From contig JAJZUZ010000001.1 in assembly GCA_021845965.1 (NCBI GenBank), forward strand, positions 56,261-120,260: a DNA stretch of 64,000 nt, written 5' to 3'. This DNA is from Pseudomonadota bacterium (GTDB taxonomy: Bacteria; Pseudomonadota; Gammaproteobacteria; Burkholderiales; Burkholderiaceae_C). The stretch's first letter is position 1. The number at the start of each line of letters is the position of its first letter. The notes under the pieces were generated by a model. It had not been told where the DNA came from. It was given only the letters and a program-made list of their open reading frames with translations, and did not search any database. The position numbers and the translations under genes were made by a program. Positions 1 through 64,000 of this stretch are shown here, piece by piece.

Positions 1-506
1 GGTTCGCACATCAGCGCGGCGATCCGCCAGCTGCAATCAGGCAAGGCCAGCGGGGAGGAGCTGCTGCAGACGCTGCGCGAGTCGCTGGACCAGCTCAAGC
101 TGTCGATCGACGCGATGAACCTGCCGCCGGGCGACCTGACGACCTTGCTGGCCAATCTGCGCTACCGGCTGGAGCCGCGCTTCAAGAGCTCGGACATCGA
201 GCTGGTGTGGGACGTGGACCTGCTGGCGCCGCTGGGCGGGCTGGACGGCAAGGCCATGCGGCAGCTGCAATTCATGGTGTTCGAGGCGCTGTCCAACGTG
301 CTGCAGCACGCACACGCCAGCGAGCTGCGCATCGAGCTGCGCGGCTGTGAGGGCGGCGGGGCGCTGCTGCGGGTGATCGACAACGGGCGGGGCTTCGACG
401 TGGAGCGCTCGCCGCGCAAGGGGCTGGCCTCGCTGCGCGAGCGCGCGGCTGCCATCGGGGCGCGGCTGAGCGTGAGCAGCGTGCCCGGGCGCACCGTGGT
501 GGAGAT
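1..506 (+). repeat. Direct repeat, copy 1 (matches 1849-2354)
   Basis: No mismatch seen by eye at offset 1848; the two ORF-track translations are identical until the last three codons (IMIG vs IAIA). Confidence 0.92.
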
Positions 507-519
507 CATGATCGGCTGA
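1..519 (+). CDS. Sensor histidine kinase, 3' part only (truncated by window edge)
   Basis: C-terminal HATPase motifs (EALSNVLQHA, DNGRGF, KGLASLRERA); DNA matches the 3' part of the next gene. Confidence 0.85.
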   Translation, partial: GSHISAAIRQLQSGKASGEELLQTLRESLDQLKLSIDAMNLPPGDLTTLLANLRYRLEPRFKSSDIELVWDVDLLAPLGGLDGKAMRQLQFMVFEALSNVLQHAHASELRIELRGCEGGGALLRVIDNGRGFDVERSPRKGLASLRERAAAIGARLSVSSVPGRTVVEIMIG

Positions 520-534
520 GGCCGTCTGTCCATC

Positions 535-2367
535 ATGCCCCGCATGCGCCATCTCCTCACTTCCTTGCTCATGCTGTTGCTTGCCGGGGCGGGCGGGGCA
601 CGGGCTGAATTGATCGAGCTGCGGCAGGCGCATGTCAGCGCGACTGTCGAGGGGCGGACGGTGGAGCGCGACGTCCAGCTGCCCTATAACTGGGACCGGG
701 TCAACGGCGCCCGCTCCGGCACCGCCGTGTTCGAGATCCCGCTGCACCTGGAGGTGCCGCTGGACGAACCCTATGCCGTGTACTTCGCCCGGGTGGGGAA
801 TCGCGCCGAGATCTGGTTCAACGGCATCCTGCTGTCGCGCCTGGGCGATCTGGCGCGGCCTGAGCATCAGGACTATGCCAAGGCACCGCAGCATGTGCTG
901 ATCCCCGCCCGCTTGCTGCAGCGGGACAATCACTTCCGTATCGTCCTGAGCGTCGACGGGGGGCGACGCGGCGGGTTGTCGGGCCTGCTGGTCGGACCGG
1001 AGCCGGAAGTGCGCCAACTCTACAAATCGGCGCATCGCCTGGTGGTCAACGGCTCCATCGCGGTGGCGGTGTTCAGCATGGTGGTGGGCGTCATTGCCCT
1101 GCTGTTGTGGTTCACCCAGGTCGAACCGGAGGGGGGTGCCCTGCCCGGCCGGTCAGGCCTGTATCTCAGCGCCGGCCTGGCCGAATTCTGCTGGATGCTG
1201 CGCCTGATTGACCCGGCAATGGTCGACCCGCCCTTGTCATGGGCCTGGTGGAGTGTGGTCCAGACCGTGGCGTACGCCGGCTGGATATCCGGTGCCGGCC
1301 TGTTCTGCCACCACGTGGCGGGATGGCATCGTCTGCCGTCGATGCGCTGGGTGCGGCTGGTGGTGGCGGCCCTGCTGCTGTCGTCGGCGCCGATTGCGTG
1401 GCTGTCGCTGAGCCGCCACGATGGCATCTACCTGACGGGCTGGTACGGCCTCGCCACGCTGCTCTTCGTCGGCTACGGCATCTTCTATTTCGGCGCGGCC
1501 GTGCACCAGCCGACGACCGAGCGTGTGCTGGTGGCCACCGCCGGCGTGCTGAACGTGGCCGTGGGGGTGCGGGACTGGCTGGTCATCCGTGCCACCGACA
1601 ACTTCAACGAGATCTCGTGGATGCGCTACTCCTCGGCGCTGTTCGGTCTGGCCCTGGGCTACATCGTGATCACGCGCTTTCGGGAGGCCAGCGCCCAGGC
1701 GCGCGACCTGATGGACAACATGGCGGCGCGGGTGCGGCAGAAGGAGCAGGAGCTGGCGGCGAGCTACCGGCAGCTGGAGCAGCTGGCGCGCGAGCAGGAG
1801 CGGGCGGCCGAGCGTGCGCGCATCCTGCGCGACATGCACGACGGGGTGGGTTCGCACATCAGCGCGGCGATCCGCCAGCTGCAATCAGGCAAGGCCAGCG
1901 GGGAGGAGCTGCTGCAGACGCTGCGCGAGTCGCTGGACCAGCTCAAGCTGTCGATCGACGCGATGAACCTGCCGCCGGGCGACCTGACGACCTTGCTGGC
2001 CAATCTGCGCTACCGGCTGGAGCCGCGCTTCAAGAGCTCGGACATCGAGCTGGTGTGGGACGTGGACCTGCTGGCGCCGCTGGGCGGGCTGGACGGCAAG
2101 GCCATGCGGCAGCTGCAATTCATGGTGTTCGAGGCGCTGTCCAACGTGCTGCAGCACGCACACGCCAGCGAGCTGCGCATCGAGCTGCGCGGCTGTGAGG
2201 GCGGCGGGGCGCTGCTGCGGGTGATCGACAACGGGCGGGGCTTCGACGTGGAGCGCTCGCCGCGCAAGGGGCTGGCCTCGCTGCGCGAGCGCGCGGCTGC
2301 CATCGGGGCGCGGCTGAGCGTGAGCAGCGTGCCCGGGCGCACCGTGGTGGAGATTGCCATCGCCTGA
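535..2367 (+). CDS. Membrane sensor histidine kinase (periplasmic domain, ~7 TM, HisKA_3, HATPase)
   Basis: Signal peptide, about 7 hydrophobic helices, ERARILRDMHDGVG H-box, N and G boxes. Confidence 0.9.
   Translation: MPRMRHLLTSLLMLLLAGAGGARAELIELRQAHVSATVEGRTVERDVQLPYNWDRVNGARSGTAVFEIPLHLEVPLDEPYAVYFARVGNRAEIWFNGILLSRLGDLARPEHQDYAKAPQHVLIPARLLQRDNHFRIVLSVDGGRRGGLSGLLVGPEPEVRQLYKSAHRLVVNGSIAVAVFSMVVGVIALLLWFTQVEPEGGALPGRSGLYLSAGLAEFCWMLRLIDPAMVDPPLSWAWWSVVQTVAYAGWISGAGLFCHHVAGWHRLPSMRWVRLVVAALLLSSAPIAWLSLSRHDGIYLTGWYGLATLLFVGYGIFYFGAAVHQPTTERVLVATAGVLNVAVGVRDWLVIRATDNFNEISWMRYSSALFGLALGYIVITRFREASAQARDLMDNMAARVRQKEQELAASYRQLEQLAREQERAAERARILRDMHDGVGSHISAAIRQLQSGKASGEELLQTLRESLDQLKLSIDAMNLPPGDLTTLLANLRYRLEPRFKSSDIELVWDVDLLAPLGGLDGKAMRQLQFMVFEALSNVLQHAHASELRIELRGCEGGGALLRVIDNGRGFDVERSPRKGLASLRERAAAIGARLSVSSVPGRTVVEIAIA
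1849..2354 (+). repeat. Direct repeat, copy 2 (matches 1-506)
   Basis: See copy 1. Confidence 0.92.
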
Positions 2368-2432
2368 CCGGCCATCGCAGAATTTCCGCCAGCCTCCCGC
2401 CGGCGCCGGGTGATGGCGGGATAATGCGGGCC

Positions 2433-3587
2433 ATGCCGGTAGTTTTTGAACGACCCACCCTGTTGCAGCGTGTCATGCCCTGGTTCCAGGGCTTTGATGG
2501 GCCGCTGGCCTTTGTCGTCTTCATCCTGGCCGGCATAGGCCTGATGACCATGTATTCCTCCGGCTACGACCACGGGACGCGTTTCGTCGACCATGGCCGC
2601 AACATGCTGATCGCCGGTTTCATCATGTTCGTGGTGGCCCAGATCCCCCCCCAGCGCCTGATGAGCCTGGCCGTGCCCCTGTACGTGCTGGGCGTGACGC
2701 TGTTGATCGCGGTGGCCGTCTTCGGCATCACCAAAAAAGGCGCGAAACGCTGGATCAACGTCGGCGTGGTCATCCAGCCCAGCGAGATCCTCAAGATTGC
2801 GGTGCCGCTGATGCTGGCCTGGTGGTTCCAGAAGCGCGAGGGGCAACTGCGGCCGCTGGACTTCCTGGTCGGCGGCGCCTTGCTGCTGCTGCCGGTCGGG
2901 CTGATCGTCAAGCAGCCGGATCTGGGCACGGCGCTGCTGGTGCTGACGGCGGGTGTGTCGGTGATCTTCTTCGCTGGACTGAGCTGGAAGCTGATCGTGC
3001 CGCCCGTGGCGCTGGGGCTGATAGCCGCCCTGCTGCTGGTTGTCTTCGAGTCCGACCTGTGCGCTACCGGCGTGCGCTGGCCCCTGCTGCACGACTATCA
3101 GCAGCAGCGCATCTGCACCCTGCTCGATCCCTGGCGCGATCCGCTGGGCAAGGGTTTCCACATCATCCAGGGCATGATCGCCATCGGCTCGGGCGGTGTG
3201 CTGGGCAAGGGCTTCATGCAAGGCACGCAGACCCATCTGGAATTCATTCCCGAGCGCACGACCGACTTCATCTTCGCGGCCTATTCCGAGGAGTTCGGTC
3301 TCATCGGCAATCTGATCCTGATCGGCTGCTTCCTGTTCCTGGTGCTGCGCTGCCTCAATATCGCGCTGGAGGCGCCCACCCTCTTCGCGCGCCTGCTGGC
3401 GGGCAGCATCACCACCATCTTCTTCACCTACGCTTTTGTCAACATGGGCATGGTCAGCGGCATCCTGCCGGTGGTGGGGGTGCCCCTGCCCTTCATCAGC
3501 TATGGCGGCACGGCCATGGTGACCCTGGGGCTGGGGCTGGGCATGCTGATGTCGATCGCCAAGTCCAAGCGCCTGATCCAGAGCTGA
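2433..3587 (+). CDS. rodA: Rod shape-determining protein RodA (SEDS family)
   Basis: GAKRWI, IQPSEILK, QPDLGT, IPERTTDFIF and LPFISYGG motifs. Confidence 0.95.
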   Translation: MPVVFERPTLLQRVMPWFQGFDGPLAFVVFILAGIGLMTMYSSGYDHGTRFVDHGRNMLIAGFIMFVVAQIPPQRLMSLAVPLYVLGVTLLIAVAVFGITKKGAKRWINVGVVIQPSEILKIAVPLMLAWWFQKREGQLRPLDFLVGGALLLLPVGLIVKQPDLGTALLVLTAGVSVIFFAGLSWKLIVPPVALGLIAALLLVVFESDLCATGVRWPLLHDYQQQRICTLLDPWRDPLGKGFHIIQGMIAIGSGGVLGKGFMQGTQTHLEFIPERTTDFIFAAYSEEFGLIGNLILIGCFLFLVLRCLNIALEAPTLFARLLAGSITTIFFTYAFVNMGMVSGILPVVGVPLPFISYGGTAMVTLGLGLGMLMSIAKSKRLIQS

Positions 3588-3643
3588 ACAGGCCGGGGTG
3601 TCCCCGGCCGGCAGAGGGCGCAGGGTCGTCCTACAATCAATCC

Positions 3644-5104
3644 ATGATTTCCCGCGAACCCACCCTGGAGCGCCTGGCCATCGCCCGCGAGCTCCTGCTG
3701 ACGCCCTTCGGCCTCGACGAATCGCACCTGCTGCGCGCCCTGAGCGAGATCCGAGCCCACCGCGTGGACGAGGCGGACCTCTATTTCCAGTACACCCGCA
3801 GCGAGGGCTGGAGCCTGGAAGAGGGGATCGTCAAGACCGGCTCCTTCAGCATCGACCAGGGCGTGGGCGTGCGCGCCGTCAGTGGTGAGAAGACCGCCTT
3901 CGCCTACTCCGATGACATCTCCGAGGCTTCGCTGCTGGATGCGGCGCGTACCGTGCGCAGCATCGCCAGCGTCGGCAAGTCGGCACGCGTGGCGGCCGCG
4001 ACGCAGAAGATCGCCGCTTCGCGCACCCTCTATCCGGGCACGGACCCGATCGCCACGCTGGACAGCACCGCCAAGGTGGCGCTGCTGGAGCAGGTGGAGA
4101 AGCTGGCGCGGGCCAAGGACCCGCGCGTGGTGCAGGTCATGGCCGGGCTGGCGGGCGAGTACGACGTGGTGCTGGTGGCGCGTGCCGACGGCACGCTGGC
4201 CGCCGACGTGCGACCGCTGGTTCGCCTTTCCTTGACGGTGATTGCCGAGCAGGCGGGGCGCCGCGAGATGGGTTCCTCCGGGGGGGGCGGCCGTTTCGGC
4301 CTGGCCTACTTCGACGAGGCCATGATCCGCCAGTACGTGGACGAGGCCGTCGGTGCTGCCCTGACCAATCTGGAGTCACGCCCGGCCCCTGCCGGCGAGA
4401 TGACCGTGGTGCTCGGCCCGGGCTGGCCGGGCGTGCTGCTGCACGAGGCCATCGGCCACGGCCTGGAGGGCGATTTCAACCGCAAGGGCTCCAGCGCCTT
4501 TTCCGGGCGCATCGGCCAGCGCGTGGCAGCCAAGGGCGTCACGGTACTGGACGACGGCACCATTGCCGACCGGCGCGGCTCGCTCAACGTGGATGACGAG
4601 GGCAACACCACCCAGCGCAACGTGCTCATCGAGGATGGCATCCTCAAGGGCTATATGCAGGATGCCATGAATGCGCGCCTGATGAAGGTGCGTCCCACCG
4701 GCAACGGCCGGCGCGAGAGCTACGCCCACGTTCCCATGCCGCGCATGACCAACACCTATATGCTGGGCGGCGACAAGGCGCCGGAAGAGATCGTGGCCAG
4801 CATCGAACGCGGCCTCTACGCCACCAACTTCGGTGGTGGCCAGGTGGACATCACGTCCGGCAAGTTCGTGTTCTCGGCCAGCGAGGCCTACTGGGTCGAG
4901 CACGGCAAGATCCTCTACCCGGTCAAAGGGGCGACCATCGTGGGCAACGGCCCGGATGCGCTGACACGCGTGACCATGATCGGCAATGACATGCGGCTGG
5001 ACAGCGGCGTGGGCACCTGCGGCAAGGAAGGGCAGAGCGTACCGGTGGGGGTGGGCCAGCCGACGTTGCGGATCGACGGTCTGACCGTGGGAGGCACGGC
5101 TTAA
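3644..5104 (+). CDS. tldD: Metalloprotease TldD
   Basis: LLHEAIGHGLEGD, PMPRMTNT, GTCGKEGQSVPVGVGQPT; start placed at ATG 3644. Confidence 0.95.
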   Translation: MISREPTLERLAIARELLLTPFGLDESHLLRALSEIRAHRVDEADLYFQYTRSEGWSLEEGIVKTGSFSIDQGVGVRAVSGEKTAFAYSDDISEASLLDAARTVRSIASVGKSARVAAATQKIAASRTLYPGTDPIATLDSTAKVALLEQVEKLARAKDPRVVQVMAGLAGEYDVVLVARADGTLAADVRPLVRLSLTVIAEQAGRREMGSSGGGGRFGLAYFDEAMIRQYVDEAVGAALTNLESRPAPAGEMTVVLGPGWPGVLLHEAIGHGLEGDFNRKGSSAFSGRIGQRVAAKGVTVLDDGTIADRRGSLNVDDEGNTTQRNVLIEDGILKGYMQDAMNARLMKVRPTGNGRRESYAHVPMPRMTNTYMLGGDKAPEEIVASIERGLYATNFGGGQVDITSGKFVFSASEAYWVEHGKILYPVKGATIVGNGPDALTRVTMIGNDMRLDSGVGTCGKEGQSVPVGVGQPTLRIDGLTVGGTA

Positions 5105-5128
5105 ACAAGCTGTGCTATATTGGGGCCC

Positions 5129-5200
5129 ATGGTTTCGACCCGTTCCTACTTTTTTGGCTACTTTTGGTTCTCAAGCGCCGCCGGCGGAAGAGAGTTCTGA
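5129..5200 (+). CDS. Putative attenuator leader peptide MVSTRSYFFGYFWFSSAAGGREF
   Basis: Hand-translated 23-codon ORF; 7 of codons 7-14 are aromatic; directly upstream of DAHP synthase. Confidence 0.8.
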   Translation: MVSTRSYFFGYFWFSSAAGGREF

Positions 5201-5232
5201 ACGTACCCAGCAGAAACGTACCGAATTCCAAC

Positions 5233-5263
5233 AAACCGCCGGCCCCGCCGGCGGTTTTTTTTT
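5233..5263 (+). terminator. Intrinsic terminator in the aroG leader (attenuator)
   Basis: AAACCGCCGGC-CCC-GCCGGCGGTTT stem running into a 9-T tract. Confidence 0.85.
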
Positions 5264-5309
5264 GACCGGCTCACATCACACATCCAAACCGAATCCAAGG
5301 AGCGACACG

Positions 5310-6434
5310 ATGACTGCCAAAGCCCAGCCCACCAGCACCGACGCCTGGTATGCGCATCCCGGTGACAAGACCAGCCGCACCGACGACGAACGCATCAAGG
5401 AAATCACCGTGTTGCCCCCGCCCGAACACCTCATCCGCTTCTTCCCCATCAGCGGTACGCCTGTGGAGAGCCTGATCTCCCACACCCGCCACGCCATCCA
5501 CAACATCATGCATGGCAAGGATGACCGTCTGCTGGTCATCATCGGCCCGTGCTCCATCCATGATCCGGCGGCGGCGCTGGAGTATGCGCGCCGCCTCAGG
5601 GCCCAGCGCGACAAGTACAAGGACACGCTGGAGATCGTGATGCGCGTGTACTTCGAGAAGCCGCGTACCACCGTGGGCTGGAAGGGGCTGATCAATGACC
5701 CCTATCTGGACGAGAGCTTCCGTATCGACGAGGGGCTGCGCATTGCGCGTCAGCTGCTGATCGAGATCAACCGCCTGGGCCTGCCGGCGGGCAGCGAATT
5801 CCTGGACGTGATCTCGCCGCAGTACATCGGCGACCTGATCTCGTGGGGCGCCATCGGTGCGCGCACCACCGAGAGCCAGGTGCACCGCGAGCTGGCCTCG
5901 GGCCTGAGCGCGCCGATCGGTTTCAAGAACGGCACCGACGGCAACATCAAGATTGCCACCGACGCCATCCAGGCCGCCGCGCGCGGGCACCACTTCCTGT
6001 CGGTGCACAAGAACGGCAAGGTGGCCATCGTGCAGACCAATGGCAACAAGGACTGCCACGTCATCCTGCGCGGCGGCAAGGCGCCCAACTACGACGCGGC
6101 CAGCGTCGCGGCGGCCTGCAAGGAGCTGGAGGCCGCCAAGCTGCCGCCGACCCTGATGGTGGACTGCAGCCACGCCAACAGCAGCAAGCAGCATGAGAAG
6201 CAGCTCGACGTGGCGCGCGACATCGCGGGCCAGCTGGCCGGCGGCTCGCGCAGCATCTTCGGTGTCATGGTGGAGAGCCACCTGAACGCCGGGGCCCAGA
6301 AGTTCACGCCGGGCAAGGACGACCCGGCCAAGCTGGAATACGGCAAGAGCATTACCGACGCCTGCATCAACTGGGACGATTCGACTCAGGTGCTGCAGGT
6401 GCTGTCCGACGCCGTCAAGACACGACGGAAATAA
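5310..6434 (+). CDS. aroG: DAHP synthase, class I-alpha (AroG/AroF type)
   Basis: IGPCSIHD, YFEKPRTTVGWKG, IGARTTESQVHRE, DCSHANS, SITDACI; SD AAGGAG before ATG 5310. Confidence 0.95.
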   Translation: MTAKAQPTSTDAWYAHPGDKTSRTDDERIKEITVLPPPEHLIRFFPISGTPVESLISHTRHAIHNIMHGKDDRLLVIIGPCSIHDPAAALEYARRLRAQRDKYKDTLEIVMRVYFEKPRTTVGWKGLINDPYLDESFRIDEGLRIARQLLIEINRLGLPAGSEFLDVISPQYIGDLISWGAIGARTTESQVHRELASGLSAPIGFKNGTDGNIKIATDAIQAAARGHHFLSVHKNGKVAIVQTNGNKDCHVILRGGKAPNYDAASVAAACKELEAAKLPPTLMVDCSHANSSKQHEKQLDVARDIAGQLAGGSRSIFGVMVESHLNAGAQKFTPGKDDPAKLEYGKSITDACINWDDSTQVLQVLSDAVKTRRK

Positions 6435-6437
6435 GCT

Positions 6438-6526
6438 CACCCCCAGGCTGCGCACTGCGTGTCGCTACACCCCCCCTGGCGGGGGGCGACACCAGCGGAC
6501 CGGCAAAGCCGGTTCCGCGGTGTCCT
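6438..6526. repeat. REP-like GC-rich palindromic intergenic element
   Basis: CCCCCC-TGGC-GGGGGG and ACCGGC-AAA-GCCGGT hairpins; reverse complement resembles 34792-34850. Confidence 0.6.
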
Positions 6527-6545
6527 GCGCCAAATACCGCCGGCC

Positions 6546-7937
6546 TCAGGCTCGGGCCAGCGCGTCCAGCAGCTTCTGGTGCACGCCGCCGAAGCCACCG
6601 TTGCTCATGCACAGGATGTGGTCGCCCGGCTGCGCCGCGGCGACCACCTCGTGCACGATTTCGTCAATCGAATCTGCGACCCTGGCGCGCGCACCCATGG
6701 GAGCCAGCGCTTCGCGCGCGTCCCAGCCCAGGCCACCGGCGTGGCAGAAAGCCAGGTTGGCCTCTTCCAGGCTCCAGGGCAGCTGGGCCTTCATGGTGCC
6801 CAGTTTCATGGTGTTGCTGCGCGGCTCGAACACCGCCAGGATGCGCGCGCCCGTGCCGACCTTGCGGCGCAGGCCATCCACCGTCGTCCTGATCGCGGTG
6901 GGGTGATGGGCAAAGTCATCGTAGACCGTGATGTCGCGCACGCTACCGCGCACCTCCAGCCGGCGCTTGACGTTCTGGAAGGAGCCCAGAGCGCGCGCGG
7001 CATCGGCCGGGGGTATGCCCACATGCTCGGCCGCAGCGATGGCGGCCAGGGCGTTGAGCTGGTTGTGCACCCCGGCCAGCTCCCACTGCACGCGCCCCGC
7101 AGCTTGCCCTTGCCGCAACACCTCGAAGTCATGCGGCTCGCCACGGGCACTGAAGTCGCTCACGGCCTCGCCGAAGCTGCGCACCTCGCTCCAGCAGCCG
7201 GCATGGAGCACGCGCACCAGGCTCTCCTCCAGCCCGTTGACAACGACGCGTCCCGAGCCCGGCACGGTGCGCACCAGGTGGTGAAACTGGCGCTCAATGG
7301 CGGCCAGGTCGTCAAAGATGTCGGCGTGGTCGAACTCCAGGTTGTTCAGTACCGCCGTACGCGGCCGGTAGTGCACGAACTTGCTGCGCTTGTCGAAGAA
7401 GGCCGTGTCGTACTCGTCGGCCTCGATGACGAACAGGGGCCGCTCGCCGGCTGGCGCCGGGCCGCCGAGGCGGGCCGAGATGCCGAAGTTCATCGGCACA
7501 CCACCGACCAGGAAACCGGGTTGCCGACCCGCGGCCTCCAGGATCCAGGCCAGCATGGAGGTGGTGGTGGTCTTGCCATGCGTGCCGGCGACGGCCAAAA
7601 CGTGGCGGCCCTGCAAGACATGCTCGGCCAGCCATTGCGGGCCGCTGGTATAGGGCAGACCGGCTTCCATGATGGCTTCCATCAGAGGGAATTTCGGGCT
7701 GCCGTCGGGCAGGCGGGCGCGGCTGACCACATTGCCGACCACGTACATGTCGGGCCGCAGCGCCAGCTGCTCAGCGCCGAAATCCTCGATCAGGTCGATG
7801 CCCAGCGCGCGCAACTGGTCGCTCATCGGGGGGTACACGCCGGCATCGCAGCCGGTGACCTTGTGGCCCGCTTCGCGCGCCAGGGCGGCCAGCCCTCCCA
7901 TGAAGGTGCCGCAGATGCCGAGGATGTGGATATGCAT
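6546..7937 (-). CDS. mpl: Murein peptide ligase Mpl
   Basis: MHIHILGICGTFMGG, AGTHGKTTT, EADEYD, DDFAHHPTAI. Confidence 0.95.
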   Translation of the reverse strand: MHIHILGICGTFMGGLAALAREAGHKVTGCDAGVYPPMSDQLRALGIDLIEDFGAEQLALRPDMYVVGNVVSRARLPDGSPKFPLMEAIMEAGLPYTSGPQWLAEHVLQGRHVLAVAGTHGKTTTTSMLAWILEAAGRQPGFLVGGVPMNFGISARLGGPAPAGERPLFVIEADEYDTAFFDKRSKFVHYRPRTAVLNNLEFDHADIFDDLAAIERQFHHLVRTVPGSGRVVVNGLEESLVRVLHAGCWSEVRSFGEAVSDFSARGEPHDFEVLRQGQAAGRVQWELAGVHNQLNALAAIAAAEHVGIPPADAARALGSFQNVKRRLEVRGSVRDITVYDDFAHHPTAIRTTVDGLRRKVGTGARILAVFEPRSNTMKLGTMKAQLPWSLEEANLAFCHAGGLGWDAREALAPMGARARVADSIDEIVHEVVAAAQPGDHILCMSNGGFGGVHQKLLDALARA

Positions 7938-7993
7938 CGGGCGATTCTAGGGGCATGCCCCGGCGGGCCCGGGCCGGGAGCAGAATCCGGGCT

Positions 7994-8587
7994 GTGAACG
8001 CTCAACAGGAAATCGCCGCTGCGGCGGCCCAGATGGTGGTGGAGGAAGGGCTGGAATATGGCCCGGCCAAGCGGCGCGCCGTGCGGCAGCTCGGCCTGCC
8101 GGCGCGCACCGCGCTGCCCGCCAACGACGAAGTGGAGGATGCAGTGCGCGAATACATCGCGGTCTATTGCGCCGACACCCAGCCGGCGGAGCTGCGGGCC
8201 TTGCGCCAGCTGGCCGCGCGCTGGATGGAGAAACTGGCGGTTTTCCGGCCGCACCTCAGCGGGGCGGTCTGGCACGGCACCGCCACCCGGCTGTCGGACA
8301 TCTATCTCCAGCTGTTCTGTGATGACGAGAAATCAGCCGAGATCGCCCTCATCGACCTGGGGATCGCCTACGAACCGCGGACCGTCACCGGCCTGCACCG
8401 CGAACCGGTCGAGGCCCTGAGCTTCCATGCCCCCTGTCCGGAGTTGGGCGAAACGGTCGGGGTACATTTGATGGTCCATGATCGGGATGACCTGCGCGGA
8501 GCGTTGGTGCGCGACGGCAGGAATCGCGCGCCCCGAGGTGATTTGACGGCGGTACGCCGACTTTTGGCGGAAAAAGAGAATATTTGA
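7994..8587 (+). CDS. Hypothetical protein (nucleotidyltransferase-like core)
   Basis: GAVWHGTATRLSDIYLQLF resembles an NTase G-x-D motif; GTG start after a -10-like CAGAAT. Confidence 0.65.
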   Translation: MNAQQEIAAAAAQMVVEEGLEYGPAKRRAVRQLGLPARTALPANDEVEDAVREYIAVYCADTQPAELRALRQLAARWMEKLAVFRPHLSGAVWHGTATRLSDIYLQLFCDDEKSAEIALIDLGIAYEPRTVTGLHREPVEALSFHAPCPELGETVGVHLMVHDRDDLRGALVRDGRNRAPRGDLTAVRRLLAEKENI

Positions 8588-9141
8588 TGGACTCCCAACA
8601 GGAAATTCAGCCCCTTGCCCCGAAGCGCCGCCGCGCACTATTCGCCGCTGTGGCGGCCCTGGCCGGTCTGGCCGGTGCGGGTCTGGCCTGGTGGCGTTAC
8701 AGCCCCAAGCCCGCAGTAGCCGGGCTGGACGCGGATTTCTGGAATCTCGGTTTTGATACGCCAGCCGGCGCACGTCTTGCGCTGCAAAGCCTGCGTGGCC
8801 GCCCGGTGCTGATCAATTTCTGGGCCACGTGGTGCCCGCCCTGTGTGGAGGAATTGCCTCTATTGAATGCTTTCTACCAGGAAAATGCGGCCTATGGATG
8901 GCAAATACTTGGCCTGGCCGTCGACAAGCCGGAGCCGGTGCGGGCGTTCCTGGCGCGCCAGCCACTGGCCTTTCCCGTTGCCCTGGCGGGCACACAGGGG
9001 CTGGACTTGAGCAAGAAGCTGGGCAATCAGGTGGGGGGACTGCCCTTTTCTGTGCTGATCGGCGCCGATGGCGCGATCCTGCAAACTAAAATTGGCAAGC
9101 TCAATGAGCGCGATCTGGCTGTCTGGCGCCAGTCAAAATAA
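8587..9141 (+). CDS. TlpA-family thiol:disulfide reductase
   Basis: [16 protein letters not shown] and GLPF motifs; N-terminal membrane anchor. Confidence 0.9.
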
Positions 9142-9290
9142 GGCGCCAAGGGTCGCAAAAGAGCGATTTCGAGATCGCGTATGATGGCGCCCGGTCCTGC
9201 CTGGGTGAACGAATTCGCCGTAGATGGCTGGAAATTGCTACCAATTGTTCTAAATTGGAGCATTCTTGGAACAATGACGTTGGAGATCCC

Positions 9291-9755
9291 ATGGATTTGC
9301 GAAAACTCAAGACCCTGATCGATCTGGTGTCTGATTCGAACGTGTCGGAACTGGAAATCACCGAGGCCGAGGGCAAGGTGCGCATCGTCAAGGGGGGCGG
9401 TGCCATGGTCCAGGGCTATCCCATGCCAGCGCCCATGCCGGTGCCGATGGTCGCAGCCCCGGCGGCAGCACCGGCTGCTGCGGCCCCGGCTGCCGCTCCT
9501 GCGGCGGCGCCGGCCGCCAGCGGCCATGCCGTCAAGGCCCCCATGGTGGGCACGTTCTACCGCTCGGCCTCGCCCGGCGCCAAGCCCTTTGTCGAACTGG
9601 GCCAGGCCGTCAAGGAAGGCGACACGCTGTGCATCATTGAAGCCATGAAGATCCTGAACGAGATCGAGGCGGACAAGAGCGGGACCGTGACCCAGGTGCT
9701 GTGCGAGAACGGGCAGGCGGTCGAGTACGGCCAGCCCATGTTCATCATCGAATAA
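9291..9755 (+). CDS. accB: Biotin carboxyl carrier protein
   Basis: [12 protein letters not shown], Ala/Pro linker, EAMK biotinylation motif. Confidence 0.96.
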
Positions 9756-9767
9756 GGCTGCCGCCTC

Positions 9768-9876
9768 ATGTCCAAGAAGATCCTGGTGGCAAACCGGGGA
9801 GGTCATGCCGCCGGCATGGCGCAGCAAATGGCGCGTGCACGCGCAGCGCGCGGGGCGATGAGCCCCGGGAGTTCTC

Positions 9877-9884
<8 letters not shown>
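9768..9884 (+). other. Small ORF (38 aa) duplicating the AccC N-terminus and overlapping the accC start
   Basis: [12 protein letters not shown]... vs Acc[13 protein letters not shown]; stop TAA at 9882-9884. Confidence 0.55.
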
Positions 9885-11226
<1,342 letters not shown>

Positions 11227-11229
11227 GCG

Positions 11230-12117
11230 ATGTACGAGTTGCGCCTGCTATGCCCGCAAGAGCGGGTCGAGGTGCTGGGCGAGGCGCTGGACGCGCTCGA
11301 TGCCCTGAGCGTCAGCGTCGAGGATGCCGACGCCCAGACCGAGGCTGAACAGGCCCTGTTCGGCGAGCCCGGCATGCCGCCGCCGGCCGAGGGCTGGCAA
11401 CGCTCGCGCGTGCTGGCCTTGTTCTCCACGCAGGCCGCCGCGCAGGAGGCGGCCACGCTGCTGCAGGCGCAGGACTTCTTCGCCGAGTGTCGCCTGCTGG
11501 GCGTGGCGGAGGTGCCGGAGCAGGACTGGGTGCGCCTGACGCAGTCGCAGTTCGCGCCGGTGGACATCACGCCCGAGTTCTGGATCGTGCCGACCTGGCA
11601 CGAGCCGCCAGCGCAGGCGCGCATCATCATCCGGCTCGATCCGGGCCTGGCTTTCGGGACGGGCACGCACCCCACCACGCGCATGTGCCTGCGCTGGATC
11701 GCGACGCAGGCACCGCAGCGGCCCTTGGGGCGGGTGCTCGACTACGGTTGCGGCTCCGGCATTCTGGCCATCGGGGCGGCCAAGTTCGGCGCCCGCGATA
11801 TTGACGCGGTCGACATCGACGAAGCTGCGGTCGCGTCGACCCGGCTCAACGCCGAGGCCAATGGCGCTCGGTTGCGCGCCGGATTGCCGGAACTGGCGCA
11901 AGGCCAGTATCAGACCGTGCTGGCCAATATCCTGGCGACACCGCTCAAGGTGCTGGCGCCGCTGCTTTGCTCGCGTGTTGCCGCGGGCGGGGCGCTGGTG
12001 CTGGCGGGCATCCTGGAACGACAGGTCGACGAGCTCAAGCAGGCCTATGCGCCCTATTGCCAGCTGGCCGTTGCGGACAGCGAGGACGGCTGGGTGCTCA
12101 TGACGGCTTCCTTCTGA
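11230..12117 (+). CDS. prmA: Ribosomal protein L11 methyltransferase
   Basis: DPGLAFGTGTHPTT, LDYGCGSGILAI, ANILA. Confidence 0.95.
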   Translation: MYELRLLCPQERVEVLGEALDALDALSVSVEDADAQTEAEQALFGEPGMPPPAEGWQRSRVLALFSTQAAAQEAATLLQAQDFFAECRLLGVAEVPEQDWVRLTQSQFAPVDITPEFWIVPTWHEPPAQARIIIRLDPGLAFGTGTHPTTRMCLRWIATQAPQRPLGRVLDYGCGSGILAIGAAKFGARDIDAVDIDEAAVASTRLNAEANGARLRAGLPELAQGQYQTVLANILATPLKVLAPLLCSRVAAGGALVLAGILERQVDELKQAYAPYCQLAVADSEDGWVLMTASF

Positions 12118-12159
12118 CGACACGGATTTCCTGCGGGGCACCCCTACAATCGGTGCTCC

Positions 12160-13170
12160 ATGAGCCTGATCACACGCTGCCCTGCCTGCCGGACGATGTT
12201 CAAGGTCGTTCCGGACCAGCTGCGTATTTCCGAAGGCTGGGTGCGCTGTGGCAAGTGTGAAGAGATCTTCAATGCCTCGTCCCACCTGGTTCAGGCCGAG
12301 GCGCAAGCCAGTGCGCTAGCGGCGAGCGAGGCACCGGACACGGTGCCGTTCGAGGGCGCCCTGGCAGCCGCCATGGCGTCCGGGACTCCGGTGCCGGCGG
12401 ATCAGGCTGGTGCAGCCGCTGAGCTTGCCTCGCAGGATCGTCTTGCACCGGCACAAGGCGTGGTGGACTTCGAGCTGAAGGAGCAACGGGGGGCTGAGGT
12501 GGCGTCGATGGTGGAGCTGGCGGTGCCGAGTTCACCATCGCCCGCGGACGGCTCCACCCAGGGAGGCCCTGCGCCGGCAGGCTCCGGCGCAGCGGCTGAA
12601 ACCTTGCCCGACCGGGAGGCGGCGATGGTGGAGGCGGCGCCGCCCGTCGAGCTGTCGTTCATGCACAGCGCACGGAAAGCCTCGCGCTGGCATCGCCCGC
12701 TGGTGCGGGCAACCCTGCTGGTCGCTGGTCTGCTGCTGATGACGGGGCTGGCGCTCCAGGTCCTGGTGCAGGAGCGGGATCGCATGGCCGCCCTGGAACC
12801 CGGCGTCAAGCCGTGGCTGGAGAACATGTGCCTGCTGTTGGACTGCCAGGTGCGGCCATTGCGCCAGATCGAGTCCGTGGTCATCGACAGCTCGGCCTTC
12901 AGCAAGACCAAGGGCGATGTGTACCGGCTCAGCTTGACGCTGAAGAATACTGCGCCCATTGACTTGGCGACGCCAGCCGTCGAGCTGGCGCTGACCGACA
13001 CAATGGATCGTGCCCTGATCCGCCGGGTGTTTCGCCCCGAGGAGCTGGGCCTGCGGTCCGGCGTGATCGCGGCGGCATCCGAAGCGCAGACCACCCTGGA
13101 ATTGACCATCAAGGGCAACGGCAACGGCGAGCGCATCGCCGGCTATCGCCTGCTGGCTTTTTATCCCTGA
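12160..13170 (+). CDS. Zinc-ribbon + DUF3426-type membrane protein
   Basis: TRCPAC...GWVRCGKC zinc finger, one TM helix, C-terminal FYP; usual position after prmA. Confidence 0.85.
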   Translation: MSLITRCPACRTMFKVVPDQLRISEGWVRCGKCEEIFNASSHLVQAEAQASALAASEAPDTVPFEGALAAAMASGTPVPADQAGAAAELASQDRLAPAQGVVDFELKEQRGAEVASMVELAVPSSPSPADGSTQGGPAPAGSGAAAETLPDREAAMVEAAPPVELSFMHSARKASRWHRPLVRATLLVAGLLLMTGLALQVLVQERDRMAALEPGVKPWLENMCLLLDCQVRPLRQIESVVIDSSAFSKTKGDVYRLSLTLKNTAPIDLATPAVELALTDTMDRALIRRVFRPEELGLRSGVIAAASEAQTTLELTIKGNGNGERIAGYRLLAFYP

Positions 13171-13192
13171 TATCTCCAACCAAGCAAGACCC

Positions 13193-14095
13193 ATGGCAAC
13201 TCTCATTTGCGGCTCCCTGGCCTTTGACACCATCATGAACTTCGAGGGGCGCTTTGCCGAGCAGATCCTGCCGGACCAGCTGCACATCCTCAACGTTTCC
13301 TTCCTGGTGCCCACCCTGCGCCGCGATTTCGGTGGCTGTGCCGGCAATATTGCCTATGCGCTCAAGGTGCTGGGCGGCACACCCCTGCCCATGGCCACCG
13401 TGGGCAACGACGGCGCTGATTACGTGCAACGCATGCGCGGTCTGGGTATCGCCACCACCTATGTGCGCGAGATCAAAGAGACCTACACGGCGCAGGCGCT
13501 GATCATGACCGACAAGGACAACAACCAGATCACGGCGTTCCACCCCGGTGCGATGATGCAGGCGCATGTCACACGCATCGAGCGTCATCCGGACATCAAG
13601 CTGGGCATCATTTCGCCCGACGGGCGCGATGCCATGTTGCAGCACGCCGAGCAGTTCAAGGCCGCGGATATCCCCTTTGTCTTCGATCCGGGCCAGGGTC
13701 TGCCCATGTTCGACGGCAAGGAACTGGCGCGCTTCATCGAGCAGTCCGCCTGGGTTACCGTGAACGACTATGAGGGCAAGATGCTGTGCGAGCGCACGGG
13801 CTGGTCGCCGGCCGAGATCTCGCGCAAGGTACGTGGACTGGTCATCACGCTCGGCCATGAAGGCAGCGAGGTCTGGATTGACGGCCACAAGACCCTGGTG
13901 CCGCCGGTCAAGGCCGCGGCCGTGGTCGACCCGACGGGCTGTGGCGATGCCTACCGCGGCGGCCTGCTCTATGGCCTGGAGCGTGGCTGGTCGCTGGAGC
14001 AGGCGGCCGAGCTGGGCAACCGCATGGGCTCGCACAAGATCGCCCATCGCGGCCCGCAGAACTACACGGTGGAGCCGCGCGCCTTCGGCGTCTGA
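13193..14095 (+). CDS. PfkB-family carbohydrate/nucleoside kinase
   Basis: GGCAGNIAY and DPTGCGDAY PfkB signatures. Confidence 0.9.
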   Translation: MATLICGSLAFDTIMNFEGRFAEQILPDQLHILNVSFLVPTLRRDFGGCAGNIAYALKVLGGTPLPMATVGNDGADYVQRMRGLGIATTYVREIKETYTAQALIMTDKDNNQITAFHPGAMMQAHVTRIERHPDIKLGIISPDGRDAMLQHAEQFKAADIPFVFDPGQGLPMFDGKELARFIEQSAWVTVNDYEGKMLCERTGWSPAEISRKVRGLVITLGHEGSEVWIDGHKTLVPPVKAAAVVDPTGCGDAYRGGLLYGLERGWSLEQAAELGNRMGSHKIAHRGPQNYTVEPRAFGV

Positions 14096-14099
14096 GGAA

Positions 14100-14420
14100 T
14101 CAGCCTGCCGGGTCCAGACGCGGCCAGTCAGCCCCGGCCGCCCGGGGCGCGGCCACGCGCAGCTGCTTGCGCCGGGCCGTGGCGCCACGTACCAGTTCGA
14201 CGGCGGATTTGGGCACACCCAGCGTCTCGGCCAGCCAGGCCTGCAGCGCGAGGTTGGCTTTTCCGTCCACCGGGGGCGCATGCAATCGCACGCGCAAGGC
14301 CTCGTCGTGCAAGCCCTGGATCTGCGTCCGGGCCGCATTGGGCATGACGTGCACCGTGACCAGCACCGCGCCGTCCTTCTGCAGCTGCAGAAAGGGGAAT
14401 GCGGGCAGGGTCGGGCTCAT
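14100..14420 (-). CDS. DUF167 (YggU-like) protein
   Basis: APPVDGKAN and GATARRK motifs. Confidence 0.85.
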   Translation of the reverse strand: MSPTLPAFPFLQLQKDGAVLVTVHVMPNAARTQIQGLHDEALRVRLHAPPVDGKANLALQAWLAETLGVPKSAVELVRGATARRKQLRVAAPRAAGADWPRLDPAG

Positions 14421-14438
14421 GGACCGGGTGTATCAATG

Positions 14439-14471
14439 AAAAAGCCCGCTGCCTGGGCAGGCAACGGGCTT
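14439..14471 (-). terminator. Intrinsic terminator after the histone H1-like gene
   Basis: On the minus strand AAGCCCGTTGCCT-GCCC-AGGCAGCGGGCTTTTT. Confidence 0.75.
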
Positions 14472-14486
14472 GAGGCCTAGACCGTC

Positions 14487-14936
14487 TTAGGGACGGCTGG
14501 CAGTCGGGAAAGGCCAAGCGGCCTGCGGGTTCAGCGTGGTCTGGGCCACGGGTGCCGCAGCAGCCGGGGCAGCAGCAGGCTTCGCAGCAGCCTTCTTCTT
14601 CGCCGGCTTCTTGGCAGCCTTCTTCGCAGCAGGCTTCTTCGCAGCAGGCTTCTTGGCGGCAGCCTTCTTCGCTACCTTCTTGGCAGCGGATTTCTTGGCG
14701 GCCGGCTTCTTCGCAGCAGCTTTCTTGGCGGCCGGCTTCTTGGCGGCTACCTTCTTCGCTGCGGGCTTCTTGGCAGCGGCCTTCTTGGCCGGAGCCTTCT
14801 TCGCCGGAGCCTTCTTTGCCGCGGCCTTCTTGGCCGGGGCTTTCTTTGCTGCCGGCTTCTTGGCCGGAGCCTTCTTCGCCGCTACTTTCTTCTTCGCGGG
14901 GGCCTTCTTAGCGGCCGCTTTCTTTGCAGTTGCCAT
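14487..14936 (-). CDS. Histone H1-like Lys/Ala-rich nucleoid protein
   Basis: Repeated AKKPA/AKKAA pentapeptides; C-terminal LNPQAAWPFPT. Confidence 0.88.
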   Translation of the reverse strand: MATAKKAAAKKAPAKKKVAAKKAPAKKPAAKKAPAKKAAAKKAPAKKAPAKKAAAKKPAAKKVAAKKPAAKKAAAKKPAAKKSAAKKVAKKAAAKKPAAKKPAAKKAAKKPAKKKAAAKPAAAPAAAAPVAQTTLNPQAAWPFPTASRP

Positions 14937-15114
14937 CACATTTCTCCTTGATCAAGTTACAAAGAGCACTTCATGCGTTTGTTGGAGTGCATGAAGCGAT
15001 TCATGAGGCTGGGGTAGGGCCCAACGCCATGAACAGGGGTGCACAGGCTGGCGCCACATTCTGTGGAGCGGTCGACAGCCAATGCAATTCTGGAAGCCAT
15101 AGATCGTGTGTTTA

Positions 15115-16305
15115 TCAATCCCAGGAGAGCGCGCCACCCGACTGGTACTCGATGACGCGGGTCTCGAAGAAGTTGCGTTCCTTCTTGAGGTCGATCATCT
15201 CGCTCATCCAGGGGAACGGGTTCTCTTCGTTGGGGAACAAGGGCTCCAGGCCAATCTGCGTGGCGCGCCGGTTGGCGATATAGCGCAGGTAGCCCTTGAA
15301 CATGGAGGCATTGAGGCCCAGCACGCCGCGCGGCATGGTGTCCTCAGCGTAGCGGTATTCCAGCTCGACGGCCTTTTCGAACAGGGCCTTGATCTCGGCC
15401 TTGAACTCGGGCGTCCACAGCTGCGGGTTCTCCAGCTTGATCTGGTTGATCAGGTCGATGCCGAAGTTGCAGTGCATGGACTCGTCGCGCAGGATGTACT
15501 GGTACTGCTCGGCCGCACCCGTCATCTTGTTCTGGCGGCCCAGCGCCAGGATCTGGGTGAAGCCCACGTAGAAGAACAGCCCTTCCATCAGGCAGGCGAA
15601 GACGATCAGCGACTTGAGCAGGGTCTGGTCGGTTTCCAGCGTGCCGGTGTGGAAGTTGGGGTCCATGATCGCGTTGATGAACGGGATCAGGAACTCGTCC
15701 TTGTCGCGGATGGACTGGACCTCGTGGTAGGCGTTGAAGATCTCGGACTCGTCCAGACCCAGCGACTCCACGATGTACTGGTAGGCGTGGGTGTGGATCG
15801 CCTCTTCGAAGGCCTGGCGCAACAGGAACTGGCGGCACTCGGGGGCCGTGATGTGGCGGTAGGTGCCCAGCACGATGTTGTTGGCGGCCAGCGAATCGGC
15901 CGTCACGAAGAAACCCAGGTTGCGCTTGACGATGCGGCGCTCGTCCTCGGACAGACCATTCGGGTCTTTCCAGGTGGCGATGTCGCGCGTCATGTTGACT
16001 TCCTGCGGCATCCAGTGGTTGGCGCAGGTGGCCAGGTATTTTTCCCAGGCCCACTTGTACTTGAACGGCACCAGCTGGTTGACGTCGGTCTGGCCGTTGA
16101 TGATGCGTTTGTCGGCGGCCTTGATGCGGTGCGTAGAGGCCGCCGCAATGCTCGGCGCGTGCACCGGTGCAGCGGGCGCCGCGCTGGCCTGCACGGTGCG
16201 CAGCTGGGGAGTTTGAGAGGGAGGCTCACTCGGGCGGCTGCTCATCGCAGCGCCGGAGAAAGAGGATGACGGTGTGGGTTTGACTTCTTCGTCCCAGGAC
16301 AACAT
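15115..16305 (-). CDS. nrdB: Class Ia ribonucleotide reductase, beta subunit
   Basis: [25 protein letters not shown]. Confidence 0.95.
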
Positions 16306-16426
16306 AGAAGGTTCCAATCAGCGGATTATGGGAGCGGCGACGTGAATTGGAAAGTATTCATTCACATCGCCGCCGATTCTGTTGCTCAATTGCATCGCAT
16401 GTGCATCACGCGACGCGTTGCGATCA

Positions 16427-19339
16427 TCACTGGCAAGCCTCGCAACCCGGATCGTCGATGGCGCAGAACTTGATGTCGGTCGCCGCCGTGGCCATCTGGG
16501 CTTGCGCGGCGGCAGCCGCGGCTTCCAGTGCGCTCATGGAGGCGCCGCCTTGCGAAGCACCGCCCGAGGAGACAGCGTTGAGGCGACCGGCCGCCACGGT
16601 GGACTTCTCCGCATGGGTGGCTGAGGTGGTGCGCAGGTAGTAGGTGGTCTTGAGGCCACGCAGCCAGGCCAGCTTGTAGGTCTCGTCCAGCTTCTTGCCG
16701 GAGGCGCCGGCCATGTAGATGTTGAGCGACTGGGCCTGGTCGATCCACTTCTGGCGGCGCGAAGCGGCTTCCACCAGCCACTTGGGCTCCACCTCGAAGG
16801 CCGTGGCGTACAGGGCCTTGATGTCCTGCGGCACGCGGTCGATGGGCAGCAGCGAGCCGTCGAAGTGTTTCAGGTCCATCACCATCACGTCATCCCACAG
16901 GCCGAGGCGCTTGAGGTCGCGCACCAGGTAGTGGTTGATGACCGTGAACTCACCCGACAGGTTGGACTTGACCGAGAGGTTGCCGAAGCAGGGCTCGATG
17001 GAGGCGTCCACGCCGATGATGTTGGAGATGGTGGCGGTCGGCGCGATGGCCACACAGTTGGAATTGCGCATGCCGTCCGTGGCGATCTTGCGGCGCAGGG
17101 CGTCCCAATCCAGACTGGCGGATCGGTCCACCTCCACATAACCGCCGCGCTGCTGATTCAGCAGCTCCAGCGTGTCTAGCGGCAGGATGCCCTGGTCCCA
17201 CAGCGAGCCGCGGTAGCTGGAATAGACGCCGCGCTCGCGGGCCAGCTCGGTCGAGGCCCAGTAGGCGTGGTAGCAGACCGCCTCCATGGACTGGTCGGCG
17301 AATTCCACGGCGGCGTCGCTGGCGTAGGGGATGCGCAGCTCGTACAGCGCGTCCTGGAAGCCCATGATGCCCAGGCCCACCGGACGGTGGCGCAGGTTGG
17401 AGTCCCGCGCCTTCTTGACGGCGTAGTAGTTGATGTCGATCACGTTGTCCAGCATGCGCATGGCCGTGGCGATGGTCTTCTTGAGCTTCTCCTGGTCGAT
17501 CTTGCCGTCCTTCAGGTGCTGGCGCAGGTTGACCGAACCCAGGTTGCAGACGGCCGTTTCGGTGTCGCTGGTGTTGAGCGTGATCTCGGTGCACAGGTTG
17601 GACGAGTGCACCACGCCGGCATGCTGCTGCGGCGAGCGCACGTTGCAGGCGTCCTTGAAGGTGATCCAGGGGTGGCCGGTCTCGAACAGCATGGAGAGCA
17701 TCTTGCGCCACAGATCGACGGCGGGCACGGTCTTGCTCGGCTTGATTTCGCCGCGTTTGGCCTTCTCCTCGTAGCGCACGTAGGCCTTCTCGAAGTCAGT
17801 GCCGAACAGGTCGTGCAGGTCGGGGACGTCGGACGGGGAGAACAGGGTCCACTCGCCCTTTTCCATGACGCGGCGCATGAACAGGTCCGGGATCCAGTTG
17901 GCCGTGTTCATGTCGTGCGTGCGGCGGCGGTCGTCGCCGGTGTTCTTGCGCAGCTCCAGGAACTCCTCGATGTCCAGGTGCCAGGTTTCCAGGTAGGTGC
18001 AGACGGCGCCCTTGCGCTTGCCGCCCTGGTTCACGGCCACGGCGGTGTCGTTGACCACCTTCAGGAAAGGCACGACGCCCTGCGATTCGCCGTTGGTGCC
18101 CTTGATGTGCGAGCCGAGGGCGCGCACGCGGGTCCAGTCGTTGCCCAGGCCGCCGGCAAACTTGGACAGCAGGGCGTTTTCCTTGATGGACTCGTAGATG
18201 CCGTCGAGATCGTCGGGCACCGTGGTCAGGTAGCAGCTGGACAGCTGCGAGCGCAGGGTGGCCGAGTTGAACAGCGTCGGGGTGGACGACATGAAGTCGA
18301 AGGACGACAACACCTCGTAGAACTCGATGGCACGCGCCTCGCGGTCGATTTCGTTGAGCGCCAGGCCCATGGCCACGCGCATGAAGAAGGCCTGCGGCAG
18401 TTCGATGCGGGTCTTGCGCACGTGCAGGAAATAGCGGTCGTACAGGGTCTGCAGGCCCAGGTAGTCGAACTGCATGTCGCGTTCGGCCTTGAGTGCGGCA
18501 CCCAGGCGCTGCAGGTCGTAGTTCAGCAGCTCGGGGTTGAGCAGCTCGTTCTCGACCCCCTTCTTGATGAAACCGGGGAAGTAGTCGGCATAAGCCTCGG
18601 CCATTTCCTGCGGTTGCACGTCGCGCCCCAGCACTTCCTTGGCGATGGTGTGGAACAGCAGGCGGGCCGTGGCGTAGGTGTAGTCCGGGTCCTTCTCGAT
18701 CAGGGTACGGGCCGCGAGGATGGAAGCCTTGTAGACCTCGTCGATCGGCACGCCGTCGTACAGGTTGCGCATGGTCTCGGCCACGATCGGGTCGGCCTTG
18801 ATGTCGGCGCCCAGGTTGGCGCAGGCGTTCTCGATCAGGCGCTTGAGGCGGTCCAGGTCCAGCGGGATGCGCTGGCCGCCGTCGGTCACATGCAGCTGCG
18901 GTGCGGCAGGCGCGGCCTGGGTCGCGGCCTGCTGGGCACGTTCCTGGGCACGGCGCTCGCGATAGAGCACGTAGGCACGCGCCACTTCATGGTGGCCGCT
19001 GCGCATCAGGCCCAGTTCCACCTGGTCCTGCACGTCTTCAATATGGAAGGTGCCGCCGCCCGGGCGGGAGCGCACCAGCGCGCGCACCACGCCCTGGGTC
19101 AGGCCGTCCACCACCTCACGCACGCTGGCCGAGGCCGCGCCCTGGGTGCCGTGCACGGCCAGGAAGGCCTTCATCAAAGCCACGGCGATCTTGCTCGGCT
19201 CGAACGGCACCACAGCGCCGTTGCGGCGGATGATCTGGTAGTTGTTCAGCGGGGTGGCGCTGGTGCTTTCCTGGGCTTGCATGTTCAGGACACCGGTGTG
19301 GAGGGGGGGGGTCGCAGGAGTCTGGGCGGTTTGCATCAT
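16427..19339 (-). CDS. nrdA: Class Ia ribonucleotide reductase, alpha subunit (two ATP-cone-like N-terminal domains)
   Basis: TPTLFN, SSCYL, SNLCTEI, APTATIS, KTTYYLR, C-terminal CEACQ. Confidence 0.96.
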   Translation of the reverse strand: MMQTAQTPATPPLHTGVLNMQAQESTSATPLNNYQIIRRNGAVVPFEPSKIAVALMKAFLAVHGTQGAASASVREVVDGLTQGVVRALVRSRPGGGTFHIEDVQDQVELGLMRSGHHEVARAYVLYRERRAQERAQQAATQAAPAAPQLHVTDGGQRIPLDLDRLKRLIENACANLGADIKADPIVAETMRNLYDGVPIDEVYKASILAARTLIEKDPDYTYATARLLFHTIAKEVLGRDVQPQEMAEAYADYFPGFIKKGVENELLNPELLNYDLQRLGAALKAERDMQFDYLGLQTLYDRYFLHVRKTRIELPQAFFMRVAMGLALNEIDREARAIEFYEVLSSFDFMSSTPTLFNSATLRSQLSSCYLTTVPDDLDGIYESIKENALLSKFAGGLGNDWTRVRALGSHIKGTNGESQGVVPFLKVVNDTAVAVNQGGKRKGAVCTYLETWHLDIEEFLELRKNTGDDRRRTHDMNTANWIPDLFMRRVMEKGEWTLFSPSDVPDLHDLFGTDFEKAYVRYEEKAKRGEIKPSKTVPAVDLWRKMLSMLFETGHPWITFKDACNVRSPQQHAGVVHSSNLCTEITLNTSDTETAVCNLGSVNLRQHLKDGKIDQEKLKKTIATAMRMLDNVIDINYYAVKKARDSNLRHRPVGLGIMGFQDALYELRIPYASDAAVEFADQSMEAVCYHAYWASTELARERGVYSSYRGSLWDQGILPLDTLELLNQQRGGYVEVDRSASLDWDALRRKIATDGMRNSNCVAIAPTATISNIIGVDASIEPCFGNLSVKSNLSGEFTVINHYLVRDLKRLGLWDDVMVMDLKHFDGSLLPIDRVPQDIKALYATAFEVEPKWLVEAASRRQKWIDQAQSLNIYMAGASGKKLDETYKLAWLRGLKTTYYLRTTSATHAEKSTVAAGRLNAVSSGGASQGGASMSALEAAAAAAQAQMATAATDIKFCAIDDPGCEACQ

Positions 19340-19433
19340 TTCCTCGTCGTCAGCAAATCTGTTGTTGGTTTGGGCGGGCGCTTTTTCTGGCTTGCGGTGC
19401 GTGTTGCCGAGCGAGAAACGCAGTCGGCAAAAA

Positions 19434-19481
19434 ACACTATATATGGGGTTCGTGGCGAATACAAGCCACTACCGGTAGTGT
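19434..19481. promoter_or_regulatory. Tandem NrdR boxes
   Basis: ACACTATATATGGGGT (19434-19449) and CCACTACCGGTAGTGT (19466-19481), 32 bp apart upstream of nrdA; resemble acaCwAtATaTwGtgt. Confidence 0.75.
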
Positions 19482-19724
19482 AGCGTGCCGCAGACGCGTG
19501 ATCGTTTTTCCGAGTGAAAAATGCCGCCGGTATTGCCTGCGCACGGCCTTGCACAAGTCGTGTGCAGGGGTGGCTGCGAGCCGTTGACATGACTGCGTGC
19601 CGAGAAAAAACTCCAGCATTGGCGTGCCATGGCGAGGCATTTGACCGCCATGGCCGCATGCTTTCTGGTGAAGGTTCGCGCTGGCGGCGGCGCTGCGACG
19701 CGCCATCGCATGCTTGCCAGACTG

Positions 19725-20327
19725 TCAGCTGGCTGTGGTGGCTTCGGGAAAATACTGAGCCGGCCAGGCCAGGCTCTGCTGCAACCGGGTCCATGCAAAG
19801 CCGGCACCCGGGTCGCCCTTGCGCCCGGGCGCGATGTGCTCGTGCCCGGCAATGTGCCGTACCGGGTAACGCTGCGCCAGCGCCGCGCACAGGCTCGTCA
19901 GCGTTTCGTACTGCGGCGCCTCGAAGGCTTCGCCTTCGAGCCCTTCGAGTTCGATACCGATCGAGTCGTCATTGCAGTTGTCCCGCCCACGGTAGTGGGA
20001 GACGCCGGCGTGCCAGGCACGCTCGTCACAGCTGACGAACTGCCACAGCTCGCCGTTGCGCCGGATGTAGAAGTGCGACGAGACCTGCATGCCCTCGATG
20101 GACCTGAAATAGGGATGGGCGTTCCAGTCCAGCGTGTTGGTGAACAGCCGCTGCACCTCGTCGCCACCATACCGGCCCGGCGGCAGGCTGATGGAGTGGA
20201 GGACCAGCAAGTCGATGGTGGCCTTTGCCGGGCGGGGGCCGAAATTGGGTGAGCACAGTGGGCGCGCGAAGCGGTACCAGCCGTCATGCCAGAGGCCGGT
20301 GCCTGCCGGGGTATCAGACTGATTCAT
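19725..20327 (-). CDS. ampD: 1,6-anhydro-MurNAc-L-Ala amidase AmpD
   Basis: HSISLPPG, RAWHAGVS, SIGIELEG, GHEHIAPGRKGDPG. Confidence 0.95.
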   Translation of the reverse strand: MNQSDTPAGTGLWHDGWYRFARPLCSPNFGPRPAKATIDLLVLHSISLPPGRYGGDEVQRLFTNTLDWNAHPYFRSIEGMQVSSHFYIRRNGELWQFVSCDERAWHAGVSHYRGRDNCNDDSIGIELEGLEGEAFEAPQYETLTSLCAALAQRYPVRHIAGHEHIAPGRKGDPGAGFAWTRLQQSLAWPAQYFPEATTAS

Positions 20328-21826
20328 GCGGCGGGGTCGTTGCCTTGCGGCGTGTCGATGTTCAGGCGCGCGATGCGGTAGCGGATCTGGCGCAGACTCA
20401 GGCCCAGCTTGGCGGCGGCGGCGGTACGGTTGAAGCCGGTCTCCTGCAGGGCCTTGATCAGGATCTCGCGCTCCTGCCGATCCAGATGATCCTGCAGGTC
20501 AGCGGGCAGATCGGGAGCATCCTGTGGTGATCCGGCCGGCGCGGCCTCAGGCAGCGCAGTGGGTGCGGAAGCGGCCGGATCGGAGGCCGGCGGTTCCAGG
20601 GGGGAGAAGCTGCTCTCCAGCGTGTCGAAGCTCAGCTCGCCGCCGTCGCTCAAGGCCACGGCACGGTGCAACAGGTTCTCCAGCTCGCGCACGTTGCCGG
20701 GCAGCGGATGGAGTGCCAGCTGCGCCAGCGCCTCGGGCGCGAGCCGCGGCACCGGCAGGCCGGATTCGGCCGCGATGCGCGCCAGCAGAGCCTCGCAAAG
20801 CAGCGGCAGGTCCTCGCGCCGCTCCCGCAGCGGCGGAATATCAATCTCGATCACGTTGAGACGATAGTAGAGGTCCTGGCGGAAGCGCCCGTCCTGCACT
20901 TCGCGCGCCAGATTCTTGTGCGTGGCACTGACGATGCGCACGTCTGCCGCCTCTTCCTGGGTGCCGCCCACGGGGCGCACGCAGCGCTCCTGGATGGCAC
21001 GCAGGAGCTTGGATTGCATGGACAGGGGGAGGTCGCCAATCTCATCCAGAAACAGCGTGCCGCCGCGCGCGGCCTGGAAGTAACCGTCACGGTCCTGGGT
21101 CGCGCCGGTGTAGGCGCCTTTGCGTACGCCAAAGAACTCGGCTTCCAGCAGGCTCTCGGGTATGGCGCTGCAGTTCACGGCGATCATGGGGCCGCTGGCG
21201 CGATGGCTGTTGGCGTGCAGGGCCTGGGCGGTCAACTCCTTGCCGGTGCCGGATTCCCCGCAGACCAGCACTGGCGCCATGCTGCGCGCCACCTTGACGA
21301 TGCGTTCGCGGACCTGACGCATGGCGGCCGAGTGTCCCACCAGGCGCTGCAGCGCGGCTTCCGCGGCCGTGGTCGACGCCGGTGCCCCGCCGGGGCGCGC
21401 CGGCTGGAGCGGTGCGACGGCCGGCGTCGAGCGGCTGGCCTGCGCATCCTGCATCGCCGAGGCGATGACCGTACGGAACTGCTTGAGGTCGACCGGCTTG
21501 GTCAGGTAGTCGAAGGCGCCCGCCTTGAGCGACTCCACGGCATTTTCCGCGGACCCGTAGGCCGTGATCACCACGCTGCGCTCGCCGCGCTGCTGGGCAC
21601 GCAGGCGCTGAATGAGATCTATGCCGTGGCCGTCGGGCAGGCGCATGTCGGTGATCAGCACGTCGTAGTGGCGATGCTGAAGGTGCTCCCAGGCATCCGC
21701 CACGTTCTCCGCGACATCGACGCGGTAGCCCTCGCGCAGCAGCGTCAGTTCGTACAGCGTGCGCAGATCGGGTTCGTCGTCCACGACCAGGATGTGCGCG
21801 CTTGTGGAAGTGGTGGGGCTGGTCAT
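20324..21826 (-). CDS. pilR: Sigma-54-dependent response regulator (PilR-like)
   Basis: REC domain, GESGTGKE, GAYTGA, FLDEIG, Fis-type HTH. Confidence 0.85.
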   Translation of the reverse strand: MTSPTTSTSAHILVVDDEPDLRTLYELTLLREGYRVDVAENVADAWEHLQHRHYDVLITDMRLPDGHGIDLIQRLRAQQRGERSVVITAYGSAENAVESLKAGAFDYLTKPVDLKQFRTVIASAMQDAQASRSTPAVAPLQPARPGGAPASTTAAEAALQRLVGHSAAMRQVRERIVKVARSMAPVLVCGESGTGKELTAQALHANSHRASGPMIAVNCSAIPESLLEAEFFGVRKGAYTGATQDRDGYFQAARGGTLFLDEIGDLPLSMQSKLLRAIQERCVRPVGGTQEEAADVRIVSATHKNLAREVQDGRFRQDLYYRLNVIEIDIPPLRERREDLPLLCEALLARIAAESGLPVPRLAPEALAQLALHPLPGNVRELENLLHRAVALSDGGELSFDTLESSFSPLEPPASDPAASAPTALPEAAPAGSPQDAPDLPADLQDHLDRQEREILIKALQETGFNRTAAAAKLGLSLRQIRYRIARLNIDTPQGNDPAA

Positions 21827-23562
21827 GGGCTTGCAGACTGGCTGGCCGCGGGCGGCAGGCCTTCGGCGGCCTGCGCGCGGCGCAGGGTAATGAGAAATTC
21901 GTTGCCGTCCATCATGGTATCGCGGGCCACGCGACGCGTACGCTGGTAGGCGATCGTCGCACCATGCCCTGCACACAGCTCCCGACAAATATACAGCCCC
22001 AGCCCGCTGGAGCGGCTCTCGGAGGAGAAGAAGGGCTCGAACAGATGCTGCTCGACCGAGCGCTCCATGCGCGGGCCGTCGCTCCAGACCGCGAGCAGGG
22101 GCTCAGCGCCGGCATTGAGCTGCGTCACGACCTGGATGGACTCGGCCTGCCGGCTGGCGTGCCGGCGGGCATTGTCCAGCAGGTTGACCAGAACGCGGCG
22201 CAGGTGCTCCGGGTCGAAGCTCACCAGCAGGGGGAAAGGCGCCAAATTCATGCCCAGCATGTCGGCACTGGCGTTCTGGCCAGCCCAGTCACGACAGATG
22301 CGGCGGACCGCCTGGTTCAGGTCCAGGGTCTGCGGCTCGAAGGAGATCGCCTGGTCGCCCACGCGCGAGATGTTGAGGACGTCGTCCACGATTTTGCCCA
22401 GACGCCTGGCGTTCTGCCGGATCATCTGGGTCAGCCGCAACTGGCGCGGGTCCGCCAGTTCCTCGTCCAGCAAGGCGTTGGCCTGCGCAATGGCGGCCAG
22501 GGGATTGCGGATCTCGTGCGCCACGGCAGCCGACATACGGCCCATGCTGGCCAGTTTCTCGGTGCGCATGCGGGCCTCCATCTCGCGCTGGTCCTGCAGG
22601 AACATCACGCACAGACTGTCGGTGTCACCCCAGTGCGCGGTGGTGAGGCGGGTGCGAACGCGCAAGGGGCGGTCCCCTTCGTCGAGGTGCTGGATGTTGA
22701 TATCCGCATTCTGGAAATCGCCATGGCCGGTGAAGACCAGGAGCACCAGCGCCGCCAGCGACTGCCAGCCGGGCTCGTCAGCCAGGTTGAAGGGCGCCAC
22801 CTTCAGGGAGCGGCCGTCCGCCTGCAGCATGCGCCGTGCCGCCGGATTGGCCGCATGGACGGTGCCACGCGCATCCACGACCAGCACGCCATCGGACATG
22901 GATTCAATCACCAGGTCGTTGACCTGCTGCTGCAGACGCATCGCATTCTGGCTGCGCCGGGAACGTTGCTGTTCACTGGCCAGACGGGCGGACAGCCGGT
23001 GCGCCAACAAGGCGATCACGAAGCTGCCCGAGCCGGTGAGGGCCGCCTGGACGATGTACGGCGCGCCTTCAGCCAGACCGTGCAGCGCGAGCCAGCCGCT
23101 GTGGGCCAGCAGCAGCAGCGTGATGCCGGCTGCGGTGCCCAGCGCAAGGGTCAGGGTGCCCAGCACCGCCGCCTGCAGCACGGGAAGCGTGTACAGCGGC
23201 GTGTAATTGATGACACTGCCGTGCAGCATGTACAGGGCGGAAAAGATGAGAACGTCGATGCCGATGCTGCCGAACCAGCGTTGGTCGAAATTGGGGCCGA
23301 GACGCTCCGGCCGCGGCGCGACCCGCACCATCAGCGTGGCGGCGAAATATCCCGCGCACAGCAGCACCAGCCCCACATGAACCGTCTGTCCCAGCAGATA
23401 AAGCGAGCCTTGCAGCAGGAACAGCACCAGGCCCAGCATGACCCGCGCCGTCATGAAGCCCAGCCACAGACGTCGGAATTCCTGCTGGTCCTCGGGTGTC
23501 CCGCGCGCCTCGTCCAGGAGCGCCGGGCCAAACCAGGAGTGCATGCTGTCGCGTGCCGGCAT
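21823..23562 (-). CDS. pilS: PilS-like sensor histidine kinase
   Basis: Multiple TM helices, PAS-like region, AHEIRNPL, GLGL; coupled to pilR. Confidence 0.82.
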   Translation of the reverse strand: MPARDSMHSWFGPALLDEARGTPEDQQEFRRLWLGFMTARVMLGLVLFLLQGSLYLLGQTVHVGLVLLCAGYFAATLMVRVAPRPERLGPNFDQRWFGSIGIDVLIFSALYMLHGSVINYTPLYTLPVLQAAVLGTLTLALGTAAGITLLLLAHSGWLALHGLAEGAPYIVQAALTGSGSFVIALLAHRLSARLASEQQRSRRSQNAMRLQQQVNDLVIESMSDGVLVVDARGTVHAANPAARRMLQADGRSLKVAPFNLADEPGWQSLAALVLLVFTGHGDFQNADINIQHLDEGDRPLRVRTRLTTAHWGDTDSLCVMFLQDQREMEARMRTEKLASMGRMSAAVAHEIRNPLAAIAQANALLDEELADPRQLRLTQMIRQNARRLGKIVDDVLNISRVGDQAISFEPQTLDLNQAVRRICRDWAGQNASADMLGMNLAPFPLLVSFDPEHLRRVLVNLLDNARRHASRQAESIQVVTQLNAGAEPLLAVWSDGPRMERSVEQHLFEPFFSSESRSSGLGLYICRELCAGHGATIAYQRTRRVARDTMMDGNEFLITLRRAQAAEGLPPAASQSASP

Positions 23563-23574
23563 ATTGAACGGGCC

Positions 23575-23805
23575 CTAGGCCTCGGCGGCGTCCCGGTGTC
23601 CCGCGCTGCAGTAGAGGTCCAGCCGTCCCACGACCGCCTCGTTGCGCGGCAGATGAACCCCGCAACGTGCGCAGCGGACCATTTCCTGCGGCCCCGGCGG
23701 GGTGGTTGGTGGCTCCGGCCTGTCCTGCTTCATGCTCTCGCGTCGGCCGGAGCGAAACAGCCACACGGCCAGCATCGCGATGGCCAGAAACAGCATGAAC
23801 TTCAT
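23575..23805 (-). CDS. PP0621-family small zinc-binding membrane protein
   Basis: N-terminal TM, MVRCARCGVHLP...YCSAGH. Confidence 0.85.
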   Translation of the reverse strand: MKFMLFLAIAMLAVWLFRSGRRESMKQDRPEPPTTPPGPQEMVRCARCGVHLPRNEAVVGRLDLYCSAGHRDAAEA

Positions 23806-24596
23806 GACATCGGGCGCTGCAGAATGATCTCGAGCACGAAGCGCGAGCCGACATAGGCCAGCAGCAGCAGGCCCGCACCCGTGAAGAGCAGGCGCGCGGC
23901 GCGCCAGCCGCGCCAGCCAAAACGGGCACGGCCCAGCAGCAACACAGCAAACACCAGCCAGGACAGGACGGAAAACACCGTCTTGTGATTCCACTTCCAG
24001 GCGCTGCCGTACAGCTGCTCGTCAAACAGGAAGCCGGCCAGCAGCGTGGCCGACAGCAACACGAAGCCGGCCCCGACAAAGCGGAAGGTCAGGCGCTCCA
24101 GCGTCAGCAGAGGCAGGCCGCTGTGCGGGTCGGCCGCCTGGCGGATGCGTTCTTCGGAACGCAGCATCAGAACCGCGTGCACCACCGCCACCGCGAACAA
24201 TCCGTAGGAGGCGATGCCCAGCGCCCAGTGCAGCGGCAGCCAGGCCGAGGCACGGGCATGCAAGGGCTGGCCCGGGTAGAGCAGGGCCAGCACCACGGCG
24301 CCTGCGCCCAGGATGGACAGCGCCCAGCGGGTCTGCAACTGGGGGTAGAGCTGACTTTCGATGGCATACACGGCCGCCACCAGCCAGACCGTGACGGAGA
24401 GTGCCGGCGCAAAGCCGAAACGCGGTGCCTCGCCCAGCAGGCTCCAGCCCAGCAGCGCACCGTGCAGCAGCCAGGCCAGCACCACGGCGCGACGGGCGGC
24501 GACCGGCGACAGACGGGCCGCCGCCGGTGCGGCGTAAGCGAGGGCGGTGAGTGACGTCAGAACCAGGCTGGCGGCGGAGGCACTGGGTAAAATCAT
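23802..24596 (-). CDS. YpjD/CcsA-like cytochrome c assembly family membrane protein
   Basis: LPLLTLERL, HKTVFS, YVGSRFVLE; divergent from ffh. Confidence 0.85.
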   Translation of the reverse strand: MILPSASAASLVLTSLTALAYAAPAAARLSPVAARRAVVLAWLLHGALLGWSLLGEAPRFGFAPALSVTVWLVAAVYAIESQLYPQLQTRWALSILGAGAVVLALLYPGQPLHARASAWLPLHWALGIASYGLFAVAVVHAVLMLRSEERIRQAADPHSGLPLLTLERLTFRFVGAGFVLLSATLLAGFLFDEQLYGSAWKWNHKTVFSVLSWLVFAVLLLGRARFGWRGWRAARLLFTGAGLLLLAYVGSRFVLEIILQRPMS

Positions 24597-24686
24597 GGGT
24601 ACAGTTTAGCGTTTTGCCTTCTCGACTTTCTTCCGGCGGGCACGCCTCTGGAGCTGGGTCTTACATCTGCTTACCGGAAACCATCC

Positions 24687-26051
24687 ATGGCCTCCGCCCT
24701 CACCGACAAACTCAGCCGCCTGGTCAAGGAAATCCGTGGCCAGGCCCGCATCACCGAATCCAACGTGGCCGACATGCTGCGCGAAGTGCGCATGGCCCTG
24801 CTGGAAGCCGACGTGGCCCTGCCCGTGGTGCGCGACTTCATCGCCCGTGTCAAGGACAAGGCCCTGGGCCAGGAGGTCATGGGCTCGCTCACGCCCGGCC
24901 AGGCCCTGGTGGGCATCGTCAACCGCGAACTGGCCGCCACCATGGGCGAGGGCGTGGCCGACCTCAACCTCGCCGCCCAGCCGCCGGCCGTGATCCTGAT
25001 GGCCGGCCTGCAGGGCGCCGGCAAGACGACGACGACGGCCAAGCTGGCGCGTCACCTGGTCGAGAAGCGCAAGAAGAAGGTGCTGACCGTCTCGGGCGAC
25101 GTCTACCGCCCGGCCGCCATCGAGCAGCTCAAGACCGTCACGGCACAGGCTGGTGCCGAGTGGTTTCCCAGCACCCCGGAGCAGAAGCCGGCCGACATTG
25201 CGCGTGCCGCGCTCGACTACGCGAAGAAGCATTTCGTCGACGTGCTGCTGGTCGACACGGCGGGACGGCTGGCCATCGACGAGGCGCTGATGAAGGAGAT
25301 CCGCGAACTGCACGCGGTCCTCAATCCCGTCGAGACGCTGTTCGTGGTCGATGCCATGCAAGGCCAGGACGCGATCAATACCGCCAAGGCCTTCAAGGAG
25401 GCGCTGCCGCTGACCGGCATCATCCTGACCAAGACCGACGGCGACTCGCGTGGTGGTGCCGCGCTCTCCGTGCGCGCCGTCACCGGCGTGCCGATCAAGT
25501 TCGCCGGCACCAGCGAGAAGATCGACGGCCTGGAGGTCTTCGATGCCCAGCGCCATGCCGGCCGTGTACTGGGCATGGGCGACATCGTGGCCCTGGTCGA
25601 GCAGGTCACCGCCAATGTCGACATGGCCGCGGCGCAGAAGCTGGCCGCCAAGGTCAAGAGCGGCGAAGGCTTCGACCTCAACGACTTCCTGGCGCAGCTG
25701 CAGCAGATGCGGCAGATGGGCGGCCTGTCCAGCCTGATGGACAAGCTGCCCACCCAGCTGGCGGCCAAGGCTGGGCAGGTCGACACCGACCGCGTCGAGA
25801 AGGATCTGCGCCGCAAGGAAGGCATCATCAACAGCATGACCAGGCTGGAGCGCCGCAAGCCTGAGCTCATCAAGGCCACCCGCAAGCGCCGCATCGCGGC
25901 TGGCGCCGGCGTGCAGGTTCAGGACGTGAACCGCCTGCTCAAGGAATTCGAGCAGATGCAGGAGATGATGAAGAAGATGAAGGGCGGCGGCATGATGAAG
26001 CTCATGAAACGCATGGGGGGCATGAAAGGCCTGCCCAAGATGCCGTTTTAG
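24687..26051 (+). CDS. ffh: Signal recognition particle protein
   Basis: GLQGAGKTTT, DTAGR, DGDSRGGAALS, Met-rich M domain. Confidence 0.97.
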   Translation: MASALTDKLSRLVKEIRGQARITESNVADMLREVRMALLEADVALPVVRDFIARVKDKALGQEVMGSLTPGQALVGIVNRELAATMGEGVADLNLAAQPPAVILMAGLQGAGKTTTTAKLARHLVEKRKKKVLTVSGDVYRPAAIEQLKTVTAQAGAEWFPSTPEQKPADIARAALDYAKKHFVDVLLVDTAGRLAIDEALMKEIRELHAVLNPVETLFVVDAMQGQDAINTAKAFKEALPLTGIILTKTDGDSRGGAALSVRAVTGVPIKFAGTSEKIDGLEVFDAQRHAGRVLGMGDIVALVEQVTANVDMAAAQKLAAKVKSGEGFDLNDFLAQLQQMRQMGGLSSLMDKLPTQLAAKAGQVDTDRVEKDLRRKEGIINSMTRLERRKPELIKATRKRRIAAGAGVQVQDVNRLLKEFEQMQEMMKKMKGGGMMKLMKRMGGMKGLPKMPF

Positions 26052-26200
26052 CTCGGGCGCCGCGGCCCCGTTGCGGGCGGCAGCCTCCGGGCTTGTCCTA
26101 GTTGTTCACGCCTGCTCGCCGTTGGACAATGCCGGGATTGTCGTCCGGGCCTCATGCTTGGGCGGAGTCGTTGGCTAATTCCCCAAAGGACGGACTTCAG

Positions 26201-26728
26201 ATGACTGATGCGTCGCCGGATCTGACCAGGCTTGTCTATTCAAAGACCGAGCTGGGGCAAAAGGAAATCCAGTCCCGGGCCCTGGGACTCACGCCCAAGA
26301 TACGCAGTACCTTGATTCTCGTCGACGGCAAGCGCACCGGTGCAGACCTTCTTGCCCTGACCGGAGCGGACAATGTCGCGTCGCTTGCGCAATTGCTGGA
26401 GGTGGGGTGCATCGAGGGCGTTGAGCCCCGGAGCGCCCAGCCGGCACCCGCCGCCCAGGGCTCCGCCGGCGCGGGGGTGGCGGCATTGCCGCCGGCGGAT
26501 TCACGCGATTCCAAGCAGGTGGAGATGGCGCGCAACTTCATGCTGAACACGGTAAACAACATCTTCGGTCAGAACATGCGCCTGACACTGATTGAGTCCA
26601 TCCACGCCTGCAAGACCGCAGAGGAACTGAGGCGCGTCTACCCGTCTTGGGAAGAAGCCATGGCCAGTGATCGAGCAGGCGCCAAGCGCCTTGCGGAGAT
26701 GCGCGAGAAGTTGTTCGCGGTACTCTGA
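26201..26728 (+). CDS. Hypothetical protein
   Basis: SD-like AAGGA before ATG; KTELGQKEI...LILVDGKR N-terminal domain. Confidence 0.7.
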   Translation: MTDASPDLTRLVYSKTELGQKEIQSRALGLTPKIRSTLILVDGKRTGADLLALTGADNVASLAQLLEVGCIEGVEPRSAQPAPAAQGSAGAGVAALPPADSRDSKQVEMARNFMLNTVNNIFGQNMRLTLIESIHACKTAEELRRVYPSWEEAMASDRAGAKRLAEMREKLFAVL

Positions 26729-26850
26729 CGCCAAGAAGGCGAACGTTCCCTGCGCTGTGCGTCACTATGTGGCGCCGCGGCGTTCAGTTGATGGTTGATA
26801 GGCGCGTGCCAGGCAGGCTTACCTCCGCGAGAGGAACGCCTGCGGTGACA

Positions 26851-28176
26851 TCATTTCAGTACCACCTCGCCACGCAGCGAGTGCGGGTAGGCCATCGCAA
26901 TCTTCACTTCCACCATCTGCCCGATCAGCCGTGCCGGCGCCTGCAGGTTCACCGCACGGTTGCATTCCGTGCGGCCCATCAGCTCGCCTGAATCACGTTT
27001 GGACAGACCTTCGACCAGGATGCGCTGCACGGTGCCCACGCGGCTTTCGCTGATGCGCCGCATATTGGCATCGATCATGGCCTGCACTTGCTGCAGGCGC
27101 CTGAGTTTGACCTCGTGTGGCGTGTCGTCGTGCAGGTTGGCCGCTGGTGTGCCCGGGCGCGGGCTGAAGATGAAGCTGAAGGAATTGTCGAAGCCCACGT
27201 CCTCGATCAGCCTGACCAGCTTGCCGAAATCCTCGTCGGTCTCGCCGGGGAAGCCGACGATGAAGTCGCTGGAGAGTGCCATGTCAGGGCGGATGGCGCG
27301 CAGCTTGCGCACCGTGCTCTTGTATTCCATGGCCGTGTAGCCGCGCTTCATCGCCATGAGGATGCGGTCGCTGCCGTGCTGCACGGGTAGATGCAGGTGG
27401 CTGACCAGTTTGGGCACCTTGTCATAGGCAGCGATCAGCGAGGGCGTGAACTCGTTGGGGTGGCTGGTGGTGTAGCGGATGCGCTCGATGCCCGGGATGT
27501 CGGCCACGTACTCGATCAGGGTGGCGAAGTCGGCCATCTCCGCCGTGCCGCCCATCGGTGCGCGCCAGGCATTCACGTTCTGCCCCAGCAGCGTCACTTC
27601 CTTCACGCCCTGGTCGGCCAGACCGGCCACCTCCACCAGCACATCTTCGAAGGGGCGGCTCACTTCCTCGCCGCGTGTGTAGGGCACCACGCAGTAGCTG
27701 CAATACTTGGAGCAGCCTTCCATGATGCTGACGAAGGCGGTCGCACCCTCTACCTTGGCCGGCGGCAGGTGGTCGAACTTTTCGATCTCCGGAAAGCTGA
27801 TGTCCACCTGCGGGCGCCTCTGCGTGTCACGTGCGGCCAGCAGCTCGGGCAGGCGGTGCAGGGTCTGCGGACCGAATACCACGTCCACGTAGGGCGCGCG
27901 CGCGATGATGGCGGCGCCTTCCTGGCTGGCCACGCAGCCGCCGACGCCGATCTTCACGCCTTTTTTCTTCAGGTGCTGCACCCGGCCGAGGTCGGAGAAC
28001 ACTTTCTCCTGCGCCTTCTCGCGCACGGAGCAAGTGTTGAAGAGGATCAGGTCGGCCTCGTCAACGTTGTCGGTCTTCTCGTAGCCTTGGGCGGCGTTGA
28101 GCACGTCGCTCATTTTGTCCGAGTCGTACTCGTTCATCTGGCAGCCGAAGGTCTTGATGAATACTTTCTTGCTCAT
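26851..28176 (-). CDS. miaB: tRNA methylthiotransferase MiaB
   Basis: [28 protein letters not shown] radical-SAM motif, C-terminal TRAM domain. Confidence 0.97.
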
Positions 28177-28271
28177 GGCATCTGTCCTGGAAGCCATTCC
28201 ATACGAATGGCAATAAGGGCCGCGCGTGGCAGCAGTTGATGGGGAACGGAAGTCCCCGATCCGACGCGGGA

Positions 28272-28655
28272 TCAGTAAGAGGAAGAGTCGAGTCGCGGCG
28301 CCGGCGGCATGCCGACCGCCGCTTCGGTCGCGGTCAGCACCCAGACCTCGTGCACCAGCCCAAGCGGGTCCAGGGTGTAGCGCACGGGCAGCGTCTGTCC
28401 CTGCAGGGAGCCCGAGACCACCAGCAGGTTCTTGCGATCACGGATGCGGGCTCCGGGTGCCAGACGGGCCGGCTGGCCGTTGAGCAGCACCTCGGGCGGA
28501 TTGGTGACGAGCAGTACGCCGCGCAAGGCATTGGTGGCCATGGGCGGGATGCGTTGCGGATCGGCCGTTTGTGCCTGGACGGCAGTGCCGAACAGGGTCG
28601 CAAGGGCGAGCATCGCGGTCCAGGTAAGTTGGCGAGCGGATGAACAGCGGTTCAT
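28272..28655 (-). CDS. Exported hypothetical protein
   Basis: Signal peptide; [10 protein letters not shown]...VWVLT core. Confidence 0.7.
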
Positions 28656-28691
28656 GGTGTATATCCAGAGGCTGTAACGTAAAGTGATGAA

Positions 28692-29243
28692 CTATACCGT
28701 GCCGGCTGATTCCTTGGGCTTGACGATGACCCAGATGCCATGGCCCATGGTTTGGTGCGTCTGCAACTGCAAAATTTCGAAGTGCTGTGCCAGCCTGGGC
28801 AACCACCAAGAACTGGGCTTCTGGATCAGGTGAGCATTGCGACCATCGGCAAGGATCTTGGCCGCTGGTCCCATGTGGATCGAGAAAAATCCCAAACCTT
28901 TGGTGAGGCGCCCGAGTTCGGCAAGCACGTTGTCGATCAGTTCCGGTTCGATGTGCTCCAAGACGTCTATGCAGCACACCAGATCGGCGGGCTGCGGTGC
29001 ACCGTACTCTGGAAAAGCGGGATCGTAAGGGAGGTACTGGATAGCACCGACACCTGCTTCGGTCAGGCCCTTCAGGAGGTTCTTCTTGCCTGCGCCGTAG
29101 TCGGAAACCGACTTCACGCCGGTCTGGCGGATCAGGTCGGCCACCATGGGCGCAAAAGCCAGCGAGGCGACGCCGTAATTGGGGTTCTGGTGCAGCTCTT
29201 GCTGCATCTTGCGATATTCGTCCGTGATCGTTTGCGTTTCCAT
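28692..29243 (-). CDS. Class I SAM-dependent methyltransferase
   Basis: SVSDYGAGK, YDPA, DLVCCIDVLEHIEP. Confidence 0.85.
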   Translation of the reverse strand: METQTITDEYRKMQQELHQNPNYGVASLAFAPMVADLIRQTGVKSVSDYGAGKKNLLKGLTEAGVGAIQYLPYDPAFPEYGAPQPADLVCCIDVLEHIEPELIDNVLAELGRLTKGLGFFSIHMGPAAKILADGRNAHLIQKPSSWWLPRLAQHFEILQLQTHQTMGHGIWVIVKPKESAGTV

Positions 29244-29259
29244 GGTCCGTTTCTCCAGT

Positions 29260-29943
29260 TCAAACGCCCATACCGTCGATCACGCGTTCGTAGGTTGCGT
29301 TCCAGCGATCTGCCATGGCCGTCTTGGCATAGTCCTTGAAGCAAGGTGTGCCCAGGGTGTAATGGATCAGCTTGGCGGAGGGGTTTTCCTCGTACTCGAT
29401 GGCGAGCCAGTTCCATTCCAGGGGCAGTGCACCGATTTGCTCGTCGGCAAGCCAGCTGAACCGATGTAGGAAAGCGCCGGTCTGCCCTTGGATGAAATCG
29501 GGCGTCAGTACGCGGTGCGCGGGGTGGGCGCAGTTCCAGAGAATGACGCTGGACCAGTTCTTGCGCGGGTAGTTTTCGTTCTTGTTGCCCAGGTATTTCC
29601 GGTGCGCCTTGGTCTGGTAATCGTGTTGTACGACCTGCACGGCCTTGGACTCGTCGCGCAGATCCCAGAGTTCTTTGATGTCGGCCTGGCAGATCATGTC
29701 ACCGTCGGCGAAGATTGCCCAACCCTGAAAATTGCTCAGATAGGGCGTCAGAAAGCGCGAGTAGATGAAGCGGTTGCTTCCATCGGTATGAGTTTCTCTG
29801 TAGCCGACCAGTGTGTTTTCGGCGAGTGGAAGGAATTGCACCGGCAGCGAAGATTTTTCCAGCACGCTTTGGCAGAAGGTGTGATAGGCGACAGCTTCGC
29901 GCTGGTCGAAGCCGACCACGAGTGTGACCTTGCTCAGTTCCAT
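29260..29943 (-). CDS. GT-A fold glycosyltransferase (GT8-like, plant CDI-like)
   Basis: GFDQRE, SRFLTPY, GWAIFADGDM (DxD), YPRKNWSS, LHRFSWL, HYTLGTP. Confidence 0.85.
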   Translation of the reverse strand: MELSKVTLVVGFDQREAVAYHTFCQSVLEKSSLPVQFLPLAENTLVGYRETHTDGSNRFIYSRFLTPYLSNFQGWAIFADGDMICQADIKELWDLRDESKAVQVVQHDYQTKAHRKYLGNKNENYPRKNWSSVILWNCAHPAHRVLTPDFIQGQTGAFLHRFSWLADEQIGALPLEWNWLAIEYEENPSAKLIHYTLGTPCFKDYAKTAMADRWNATYERVIDGMGV

Positions 29944-31721
29944 GATTTGTTTTCGAGGTATTGCCGCACCTGTTCCAGCGGTTGTGCCCACTGGCCCGGT
30001 TCAGACTGTGTGAACGAATGGATGGACGGGTACCAGAGATTTCGGCTGTCGAACTCGCTCCAGTACCAGATCTTTCTCTTGCCCGATGGGAGCAATAGCA
30101 GCACCTCTTTGCCCAAGGCGCCTGCCAGGTGCGCGGTCGTATTGCTTGTGGAGACCACAATGTCACATGCAGCAATCAAGGCGGCGAGTCCATCAATGTC
30201 GTGGAATGCGTCGACTTCGCTCACATCCTGTACTGTGATGCCATGCATATTCTGCAGAGCCTGGCGCTCGGCAACGGTGTCGCCATATTGCAGATTCACG
30301 AAATGAAAGCGATCCGACGCGAGTGGCAACAGCAGCTGCTCAAGGCTGATGCTCTTGTGTTTACCAAGGAACTTGCGGGTGCTGGACCACGAGACCCCAC
30401 AAACCACTTTGCCCGCGGGAGCGATCTTCGTCCGCAGTTCGGCCACTCGCGCACGTTCGGCGAACAAGTAAGGATGGCGCGCAGTGGAAAAGCTTTCAAT
30501 GCTTTGCCGAAATAGTCGAGGCAACGACCCTAAAGGAAGGTGGGCGGCGAAATCCAATGCATCACTGACTTGGGCGAGATCAATGAATTCGAAGCCCTGT
30601 ATCGAGCGCGAGAAAAGGGGGATGAGCCGACTGTCCAAGGCGATCAGTTTCTTTTGTGGCAGCGATAGAAGTTCAGGCAGGATGCTCCCGTAAAGAATCT
30701 GATCTCCGATGCCCTGCTCGCCCCACAGCAGTATGGGGCGGTCGGATGAGGCGCCGCACCAGCGTGGCCGCTGCGTCTGTATTTGCAGCGCAGGCTCCTC
30801 ATCGGATTGCCAACGCTGTTCCAGCAATTCCCAGCCTGCCGAGAAATCACCGGTCTGCACAAGAAGTCGACCGAGATTCGCTGCTGCAGACGGATAGTCC
30901 GGTTGAATGGTCAGGGCGTGTCGGTAACTCGCAATCGCCTCATCAACCTGGCCTAGGGATAGTTGCGATGTTGCTTTGTAATTCCACGCGCGTGCGGGGA
31001 GAGGGCTTAACTCAATAGCCCGGTCAAAGCAGGTCAGAGCTTCCTCATGGCGGTTCAAATCCGCGAGCTTCACGGCCTTGTTGAGCGACGCTTCGGCATA
31101 AGCCGGATTGATCTGCAGGGCGCGTTCATAGCAGACGAGTGATTCTGCTCCGCGTTCCAGCTCATCGAGCACAATTCCCTTGTTGTTATGGGCTTCCGCG
31201 AGATCAGGTTGCAGTATCAGCGCGCGGTCTAACGCATCGAGGCCTTCCATATGATTTCCCAGGCGGCAGCGCGCCATGCCCAGATTGCACCACGCTGCGG
31301 CGTACCCAGGGCTGACCTGGATCGCCTTTTCGAGGGCGAGGGCAGCGTCCTGGTACTCTTTCAGATTCATGAGGCTCAGGCCATAGTTGAGCCAGGCCTC
31401 GGCATGATCGGGTCTGAGTTGGGTGGCGCGTCGGTGATGTACCAGTGCCTCGGCGTCACGACCTGTATCGGACAGTGCTTTGGCCATATTGAACTGCAAG
31501 AAGCTGTGGTTCTTGTTGATGGCCAGGGCTTTGCGAAACAGCTCCATAGCCTGATCCCGGTGACCCTGCATGGCCTTGATGACGCCCAGAATGTGCAGTG
31601 CGTCGAAGTTGCGCGGTTGTGCGCTCAAAACCTGATTCAGCAGGGCGTCTGCCTCGGCTAAGCGGCCTGCTTGAAAATGCTGGACCGCTTGATGGATACG
31701 AGCGGGTATTTGTCCGTACAT
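29934..31721 (-). CDS. TPR-repeat protein with C-terminal glycosyltransferase-like domain
   Basis: Many TPRs; WGEQGIGDQI, PLGSLP, CDIVVSTSNTTAHLAGALGK, W-Y-P motif. Confidence 0.85.
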   Translation of the reverse strand: MYGQIPARIHQAVQHFQAGRLAEADALLNQVLSAQPRNFDALHILGVIKAMQGHRDQAMELFRKALAINKNHSFLQFNMAKALSDTGRDAEALVHHRRATQLRPDHAEAWLNYGLSLMNLKEYQDAALALEKAIQVSPGYAAAWCNLGMARCRLGNHMEGLDALDRALILQPDLAEAHNNKGIVLDELERGAESLVCYERALQINPAYAEASLNKAVKLADLNRHEEALTCFDRAIELSPLPARAWNYKATSQLSLGQVDEAIASYRHALTIQPDYPSAAANLGRLLVQTGDFSAGWELLEQRWQSDEEPALQIQTQRPRWCGASSDRPILLWGEQGIGDQILYGSILPELLSLPQKKLIALDSRLIPLFSRSIQGFEFIDLAQVSDALDFAAHLPLGSLPRLFRQSIESFSTARHPYLFAERARVAELRTKIAPAGKVVCGVSWSSTRKFLGKHKSISLEQLLLPLASDRFHFVNLQYGDTVAERQALQNMHGITVQDVSEVDAFHDIDGLAALIAACDIVVSTSNTTAHLAGALGKEVLLLLPSGKRKIWYWSEFDSRNLWYPSIHSFTQSEPGQWAQPLEQVRQYLENKSWN

Positions 31722-31733
31722 GAAGTAACTATC

Positions 31734-33614
31734 TCAAGGTCGCTCTTGAACGGCTTGGTGCAGTCGTAAACGAATATCCGTTAGCGGCTGCGTCCAATCG
31801 CCGACCTGTCTCTGCGCGAACGAACGAACAGTGGGGTACCAGAGATTGTTCCCATCATAATCAGTCCAATACCAGTGCCGCCCCTTGCCGACAGGCAAGA
31901 GCAGGAGAGTCTCTTTGCCTAGCGCGCCGGCCAAGTGTGCAGTGGTATTGCTCGTGGAGATGACGATGTCGCAGGCGGCAATCAGGGATGCAAGGCCATC
32001 GATGTCGCACAAGTTGTCAATTTCTGCGACGCTCTGGACGCGGATGCCGCGCTGCAGCTGCAGCGCACGCCGCTCGGCGGCTGTGTCACCATACTGCAGG
32101 TCGACAAAGTGCAGGCGGTCTGACGCAAGCGGAGTCAGCATCCGGTCCAAGGTAATGCTCTTATGTGCTCCGGTGTCTTTGCGGCTGCTGGACCAGGACA
32201 CGCCGCATACCAGTTTCCTCCCGTCGGCGACTCTGCCTCGCAGGTCCTGCGTTCGAGCCGGGTCGGCCATCAGGAAGGGATGACGGGCCGCGGCGAAGCT
32301 GTCCTTGGAGGGGCGAAACAGGCGCGGCAGGGAGCCCAGGGGCAATTGTTCCCCAAAATTCAAGCCGTCGTTGACCGCGGCGAGATCGGTGAACTCGAAG
32401 TCCGGCAGGGATCGTGCAAACAGGGGAATAAGGCGCCGGTCTAGCGCAACAATCTTCTTTTGGGGCAGTTTGCCAAGTTCGCCGAGAATGCTGGTGTAGA
32501 GGATCTGATCGCCGATGCCCTGTTCCCCCCATAACAACAAGGGGCGGTCCGATTGCTGCCCCGTCCAAGCAGGACGTTCGGTGACCAGCCTACGGAACCC
32601 CAACTCCGGAGCCGACCAACGTGATTCGAAGTACTCCCAGCCACGCGAAAAATCGCCAGCGCGCAGGAGTATTGTCGCGAGGTTCCATTGGGCGGACACA
32701 TCCGCAGGCTGAAGAGCAATTGCCTGTTCCAAATCGGCTCGTGCCGCGTCATGAAGACCCATGAAAACACGAGTGGCTCCGCGGTTGATGTAAGCGTCGG
32801 CATATGTGGGTTCGATCGAGAGGGCGCGATCCAGACACTCTATCGCCTCTAGGAATTCCCCGACTAATTGCAGCGCCGTGCCAAGCCCGCACCATGATTC
32901 ATGGTGCGCCGGCTGCAATGCGAGAGCCCTTCGAAATGCAGCGATCGCATCCCCTAGCTGTTCGGTCTCGGCTAGGCAGAGGCCTAGGATGCACCATGCA
33001 TCAGCGCTGTCGGGAAACATGTGCAGTGCTTGAGTCATGCGATCCACCCCCTTGGCAAAGCTGCGCGCCGCAAGCAGGGCCCTGCCCAAAGCAATCCAGG
33101 CGGGGGCGAAATTCGCATGGACTTCTAGAGCGCGTTCGAAGCACTGCTGCGCGACTTGGAATTCGCCCAACTCCAATAACGCGTTGCCTTTGTTGGTGAG
33201 AGCGTCCGCTTGGTCAGGCTGCTGCGTCAAGACGGCGTCGTAGTCCGCAATAGCCTCCTGGTACTTCTTGAGCTTAGCCTTCGCATTTCCCCGGTTGATG
33301 TACGCCCAGAATTGTCGAGGTTGAAGTCGTACCGCCGCGTCGTGGTGGGGTAGTGCCTCCGTATGGCGCCCGGAGCTGGATAGCAGCAGACCGAGGTTGT
33401 AATGAGCACCAAAATGGTCTGAATTCAATTCGATGATCTGGCCGAAAAGGTCTTGGGCCGCTTCGTTGTTGCCCATCGCCTGCTCACATACGCCCAATAA
33501 GTAGAGCCCGTCGGGATCTTGTGGGTGATTTCGCAGGTGGCTTTCGATTATTCGGCGCCCCGATTTCAGATCGCCGGTGCTGATAGCTTGTTGTGCCTTG
33601 ATGAGTGGGGACAT
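31734..33614 (-). CDS. TPR-repeat protein with C-terminal glycosyltransferase-like domain (paralog)
   Basis: Same architecture and motifs as 29934-31721. Confidence 0.85.
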   Translation of the reverse strand: MSPLIKAQQAISTGDLKSGRRIIESHLRNHPQDPDGLYLLGVCEQAMGNNEAAQDLFGQIIELNSDHFGAHYNLGLLLSSSGRHTEALPHHDAAVRLQPRQFWAYINRGNAKAKLKKYQEAIADYDAVLTQQPDQADALTNKGNALLELGEFQVAQQCFERALEVHANFAPAWIALGRALLAARSFAKGVDRMTQALHMFPDSADAWCILGLCLAETEQLGDAIAAFRRALALQPAHHESWCGLGTALQLVGEFLEAIECLDRALSIEPTYADAYINRGATRVFMGLHDAARADLEQAIALQPADVSAQWNLATILLRAGDFSRGWEYFESRWSAPELGFRRLVTERPAWTGQQSDRPLLLWGEQGIGDQILYTSILGELGKLPQKKIVALDRRLIPLFARSLPDFEFTDLAAVNDGLNFGEQLPLGSLPRLFRPSKDSFAAARHPFLMADPARTQDLRGRVADGRKLVCGVSWSSSRKDTGAHKSITLDRMLTPLASDRLHFVDLQYGDTAAERRALQLQRGIRVQSVAEIDNLCDIDGLASLIAACDIVISTSNTTAHLAGALGKETLLLLPVGKGRHWYWTDYDGNNLWYPTVRSFAQRQVGDWTQPLTDIRLRLHQAVQERP

Positions 33615-33815
33615 GAGATCAAAAGGCTAGGATTCGATTGGCGTCTATCTCGCCCAGCGTCGCACGCTGCCGTTCCAGAAGATTCTACCGAGGCAGGTTG
33701 GCCTGAGAGCGCATCGCCTGACGATCTGGCAGAAAACTAGTCTATAATTCGGCGCTCTACGCATACGGAACTCTTTGCCCGCAGGGGTGAGTTTCGGCAG
33801 GAGATGGTCAATACT

Positions 33816-33892
33816 GGAGGTATAGCTCAGTCGGTGAGAGCGCAGGATTCATAACCCTGAGGTCGGTGGTTCAAATCCACCTACCTCCACCA
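33816..33892 (+). tRNA. tRNA with CAT anticodon (probably elongator tRNA-Met; Ile2 not excluded)
   Basis: GGAGGTA/TACCTCC acceptor stem, TAGCTCAG D-arm, TTCATAA loop, GGTTCAAATCC T-arm, encoded CCA; 77 nt. Confidence 0.93.
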
Positions 33893-33897
33893 GATAC

Positions 33898-33929
33898 AAA
33901 AGCCCGCAATCGAAAGATTGCGGGCTTTT
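33898..33929. terminator. Bidirectional intrinsic terminator
   Basis: AAAAGCCCGCAATC-GAAA-GATTGCGGGCTTTT between convergent tRNA and enoyl-CoA hydratase genes. Confidence 0.85.
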
Positions 33930-33940
33930 CCTTTGCCGAT

Positions 33941-34720
33941 TTACTGGTGTCTGAAGGCCGGCTTGCGCTTCTCGACGAAAGCCGCCATGCCCTCCTTCTG
34001 GTCCGCCGTGGCGAACAGGGCGTGGAACAGGCGGCGCTCGAACATGACGCCGTCGTTAAGCGTGCCTTCGAAAGCACGATTGACGGCCTCCTTCGCGGCC
34101 ATCACGGCGACCTGCGAGTAATCGCAGATCATCAGCGCCGCGCCCAGTGCTTCCTCCATCAGCTTGTCCAGTGCCACCACGCGGCTGACCAGGCCGGCGC
34201 GCTCGGCTTCAGCGGCGTCCATCATGCGGCCGGTCAGGGCCATGTCCATGGCCTTGGCCTTGCCCACGGCGCGCGGCAGGCGCTGGGTACCGCCAGCGCC
34301 GGGGATGACGCCGAGCTTGATTTCGGGCTGGCCAAACCTCGCGTTGTCGGCGGCGATGATGAAGTCGCACATCATGGCCAGTTCGCAGCCGCCACCCAGG
34401 GCGAAGCCGCTCACGGCCGCGATCACCGGCTTGCGGATGCCGCGAATGGCTTCCCAGTTGCGCGTGATGAAGTCGCCTTTGTAGACATCGGCAAAGCTGT
34501 AGCTGGCCATGGCGCCGATGTCGGCGCCGGCTGCAAAAGCCTTCTCGCTGCCGGTGATGACCATGCAGCCTATGGCCTCGTCAGCATCAAAGGCCTTGAG
34601 CGCCGCGCCGAGTTCGTTCATCAGCTCGTCGTTCAGCGCGTTGAGCTGTTTGGGGCGGTTGAGCGTGATGATGCCGACCTTGCCGGCTTCGGTACGGACC
34701 TGGATCAGTTCGTAATTCAT
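33941..34720 (-). CDS. Enoyl-CoA hydratase (PaaF-like)
   Basis: [35 protein letters not shown]. Confidence 0.92.
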
Positions 34721-34791
34721 GTGTGTCTCCATTGAAAACGGTTGTTTCACCACGTCGCGCACGAGCCGCGCCGCATGAAAAGGTCTAAACC

Positions 34792-34886
34792 GGGAACGCC
34801 GTGGAACCGGCTTTGCCGGGCCACTGGCGTTGCCCCCTCGAGGGGGCTGAGGCCTGCGGCTCCAAGCCTGCCTGCGCAGGCTTGGA
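34792..34886. repeat. REP-like palindromic element plus adjacent hairpin
   Basis: GGAACCGGCTTTGCCGGGCCACTGGCGTTGCCCCCTCGAGGGGG, then TCCAAGCCTGC-CTGC-GCAGGCTTGGA. Confidence 0.6.
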
Positions 34887-34950
34887 CAGGACGAAGAGCC
34901 TGAGCCTCCGGCGATGGTGCCGGGCGTGTCGCCACGGGAGTGTTTCATGT

Positions 34951-36501
34951 TCACGCCTGCAGGAACATGCGATAGGCCGGGTTGCGGGTTTCCTCGACGT
35001 AGGTGTAGCCCAGCGTGGCGAGGAACTTGGCGAAGGCCTTGTCGTCGGCCTTGGGCACCTGGATGCCCACCAGAATGCGCCCGTAGTCGGCGCCCTGGTT
35101 GCGGTAATGGAACAGGCTGATGTTCCAGCTGGGGCGCATCAGGCTGAGGAACTTCATCAGCGCGCCCGGCCGTTCGGGGAAGATGAAGCGCAGCAGGCGT
35201 TCTTCCTTGGCCAGCGCCGAGTGGCCGCCCACCATGTGGCGGATGTGCTCCTGCGCCAGATCGTCGTGTGTCAGGTCCAGGGTCGCAAAGCCCGCCTTGC
35301 GGAAGTTGGTGGCGATGCGGGCGCTCTCGCCCTTGGCCGCGGTCGTCAGGCCGACGAAGACATGCGCCTCCTTGTCGTGGCTGATCCGGTAATTGAACTC
35401 CGTCACGTTGCGCGGCCCGCCGGGCAGGGTGCCGATCAGCTCGCAGAAGCGGCGGAAGCTGCCACGCTCCTCGGGGATGGTGACGGCGAACAGCGCCTCG
35501 CGCTCCTCGCCCACTTCCGCGCGCTCGGCCACGAAGCGCAGGCGGTCGAAGTTCATGTTGGCCCCGCACAGGATGGCGGCGTAGGTCTCGCCCTTGGTCT
35601 TGTGCTTCGCAACGTACTGCTTGATGGCCGCCACCGCCAGCGCGCCGGCCGGCTCGACGATGGAGCGGGTGTCGACGAAGATGTCCTTGATGGCGGCGCA
35701 GACAGCGTCGGTGTCGACCTCGATGTAGTCATCCACCAGCTTGCGCGTCAGGCGGAAGGTTTCCTGTCCCACCAGCTTGACGGCGGTACCGTCCGAGAAC
35801 AGGCCCACGTCGTCCAGCTGCACGCGCTTGCCGGCGCGCACCGACTGGATCATGGCGTTGGAGTCGTTCATCTGCACGCCGATCACCTTGACCTCGGGGC
35901 GCACGGCCTTGATGTAGGCGGCTACGCCGCTGATCAGGCCGCCGCCGCCGATCGCCACGAACACCGCGTCCAGCGAGCCCTGCTGCTGGCGCAACATCTC
36001 CATCGCGATGGTGCCCTGGCCGGCAATGACGTCCGGGTCGTCGAAGGGGTGGATGAAGGTCAGGCCCTGCTTTTTCTGCAGCGTCAGCGAGTGGTTGTAG
36101 GCGTCGGAATAGCTGTCCCCGGCCAATACCACCTCGCCGCCGAGTGCCTTGACCGCGTCGATCTTGAGCTGCGGCGTCGTGGTGGGCATGACGATCACGG
36201 CGCGTGTGCCCAGCTTGTGGGCGCCCAGCGCCACACCCTGCGCGTGGTTGCCGGCCGAGGCGCAGATGACGCCCTTCTTCAGCTGCTCCGGGGTCAGGTG
36301 CGCCAGCTTGTTGTAGGCGCCGCGCAGCTTGAAGCTGAACACAGACTGCTGGTCCTCGCGCTTGAGCAGCACCTTGTTGTGCAGGCGCCGGCTCAGCGCC
36401 TTGGCGGGTTCGAGCGGGGACTCGACGGCCACGTCATAGACGCGGGCGGTGAGGATCTTTTTCAGGTAATCAGCGGGCTGCAGGGGGCGGGGTTTCGTCA
36501 T
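34951..36501 (-). CDS. ilvA: Biosynthetic threonine ammonia-lyase
   Basis: [24 protein letters not shown]-terminal ACT-like domains (PERPGAL). Confidence 0.96.
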
Positions 36502-36558
36502 GAGGGGCCGTGTGGGGATAATTCGCGCCAAACCCCCATTTTGACAAGGAACGACAAC

Positions 36559-37008
36559 ATGGAATGCACAGTCAGCTGGACCGGCGCCACCGGGGCGCGT
36601 TCGGGCATGGGCTTTATTGCTGAAACCGGCAGTGGCCACGTGCTGGTGATGGACGGCGCGCCCGACACCGCCAAGCCGGAAAACGGCGGCCAGAATCTGG
36701 CGCCGCGGCCGATGGAAACCGTGCTGGCGGGCACCGGCGGCTGCACGGCTTATGACGTGGTACTCATCCTCAAGCGCGGCCGGCACGATGTGCGCGGCTG
36801 CAGCGTCAAGCTCAGCAGCGAGCGCGCGGCGGAAGACCCCAAGGTCTTCACCAAGATCCACATGCACTTCACCGTGACGGGCAAGGGTGTACCGGCCAAC
36901 GCCGTGGAGCGCGCCATCAAGATGAGCCACGACAAATACTGCTCGGCCAGCATCATGCTGGGCAAGACGGCGGAAATCACGACCAGCTTCGAGGTGCTGG
37001 ACGTGTGA
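36559..37008 (+). CDS. OsmC-family (YhfA-like) protein
   Basis: PRPMETVLAGTGGC...SHDKYCSAS; SD AAGGA. Confidence 0.9.
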   Translation: MECTVSWTGATGARSGMGFIAETGSGHVLVMDGAPDTAKPENGGQNLAPRPMETVLAGTGGCTAYDVVLILKRGRHDVRGCSVKLSSERAAEDPKVFTKIHMHFTVTGKGVPANAVERAIKMSHDKYCSASIMLGKTAEITTSFEVLDV

Positions 37009-37038
37009 AGGGCAGGTGTCGCGGGGCTTTCGGCTGCC

Positions 37039-37182
37039 AAAACTTGCGAAGAAATCGTAGCGAGCAGGCCGAGCGCAAGGCGGACGGAGCACAGCCACCG
37101 GAACGTACTTCCTGTACGTGAGGATGGCGCGCACCGCCCAACGCCGCGATCGGGCTGCGCAGTAGATTTATTCGCAAGTTTT
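37039..37182. mobile_element. MITE/ERIC-like element with 18-bp terminal inverted repeats
   Basis: AAAACTTGCGAAGAAATC ... GATTTATTCGCAAGTTTT (1 mismatch); inner AAGGCGG..GTAC-N5-GTACGTGA..CCAACGC. Confidence 0.7.
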
Positions 37183-37811
37183 CAAAGGTAGTGCGCGGTG
37201 GTGGTCATGACCTTGGCAGCGGCGCGCATCAGCTCCTTCACCGGGCGGGGCAATTCCGTCGCGCCGGCCTTCTGCGCGTCCACCGCGTGCTTCACCTCGT
37301 CTTCGGCCATCTGCGCGACGATGGCGCGTGAAGCCGTATCGCCTGCCGGCAGCCGGTCCAGGTGGCTCATGAGATGGGCTTCCACCTGGCGCTCGGTCTC
37401 CACCACGAAGCCCAGGCTCACCGCGTTGCCCAGCCGTCCGGCCAGCAGGCCGATGCCGAAGGCGCCGGCGTACCACAAGGGGTTGAGTACCGAGGGGCGC
37501 GAGCCCAGCTCATCCAGTCGTTCCTTGGTCCAGGCGAGGTGATCGGTCTCTTCGTTGCAGGCGCGCATGAAGTGGGCGCGCAGGGCGGGATCGGGGGTGG
37601 TCAGGGCCTGCGCCGTGTAGAGCGCCTGGGCGCAGACCTCGCCGACGTGGTTCACGCGCATCAGGGCGGCGGCGAGTCGCTGGTCCGCGTCGGACAGGTC
37701 GCTGCCCGGCGTGGCGGGCTTCGGCGTGGCCAGCGCCGCGCGCGGCGGGGCAAACAGCGTGCGCAGGGCGGTATCGGCGGCGGTCAGCAGGGCATCGGTC
37801 GGAGAACTCAT
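37182..37811 (-). CDS. coq7: Demethoxyubiquinone hydroxylase Coq7
   Basis: [35 protein letters not shown] di-iron motifs. Confidence 0.93.
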
Positions 37812-37816
37812 GGGGC

Positions 37817-38107
37817 CTATTGTCCCGAATCATGCGGGCCCGGCATCTTGGCCTGGCTCAAAAAATCTTCGAACAGTTGCCTGGGGGTCTTCGCGGGCCC
37901 GGCTACGGCGTTGCCGGCGGTCGCGTTCATGCAGCCCGCCAGCTCCTGCAATAAACGCTCCAGCAAGCGCGGCTCCAGCAGGTAGAAACTGACCCGGTTG
38001 TGGTTGAGCACGGCCACCGGCCGGCCATCGGCCTGGCGTAACACGGCGGCTGGATTCTTCTTGAAGTCCGACATGCTGATCGCGCGGTCTACCAACAGAT
38101 TTTGCAT
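37817..38107 (-). CDS. Phd/YefM (StbD/YafN-like) antitoxin-family protein
   Basis: [14 protein letters not shown]...PVAVLNHNR motif. Confidence 0.75.
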
Positions 38108-38367
38108 GAAAGGCTCTGAAATTGGATCCAATTATGGCTCTGAATTAACCTGTTCATGGGAGGGCAAGGCCAGCTCTGCCTAATGTGTGGGCAATGTTGT
38201 GGTGCCGCAACGAAAGCAGGGCGAATTGAGGGAGCGGGAGGGGGTTTTCTTTGACCAAGCCGGCCGGCTCTGTTGCAATACCTGACAACTTCCTTGCTAG
38301 AGGAGGTTGGCCCGGGGACCGAAAACTCCCTTCGGGACCCTTGTTTAACCTTTGGAGAACTTTCAAT

Positions 38368-39411
38368 ATGAAAAAGACCCTGATCGCCCTGGCCGCCCTG
38401 GCCGCCACCGGCGCCTTCGCTCAGGTTACCGTTTACGGCCGTATGGATGCTGGCTACGGCGTGTACACAACCACCACTCCGGGTGCTACCGCCGGCTCGA
38501 CGGTTGACACCAAGTCCAACGGTGTGCAGTCCAAGAACTCGGTCTCCAGCCTGCTGGGTATCAAGGGTTCTGAGGATCTGGGCGGTGGCCTGAAGGCGAA
38601 CTTCGTCCTGGAAGGCAACCTGGATCCCGCCGTCGGCGCTGCATACAGCTTTGACCGTACCTCGCTGCTGGGCCTGTCTGGTGGTTTCGGTTCCGTGGCT
38701 TTCGGCCGTGACTATGTCCCGACCTTCAAGTTGACCGTTGTTGGCGAAGTCAACGGCTTCAGCAAGCTGACCACCATCCAGAACCCTGGCCCCACCAGCG
38801 TGTCGAACCTGGTTTTCTATAGCACGCCCGTCATGAGCGGCTTCCAGGTGAACGTGGCTTACGGCAACAACGACACTTCCAAGTCGACCGATACCACTGG
38901 CGAGACCAGCAACAAGACCACCAACCTGACCGCCACCTACAACAACGGTCCCCTGATGGTTGGCGTCGGTACTGGCACGAACGAAGTCAAGACCGCCGGT
39001 TCTGCTGGTGGCACCTACATGTTGGGCCAGACGACCCTCACCGGTATCGACAAGACTTCGTTTAACGTGGTTGCTGCTTCCTACGACTTCGGCAAGTTCG
39101 CGCTGAAGGGTGCCTGGACGAGCACCAAGGCTACCTATGCCACCGGTGAAGCCAAGTTCGACGAACTGAACATCGGTGCCACCGTGCCGATGGGCAAGGC
39201 GACCCTGATTGCTCAGGTTGGTAACAACAAGGTCTCCAACACCGGCGCCGCTGAAGACTGGACCGGCACCGACTTCGTGGTCGGCGTGGACTACGCTCTG
39301 AGCGCCAAGACCGCCCTGTACGCCAAGACCGGTACGGTCGGCAAGCTGAGCGGCAACGGCAATGAGTACAAGACCGTCGGCACCGCCGTTGGTATCAAGA
39401 CCGTGTTCTAA
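38368..39411 (+). CDS. Gram-negative general porin
   Basis: MKKTLIALAAL signal, KGSEDLGGGLKA, YALSAKT, terminal F; codon usage typical of highly expressed genes. Confidence 0.93.
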   Translation: MKKTLIALAALAATGAFAQVTVYGRMDAGYGVYTTTTPGATAGSTVDTKSNGVQSKNSVSSLLGIKGSEDLGGGLKANFVLEGNLDPAVGAAYSFDRTSLLGLSGGFGSVAFGRDYVPTFKLTVVGEVNGFSKLTTIQNPGPTSVSNLVFYSTPVMSGFQVNVAYGNNDTSKSTDTTGETSNKTTNLTATYNNGPLMVGVGTGTNEVKTAGSAGGTYMLGQTTLTGIDKTSFNVVAASYDFGKFALKGAWTSTKATYATGEAKFDELNIGATVPMGKATLIAQVGNNKVSNTGAAEDWTGTDFVVGVDYALSAKTALYAKTGTVGKLSGNGNEYKTVGTAVGIKTVF

Positions 39412-39449
39412 TTTGATGCTGGCGTAAGCCAGTATCGAGTTGAATGCTC

Positions 39450-39483
39450 AAAACCCTGCCGGGTCAAACCGGCAGGGTTTTTT
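39450..39483. terminator. Intrinsic terminator after porin
   Basis: AAAACCCTGCCGG-GTCAAA-CCGGCAGGGTTTTTT. Confidence 0.85.
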
Positions 39484-39530
39484 ATTTTCGTGCTGCGTGC
39501 CCTGTGGGCGACTGACGCGCCTGGCGAGCC

Positions 39531-40379
39531 TCAGGCGTAACGCTTGTTGCGCAGATTGTTTTTCATTTCCTTGAGCAGGGGCTGCAGGCGGGTGCCGCCG
39601 ATGCGCAGCGCAACGCAGGTGGCCAGAATGTCCACGATCATCAGGTGCAGCAGGCGCGAGACCATGGGGCTGTAGCGGTCGTAGCCCTCGGGGTGATCGG
39701 CCGCCAGGTGGATGTGGCCGGCCATGGCCAGCGGCGAGCCGCTGGTGGTGATGACGATGGTGGTGGCGCCGTTCTTGCGCGCGATGTCGCAGGCGTCCAT
39801 GAGGTCGCGTGTGCGGCCCGAGTTGGAGATCACCACCAGGCAGTCGCCCGGCCCCATCAGGGAGGCGCTCATGACCTGCATATGGCCGTCGCTGTAGGCC
39901 ACGGTATTGACGCCAAGGCGGAAGAATTTATGTTGCGCGTCCAGCGCCACGATGCCGGAGTTGCCGGCGCCGATGAACTCGATGCGTTTGCCGGTCTTGA
40001 AGGTGGCGGCCAGCGCTGCAGCTGCCTTGTCGATGGCCGCGGTGGAGGCGTCGTTGCGGTACTTCAGGAAAGCGGCAACGGTGTTGTCGATCACCTTGAC
40101 CACCACGTCGCTGGTCTTGTCGTCCACGTCCACACTGCGGTGGATGAAGGGCACGCCTTCACTCACCGTGCCGGCCAGCTTGAGCTTGAAGTCGGACAGA
40201 CCGTCGTAGCCCATGCTGCGGCAGAATCGCACCACCGTGGGCTTGCTGACGTGGGACCGGTCCGCCAGCTCACTCACCGGCAGGTTGGCGAAGGCGCGCG
40301 GATCCGCCAGGACCAGCTGGCCCACACGTTGTTCGGCGGGGGCGAGAGAAGGCAGCGAAGCGCGGATACGATCGAGCAT
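39531..40379 (-). CDS. hexR: RpiR/HexR-family regulator (HTH + SIS)
   Basis: VSKPTVVRFC, ISNSGRT, PMVSRL; divergent from tal-pgi. Confidence 0.85.
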   Translation of the reverse strand: MLDRIRASLPSLAPAEQRVGQLVLADPRAFANLPVSELADRSHVSKPTVVRFCRSMGYDGLSDFKLKLAGTVSEGVPFIHRSVDVDDKTSDVVVKVIDNTVAAFLKYRNDASTAAIDKAAAALAATFKTGKRIEFIGAGNSGIVALDAQHKFFRLGVNTVAYSDGHMQVMSASLMGPGDCLVVISNSGRTRDLMDACDIARKNGATTIVITTSGSPLAMAGHIHLAADHPEGYDRYSPMVSRLLHLMIVDILATCVALRIGGTRLQPLLKEMKNNLRNKRYA

Positions 40380-40444
40380 GGAGACTCCAGGGAGTGCTGC
40401 ACCGGCAGGCGGGCAGCGGATGGTTACAGGCACTAAACGCCAAA

Positions 40445-40461
40445 GCGTAATTTTATTTCAC
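40445..40461. promoter_or_regulatory. Possible HexR operator upstream of tal
   Basis: GCGTAATTTTATTTCAC, an AT-rich imperfect palindrome resembling TGTAAT-n-ATTACA, next to a -10-like CATAAT. Confidence 0.45.
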
Positions 40462-40475
40462 CCATAATTCAAGCC

Positions 40476-41423
40476 ATGAATCAGCTCGAAGCGCTGCGCC
40501 AGTACACCACCGTGGTGGCCGATACCGGCGACTTTCACCAGATGGCGGCGTTCCGTCCGCAGGACGCCACCACCAACCCCTCGCTCATCCTGAAGGCGGT
40601 GCAGAAGGAGGACTACCGCCCCCTGCTGCTGCAGACCGTGCACCAGTTCCGCGGCCGTGCGCTGGACGAGATCGTCGATCGCCTGCTGGTGCGTTTTGGC
40701 TGCGAGATCCTGTCCATCGTGCCCGGACGCGTGTCGACCGAAGTCGATGCCCGGCTGAGCTTTGACGCTGCAGCGACGGTGGCGCGCGCCGATCGCATCG
40801 TGGAGCTGTACCAGGCGCAGGGCGTCCATATTGATCGCGTGCTGATCAAGATCGCGTCCACCTGGGAAGGGATCCAGGCGGCCGCGCAACTGGAGCAGCG
40901 CGGTATCCACACCAACCTGACACTGCTGTTCTCCTTCTGCCAGGCGGTGGCCTGCGGCCAGGCCAGGGTGCAACTGATTTCGCCCTTCGTCGGTCGTATC
41001 TACGACTGGTACAAGAAGGCCGCCGGCAGTGCCTGGGACGAGGCCGCCAACTCGGGTGCCAACGATCCCGGCGCAAAGTCCGTGCAGGCCATCTACAGGC
41101 ACTACAAGCATTTCGGCATTGCCACCGAGATCATGGGGGCCAGTTTTCGCAACACCGGGCAGATCCTGGCGTTGGCCGGCTGCGACCTGCTCACGATCTC
41201 CCCGGAGTTGCTGGCGCAGCTGTCCGCCGGCGTTGCGCCAGTCGCCCGTGCGCTGAGTGCCGACAGCGCGCGCGAACTGGATATGTCGCCGGTGCAGTAC
41301 GACGAAGCGGACTTCCGCTACGCGCTCAACGAGGACGCCATGGCGACCGAGAAGCTGGCCGAGGGTATCCGCGCCTTTGCCGCTGATACCGTCAAGCTTG
41401 AACAACTGATCCGCACCGCCTGA
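40476..41423 (+). CDS. tal: Transaldolase
   Basis: [39 protein letters not shown]. Confidence 0.96.
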
Positions 41424-42982
41424 TGACGAGAATTCGATGTGACCGTACCCGGGCCTGGGCTGCGCTGCGTGAGCTTTATGACGCCAGGGGGCGCACGCTG
41501 GATCTGCGCCAGGCCTTTGCCGCCGACTCTGGCCGGTTCGCCGCGCTGAGCCTGGAGGCGCCTCACGTGTTTGCCGATCTGTCCAAGAACCTGATCGACG
41601 CGGAGATATGCGACCAGTTGACCGCGCTGGCAGCCGAGTGCGGCGTCGAGGAACATCGCCACGCCATGTTTCGTGGCGAGCTGGTCAACAGCACCGAGCA
41701 CCGGGCCGCCATGCATTTTCTCCTGCGCCATCCGGGCGGCGCGGCGGCGGGTGCCCTTGCGCCCTACGTACAGGGGCAGTTGGTCGAGGTGCACGCCGTG
41801 CTCGATGCGATGCTTGCCTATGCGCAGCAGGTGCGGGAGGACCGTTCGATCACGGATGTTGTCAATATCGGCATCGGTGGATCCGATCTCGGGCCACAGA
41901 TGGCGGTGCTGGCGATGGACGTGCTCGTCGACCACGGCAAGCGCTTCCACTTTGTCTCCAGTGTCGACGGACACGAGCTCAGTGCCGTGCTGCGGCAGGT
42001 GCGTCCGGAAAGCACGCTGTTTCTGGTCTCGTCCAAGTCCTTCACGACCCAGGAGACGATGACCAACGCGCACTCGGCGAAGGCATGGTTCACGGCGCAA
42101 GGCGGCACAGATATCGCGCGCCACTTCTGCGCGCTGACCTCGAATGTCGAGGCGGCGAGGCAGTTTGGCGTGGACACCACGTTCGGCTTCTGGGACTGGG
42201 TGGGCGGCCGCTACTCCATGTGGTCCGCCATCGGTTTGCCGATCGCCATCGCCGTCGGATCGGAGCACTTCCGCTCCATGCTGGCGGGTGCGCACGCCAT
42301 GGACGAGCACTTCCGCACGGCACCGCTGGCGTCTAACATGCCAGTCCAGCTGGCCTTGCTCGATGTGTGGTATCGGAACTTCCACGGTTTCGCCACCCGG
42401 AGTCTGGCGCCCTACCACAGCGGCCTGTTTCGTCTGCCGGGCTACCTGCGCCAGCTGGAGATGGAGAGCAACGGCAAGCGCGTAGACGAACAAGGGCAGG
42501 TGCTGGGCTATCCGACGGCGCCTGTGATCTGGGGTGAACTCGCGGCCAACGGCCAGCATGCCTACTTCCAGATGTTGCATCAGGGCAGCGACGTGATTCC
42601 GATCGAGTTCCTGACCGTCAAGCGGGTGGCACACGACCTGCCGGGCCATCATCACAAGCTGCTGGCCAACGGCCTGGCGCAGGCGCAAGCGCTGATGCTG
42701 GGGCAGCAGGACGACGGCGGCCACCGCCACATGCCGGGCAACCGGCCCAGCACCTTTCTGCTGCTGGAGGAACTCACGCCGGCCAGCCTGGGCGCGCTGA
42801 TCGCGCTCTACGAGCACCGTGTCTTCACGGCCGGCTCGCTCTGGGGCATCAACAGCTTCGACCAGTGGGGCGTGGAGCTGGGCAAGGTGCTGGCCAAGAA
42901 TATCGAGCCGCGCCTGTCCAGCGGCGACTCGACGGGCCTGGATGCCTCCACCGCCGGCCTGCTGCGGCGCCTGCGCAGCTAG
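41423..42982 (+). CDS. pgi: Glucose-6-phosphate isomerase
   Basis: GIGGSDLGP, SKSFTTQET, DWVGGRYS, FDQWGVELGK. Confidence 0.96.
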   Translation: MTRIRCDRTRAWAALRELYDARGRTLDLRQAFAADSGRFAALSLEAPHVFADLSKNLIDAEICDQLTALAAECGVEEHRHAMFRGELVNSTEHRAAMHFLLRHPGGAAAGALAPYVQGQLVEVHAVLDAMLAYAQQVREDRSITDVVNIGIGGSDLGPQMAVLAMDVLVDHGKRFHFVSSVDGHELSAVLRQVRPESTLFLVSSKSFTTQETMTNAHSAKAWFTAQGGTDIARHFCALTSNVEAARQFGVDTTFGFWDWVGGRYSMWSAIGLPIAIAVGSEHFRSMLAGAHAMDEHFRTAPLASNMPVQLALLDVWYRNFHGFATRSLAPYHSGLFRLPGYLRQLEMESNGKRVDEQGQVLGYPTAPVIWGELAANGQHAYFQMLHQGSDVIPIEFLTVKRVAHDLPGHHHKLLANGLAQAQALMLGQQDDGGHRHMPGNRPSTFLLLEELTPASLGALIALYEHRVFTAGSLWGINSFDQWGVELGKVLAKNIEPRLSSGDSTGLDASTAGLLRRLRS

Positions 42983-42998
42983 GGATCGAGCGTCCAAG

Positions 42999-43033
42999 AA
43001 AAAACCCGCAGCGTGCTAGCACTGCGGGTTTTT
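42999..43033. terminator. Bidirectional terminator between pgi and groEL
   Basis: AAAAAACCCGCAG...CTGCGGGTTTTT. Confidence 0.85.
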
Positions 43034-43075
43034 CTGTTTGTGTCGAGTGGCGAGGTGCCACCCGACGCAGCATGG

Positions 43076-43150
43076 CGATTCAGGGCTAGGCGCGGCGGCG
43101 CAGACAGTACGTTTGTGTACGGCAAGCCGCCGCAACGACGCCCTGGATCG
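43076..43150. repeat. Nested-palindrome element related to the 37.0-kb element
   Basis: CGATTCAGGGC..GCCCTGGATCG, GCGGCGGC..GCCGCCGC, GTAC-N6-GTAC. Confidence 0.55.
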
Positions 43151-43165
43151 GCAGGCGAGGAGAGC

Positions 43166-44812
<1,647 letters not shown>

Positions 44813-44868
44813 TTACTCCTGAATGACGTTTGAGTTGGGTACGGTTAGGAAAAGAATCGCGTCGCGAA

Positions 44869-45159
44869 TTACTTCTCGACCACGGCGAACAGGTCTTCTT
44901 CCTTCATGACCAGCAGTTCGTCGTTGCCGACCTTCACGGTCTGGCCGCTGTACTTGCCGAACACGACGCGGTCGCCGACCTTCACGTTCATGGCGATCAC
45001 CTCGCCCTTGTCGTTCTTCTTGCCGGGACCAACGGCGATCACCTCACCCTGGTCGGGCTTCTCGGCCGCGCTGTCGGGAATGACAATGCCCGAGGCAGTC
45101 TTGGTTTCGTTTTCCACGCGCTTGACAATCACGCGATCGGCCAAAGGACGCAGTTTCAT
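44869..45159 (-). CDS. groS: Co-chaperonin GroES
   Basis: [25 protein letters not shown]. Confidence 0.97.
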
Positions 45160-45246
45160 CAGGACACTCCTAGAGTTTGAAACAGTGGTTTGAAATCAAT
45201 CGGCACCAAAGTTGGCGCTTATTAACATTCTCTGGGGCCTAAGCTG

Positions 45247-45273
45247 TTAGCACTCAGGTCCAGCGAGTGCTAA
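45247..45273. promoter_or_regulatory. CIRCE element (HrcA operator)
   Basis: Perfect TTAGCACTC-N9-GAGTGCTAA upstream of groES. Confidence 0.95.
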
Positions 45274-45421
45274 TGATAAGGCATGTCGGGACCATTTCAA
45301 GCAGGCGACGGAACGGCCCTCCGTTGTGCGCAGGAAACAGTCCGGTGGAATAGTTCACGCCGCAGGGACCATGAGCGGCCGTCCTCGAGGGCTGTCACAG
45401 GGGGTCACCCATAATCGGACG

Positions 45422-47212
45422 ATGCTGCGGCAACAACGCGAGATCATCCTTGGATTTGTCCTGCTCTGTGCGCTGGCCCTCGGACTGATGGCCGCCCGGA
45501 CCTTGCGACCCCTTGATCTCTACCTGTATGACGTGCAGACGCGCTGGCTGCGTGCCCTGGGGCCGGGCGCCTTGCCGCAGGATGTGGTGGTGATCGGGCT
45601 GGACGAGGGGGCCTACGAATCCATCCCCGAGCCATCGGCGCTGTGGCATCGTTATCTGGGTGAGCTCATGGCGGGGCTGGCGGCCGGCCGCCCCGCGGTG
45701 GTCGGTGTGGCGGCGCCGTTGCCGGTGCGTTCCTACGACTTTCTTGTCAAGGGTATCGACGCGCCGCTGTTGGAGGGCGTGCGCCAGCTGCGTTCCACGG
45801 TGCCCCTGGTGCTGGGCCAGCCCATGGGCCTGGAGGGCCACCTGCGGCCCATCGCCCCGGAGTTGCTGGAGGCAGCGGGTCGCCAGGGCCTGAGTTCGCT
45901 CGTGCTGTGCGAGGACCGCGACGGCGTGGTGCGGCGCATCAACCAGCGTCGCTGCATTGATGAGGACCGCAACCCCTCGCTGGCCGACCAGATGGCCAAG
46001 GTGCTGGGGCGCGAGAGCTCGGCACGCGGCCTGATCGATTACACCGTGGGCGGCCCGATCGAATACATTCCCCTGCAGACGGCGCTGGGCTGGTTGCGCC
46101 AGGGGCAGGCGCAACGCCTGCACAGCCTGGTGCAGGGGCGTGTGGTGGTGATTGCGAGCCTGCTGCCCCACGAGACCCGTTATCGCCTGCCGGTGGCGCT
46201 GGCAGCCTGGGACCAGGACAGCCGCAGCGGCCCCGCGGCCCTGGTGCATGTGCAGGCCCTGCGTTCGCTGCTCGGGCGCGGGCTGGTGGACCCCGTGCAG
46301 CCGGCGCTGACCTGGTCCCTGGCCCTGGCGCTGGCACTCCTCTGGTTCGGCCGCAATGGCTGGGCCAAGACCCTGGCCCTGGTCGCCACGCTGGGCCTGC
46401 TGCTGGGCGTATCGCTGCTGGCCTTGTGGCAGGGCTGGTACCTGCCGCTGGGCAGCCTGACGGCGGTCGCGGCGCTGGCATTCATCGCGCGCCTGGCCTG
46501 GGAGTCGGCGCGGCATTACCGCGAAAAGCAGCTGCTGCGCTCGGCCTTTGCCGGTCATGTCAGCCCGCAGGTCATGCGCGCCATCCTGGGCGGACGCCTG
46601 CAACCCGATGCCGATGGCCAGCATTGCCGCGTGACCATCCTGTTTGCCGACATCCGCGGCTTCACGGCACGCAGCGAAAAGAGCACGCCGGAAGCCATGA
46701 TCAGCCTGCTCAACCGCTACTACGCCGAGATGTCGGCCGCCATCCACGGCCATGGCGGCGCCATCGACAAGTTCATCGGCGACGGACTGATGGCGACCTT
46801 CGGCGTGCCGCAGCCACTGGAGGCACCGGAGCGCAACGCGCTGGAGGCGGCGCAGGACATGCTGGTGCGGCTGGCGCGCCTGAACACCGAGCTGCAGGCC
46901 CAGGGGCAGGAGCCCTTGGCCATCGGCATCGGCGTTCATGCGGGCGAAGTGCTGGCCGGCTACGTCGGCACACGCAAGCGGCGCGATTTCACGGTGATCG
47001 GCGACCCGGTGAACACCGCCTCGCGGCTGGAGGCGCTCAGCAAGACGCTAGGCTACCCGGTGATCTGTTCGCACGAGGTGGCGACCGCGGTCGGCCAGGC
47101 GGGCGGCCTGGTCGACCTGGGTCCGCAGGCGGTCAAGGGCCGTGCCGACGTGCATGTCTGGGGCTGGAACCCGCCGCTGACGCAGCGCCTGCGGCGCAAG
47201 GGGCGCACATGA
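45422..47212 (+). CDS. CHASE2-domain class III adenylate cyclase
   Basis: DVVVIGLDE and DRDGVVRR (CHASE2), 3 TM, FADIRGFT, DKFIGDG, FTVIGDPVNTASRLE; -10-like CATAAT 6 nt before ATG. Confidence 0.9.
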   Translation: MLRQQREIILGFVLLCALALGLMAARTLRPLDLYLYDVQTRWLRALGPGALPQDVVVIGLDEGAYESIPEPSALWHRYLGELMAGLAAGRPAVVGVAAPLPVRSYDFLVKGIDAPLLEGVRQLRSTVPLVLGQPMGLEGHLRPIAPELLEAAGRQGLSSLVLCEDRDGVVRRINQRRCIDEDRNPSLADQMAKVLGRESSARGLIDYTVGGPIEYIPLQTALGWLRQGQAQRLHSLVQGRVVVIASLLPHETRYRLPVALAAWDQDSRSGPAALVHVQALRSLLGRGLVDPVQPALTWSLALALALLWFGRNGWAKTLALVATLGLLLGVSLLALWQGWYLPLGSLTAVAALAFIARLAWESARHYREKQLLRSAFAGHVSPQVMRAILGGRLQPDADGQHCRVTILFADIRGFTARSEKSTPEAMISLLNRYYAEMSAAIHGHGGAIDKFIGDGLMATFGVPQPLEAPERNALEAAQDMLVRLARLNTELQAQGQEPLAIGIGVHAGEVLAGYVGTRKRRDFTVIGDPVNTASRLEALSKTLGYPVICSHEVATAVGQAGGLVDLGPQAVKGRADVHVWGWNPPLTQRLRRKGRT

Positions 47213-47961
47213 GCGTGCTGACGCGCAACCGTCTCTATGGCTACGCGCTGATGACGTGGCTGGTGCTCACGCGCTGGCCGCGTGCGGGCGAACCGCAGCT
47301 GCGCCATGAGTTGTACCGCCAGATCCATGCCACCGGCATCGCCGCCTTGCCGGTGGCGGGCGCGCTGGCCGCGCTGACGGGGGCCGCTGCCGTCACCCAG
47401 CTCACGGCGCTGGTCGGGCAGGACAGTGATGCCGCGCAATCCTGGCTGTTCTATGGCCTGTTCTTCGAGCTGGCGCCCTTGTTATCGGCACTGGTGTTCG
47501 TGGCGCGCAGCAGCGCGGCCATGGCCTCCGAACTGGCGGTGATGAACCAGCACGATGAATTCGATGCCCTGCGGCGCATGGGCGTGGCACCGGCCGACTA
47601 CCTCCTGCTGCCGCGCATCCTGGGCATGACGCTGGCCTTGCCCACCGTCACCATCTTCTTCCAGGTCCTGTCGGTGCTCAGCGGCTGGCTGGCGGTTTCC
47701 TTGCTGCAGGGCCTGCCGCTGACGCAGGTGGCCGGTCATTTCCTCGAGCTGGCCGATCCCTGGCTGACCCTGCTCAGCCTGGTCAAGAGTGCCGTGACGG
47801 GTTTGCTCATCGCCGTCATCGCCTGCCATCATGGCAGCAGCACCGGCCGCTCCACGCGTGATCTGTCCGACACGGCGATCCACGCGGTGGGCAACGGCAT
47901 GGTGGCGGTGTTCCTGGTGGATGTGGTGGTGGCGCTGCTGGTCTATTGGGTGATGCGATGA
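47209..47961 (+). CDS. MlaE-family ABC permease
   Basis: ELAPLLSALVFVARSSAAMASEL, EFDALRRMGV, LLLPRILG; ATGA overlap with the cyclase. Confidence 0.88.
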   Translation: MSVLTRNRLYGYALMTWLVLTRWPRAGEPQLRHELYRQIHATGIAALPVAGALAALTGAAAVTQLTALVGQDSDAAQSWLFYGLFFELAPLLSALVFVARSSAAMASELAVMNQHDEFDALRRMGVAPADYLLLPRILGMTLALPTVTIFFQVLSVLSGWLAVSLLQGLPLTQVAGHFLELADPWLTLLSLVKSAVTGLLIAVIACHHGSSTGRSTRDLSDTAIHAVGNGMVAVFLVDVVVALLVYWVMR

Positions 47962-49667
47962 AGACCAGCGTGTCAGCCTGGCTCAACCGTCGCCGCGCGG
48001 CGCTGGTCTCGCTGGTGCGCCGGCTGGGCGCACGCGCCTACCTGGTCTTCGCCCTCGTCTTCACCGTGTTCATCGTCGCCGACCTCGGTCTGCTCAGCGC
48101 GGTGGCGTCGGCCGACACCAAGCTCTTCGACTCGCTGATCTCGCACCGCGTCATCCAACCCAGGCCGGACCCGGACATCGTCATCCTCGATATCGATGAA
48201 GCCAGCCTGGCCGGCATGGCCAAGGCGTACGGGCGCTGGCCGTGGCCGAACCGCGTGCTGGGCGAAATGGTGCGGGGGCTGGAGGCGCAGCAGCCGCGCG
48301 CCATCGTCTTCGACATCCTGTTCTCCGATGCCGACGTGCTGCGCCCGGACAGCGATGCCGCCTTCAACGCCGACATCGCCCGCTCGACCAGCACCTTCTT
48401 TCCCATGCTGCGCCTGGACCCGCAGAACGACCGGCTCAGCCGCATTCCGGTGGGCGCGCTGCCGGGCGCGCGGGCTGTCCGGGAACATGCCGATGCGCAG
48501 GCACCGATCGCCATCATCCTGCCCAAGGTGCCGGCGGCGCTGGACAACGGACGGCTGGGCACGCACCAGGTGACGCCGGACGCCGACGGCATCATCCGCC
48601 GCTATCCCAGCGGCATCGAGCACGCCGGCTGGCGCATCCCCGCCCTGCCGCAGCGCATTGCCGAGGAGTTCGGCTACCCCGGCACCGCGCAGAACGACGT
48701 GCTGCTCAACTGGCGCGGACCGCCTTTCACCTACCGCTATGTGTCCTTTGTCGATGTCTACCGCGATCTGAAGGCGGAGAAGAAGCAGCGTCCCGCGGAT
48801 GAGTTCAAGGGCAAGATCATCGTCATCGGCTCCACGGCGCCCAGCCTGTTCGACATCAAGGGCACGCCGATGGCGCGCATCCACCCTGGCGTGGAGGTCC
48901 TGGCCACAGCGATCGACAACTTCAAGAACGGCGACTACCTGCGCGAGCGTCCCAAGTGGGTGATGAAGCTGGCGGCCCTGCTGCTGATCTGGAGCATGGC
49001 GATCGCCCTGTACCGCCACACGCGCATCGAGGTGTTCGACAAGGTGTTTGGTGCCCTGCAGGGCGGCCTGGTGGTGCTGGCCTACGCCGTGGTCAACCTC
49101 AGCGACTGGTACCTCGATACCTCGGCGCCGCTGTCGCTGGGCCTGTCCTACTTTGCGCTGTCGCGGGTCTACTATGGCCTGTCGCGCCGCTGGCTGGCCA
49201 ACAGCCGCGTGCAGGACCTGGCGAACCTGGCCCGGGGCGAGCGCCTGCTGGCCGTCCTGGCCGTGCGGCTGGACAACGCCACCACGTCGCAGCGGCGCCG
49301 CCTCCAGAGCGATCTGGACCGTCTGGTGGCGCGCTCGCGCCATGAGGCCGGACGCATCGTGCACCTGGTGGAAGACCCGGGCTTTGTGCGCAAGGTCTTT
49401 GCCGATGCCATGCTGGTCTACTGGCTGTTCGAGGACAGGCAGGCCCACTGGCAGGAAGACGCCGACATGATCGAGGCCGGCCTGGCCGCGGCGCGCGCTG
49501 ACGAGTTCGCCAGCGGACAGCTGCGCCTCGCGCGGCGGCAGTCCGTCCTGCACTGGGACACGCCCAACGGATGGACAGTCGGTGCCTATGCCACTATTCT
49601 CGCCGCGATGCAGGACACTGCGTCTGCATCCAACGCCCCCCAACCTGATCAGGGAAACACGCCATGA
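47958..49667 (+). CDS. CHASE2-domain membrane protein with a cytoplasmic tail lacking recognisable catalytic motifs
   Basis: IVILDIDEASL, GRWPWP, FDILFSD, DADGIIRR, PGVEVLATAIDN, 3 TM. Confidence 0.85.
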   Translation: MKTSVSAWLNRRRAALVSLVRRLGARAYLVFALVFTVFIVADLGLLSAVASADTKLFDSLISHRVIQPRPDPDIVILDIDEASLAGMAKAYGRWPWPNRVLGEMVRGLEAQQPRAIVFDILFSDADVLRPDSDAAFNADIARSTSTFFPMLRLDPQNDRLSRIPVGALPGARAVREHADAQAPIAIILPKVPAALDNGRLGTHQVTPDADGIIRRYPSGIEHAGWRIPALPQRIAEEFGYPGTAQNDVLLNWRGPPFTYRYVSFVDVYRDLKAEKKQRPADEFKGKIIVIGSTAPSLFDIKGTPMARIHPGVEVLATAIDNFKNGDYLRERPKWVMKLAALLLIWSMAIALYRHTRIEVFDKVFGALQGGLVVLAYAVVNLSDWYLDTSAPLSLGLSYFALSRVYYGLSRRWLANSRVQDLANLARGERLLAVLAVRLDNATTSQRRRLQSDLDRLVARSRHEAGRIVHLVEDPGFVRKVFADAMLVYWLFEDRQAHWQEDADMIEAGLAAARADEFASGQLRLARRQSVLHWDTPNGWTVGAYATILAAMQDTASASNAPQPDQGNTP

Positions 49668-51361
49668 ACCTCTCCACGCGCTATCTCCCGGGCCTGATCG
49701 CTGGCCTGCTGGTGCTGTCCACCGGACTGACCCATGCCGCGGATCCTGCGCCGGCGGGCAAGAAGCTTGCCAAGCCGCTGGGCGGGGCGGCCCTGCTGCA
49801 GCTCGACGACGGGCGCAGCGGCCGGGGCAACCTGATCGCCACCACCGGCATCCGCGGCTTCAGCAAGCCGCCGGCCGTGGCGGCGCACGCGCTGATCATG
49901 ACCATCGGTGACTACCAGGGCAATATCCCCAAGCTCAAGGGCGTGCCCTACGACACCGCCACGGCGACCGAGATTGCGCGTCGCCTGGGCGTGCCGCCGG
50001 CCAACATCCAGGCGCTGCGCGACGACCAGCTCACGCTCGAAGGCATGCGCAAGGCCTTCGACGAGCTGGAGAGCAAGCTGGGCGGCGACGACCAGGTCTT
50101 CATCTACTACTCGGGCCATGGCGGGCGTCAGCTGGTGCAGGAGGACGGCGGCGAGCGCTGTGCCGAATCGCTGATCACGGTGGACGGCCAGCCGTTTACC
50201 GATACGGAGATGGAGCAACGGCTCAAGCGCCTGGCGGCCAGGACGCAGAAGGTCATCGTCTTTCTCGACGCCTGTCACTCCGGTGGCGTGACCACGCGCG
50301 CCGTGGGAGCCGCCGCACCGCTCTTCGCGCCCAAGTCCTACAGCGCGGGCCAGAGCTGCATCAAGCCGACGAACATCCTGACGCGCAGCATCGCGGCTCC
50401 CAAGCCGGCCGGCAGCGGCGGCGCCAACTTCATCCACATTGCTGCTGCCAGGGACAGCGAGGTCTCGCTGGACCAGCCCGGGCGCGGCGGCGTGGCCTCG
50501 CAGGCCTGGCTGGCCTGTCTGACCGGCGCCGCCCGGGACACCGACGGCAGCGGCGGCCTGTCGGCAGCGGAGATCCAGGCCTGTGCGCAGCAGCGCATCG
50601 ACGACAAGCTCCGGAACGTGCAGGGCTTCCTGCCGCACCATGTCTCGCTGACCGGCAACACGTCCATGGTGCTGAGCTACGCGGTCAAGGACAATGCGGC
50701 GGCTGATACGGCAGCGGTGCCCACGGGCACCGCACCCGCGGCGGCTCCCGTTCCGGCGCCAGTCCCGGTCCCAGTCGCGGCAGCAACGCCCTCCGCGCCG
50801 GTGGCTCCTGCGGCCGCAAGCAGGCCGTCAGCGCTTGCCGCGCTCAACGACATCTACAGCAGCCGCGATGACCGGCGGCTCGTGACGCTCACGGCCACCA
50901 AGTCGGCGCTGAAGATCGGCGTCGACACCATCGACTTCACGCTGACCTCGCGCGAGGGCGGCTACGTCTACCTGGTGATGGTGGGGTCCGATGGCGAGAC
51001 CTTCGATCTGCTGTTCCCGAACCAGATCGACCGCAACAACCTGATTGAGCCCGGCGGCACCATGCGCCTGCCGCGGCCGGCCTGGCAGCTCACCGCCGAA
51101 GGCCCGCCCGGCAAGGACACGCTGCTGGCCATCGTGACCGACAACCCGCGTGACTTCGGCGCCGCCGGCCTCAAGCCCGCCGGCCCGTTCTCGGTGGTCG
51201 AGGCCGTGGCCGCCAAGGACATCCAGCTGGTCACCACCGGCGCCGCGCAAGCGCCGGCCGCGGAATGTGCCAACCCGGCCAGCACGCGCAACATTGCCAT
51301 CAAGAAGCGCTGCTCGACCGGCTACGCGGCTGCGCTGCTGACGATCGAAGAGGTGCGCTGA
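49664..51361 (+). CDS. Exported caspase-family (peptidase C14) protease with C-terminal DUF4384-like domain
   Basis: Signal peptide (..THA), FIYYSGHGG and FLDACHSG dyad, Ala/Pro linker, GGYVYLV...LLFPN...GPPGKD. Confidence 0.88.
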   Translation: MNLSTRYLPGLIAGLLVLSTGLTHAADPAPAGKKLAKPLGGAALLQLDDGRSGRGNLIATTGIRGFSKPPAVAAHALIMTIGDYQGNIPKLKGVPYDTATATEIARRLGVPPANIQALRDDQLTLEGMRKAFDELESKLGGDDQVFIYYSGHGGRQLVQEDGGERCAESLITVDGQPFTDTEMEQRLKRLAARTQKVIVFLDACHSGGVTTRAVGAAAPLFAPKSYSAGQSCIKPTNILTRSIAAPKPAGSGGANFIHIAAARDSEVSLDQPGRGGVASQAWLACLTGAARDTDGSGGLSAAEIQACAQQRIDDKLRNVQGFLPHHVSLTGNTSMVLSYAVKDNAAADTAAVPTGTAPAAAPVPAPVPVPVAAATPSAPVAPAAASRPSALAALNDIYSSRDDRRLVTLTATKSALKIGVDTIDFTLTSREGGYVYLVMVGSDGETFDLLFPNQIDRNNLIEPGGTMRLPRPAWQLTAEGPPGKDTLLAIVTDNPRDFGAAGLKPAGPFSVVEAVAAKDIQLVTTGAAQAPAAECANPASTRNIAIKKRCSTGYAAALLTIEEVR

Positions 51362-51363
51362 GC

Positions 51364-51978
51364 GTGGCCTTTTCCGCCGCCATGCAGCAGCGCCAGCTGG
51401 TGTTGAGCCGTGCCGGGCAGGTGCTCCTGTCCCTGCCGCTCGACCAGGGCGGCAGCTATCGCGTGGTGGCGCCCGACCTGGCCGCCATCGAGGCGGCCGT
51501 GGCGGCGCTGGAGCGCGTGCCTGGGGTGTCCGTGCTGCCTGCCAGCGGCGGTCTGCTGGGGGCGATGACGGTCTCCGCCAACCTGTCGCTCGCCTTGTGC
51601 CATGGCCAGGAGGTTGACGCCGCGACCTTGCGCGAGTGGGAGAGCCGGCTCGAACTCGCGCTGGATCTGTGCGGTGTGAGCGCCCAGCGGCTGCGCACGC
51701 TGGGGCGCGAGCTGCCCATGCACATGGACCCCATGGAACGCTGGCGGGTGGGGCTGGTGCTGCGCGTGATGCGGCCGGCCGAGCTGCTGGTGCTGGACCG
51801 TGCGTTTGCCGGGCTGTCGCGGCGCCAGGCCGGCAGCGTGCTGACGCTGGTGTCGGTCTACCAGGAGTTCCACCCTTTCCGTCCGGTACTGTTCGTCGAC
51901 CTGGATACGCATGGTCTGCCGGCCATTGACGGGTGTCGCGAGACCGTAGAAATCGAGGGAGTTGCATGTCCATCCTGA
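51364..51978 (+). CDS. Degenerate MlaF-like ABC ATPase domain
   Basis: SGGLLGAMTVSANL, ELPMHMDPMERWRVGL and ELLVLDRAFAGL align by eye with ABC Q-loop, signature and Walker B regions; no Walker A. Confidence 0.7.
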   Translation: MAFSAAMQQRQLVLSRAGQVLLSLPLDQGGSYRVVAPDLAAIEAAVAALERVPGVSVLPASGGLLGAMTVSANLSLALCHGQEVDAATLREWESRLELALDLCGVSAQRLRTLGRELPMHMDPMERWRVGLVLRVMRPAELLVLDRAFAGLSRRQAGSVLTLVSVYQEFHPFRPVLFVDLDTHGLPAIDGCRETVEIEGVACPS

Positions 51979-52907
51979 TCGAACAGGACAGTGAAGTCGC
52001 GCTGTTGCACCGCGGTACGCGGCGCTTTCTGCTGGCCGGCCTGCTGGCGACGGTGGCCATTGTTGCGGCGATCTTCGTGCGCCAGGGCCTGCTGCGGCAG
52101 ACCTCGACACTCAATTTCGTCACCGAGTCGGCGCAGGACATCAGCAAGGGGCAGGCCGTCAAGATCGCCGGTTTCAAGGTGGGGGCGGTGGACGCGGTCA
52201 CATTGCGCCCCGACGGCAAGGTGGCGGTCGAGCTGGAGGTTGATGCGGATTCGATGCGCTTTGTCACCCGCGACGCCGTGATCGAGCTGCGCAAGGAAGG
52301 CCTGGTCGGATCCGCCATCCTGGAGATCACGCCGGGCCCGGACCGCACCCGGCTGGCAGCCAATGGTGCGCAGCTGGCTTTCTCGCGGTCCGACAGTCTC
52401 ACGGCCACCATCAACAGCCTGCGCGACCGCATCCTTCCCATCCTGGGGGACGTCAAGGTCATCACCGGCACGCTGGCCGATACCCAGCGCGGGCTGCCCG
52501 CGACACTGGGCCAGGTACACGAGGCCACGGCCTCGCTCAACACCCTGCTCAAGACCGGCAACGAGCAAATGAGCAACGTGGGGCAGGCGGCCACCCGCGC
52601 CGTGGGGCAGGCGGACGCCAGCTTGCAGCAACTGGACAAGACGCTCACCACGGTCAACAGCCGCCTGCCCGGCATGCTGGACAAGGCGCAGGGCATCGTC
52701 GAGCATATCGAACGCATCACCGCGGAGGCGGAGGTGACCGTGCCGCCGCTGATGCAGGACGGCAAGGCCGCGGCGGCCGATGTGCGCGAGATCCTGACCG
52801 GCGCCAAGACCGCCTGGCCGATCAAGGAGCTGGTCGAGGCGCCGGCGCCGCAACCACTCAAGGCGGACAGCGATCCGCATGCGGAGGCCGGTCGTGTGGC
52901 GCGCTAG
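51966..52907 (+). CDS. MlaD/MCE-domain protein with long helical extension
   Basis: N-terminal TM, GQAVKIAGFKVGAV, EGLVG..LEITPG, heptad-like C-terminus. Confidence 0.9.
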   Translation: MSILIEQDSEVALLHRGTRRFLLAGLLATVAIVAAIFVRQGLLRQTSTLNFVTESAQDISKGQAVKIAGFKVGAVDAVTLRPDGKVAVELEVDADSMRFVTRDAVIELRKEGLVGSAILEITPGPDRTRLAANGAQLAFSRSDSLTATINSLRDRILPILGDVKVITGTLADTQRGLPATLGQVHEATASLNTLLKTGNEQMSNVGQAATRAVGQADASLQQLDKTLTTVNSRLPGMLDKAQGIVEHIERITAEAEVTVPPLMQDGKAAAADVREILTGAKTAWPIKELVEAPAPQPLKADSDPHAEAGRVAR

Positions 52908-53736
52908 GCCAGGCATCGCCCTGCTGCTGGCTGCACTGCTGGCGGGCTGCGCGTCGTCGTCCAGGCCGCCACCCGAGCCACGCCTGCGCCTGCAGGCGCA
53001 GGACGCCGAGGCCAGCGGGGCGCGCCGCTACGCCCAGGGCGAGTACCTCGCTGCCGCGCAGCACTTTTCCGAGGCACTGCGCCTGCGCCTGAGTCTGGAC
53101 GACGTGCCCGCCGCCGCGCGCAATCGCCTGCAGCTGGCGCAGACCCGGCTGGCTCTGGGGCAGGCGCAGCTGGCGCTGGACGAGGCGACCCAGGTGCAGG
53201 ACAAGGGCTTGCAGCTTGCCGCCGGTTTGCTGCAGGTCCAGGCCCGGCTGGCGCTCGGGCAGGTCGATAGTGCGCGCCAGCAGCTGGTGCCGCTGGAGGC
53301 CGCGTGCCCGGCCGCCTGCCCGGAGCGTGGCCGTGTGCTGCTGCTGCAGGCGCGCACCGCCTGGGCAGCGGGTGATGTGGCGCAGACGGTGCGGCTGTGC
53401 ACGGCGGCCCAGCCCCTGCTGCGCGAGCGCGGCGAGGAGCGCGAAGCGGCCAATGCGTCCCGCCTGCTGGCTGCGGCGCAGCTGCAGAGTGGCGATGCCG
53501 CAGCGGCGCTGAGCGCGGCGCAGGCGGCATTGGCCATCGATCGCCAGCTGGCGTTGCCGGAGAAGATTGCCCGCGACTGGCTGCTGATTGGTGACATCCA
53601 GCGCCTCAGCGCGGGGGTATCGCATGGTGTTGATGCCCGGGCGGCCTATCTGCGTGCGCGCACCGTGGCGCAGGCGGCCCGTTTGAATGACTTGACCCAA
53701 CTCGCCGAACAGGCATTGCAGGAGACCTCGCGATGA
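52894..53736 (+). CDS. TPR-like lipoprotein
   Basis: LLAALLAGC lipobox, Ala/Leu-rich helical repeats; start could be 52879. Confidence 0.75.
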   Translation: MWRARPGIALLLAALLAGCASSSRPPPEPRLRLQAQDAEASGARRYAQGEYLAAAQHFSEALRLRLSLDDVPAAARNRLQLAQTRLALGQAQLALDEATQVQDKGLQLAAGLLQVQARLALGQVDSARQQLVPLEAACPAACPERGRVLLLQARTAWAAGDVAQTVRLCTAAQPLLRERGEEREAANASRLLAAAQLQSGDAAAALSAAQAALAIDRQLALPEKIARDWLLIGDIQRLSAGVSHGVDARAAYLRARTVAQAARLNDLTQLAEQALQETSR

Positions 53737-54587
53737 AGAAACACGCCCGCCGACTCTGCGTCGGATTGCTGTTGCTGTCCCTGGTGCTGCGCGCGCAGGC
53801 GCAGGCCGCGCAGGCTGCCCCCTTGGCGGCCGCACCCGCAGCCGGGGACCAAGCGGAGGAAGTGCAGCCGAAGTTCTTCATCTGGGGCCTGCTGCTGAAC
53901 GTGGCGCTGAAATTCGCCATGAACGCCTTTACCGAGTGGCGTCAGCAGAAGCTCACCAACGACCTCACGCCGATCAACTACAAGAAGCTGCTGCTGAACT
54001 CCGCCACGGCCGGCCTGATCTCCACGGCCGGCGGTGCGGTGGGCAGCCTGTTCGGCTTCAAGTCGGTGGGTGCCGAGGAAAACACGGTCGCGAACCTGCC
54101 CACCAAGCCGATCCAGCTGCAGAACGGCCAGCCCAACTACCAGGGCGCGCACGTGGCCATCGTGGCCTTCGATCGGGCGGGAAACCCGGTGGGCCTGCGG
54201 CCGGTGACGGCGGGCTTTCGCACCGGCGACCGCATCAAGCTCAAGGTGCTGCCCACCTTCGATGCGCTGGTGGTGATCGACAACATCAATCCGCAGGGCA
54301 AGCGGCAGCAGATCTATCCGCCCGCCGCGGATCAGGCCATCTCGCTCAAGGCCGGCGTGGAGGTGCTGCTGCCGCTGCGCGAAGACCAGTTCTTCGAATT
54401 TGCCGGCGTGACGGGTGACGAGCAGCTCGTCATCACCTTGCGCGACCCGCGGGCGGCGGGCGCGGCCGAATCCAAGGTCGAGGTGAGCCGCAAGGATGAG
54501 GACACCGGATCGAGCTTCGTGCAGGAGACGGCGCCGGGTACCTACCCGGTGATCGCGCAGTCGTTGAAGCTGCGACACGAGCGCTGA
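53733..54587 (+). CDS. Exported protein with DUF4384-like C-terminal domain
   Basis: Signal peptide; GFRTGDRIKL, NINPQG..QIYP, FEFAGVTGDEQL. Confidence 0.7.
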   Translation: MKKHARRLCVGLLLLSLVLRAQAQAAQAAPLAAAPAAGDQAEEVQPKFFIWGLLLNVALKFAMNAFTEWRQQKLTNDLTPINYKKLLLNSATAGLISTAGGAVGSLFGFKSVGAEENTVANLPTKPIQLQNGQPNYQGAHVAIVAFDRAGNPVGLRPVTAGFRTGDRIKLKVLPTFDALVVIDNINPQGKRQQIYPPAADQAISLKAGVEVLLPLREDQFFEFAGVTGDEQLVITLRDPRAAGAAESKVEVSRKDEDTGSSFVQETAPGTYPVIAQSLKLRHER

Positions 54588-54627
54588 GGGCAAAGCGCCA
54601 GGTTCAACTCGGCGGATGCGGCGGATG

Positions 54628-54699
54628 CGGCGGAACGGGCTTAGCCCGGCTGCTGGCGTCGTCCCCTCAGGGAGAAGCCGCGCAGCGGCTCAGAGGGGG
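54628..54699. repeat. REP-like palindromic element between convergent genes
   Basis: GGAACGGGCTTAGCCCGG..CTGGCGTCGTCCCCT..AGCCGCGCAGCGGCT..AGGGGG, similar layout to the 34792 element. Confidence 0.5.
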
Positions 54700-54705
54700 A
54701 TCGGG

Positions 54706-57700
54706 TTACCGTCCCGGGTCGCCGTACAGCGCGTACGGTGCCCAGAAGGCCGGGTGCGCATAGGCCATGACGGCGCGGCCCTGGCCGTCCTTGGCCGTGT
54801 CGGTGTCGATCAGGTCCAGCATGGCGCGGCGCAAGGCCTGCGCGCGTGTGAGCTGCGGGTCCTTGGCGTAACGCTCGAACAGGTGCGTCACCAGCTCGCG
54901 CGCCGACACCGTCTCCACCGGCCAGTGCGTGGCCAGCACCGAGCGCGCCCCGGCGTAGAAAAAGCCGCGCCCCAGACCTGATACCGCCTCGGCGCCGGTG
55001 CCGTCGGCCGCCGCCGTGTTGCAGGCCGACAGCACCACCAGGTCGGCATCGAGCGATAGCTTGAGGATGTCTTCCAGCTTGAGCAGGCCCGCGGTGATGG
55101 GCTGGCCCGGCGCCGGCGAGAGCGCCAGCGCCGGCTGGTCCAGGCCCGGCAGATCGCCGGCGATCAGGCCATGGGTGGCAAAGGCCACGATACGACGGCG
55201 CTTGAGGTCAGCGCCCAGCACGTTCTGCCGGTTCGCCTGTGCGCCGAAATAGGCATCGCGCTGGGGGTTGGCCGCCAGCGCGGTGGCAATGGCGGTGATC
55301 TCCTCGCGCGTGTCGGGTAGCGCCGTCAGGGTGGGGGCCTCCGGTACGGCCGGCGGCGGCGCGACGGGCGCATCAGCGCTGGTCTGGTTCTCGTCCCAGG
55401 TGGGGGCGTGCTTGATCTTGAGGTTGCGGGTGCCGCTGGCCACGACACGTTGTGCGCCGCGGGTGCTGTTGCCATCGGTCTGGGCGCCGAAGTCCGGATC
55501 GCCGAAGCCCACAAAGGGATCGCGCCGGCTCTGCGTCGCCGGCAAGGCGCGCAGCGTGACCAGGGCGCTGACCGAGGGCAGGTAGGCCACCGCCACTTTG
55601 CGCGCCAGCCACGGTACCTGCCGGTACTGCGCCATGGGCAGGCCGGGCGCTGCCTGCGTCGCAGCGGCGGCACCGGTGGGCAAGAGCGAGAAGGGTATCT
55701 GGCCCAGCGCGTCGTTGGCCACCACCAGCAGCGTGTCGGCCTGCGCCCAGGCCTGCTCGACCGGCGCCAGCAGTTCCTGGTACAGGGCCGCCCCGGCTTC
55801 CAGGTCAAAGCGCAGGCGGTCGAAACTGGCCCCGGTGGTCAGGTCCACCGAATCGCGCAGGCGCTTGACCTGCGCGGCCACCCAGTCCGGCTTCTGCGGG
55901 CTGAAGTGGAAGTGCAGCTCGCCCTGCGGACCCGTGGCCCAGACGTAGCTGCCCACGGGCGTGACGTAGACCGAGAGCAGGGCCTCGTTGGGCTTGAGCG
56001 CACGGCGCGTGGTGGCCAGATCGGCCGGCCGCGGGTTGACCAGGTTGTCGTACTGCGGGAACTGGCGCCGGATGTCGACCAGGTCGCGCTGCTGCTGCTT
56101 CTGGAGTTCGGCGATGCGCTGCTCCATGGCCTTGATGACGGCGGGCAGCTGGCGCTCGGGCGGGGCCGAGCGTTGCGTGATCAGGTTCTTGTAGACCGCC
56201 TGCAGCTCGTCGTCGGCATCCTGCACCTGCTTGATCTTGGCGCCCAGTTCGGGCGAGCCGGCGGCCGCGCGCAAGGCGGAGCCGGCCAGCGCCTTTTGTA
56301 CGCTCTGCCAGCGCGCCACATCGGCGACCCGGAAGGCCTCGGCAGTGTCGCCTGCCGTGCGCGTGCCCTTGTTGCCGACCAGCACATTGAGGTATTCGTT
56401 GAGGATCAGGCGCAGTCGGTTGGAACGTGCGACGCTGGCTCCGCTCTTGCCCACGACTTTGTCCGGGTCGGTGAGCACGACAAGGGCCGAGGCAAATTCC
56501 TTGCGCGCGTCATCCACGCGGCCCAGGCGGTGCAAGGCCATGGCACGGTAGGCACGGGCCTCGGCCGCGCGGTAGCTGTCGGCACCGTAGTTGCGGGTAT
56601 CGTGCGCGAACAGGCTATCGCCGTCGCGCAGGGCGTCGGCGTAGCGGCCGACCTGGATGTAGGCTCGGATCGAGAGCAGGGAGCCCTGGCCGAAGCCTGT
56701 TTCCATGCGGATGTCACCGGCCACCCTGTCGCGGATCGCATCGAACAGTGCCACGGCCTCGGTCGCACGGCCCGAGGCTGTCAGGGCATTGGCCAGAATG
56801 ACGCGACCGTTCAACCGGGCCGGGCTGGTTTCGGAAAAGCCGGCTTCTGTCAGGGCGCGTTCGGCCCATTCGGCCAGTACCGCCGCCTCGGCGTAACGGC
56901 CACGCTGGGTGGACACCTGTGCGAGCGTCCACAATGCACGGCCCGTGATGAAGGAGTTGCGGCCGTTGTGTATCAGGGAACTCTCCAGAACCTCGCGCGT
57001 GAGCAACTCCGCTTCGTCCAGCCGCTGCTGCTGGATGAGAACGCTGGCCAGAAACAGCCGGGTCCCGTTGTTGCGCGAGTAGATACGATCGATTGGAATC
57101 TCAAACGGCCGGTCGGGGGTGTTTCCACCATTGAGTTCGAGATTCCTCTCACCCTGGCGAATCGCAGCCAGATAGGCGCGCTCGGCGTCATCAAGCTTGC
57201 CTTCGTGGGCCAGCAGAAAGCCACGCGCCGTTTCAAGGAGCTGCTGGAAATGGGGCAAGCGTCCGCTCAGGCGAGGGCGGTTTGCAAGGCCCTGGTACAT
57301 CCCGTCAGCACGGGCCATGGCGGCGCGCGCGTTGTCCAAGTCACCAAGATGGACGTAGTTGGTAATGATATGAAAGTGGCTGGTCAGCAGCAGGCCGGCG
57401 TCCTGCGGCTTCGTGGGATCCAGCTCTGATGCCTGTGCGAGCACGGCGTCTTGCGACGCCGCGATGCTCTTGGAGAACCACAGGCTTATGGCGTGCTCGA
57501 AGCGTACGCGAAATGCACCCCCCAGGGCCATAGGCTGGAGGTGGGACTGCTGCGCGTAGGGGAGCGCTTTTTCCAGATACTCGGTGCGTTTTCGAACCTC
57601 CTGCAGCTCTTCAGCGATCAGTGCCTTTGCGTGCCAGGCTCGTGCCAGATCTGCCGGGTCAGAGGTCGATGGGATGGGGGTGTCCAAAGCTGCGTGCAGT

Positions 57701-57900
57701 TTGCGCACCCGTTCCACATCGGGCTGGTAGCTGCGCAGCAGCAGCACCAGGTCGGCGATGGTCGGCGGCGGCGGGCGCGACGTGTCGATGACTGGCAGCA
57801 CGGGGGCGCTGGCAGCCGGCGCAGGCGCTGCGACCTGGGCCGAGATGTTGACGGACAGTCCCGCCAGCAGCAGGGCCGCGAGGCGTTTGATCTTGTGCAT
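54706..57900 (-). CDS. Exported TPR + CHAT-domain (caspase-like) protease
   Basis: Signal peptide, TPR-like helices, LGQIPFSLL, FGDPDF, LPDTREE, FATHG (His), LSACNT (Cys), HPAFWAPY. Confidence 0.9.
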   Translation of the reverse strand: MHKIKRLAALLLAGLSVNISAQVAAPAPAASAPVLPVIDTSRPPPPTIADLVLLLRSYQPDVERVRKLHAALDTPIPSTSDPADLARAWHAKALIAEELQEVRKRTEYLEKALPYAQQSHLQPMALGGAFRVRFEHAISLWFSKSIAASQDAVLAQASELDPTKPQDAGLLLTSHFHIITNYVHLGDLDNARAAMARADGMYQGLANRPRLSGRLPHFQQLLETARGFLLAHEGKLDDAERAYLAAIRQGERNLELNGGNTPDRPFEIPIDRIYSRNNGTRLFLASVLIQQQRLDEAELLTREVLESSLIHNGRNSFITGRALWTLAQVSTQRGRYAEAAVLAEWAERALTEAGFSETSPARLNGRVILANALTASGRATEAVALFDAIRDRVAGDIRMETGFGQGSLLSIRAYIQVGRYADALRDGDSLFAHDTRNYGADSYRAAEARAYRAMALHRLGRVDDARKEFASALVVLTDPDKVVGKSGASVARSNRLRLILNEYLNVLVGNKGTRTAGDTAEAFRVADVARWQSVQKALAGSALRAAAGSPELGAKIKQVQDADDELQAVYKNLITQRSAPPERQLPAVIKAMEQRIAELQKQQQRDLVDIRRQFPQYDNLVNPRPADLATTRRALKPNEALLSVYVTPVGSYVWATGPQGELHFHFSPQKPDWVAAQVKRLRDSVDLTTGASFDRLRFDLEAGAALYQELLAPVEQAWAQADTLLVVANDALGQIPFSLLPTGAAAATQAAPGLPMAQYRQVPWLARKVAVAYLPSVSALVTLRALPATQSRRDPFVGFGDPDFGAQTDGNSTRGAQRVVASGTRNLKIKHAPTWDENQTSADAPVAPPPAVPEAPTLTALPDTREEITAIATALAANPQRDAYFGAQANRQNVLGADLKRRRIVAFATHGLIAGDLPGLDQPALALSPAPGQPITAGLLKLEDILKLSLDADLVVLSACNTAAADGTGAEAVSGLGRGFFYAGARSVLATHWPVETVSARELVTHLFERYAKDPQLTRAQALRRAMLDLIDTDTAKDGQGRAVMAYAHPAFWAPYALYGDPGR

Positions 57901-58010
57901 GACGCGGGTCTCCCGGGTGCGGTGTACGGCCCATGATAGCGGCCGGCTTCGATTGGCTACACTCGCCCGACAGTGCCGCCCGCCAAATCCTTCACATCCA
58001 CGTCCAACCC

Positions 58011-59177
58011 GTGACTGCCGCGTTGCTTTCCCGTCTCAGCCGCTCCGGCGCGCCGCGCTGGCTGGTGGCGCTCGGTCTGTGCGCCGCTTTGACAGGGGTG
58101 GATGCTTGGCTGCGTGCCCCTGTGCCGGCGGCGCCCCGTGCTGCCTGGCCAGGTGGTGCCGCGCAGGCGGGGGGGACCCTGATGCTGCAGTCGGCCGGGC
58201 GCATCCCCATGCCGCCCGGCGCCGCCGCGGCCCATGCCAGCAGCCTGCTCGCGCTGCCATCGGACCAGCCTGCGGTGCTGCAGGCCTACTGGTTTGCCGG
58301 CTCGCGCGAGAGCGGGCCGGATGTGCAGATCGCCATGTCGCAGTTCGATCGCGCGACCCAGCAATGGAGTCCGGCCCGCTATGTGGTGAACCGCGACCAG
58401 GCGGGCGCAGAGCTGGGCTTCGGGCTGCGTCGTCTGGGCAACCCGGTGGCCTGGCGTGACGGGCAGGGGCGCATTCATCTCTTCGTGGTGGCCACGGGGC
58501 TGGGCGGCTGGTCGGCCGGACGCATCCTGCATCTGCGTCAGGACGGGCCGCAGCAACCCTTCCGGCCGCTGCGCGTGCTGCCGCTGTCCTGGCTGTGGGA
58601 TACCAGCCATCTGGTGCGTGCCATCCCGCTGCCTCTGGCCGATGGCGGCATGATGCTGCCGGTGTACTTTGAGCTCGGCATGAAGTACCCGCTGCTGTTG
58701 CGTTTCGATGCGCAGGGCGAGTTCCGCGGCATGGTGCGCATGTCGCAGCGGCGCGACCTCTTGCAGCCCACGCTGCTGGCGCAGAGCGAGACGCAATGGC
58801 TGGCATTGCTGCGCGACAACCGGCCGGATCGCCGCGTGCGTGCGGTGCAGACCCACGATGGTGGCCTGAGCTGGCAGGACCTGCCCGACCCCGGCCTGCC
58901 CAACCCCGATGCGTCGCTGGTCGGCTTGAGTCTGCGGCCCGATCTCATGTTCCTGGCCCACAATCCGCACCCCGAATCGCGCGCGCAGCTGGCACTGAGC
59001 CGCTCCACCGATGGCCTGCACTGGACGCAGCTGGAGTTGCTGGCGCAGGGTGAGGAGCGCAGCGAGTTTTCGTACCCGTCCCTGGCCTGGGTCGACGGCA
59101 GCCTGTGGGTCAGCTACACCGAGCAGCGGCGCGCCATTGCCTGGCAGCGCTTTGCCTTCGTGCCGGCGGCGCGCTGA
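58011..59177 (+). CDS. BNR/Asp-box (sialidase-like) beta-propeller protein
   Basis: AHAS, WFAGSRE, GNPV, THDGGLSW and STDGLHW Asp-boxes, FSYPS. Confidence 0.8.
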   Translation: MTAALLSRLSRSGAPRWLVALGLCAALTGVDAWLRAPVPAAPRAAWPGGAAQAGGTLMLQSAGRIPMPPGAAAAHASSLLALPSDQPAVLQAYWFAGSRESGPDVQIAMSQFDRATQQWSPARYVVNRDQAGAELGFGLRRLGNPVAWRDGQGRIHLFVVATGLGGWSAGRILHLRQDGPQQPFRPLRVLPLSWLWDTSHLVRAIPLPLADGGMMLPVYFELGMKYPLLLRFDAQGEFRGMVRMSQRRDLLQPTLLAQSETQWLALLRDNRPDRRVRAVQTHDGGLSWQDLPDPGLPNPDASLVGLSLRPDLMFLAHNPHPESRAQLALSRSTDGLHWTQLELLAQGEERSEFSYPSLAWVDGSLWVSYTEQRRAIAWQRFAFVPAAR

Positions 59178-59190
59178 GAAGGCATTGATC

Positions 59191-59835
59191 ATGGAGTCGA
59201 CATCCTTGCTGCCATCCCTGCTGTCCACGCAGACCCCCTTGTCGCCGGCGCCGGGTGTGGCGCAGGTTTACCTGTCAGTCAGCTGGGCGCTGGTGCTGGC
59301 GGGCCTTTCCGTCATGCTCCTGCAGCGCCGGGTGGCGGATCGGCGCGTGGCGCGGGGCCTGCCCCTGCTGCTCCTGCTGGCCTGTCTGCTGCCAGGCATG
59401 GCCTCGCCGGCCTACTGGCTGGGGCTGGCGTTTCGCGCACCCAGCCTGCTGTCGACGTTGCTGTGCACGCTGGTGCTGCTGGGGCATTACCGCCCGCAGC
59501 TCGCCGCTTCGGCATGGTTCGATGAATTGCGCCGCGGGGCCCCGGCGTTCGTGCTGCTGGGCTGGGTACTGCTGCTCGACACCTTGGCCTTGTCGCCGTT
59601 CAGCCTGTATGCGCTGGGCTTTGCACCGCTGGCGCTGGGCGTTGCGGTCCTGCTTGGCCTGCTGCCCTGGCTGCTGCGCGGTGAGTGGCCCCTGTCGGCG
59701 CTGATCGTGACAAGCTGCGCGCTGTATGTGATCCTGCGCCTGCCCAGCGGCAACGTCTGGGACGCGCTGATCGACCCCTGGCTGTGGCTCGTGGTGCAGG
59801 CGGGCTGGCTGCGTCGCCTGCTGCGGCGTCACTGA
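59191..59835 (+). CDS. Hypothetical multi-pass membrane protein
   Basis: Hydrophobic; LYALGF and GNVWDALIDPWL motifs. Confidence 0.7.
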   Translation: MESTSLLPSLLSTQTPLSPAPGVAQVYLSVSWALVLAGLSVMLLQRRVADRRVARGLPLLLLLACLLPGMASPAYWLGLAFRAPSLLSTLLCTLVLLGHYRPQLAASAWFDELRRGAPAFVLLGWVLLLDTLALSPFSLYALGFAPLALGVAVLLGLLPWLLRGEWPLSALIVTSCALYVILRLPSGNVWDALIDPWLWLVVQAGWLRRLLRRH

Positions 59836-61604
59836 GTCCGGGCGAGCAGCCACTCGCGCCGGAACAGCCAGTCCTGCGGATACCAGACGTTGTCCAGGCG
59901 CACCTCACCGGGCAGGTGGCGGCTGGTCAGCAGCCAGCGTTCGCCGAGCACACGGCATTGCGGCCGGCAGGGCGGCGTGTTTTGCGCGCGGTCGTGCTGG
60001 ATCCAGACCACGGCCTCGTGGGTGGCCAGCAACTCCTGCAGTTCCTCGGCAGGGGTCGGTGGGGGGACACCCGGCGTGCGGCGGGCCAGGGCGCGGGCGC
60101 CGGTCTCGTAGGGCAGGAACTGGTGCGGGCCGGGGAGCAGGAACTGAAAACGCTCGAACTGGGCGTTGAAGCCGTTGGGGACGGCGATGCGGCCCGGCGG
60201 CGTGGCGACGATGGTTGGCACGCCGTAGCGGCCCACCGGCCCATCCATGGGGGCCACCGTCAGGTCGAAGGCTGCGTAGACGAGCAGCGTGACCAGCACG
60301 GCAGCGCCGCGGGTCCAGGCAGGGCGTAGCAGGCCGGCGAGCGCCACTGCCATGCCGCCGGCCACCACCAGCGTGGCCTGCAGAAACTCCGGCGTCGACG
60401 AGAGTTCCAGCGCATGGCCGACCCAGGCAATGCGCGCGATCATGGCCAGCGCGCCCGCGGCCAGCAGCAGCGTGGGCATGAACCAGCCGCGTGCCAGGTC
60501 GCGCCAGTGCAGCGCGAGCAGCATGGCGACCGCCGGCATGGCGGGTATCACGTAGCGCGCCGAGCGCTGGCTCGGGAACAGGAAGACCAGCAGCCAGACC
60601 AGCGCCCAGGCCAGCAGGATGGCGGTATGCGGCGACAGCGGCCAGGCCTTGCGTGCCTGCGGCAGGCGCTTGGCGCCGAGCCAGGCCAGACCCAGCGTCG
60701 CCGCGAAGAGCAGGCCGGCATTGACACCATAGGCCAGCAGCTGCGACCAGATGCTGGAGCCGCTGAGCGCGAAGGCCTCCTGCCACCAGCCGCGCTGGTC
60801 GTGGAACTTGGCGGCGTTCTCCGCCAGGATGAATTCGCGCCACACCGCCTGCGGATCCGGGTCCAGCACGAACCACAGGCCGAACACGCCCAGGGCAATG
60901 ACGGCACTGACACCCACGCGCAGCGTGTGCCGCCAGAGCGCCTGCCAGCTTGGATGCGACTCGCTGGCGACCAGGGCCAGCCACCAGGCCGCAGCGGCGG
61001 GGGCGATGAGCGCGAAGGACTTGTAGGCCAGGCCGAGGCCCAGGCCGAGGCCGAAGAGGGTGTGCGCAATCCAGCCGGGACTGGCCGCGGGCAGGCGCGC
61101 GCGCAGCCAAAGCAGCGCGAACAGCGGCAGGCTGAACCAGAAAGTCTCGGGCGCGCTGGTGAGGTAGGGGCGGCCGTAGCGGAAGGTGCTCAGGAACGAG
61201 AGGAAGATGGCGGCGGCCAGCAGGCCCTCGCGCCAGCGCTGTGTGACGGCGCGCAGGCACAGCACGATGGCGGCGCCCGCCAGCAGCAGGTAGAGCAGGC
61301 TGGGCGTGCGCAGGGCCGCCACGCTCCAGTGCTCGCCCCAGCCGCCGGCCACCATGGCCTGCCAGAACAACATGGGGGGTTTGGTGTTGCGTGTATCGAC
61401 CAGTTCGGAGGCCAGCGGCAGCCAGTGTCCGGTCTCGGCGGTCTTGCGCGCGATGTGGGTGTAGACCAGCTCGTCGCCGTTGGTGGGTGCGTACTGGCCG
61501 TCCAGGCCAAAGACGTAGGCGAAGGCGGCCAGCAGCAGGAGCAGCGCCCAGAAGGCGGTGTGGTGCCGCTCGGGAGTCGGGGAGGGTGATTGCATGGCGG
61601 ACAT
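59829..61604 (-). CDS. ArnT/PMT-like (GT-C) lipid-carrier glycosyltransferase
   Basis: NGDELVY, TKPPMLFW, ALRTPS, LAYKS, RYVIPAMP; many TM helices. Confidence 0.85.
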   Translation of the reverse strand: MSAMQSPSPTPERHHTAFWALLLLLAAFAYVFGLDGQYAPTNGDELVYTHIARKTAETGHWLPLASELVDTRNTKPPMLFWQAMVAGGWGEHWSVAALRTPSLLYLLLAGAAIVLCLRAVTQRWREGLLAAAIFLSFLSTFRYGRPYLTSAPETFWFSLPLFALLWLRARLPAASPGWIAHTLFGLGLGLGLAYKSFALIAPAAAAWWLALVASESHPSWQALWRHTLRVGVSAVIALGVFGLWFVLDPDPQAVWREFILAENAAKFHDQRGWWQEAFALSGSSIWSQLLAYGVNAGLLFAATLGLAWLGAKRLPQARKAWPLSPHTAILLAWALVWLLVFLFPSQRSARYVIPAMPAVAMLLALHWRDLARGWFMPTLLLAAGALAMIARIAWVGHALELSSTPEFLQATLVVAGGMAVALAGLLRPAWTRGAAVLVTLLVYAAFDLTVAPMDGPVGRYGVPTIVATPPGRIAVPNGFNAQFERFQFLLPGPHQFLPYETGARALARRTPGVPPPTPAEELQELLATHEAVVWIQHDRAQNTPPCRPQCRVLGERWLLTSRHLPGEVRLDNVWYPQDWLFRREWLLARTQ

Positions 61605-61634
61605 CGGGCCGGCGCATGCCGGCTGTGTCCGCAA

Positions 61635-62126
61635 TTATGGCGTGCGCTTGTGGCGGAAGGTCCAGCGGTCGTTGGCGATGAAGTTGCTGACGCTGGCGAT
61701 CACGATGGCCGTGACGTTGGCCAGCAGATAGTGCATGAAGTGCGTGAGCGTCAAGGTGAGCCCGTATTGCAGCAGGATGCCGATCCAGGAGGCCGTGGCG
61801 TACTGTCCCAGCTGGGCAAGCAGGCCGCGTTTGCTCAGGCGCTCGCCTTCCTGCACCGCGGTGGCGTGCAGGCGGTCCGACCAGGTCCACAGGCGGTTCC
61901 AGGTGAAGTTGTTCACCGTGGCCACGGCAATGGCCAGCGCGAGCGAGAAATAGGGTTTGCTGCCCATCGGTTCGATGGTGCGAAACAGGTATTCATGCGC
62001 CCCATAGAGCACGGCCAGATTCACCACCGTGCCGCTGGCGCCGACGATGCCGAAGCGCACGTAGCGAAAGCTGTGCAGCCAGTCGATCAGCTGCCAGAGT
62101 CGGTCACGCAGGGAAGGGGAGCTCAT
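61635..62126 (-). CDS. GtrA-family putative flippase
   Basis: RFGIVGASGTVVN, NNFTWNRLWTW, NFIANDRWTF. Confidence 0.88.
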   Translation of the reverse strand: MSSPSLRDRLWQLIDWLHSFRYVRFGIVGASGTVVNLAVLYGAHEYLFRTIEPMGSKPYFSLALAIAVATVNNFTWNRLWTWSDRLHATAVQEGERLSKRGLLAQLGQYATASWIGILLQYGLTLTLTHFMHYLLANVTAIVIASVSNFIANDRWTFRHKRTP

Positions 62127-63370
62127 GCGGTGGCAGCGGGTTGTTCGCGCAGGGCCTGCAGGGCATCGGCCAGCACCGGGTCGGGGGCGATGCGCTTGAG
62201 GCACTGGTTGTCGCCGTCACAGAAGGTCAGGCGGTGGTTGTAGGCCGAGAGACAGGGCGAGCAGGCGATGCCCGACTCGTAGACGGTTGCTTTCGGCCCG
62301 AAGGGACCGGGCAGCGGGCCATAGAGCTTGCCGGTCTCGGGGCCGAAGAACATCAGCACGCGGATGGGCGTGAGGCTGGCGAAGTGACCCGGGCCGCCAT
62401 CGTTGGTGAGCAGCAGGTCGCTGGCATGGAACAGCATCAGCAGTTCGCGCAGGCTGCGCGTGTAGCCCGTGAGTGCGACACATTGCTCGCTGCCGACCTG
62501 GGTGCGGATCCCGTTGGCCAACGCGGTGTCGTCCTTGAGGCCGATGAAGGCCACGGCGTGGCCGGCATCGCACAGGCCCTTGGCCACGCGCGCGTAGTGC
62601 GCGGCGGGCCAGGCGCGTTCGGGCAGGATGCCGCCACCCGGGTACATGAGCACGATCTGGCGGCCGGCCAGCACCGGGTGGTCGGCCAGCACCCGGGCGC
62701 GGAAGGCGGCCAGTTCTTCAGCGGTGAACGGGACCGACAAGCCGGTTTCCGTGGGCAGCTCACGGATCGGCGCCGCCTTGTGGCGCGGCATGCTCTCGCC
62801 TTCCAGCGCATCGACCAGCGAGAGGAACTGCTTGCTGATGTGCTGGTAGGGGTTGTAGGGGATGGCGCAGTTGATGTAGCTGCCGCGGTACAGGCCTTCC
62901 TGCGTGTGCGGCGTGAAGCCGGCGCGGCGCGGCGCGCCCGTGAGATAGCACAGCAGGCTGCTGACGCGGGAGAACAGCTCGCAGTCAATCACCGCGTCCA
63001 GCGGCAGGCGGCGCATGGCCAGGCTGACACGCCAGATGTCGCGCGCCAGCTGCAAGGGCGAGCTGTCGTCCAGAGCGTGGAAGTTGGCGTCTTCCGTCAG
63101 GCGCAGCATGCGCGCCACTTCCTGGTTCTTCTTCAGCTGCAGCACGTGCAGCGTGGCGCCGGGATAGCGTTCACGCAGTGCCCTGAACATGGGACCGGCC
63201 AGCACGATGCTGCCCATCTCGGACAGCAGGATGACCAGGATGTGGCGTGGCGCCTGGCCCCGGTCGACCTTGGGTGCGCGCGTGCCCAGCACGCGCGCCC
63301 ACAACGAAACGACGGAACACAGCAGCTGGCCGACCCAGCGATCAATCCAGCGTTGCGTCTGCAGTTTCAT
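62123..63370 (-). CDS. GT9 (heptosyltransferase-like) glycosyltransferase
   Basis: LSEMGSIVL, RAWP, LTNDGGPGHFA, FFGPET, CSPC..C. Confidence 0.88.
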   Translation of the reverse strand: MKLQTQRWIDRWVGQLLCSVVSLWARVLGTRAPKVDRGQAPRHILVILLSEMGSIVLAGPMFRALRERYPGATLHVLQLKKNQEVARMLRLTEDANFHALDDSSPLQLARDIWRVSLAMRRLPLDAVIDCELFSRVSSLLCYLTGAPRRAGFTPHTQEGLYRGSYINCAIPYNPYQHISKQFLSLVDALEGESMPRHKAAPIRELPTETGLSVPFTAEELAAFRARVLADHPVLAGRQIVLMYPGGGILPERAWPAAHYARVAKGLCDAGHAVAFIGLKDDTALANGIRTQVGSEQCVALTGYTRSLRELLMLFHASDLLLTNDGGPGHFASLTPIRVLMFFGPETGKLYGPLPGPFGPKATVYESGIACSPCLSAYNHRLTFCDGDNQCLKRIAPDPVLADALQALREQPAATA

Positions 63371-63489
63371 TGTTGACTTCCTTGTTCTCGCTGCCTTGTG
63401 GCTATGCCCCGGCCTGGCGGGCCTTCACATCGCTGGCGCGACATGAGTCTACGCCGCAAGGCCTAGGACGCGCTCCGCGCCTGCCGCGC

Positions 63490-64000
63490 TTACAGCCCGG
63501 CCGCTGCGCGCAGCGCCTGGGCCTTGTCGGTGCGTTCCCACGAGAACTCGGGCTCCTCGCGGCCGAAGTGGCCGTAGGCGGCCGTCTTCTCGTAGATGGG
63601 GCGCAGCAGGTCCAGCATCTGGATGATGCCTTTCGGACGCAGGTCGAAGTGCTCGGCCACCAGCGCGGCGATCTTGTCGTCGGCGATGACGCCGGTGCCG
63701 TGCGTGTTGACCGTGATGTTCATGGGCTTGGCCACGCCGATGGCGTAGGCCACCTGGATCTGGCACTTCTTGGCCAGGCCGGCGGCCACCACGTTCTTGG
63801 CCACGTAGCGGGTGGCGTAGGCGGCCGAGCGGTCCACCTTGGACGGGTCCTTGCCCGAGAAGGCGCCACCACCGTGCGGGCAGGCGCCGCCGTAGGTGTC
63901 GACGATGATCTTGCGGCCGGTCAGGCCGCAGTCGCCCTGCGGGCCGCCGATGACGAAGCGGCCGGTCGGGTTGACCAGGTACTTGGTGTCCTTGAGCCAC
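63490..64000 (-). CDS. metK: S-adenosylmethionine synthetase, 3' part (truncated by window edge)
   Basis: [33 protein letters not shown]. Confidence 0.95.

Follow-up and report, generated by a model that had tools for sequence, protein, structure and literature searches.

Characterised single-domain MCE systems of the layout found at this locus are described as ATP-driven transporters. What, then, does such a system do when its motor subunit has lost the motifs of an ATPase, and why are its genes interleaved with those for CHASE2 receptors and proteases? A dead motor subunit kept across three phyla means either that MlaE-MCE complexes can work without ATP, or that they can be re-used for signalling. 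With four small core genes, the module also offers a handle on two further questions, the switching of CHASE2 receptors and the function of exported caspase-like proteases.

Gene content and the pseudo-ATPase

An open reading frame check of the window (the whole stretch of 64,000 nucleotides that was analysed) found nine genes within 45422..57900, at the following positions:

45422..47212, + strand: CHASE2, membrane helices and class III nucleotide cyclase, 596 aa (Pfam CHASE2 and Guanylate_cyc); frequent partner of the core
47209..47961, + strand: MlaE-family permease, 250 aa (Pfam MlaE); core
47958..49667, + strand: second CHASE2 membrane protein, 569 aa (Pfam CHASE2); accessory
49664..51361, + strand: predicted exported caspase-like C14 protease with DUF4384, 565 aa (Pfam Peptidase_C14 and DUF4384); accessory
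51364..51978, + strand: pseudo-ATPase of the MlaF-type ABC fold, 204 aa (no Pfam family; fold from the model); core
51966..52907, + strand: single-MCE-domain protein with a long helical extension, PA3213-like, 313 aa (Pfam MlaD); core
52894..53736, + strand: predicted TPR lipoprotein with LAGC lipobox (TPR_12, E 2.5e-5, below the curated cut-off); core
53733..54587, + strand: predicted exported DUF4384 protein, 284 aa (Pfam DUF4384); accessory, travels with the caspase
54706..57900, - strand: predicted exported TPR-CHAT protease, 1064 aa (Pfam TPR and CHAT); convergent, loosely linked

Four junctions (47209, 47958, 49664 and 53733) are 4-nt ATGA overlaps, those at 51966 and 52894 overlap by 13 and 14 nt, and a 2-nt gap precedes 51364. 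ORF, Pfam and alignment checks bore out the nine genes, the junctions and the catalytic residues that an earlier note on this DNA had listed. Scanning for promoters and terminators gave results at chance level (2 versus 0.9 and 5 versus 5.1). Membrane glycosylation genes border the operon in several close loci.

The AlphaFold model of the pseudo-ATPase (pLDDT 87.8) adopts the ABC nucleotide-binding fold, with MlaF as its top Foldseek match (6xbd, E 3.5e-9). The fold is retained, but the motifs are gone: Walker A, the Q-loop Gln, LSGG, the Walker B Glu and the H-switch are all missing. Moreover, none of 100 core-linked nucleotide-binding domains kept Walker A, [LM]SGG or Walker B DE, so that the ATPase-dead MlaF of the earlier note is a trait of the whole family. 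Pseudogene decay was rejected because the frames are intact and dN/dS stays below 0.33; all ten pairs compared gave values of 0.15-0.32, that is, purifying selection. The best-kept stretch is the segment after the Q-loop, which we take to be the part facing the permease. In ABC dimers, the composite ATP site is built from a Walker A half and a signature half. Since both are lost here, pairing with an active MlaF would still leave no ATP site complete. The source genome encodes two other MlaE systems with intact MlaF-type ATPases, so ordinary lipid transport is covered elsewhere in it; the contig itself also carries a canonical mla operon at another position.

The remaining core proteins retain their domains. 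MlaE (PF02405, E 6.9e-44) has five hydrophobic segments and keeps the coupling-helix region, and the MCE protein (PF02470, E 2.7e-14) carries a membrane-anchoring hydrophobic segment at 20-38. Both domains are intact and conserved, and both proteins fall short of the NCBIfam cut-offs for MlaE and MlaD. The longest single PDB match of the MCE protein was the 312-aa MCE protein 13hr (positions 52-279, E 1.6e-13, profile search), and its C-terminus bears a conserved motif (W284 in 42/42, P293 in 41/42, L298 in 41/42 and D301 in 40/42 copies). The lipobox Cys of the TPR lipoprotein is invariant (42/42). This lipoprotein takes the place of an MlaA/MlaC or PqiC-like (DUF330) outer-membrane partner, and it models as an all-helical superhelix of the LGN/Rap type, a peptide-binding kind, with no PqiC-type ring with pore.

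Distribution of the core and its partners

The conserved unit is smaller than the earlier note proposed and consists of MlaE, the pseudo-ATPase, the 313-aa needle-type MCE protein and the TPR lipoprotein. It is present in Pseudomonadota, Nitrospirota and Syntrophorhabdaceae, and recurs in genomes labelled Hylemonella, Curvibacter and Sulfuritalea. Judged by source names, the identical MCE protein or members of its 90% cluster also come from Nitrospirae, Syntrophorhabdaceae and two named organisms, Sideroxydans sp. CL21 and Dissulfurispira thermophila. In our gene-neighbourhood survey, the genes co-occurred in other genomes far beyond chance, which supports their grouping in the earlier note. 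The module was found in 11 of the 44 genomes of the genus. A narrow pseudo-ATPase profile revealed no clear member besides the source genome among 400 genomes of the phylum, and the module is thus rare; a broad profile returned ordinary ABC ATPases only and no new member among 400 genomes of the class, and its alignment was too heterogeneous to scan contigs with. All loci were found through the pseudo-ATPase gene, so that cores that have lost this gene are invisible to the survey, and because the loci are related and include near-copies, the counts given here overstate independence. Most core loci are surrounded by housekeeping genes, with no CsgG/FlgT-like, DUF4384 or caspase genes nearby. 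Two Nitrospirota-type loci (L177 and L185) adjoin CsgG-like, FlgT-like, DUF4384, SLH and caspase genes.

The most frequent partner is the CHASE2-cyclase, which combines CHASE2, membrane helices and a cyclase domain and whose catalytic set (D410, K450, D454, D528, N531 and R535) is intact in the window's copy. In class III cyclases, the D, D, N and R residues are catalytic, and the K and D residues select ATP. The association of the cyclase with mlaE held up: the two genes adjoin in 64 of the 89 evaluable loci, across two gene orders, and a linked cyclase always lies directly upstream of mlaE, also after operon rearrangement. No cyclase stands beside mlaE in 25/89, so the core must have some role without it. 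Three Nitrospirota-type loci of this kind (L177, L185 and L187) have a divergent Crp-family gene. Only 9 of the 68 linked cyclases kept the full D, D, N, R set, versus all five unlinked cyclases on the same contigs, and 45 of the 68 lack one or both metal-binding Asp. The dead cyclase domains are still under purifying selection (dN/dS 0.08-0.36). At one locus (L168), the linked cyclase has lost its CHASE2 domain. In two close genomes, G601 and G627 (94% complete), the module is accompanied by the caspase, and a search with PF00211 found no class III cyclase in them.

The second CHASE2 protein occurred in 12 of 55 genome loci as well as in G601 and G627. Its C-terminus matched a degenerate GGDEF/cyclase-like fold among predicted structures (TM 0.60-0.66), which we treat as a lead only because an hhalign comparison of this tail with the neighbouring cyclase found no match. 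Complex prediction for CHASE2-cyclase, MlaE and pseudo-ATPase scored 0.38, compared with 0.37 for a control in which MlaE was replaced.

The catalytic dyads of both proteases are conserved, His152/Cys204 of the caspase in 14/14 aligned copies and His910/Cys960 of the CHAT protein in 7/7, as are, in the caspase, the TR[AGS] motifs at positions 212 and 241. The caspase also has six invariant, paired Cys outside the dyad (14/14), which fits a periplasmic location. N-termini were assessed for export signals by eye and from hydropathy with a threshold of 1.6; the DUF4384 and CHAT proteins showed N-terminal peaks, and the caspase and TPR proteins stayed below this value. Within the 10 kb fetched on each side, C14 or CHAT genes lay near the module in 12 of the 55 well-flanked loci, above a rough chance of 0.7-2.1% per 20 kb, and 43 loci had neither. 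These proteases span several lineages and protease families, and predicted-exported caspases do recur beside the module in several lineages, which supports the earlier note. A CHAT gene was adjacent in 7/55 genome loci, and related CHAT proteins were encoded in 24 of the 44 genus genomes, versus the 11 that carry the module.

Both metal Asp were kept in all ten genome loci that have the cassette and a full-length cyclase, a link that follows one clade. We sought a cassette-specific [TSA][RK][GSAN]x site in the cyclase, TPR and DUF4384 proteins and found none that was convincing; one such site in the MCE protein (8/13 versus 0/39) is confounded by clade. DUF4384 has been described as a class of the C-terminal domain of Csx30, which is the domain cut by the CHAT protease Csx29 (10.1101/2022.08.17.504292). 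A DUF4384 profile gave 0 matches in the PDB, so the likeness to Csx30 is drawn from the accessible text of that paper.

Possible roles of the module

The reading that we favour, tentatively and at somewhat less than even confidence, is that the MCE module forms a trans-envelope bridge that needs no ATP and is coupled to a CHASE2 receptor; cAMP would be one of its outputs, and an optional one. The four core products would likely build an unpowered bridge spanning both membranes, which would relay the state of the envelope to the co-encoded CHASE2 membrane receptor. By analogy to PA3211-PA3214 of Pseudomonas aeruginosa, MlaE and the pseudo-ATPase would hold a hexamer of the MCE protein in place, its helical needle would reach across the periplasm, and the conserved peptide at the MCE C-terminus would dock on the outer-membrane TPR lipoprotein. 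Tension, detachment or a bound hydrophobic molecule may alter the bridge, and the CHASE2 receptor would read this alteration. The output would be cAMP in the source genome, and in most relatives the cyclase domain would be non-catalytic and serve for binding or as one half of a dimer. The caspase, DUF4384 and CHAT proteins are probably periplasmic extras that the bridge can do without, either supplying it with input or being held by it.

The observed part of this reading comprises the gene set, the loss of motifs, purifying selection, the adjacency of cyclase and mlaE and the intact cyclase motifs in the window's copy; against it, gene adjacency by itself does not show contact. As far as the accessible texts go, lipoproteins in PA3213/PqiB are bound by the C-terminal peptides of the MCE proteins (PMC13631591) and the CHASE2 cyclases of S. 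meliloti act downstream of an outer-membrane receptor (PMC7529298, PMC13001267). The TagQRST sensor counts against the bridge, since its ABC part needs ATP hydrolysis and its neighbours were not pulled down (PMC13713981). We regard as unlikely a more elaborate version, in which what was once an MCE lipid transporter no longer transports and has become a signalling bridge made of pseudo-enzymes: the dead ATPase docks the receptor (pseudo)cyclase inside, the needle is held on the outside by the TPR lipoprotein, and the trigger role falls to exported caspases, which are exchangeable and carry DUF4384 bait domains. If this version is true, no earlier MCE system would have served trans-envelope signalling, and exported bacterial caspases would gain a pathway in which to act.

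Intact, conserved MlaE and MCE domains would also suit a passive conduit through which lipids or some other hydrophobic molecule pass independently of ATP. In it, the pseudo-ATPase would only stabilise MlaE, and the products of the cyclase or Crp genes would either regulate the conduit or react to what it carries. Cores with no adjacent cyclase (25/89), the neighbouring membrane glycosylation genes of several close loci and the passive routes noted among envelope lipid transporters in the accessible part of PMC13631591 point the same way. Yet the TPR lipoprotein models as a peptide-binding superhelix rather than a PqiC-type ring with pore, and a receptor gene so tightly coupled (64/89 loci) is unexpected for a plain conduit, which we judge possible but on the unlikely side. 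It is very improbable that a canonical MlaF acts in trans to power the module as an ATP-driven MCE transporter of the ordinary kind. Mycobacterial Mce systems do use a trans-acting ATPase, MceG, and two intact MlaF-type ATPases are encoded elsewhere in the genome. However, the pseudo-ATPase lacks both halves of the composite ATP site and, being under selection with its permease-facing segment retained, likely occupies the docking site on the permease.

The earlier note had joined the Mla module, proteases and cAMP into a single machine, in which a periplasmic caspase/CHAT cascade makes a signal that CHASE2 receptors read on an MCE/TPR scaffold, with cAMP as the output and an attack on the envelope by phage, predator or T6SS as a suggested trigger. 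Protease genes near 12/55 loci exceed the rough chance rate and come from several lineages and families, metal Asp pairs accompany the cassette in 10/10 loci, and DUF4384 is a class of the Csx30 C-terminal domain, which Csx29 cuts (10.1101/2022.08.17.504292, accessible text). But neither protease is near 43/55 loci, G601 and G627 keep the caspase with no class III cyclase found, 45/68 linked cyclases lack metal Asp, the full set survives in 9/68 linked versus 5/5 unlinked cyclases, the Asp-cassette link follows one clade, and the cleavage-site search gave nothing convincing beyond the clade-confounded MCE site. Few intact linked cyclases, a module with no cyclase found in two genomes and proteases near only 12/55 loci thus leave an obligatory machine of this kind unsupported, and we consider it improbable. 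Quite improbable, too, is a role of the core as an assembly scaffold rather than a sensor, in which it would place exported proteins (caspases, DUF4384 proteins, CsgG/FlgT-like lipoproteins) in the envelope or pass them on there; the peptide-binding TPR fold and the neighbours of L177 and L185 would fit such a role, but housekeeping genes surround most loci and no such clients are close by.

Comparison with known systems

Literature searches, with supplements and most subscription papers outside their scope, returned no description of a CHASE2 cyclase combined with an MCE module and caspase/DUF4384. In the accessible text of two MCE surveys (10.1101/064360; PMC5561183), a term search found neither 'cyclase' nor 'TPR'; the module could still be listed in the supplementary neighbourhood tables of PMC5561183. 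The proteases resemble exported bacterial caspase homologues in their intact C14 dyad, and signal-peptide-like N-termini were noted for many C14 proteins in 2012 (PMC3501461). They resemble Csx29/Csx30 in the intact CHAT dyad and in DUF4384, which is linked to proteases and Csx30 (10.1101/2022.08.17.504292), but the operon here has no CRISPR effector. The accessible parts of both papers mention no link to an MCE operon.

Like the module, TagQRST-PpkA of P. aeruginosa joins a lipoprotein to an ABC-like complex, there upstream of a membrane enzyme in envelope-damage sensing; in contrast, TagT must hydrolyse ATP, an MCE protein is absent, and the output is a kinase that triggers the T6SS (PMC13713981, accessible text). 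A T6SS sensor of this type fits poorly here, as the source genome (83% complete) gave no match for VipB and the ATPase motifs are lost. The NsrA - CyaK/CyaD1/CyaD2 - Clr system of S. meliloti likewise uses CHASE2 receptor cyclases, switched there through an outer-membrane partner by a proteinaceous signal; its partner is a beta-barrel, it has no MCE module and its cyclases are active, whereas most of those here are degenerate (PMC7529298, PMC13001267, accessible texts). With MlaFEDB-MlaC-MlaA, the locus shares the MlaE and MlaD Pfam families and an MlaF-like fold as the top match of its pseudo-ATPase, but its operon is devoid of mlaB, mlaC and mlaA and its MCE helix is long.

The closest known system is the tripartite MCE system PA3211-PA3214 of P. 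aeruginosa (PMC13631591; PDB 13hr). As described in the accessible part of that paper, both comprise a permease, an ATPase-fold subunit, an elongated single-MCE protein (312 versus 313 aa), a lipoprotein and a conserved MCE C-terminal tail. Unlike PA3211-PA3214, the module described here has lost all ATPase motifs, carries a TPR-superhelix lipoprotein instead of a PqiC/DUF330 ring, and has a CHASE2 cyclase gene coupled to its permease gene.

The operon and its degenerate ATPase

Open reading frame analysis of the window returned eight plus-strand genes and one convergent CHAT gene at the positions described before. Of the junctions between the eight, four are ATGA overlaps, two are longer overlaps (13 and 14 nt) and one is a 2-nt gap, which bears out the nine-gene set of the earlier note.

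45422..54587, plus strand: genes for a CHASE2-cyclase, MlaE, a second CHASE2 protein, a caspase-DUF4384 protein, a pseudo-ATPase (204 aa), an MCE protein (313 aa), a TPR lipoprotein and a DUF4384 protein
54706..57900, minus strand: CHAT gene
57933..63370, bordering the operon: BNR-repeat, membrane protein, PMT-like glycosyltransferase, GtrA and family-9 glycosyltransferase genes
28695..33892: TPR and glycosyltransferase-like genes in a stretch of lower GC (0.57-0.59) that has a tRNA-Met gene at its end and may be an inserted island

The operon lies just past groES-groEL and has the GC content of its surroundings. Most of the 57933-63370 block also flanks it at L011, L013, L019, L068 and L069, homologous loci in the compared set; in L068 the DUF4384 gene is directly followed by the BNR gene.

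Pfam supported the previously named domains for every gene except the fifth, which has no Pfam family and had been called a degenerate MlaF. Its predicted model shows an ABC nucleotide-binding fold with MlaF as top structural matches, and the ATP motifs are absent, which upholds that assignment. We use core for MlaE, pseudo-ATPase, MCE protein and TPR lipoprotein. Walker A, [LM]SGG and the Walker B DE were each missing from 100 of 100 core-linked ATPase domains, and the Q-loop Gln and switch His were likewise substituted in aligned examples. The best-conserved stretch is the segment after the Q-loop, which, going by ABC structures, we take to be the permease-contacting surface. Motif loss combined with dN/dS values of 0.15-0.32 in 10 of 10 genome pairs (simple counting method) indicates, at the sequence level, a maintained pseudo-enzyme. 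Two features of ATP-driven MCE transporters were tested and found lacking, the ATPase motifs and an MlaA/MlaC or PqiC-like outer-membrane partner.

Distribution of the core and its partners

Seeding with an alignment of 40 pseudo-ATPase homologues, taken from at least 120, yielded 55 loci in betaproteobacterial GTDB genomes, among them ones labelled Hylemonella, Curvibacter and Sulfuritalea. By tblastn, MlaE and the MCE gene were each present in 52 of these, ahead of the cyclase (49) and the TPR gene (48); the misses lay at contig ends or were recovered through ORF clustering. Accessory genes were scarcer: caspase 13, second CHASE2 12 (leaving out two more 24% matches that are cross-matches to the cyclase), DUF4384 9 and CHAT 7. 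A full-library search with the pseudo-ATPase profile produced 65 clusters with E-values no higher than 1e-10, shading into ordinary ATPases. With a second seed (21 of at least 150 clusters, picked for a common motif and absence of Walker A), 80 of 284 confirmed metagenome loci were kept; pseudo-ATPase, MCE, TPR and MlaE genes were present again, with two further gene orders, and source names (taxon obtained for five of ten look-ups) pointed to Sideroxydans, Nitrospirota and Syntrophorhabdaceae. MlaE, MCE and TPR genes occurred together in 93 of the 137 loci examined, a set reached entirely via the pseudo-ATPase gene and containing related copies without dereplication; the core genes recur in other genomes.

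The window cyclase retains D410, K450, D454, D528, N531 and R535, and a cyclase lies directly beside mlaE in 64 of 89 evaluable loci among those 93. In the genome set, 35 of 47 full-length cyclases carry Gly at the D410 position and form a single well-supported branch of a quick tree, also without the caspase cassette; 21 linked cyclases (those adjoining mlaE) from distant loci show motif decay by other routes. A class III cyclase may stay active after losing only Asn or Arg; losing a metal Asp should inactivate it. Both metal Asp are kept in 23 of 68 linked cyclases, and the full D, D, N, R set in 9 of 68, compared with all five of the unlinked CHASE2 cyclases from these contigs. Degenerate cyclase domains remain under purifying selection. 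Two genomes (G601 and G627, 94% complete) have the operon with caspase and second CHASE2 genes and no cyclase at the locus, and a PF00211 search of both genomes found no match. The linked cyclase is optional and mostly degenerate. Given this decay and the cyclase-less genomes, cAMP is therefore not the shared output of the module. At L168:7047-8015, a linked cyclase without CHASE2 domain or catalytic residues keeps membrane helices and cyclase fold beside mlaE. L071:5638-7332 (G000:C36) has another class III cyclase-like gene, this one for a soluble protein, divergent from a stand-alone cNMP-binding protein; this genome has 10 cNMP-binding matches.

Proteases and DUF4384

Proteases are recurrent guests of the module. 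Among the 55 loci flanked by 3 kb or more on either side, 12 contain a C14 or CHAT gene, against a rough chance rate of 0.7-2.1% estimated from five genomes; the other 43 have neither, and an obligatory protease-to-cAMP machine is unlikely. The proteins involved differ from locus to locus. The window-type caspase-DUF4384 gene stands upstream of the pseudo-ATPase in the window and at distant L170, L181 and L182. Near eight genome loci and L168 the C14 gene belongs to a second family, and L185 has caspase-SLH, WD40-caspase and TPR-CHAT genes around it. Within the genus, related CHAT proteins are commoner (24 of 44 genomes) than the module (11 of 44). The caspase has conserved TR[AGS] motifs at positions 212 and 241, where it could cleave itself; in the core proteins, a search for cleavage sites confined to loci with the cassette turned up nothing convincing. 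Csx29 cleaves the C-terminal domain of Csx30, and DUF4384 is one class of that domain (10.1101/2022.08.17.504292), so a bait or substrate role is by analogy a fair lead. Exported caspase homologues were already noted in 2012 (PMC3501461).

Related genes also occur in other settings. L196:4877-15996 (G634:C12) combines a CHASE2-cyclase, caspase-FGE-sulfatase, second caspase, ShlB and two-partner secretion protein, with MCE genes absent; G635 has a similar cyclase-C14-C14 run. Nitrospirota-type L177:864-8930 and L185:725-8958 have a Crp-family gene oriented divergently to the core, and after it come FlgT-like, CsgG-like, SLH, DUF4384 or caspase genes. DUF4384 genes adjoin tubulin-like (PF13809) proteins at L008:11896-14904 and L009:620-13781, the latter with caspase, CHAT and OmpA genes and no MCE genes found.

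A possible unpowered bridge

The MCE protein matches the solved 312-aa MCE protein 13hr across most of its length, and its tail motif is near-invariant among 42 diverse copies. The TPR lipoprotein is predicted to form an LGN/Rap-type superhelix, and its lipobox Cys is invariant. Docking of the MCE C-terminal peptide on a lipoprotein of the outer membrane is described for PA3211-3214 and PqiABC (PMC13631591). By analogy, the core may form an unpowered bridge that links the inner and outer membranes and whose state a CHASE2 receptor would sense; we favour this reading tentatively. Its main rival, that the core is a passive conduit, is possible but doubtful. A core serving as a protein-positioning scaffold, into which a TPR superhelix would also fit, seems quite improbable. 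The same genome (83% complete) encodes two further MlaE systems with intact ATPases, one of them a canonical mla operon; powering of the core in trans nevertheless appears very unlikely.

Literature listings for the combination or its parts, and term searches in the main texts of two MCE surveys (10.1101/064360, PMC5561183), gave no description of the combination. The module is a real variant of the tripartite MCE system, apparently undescribed. It resembles PA3211-3214 in layout and NsrA-CyaK (PMC7529298, PMC13001267) or TagQRST (PMC13713981) in logic.
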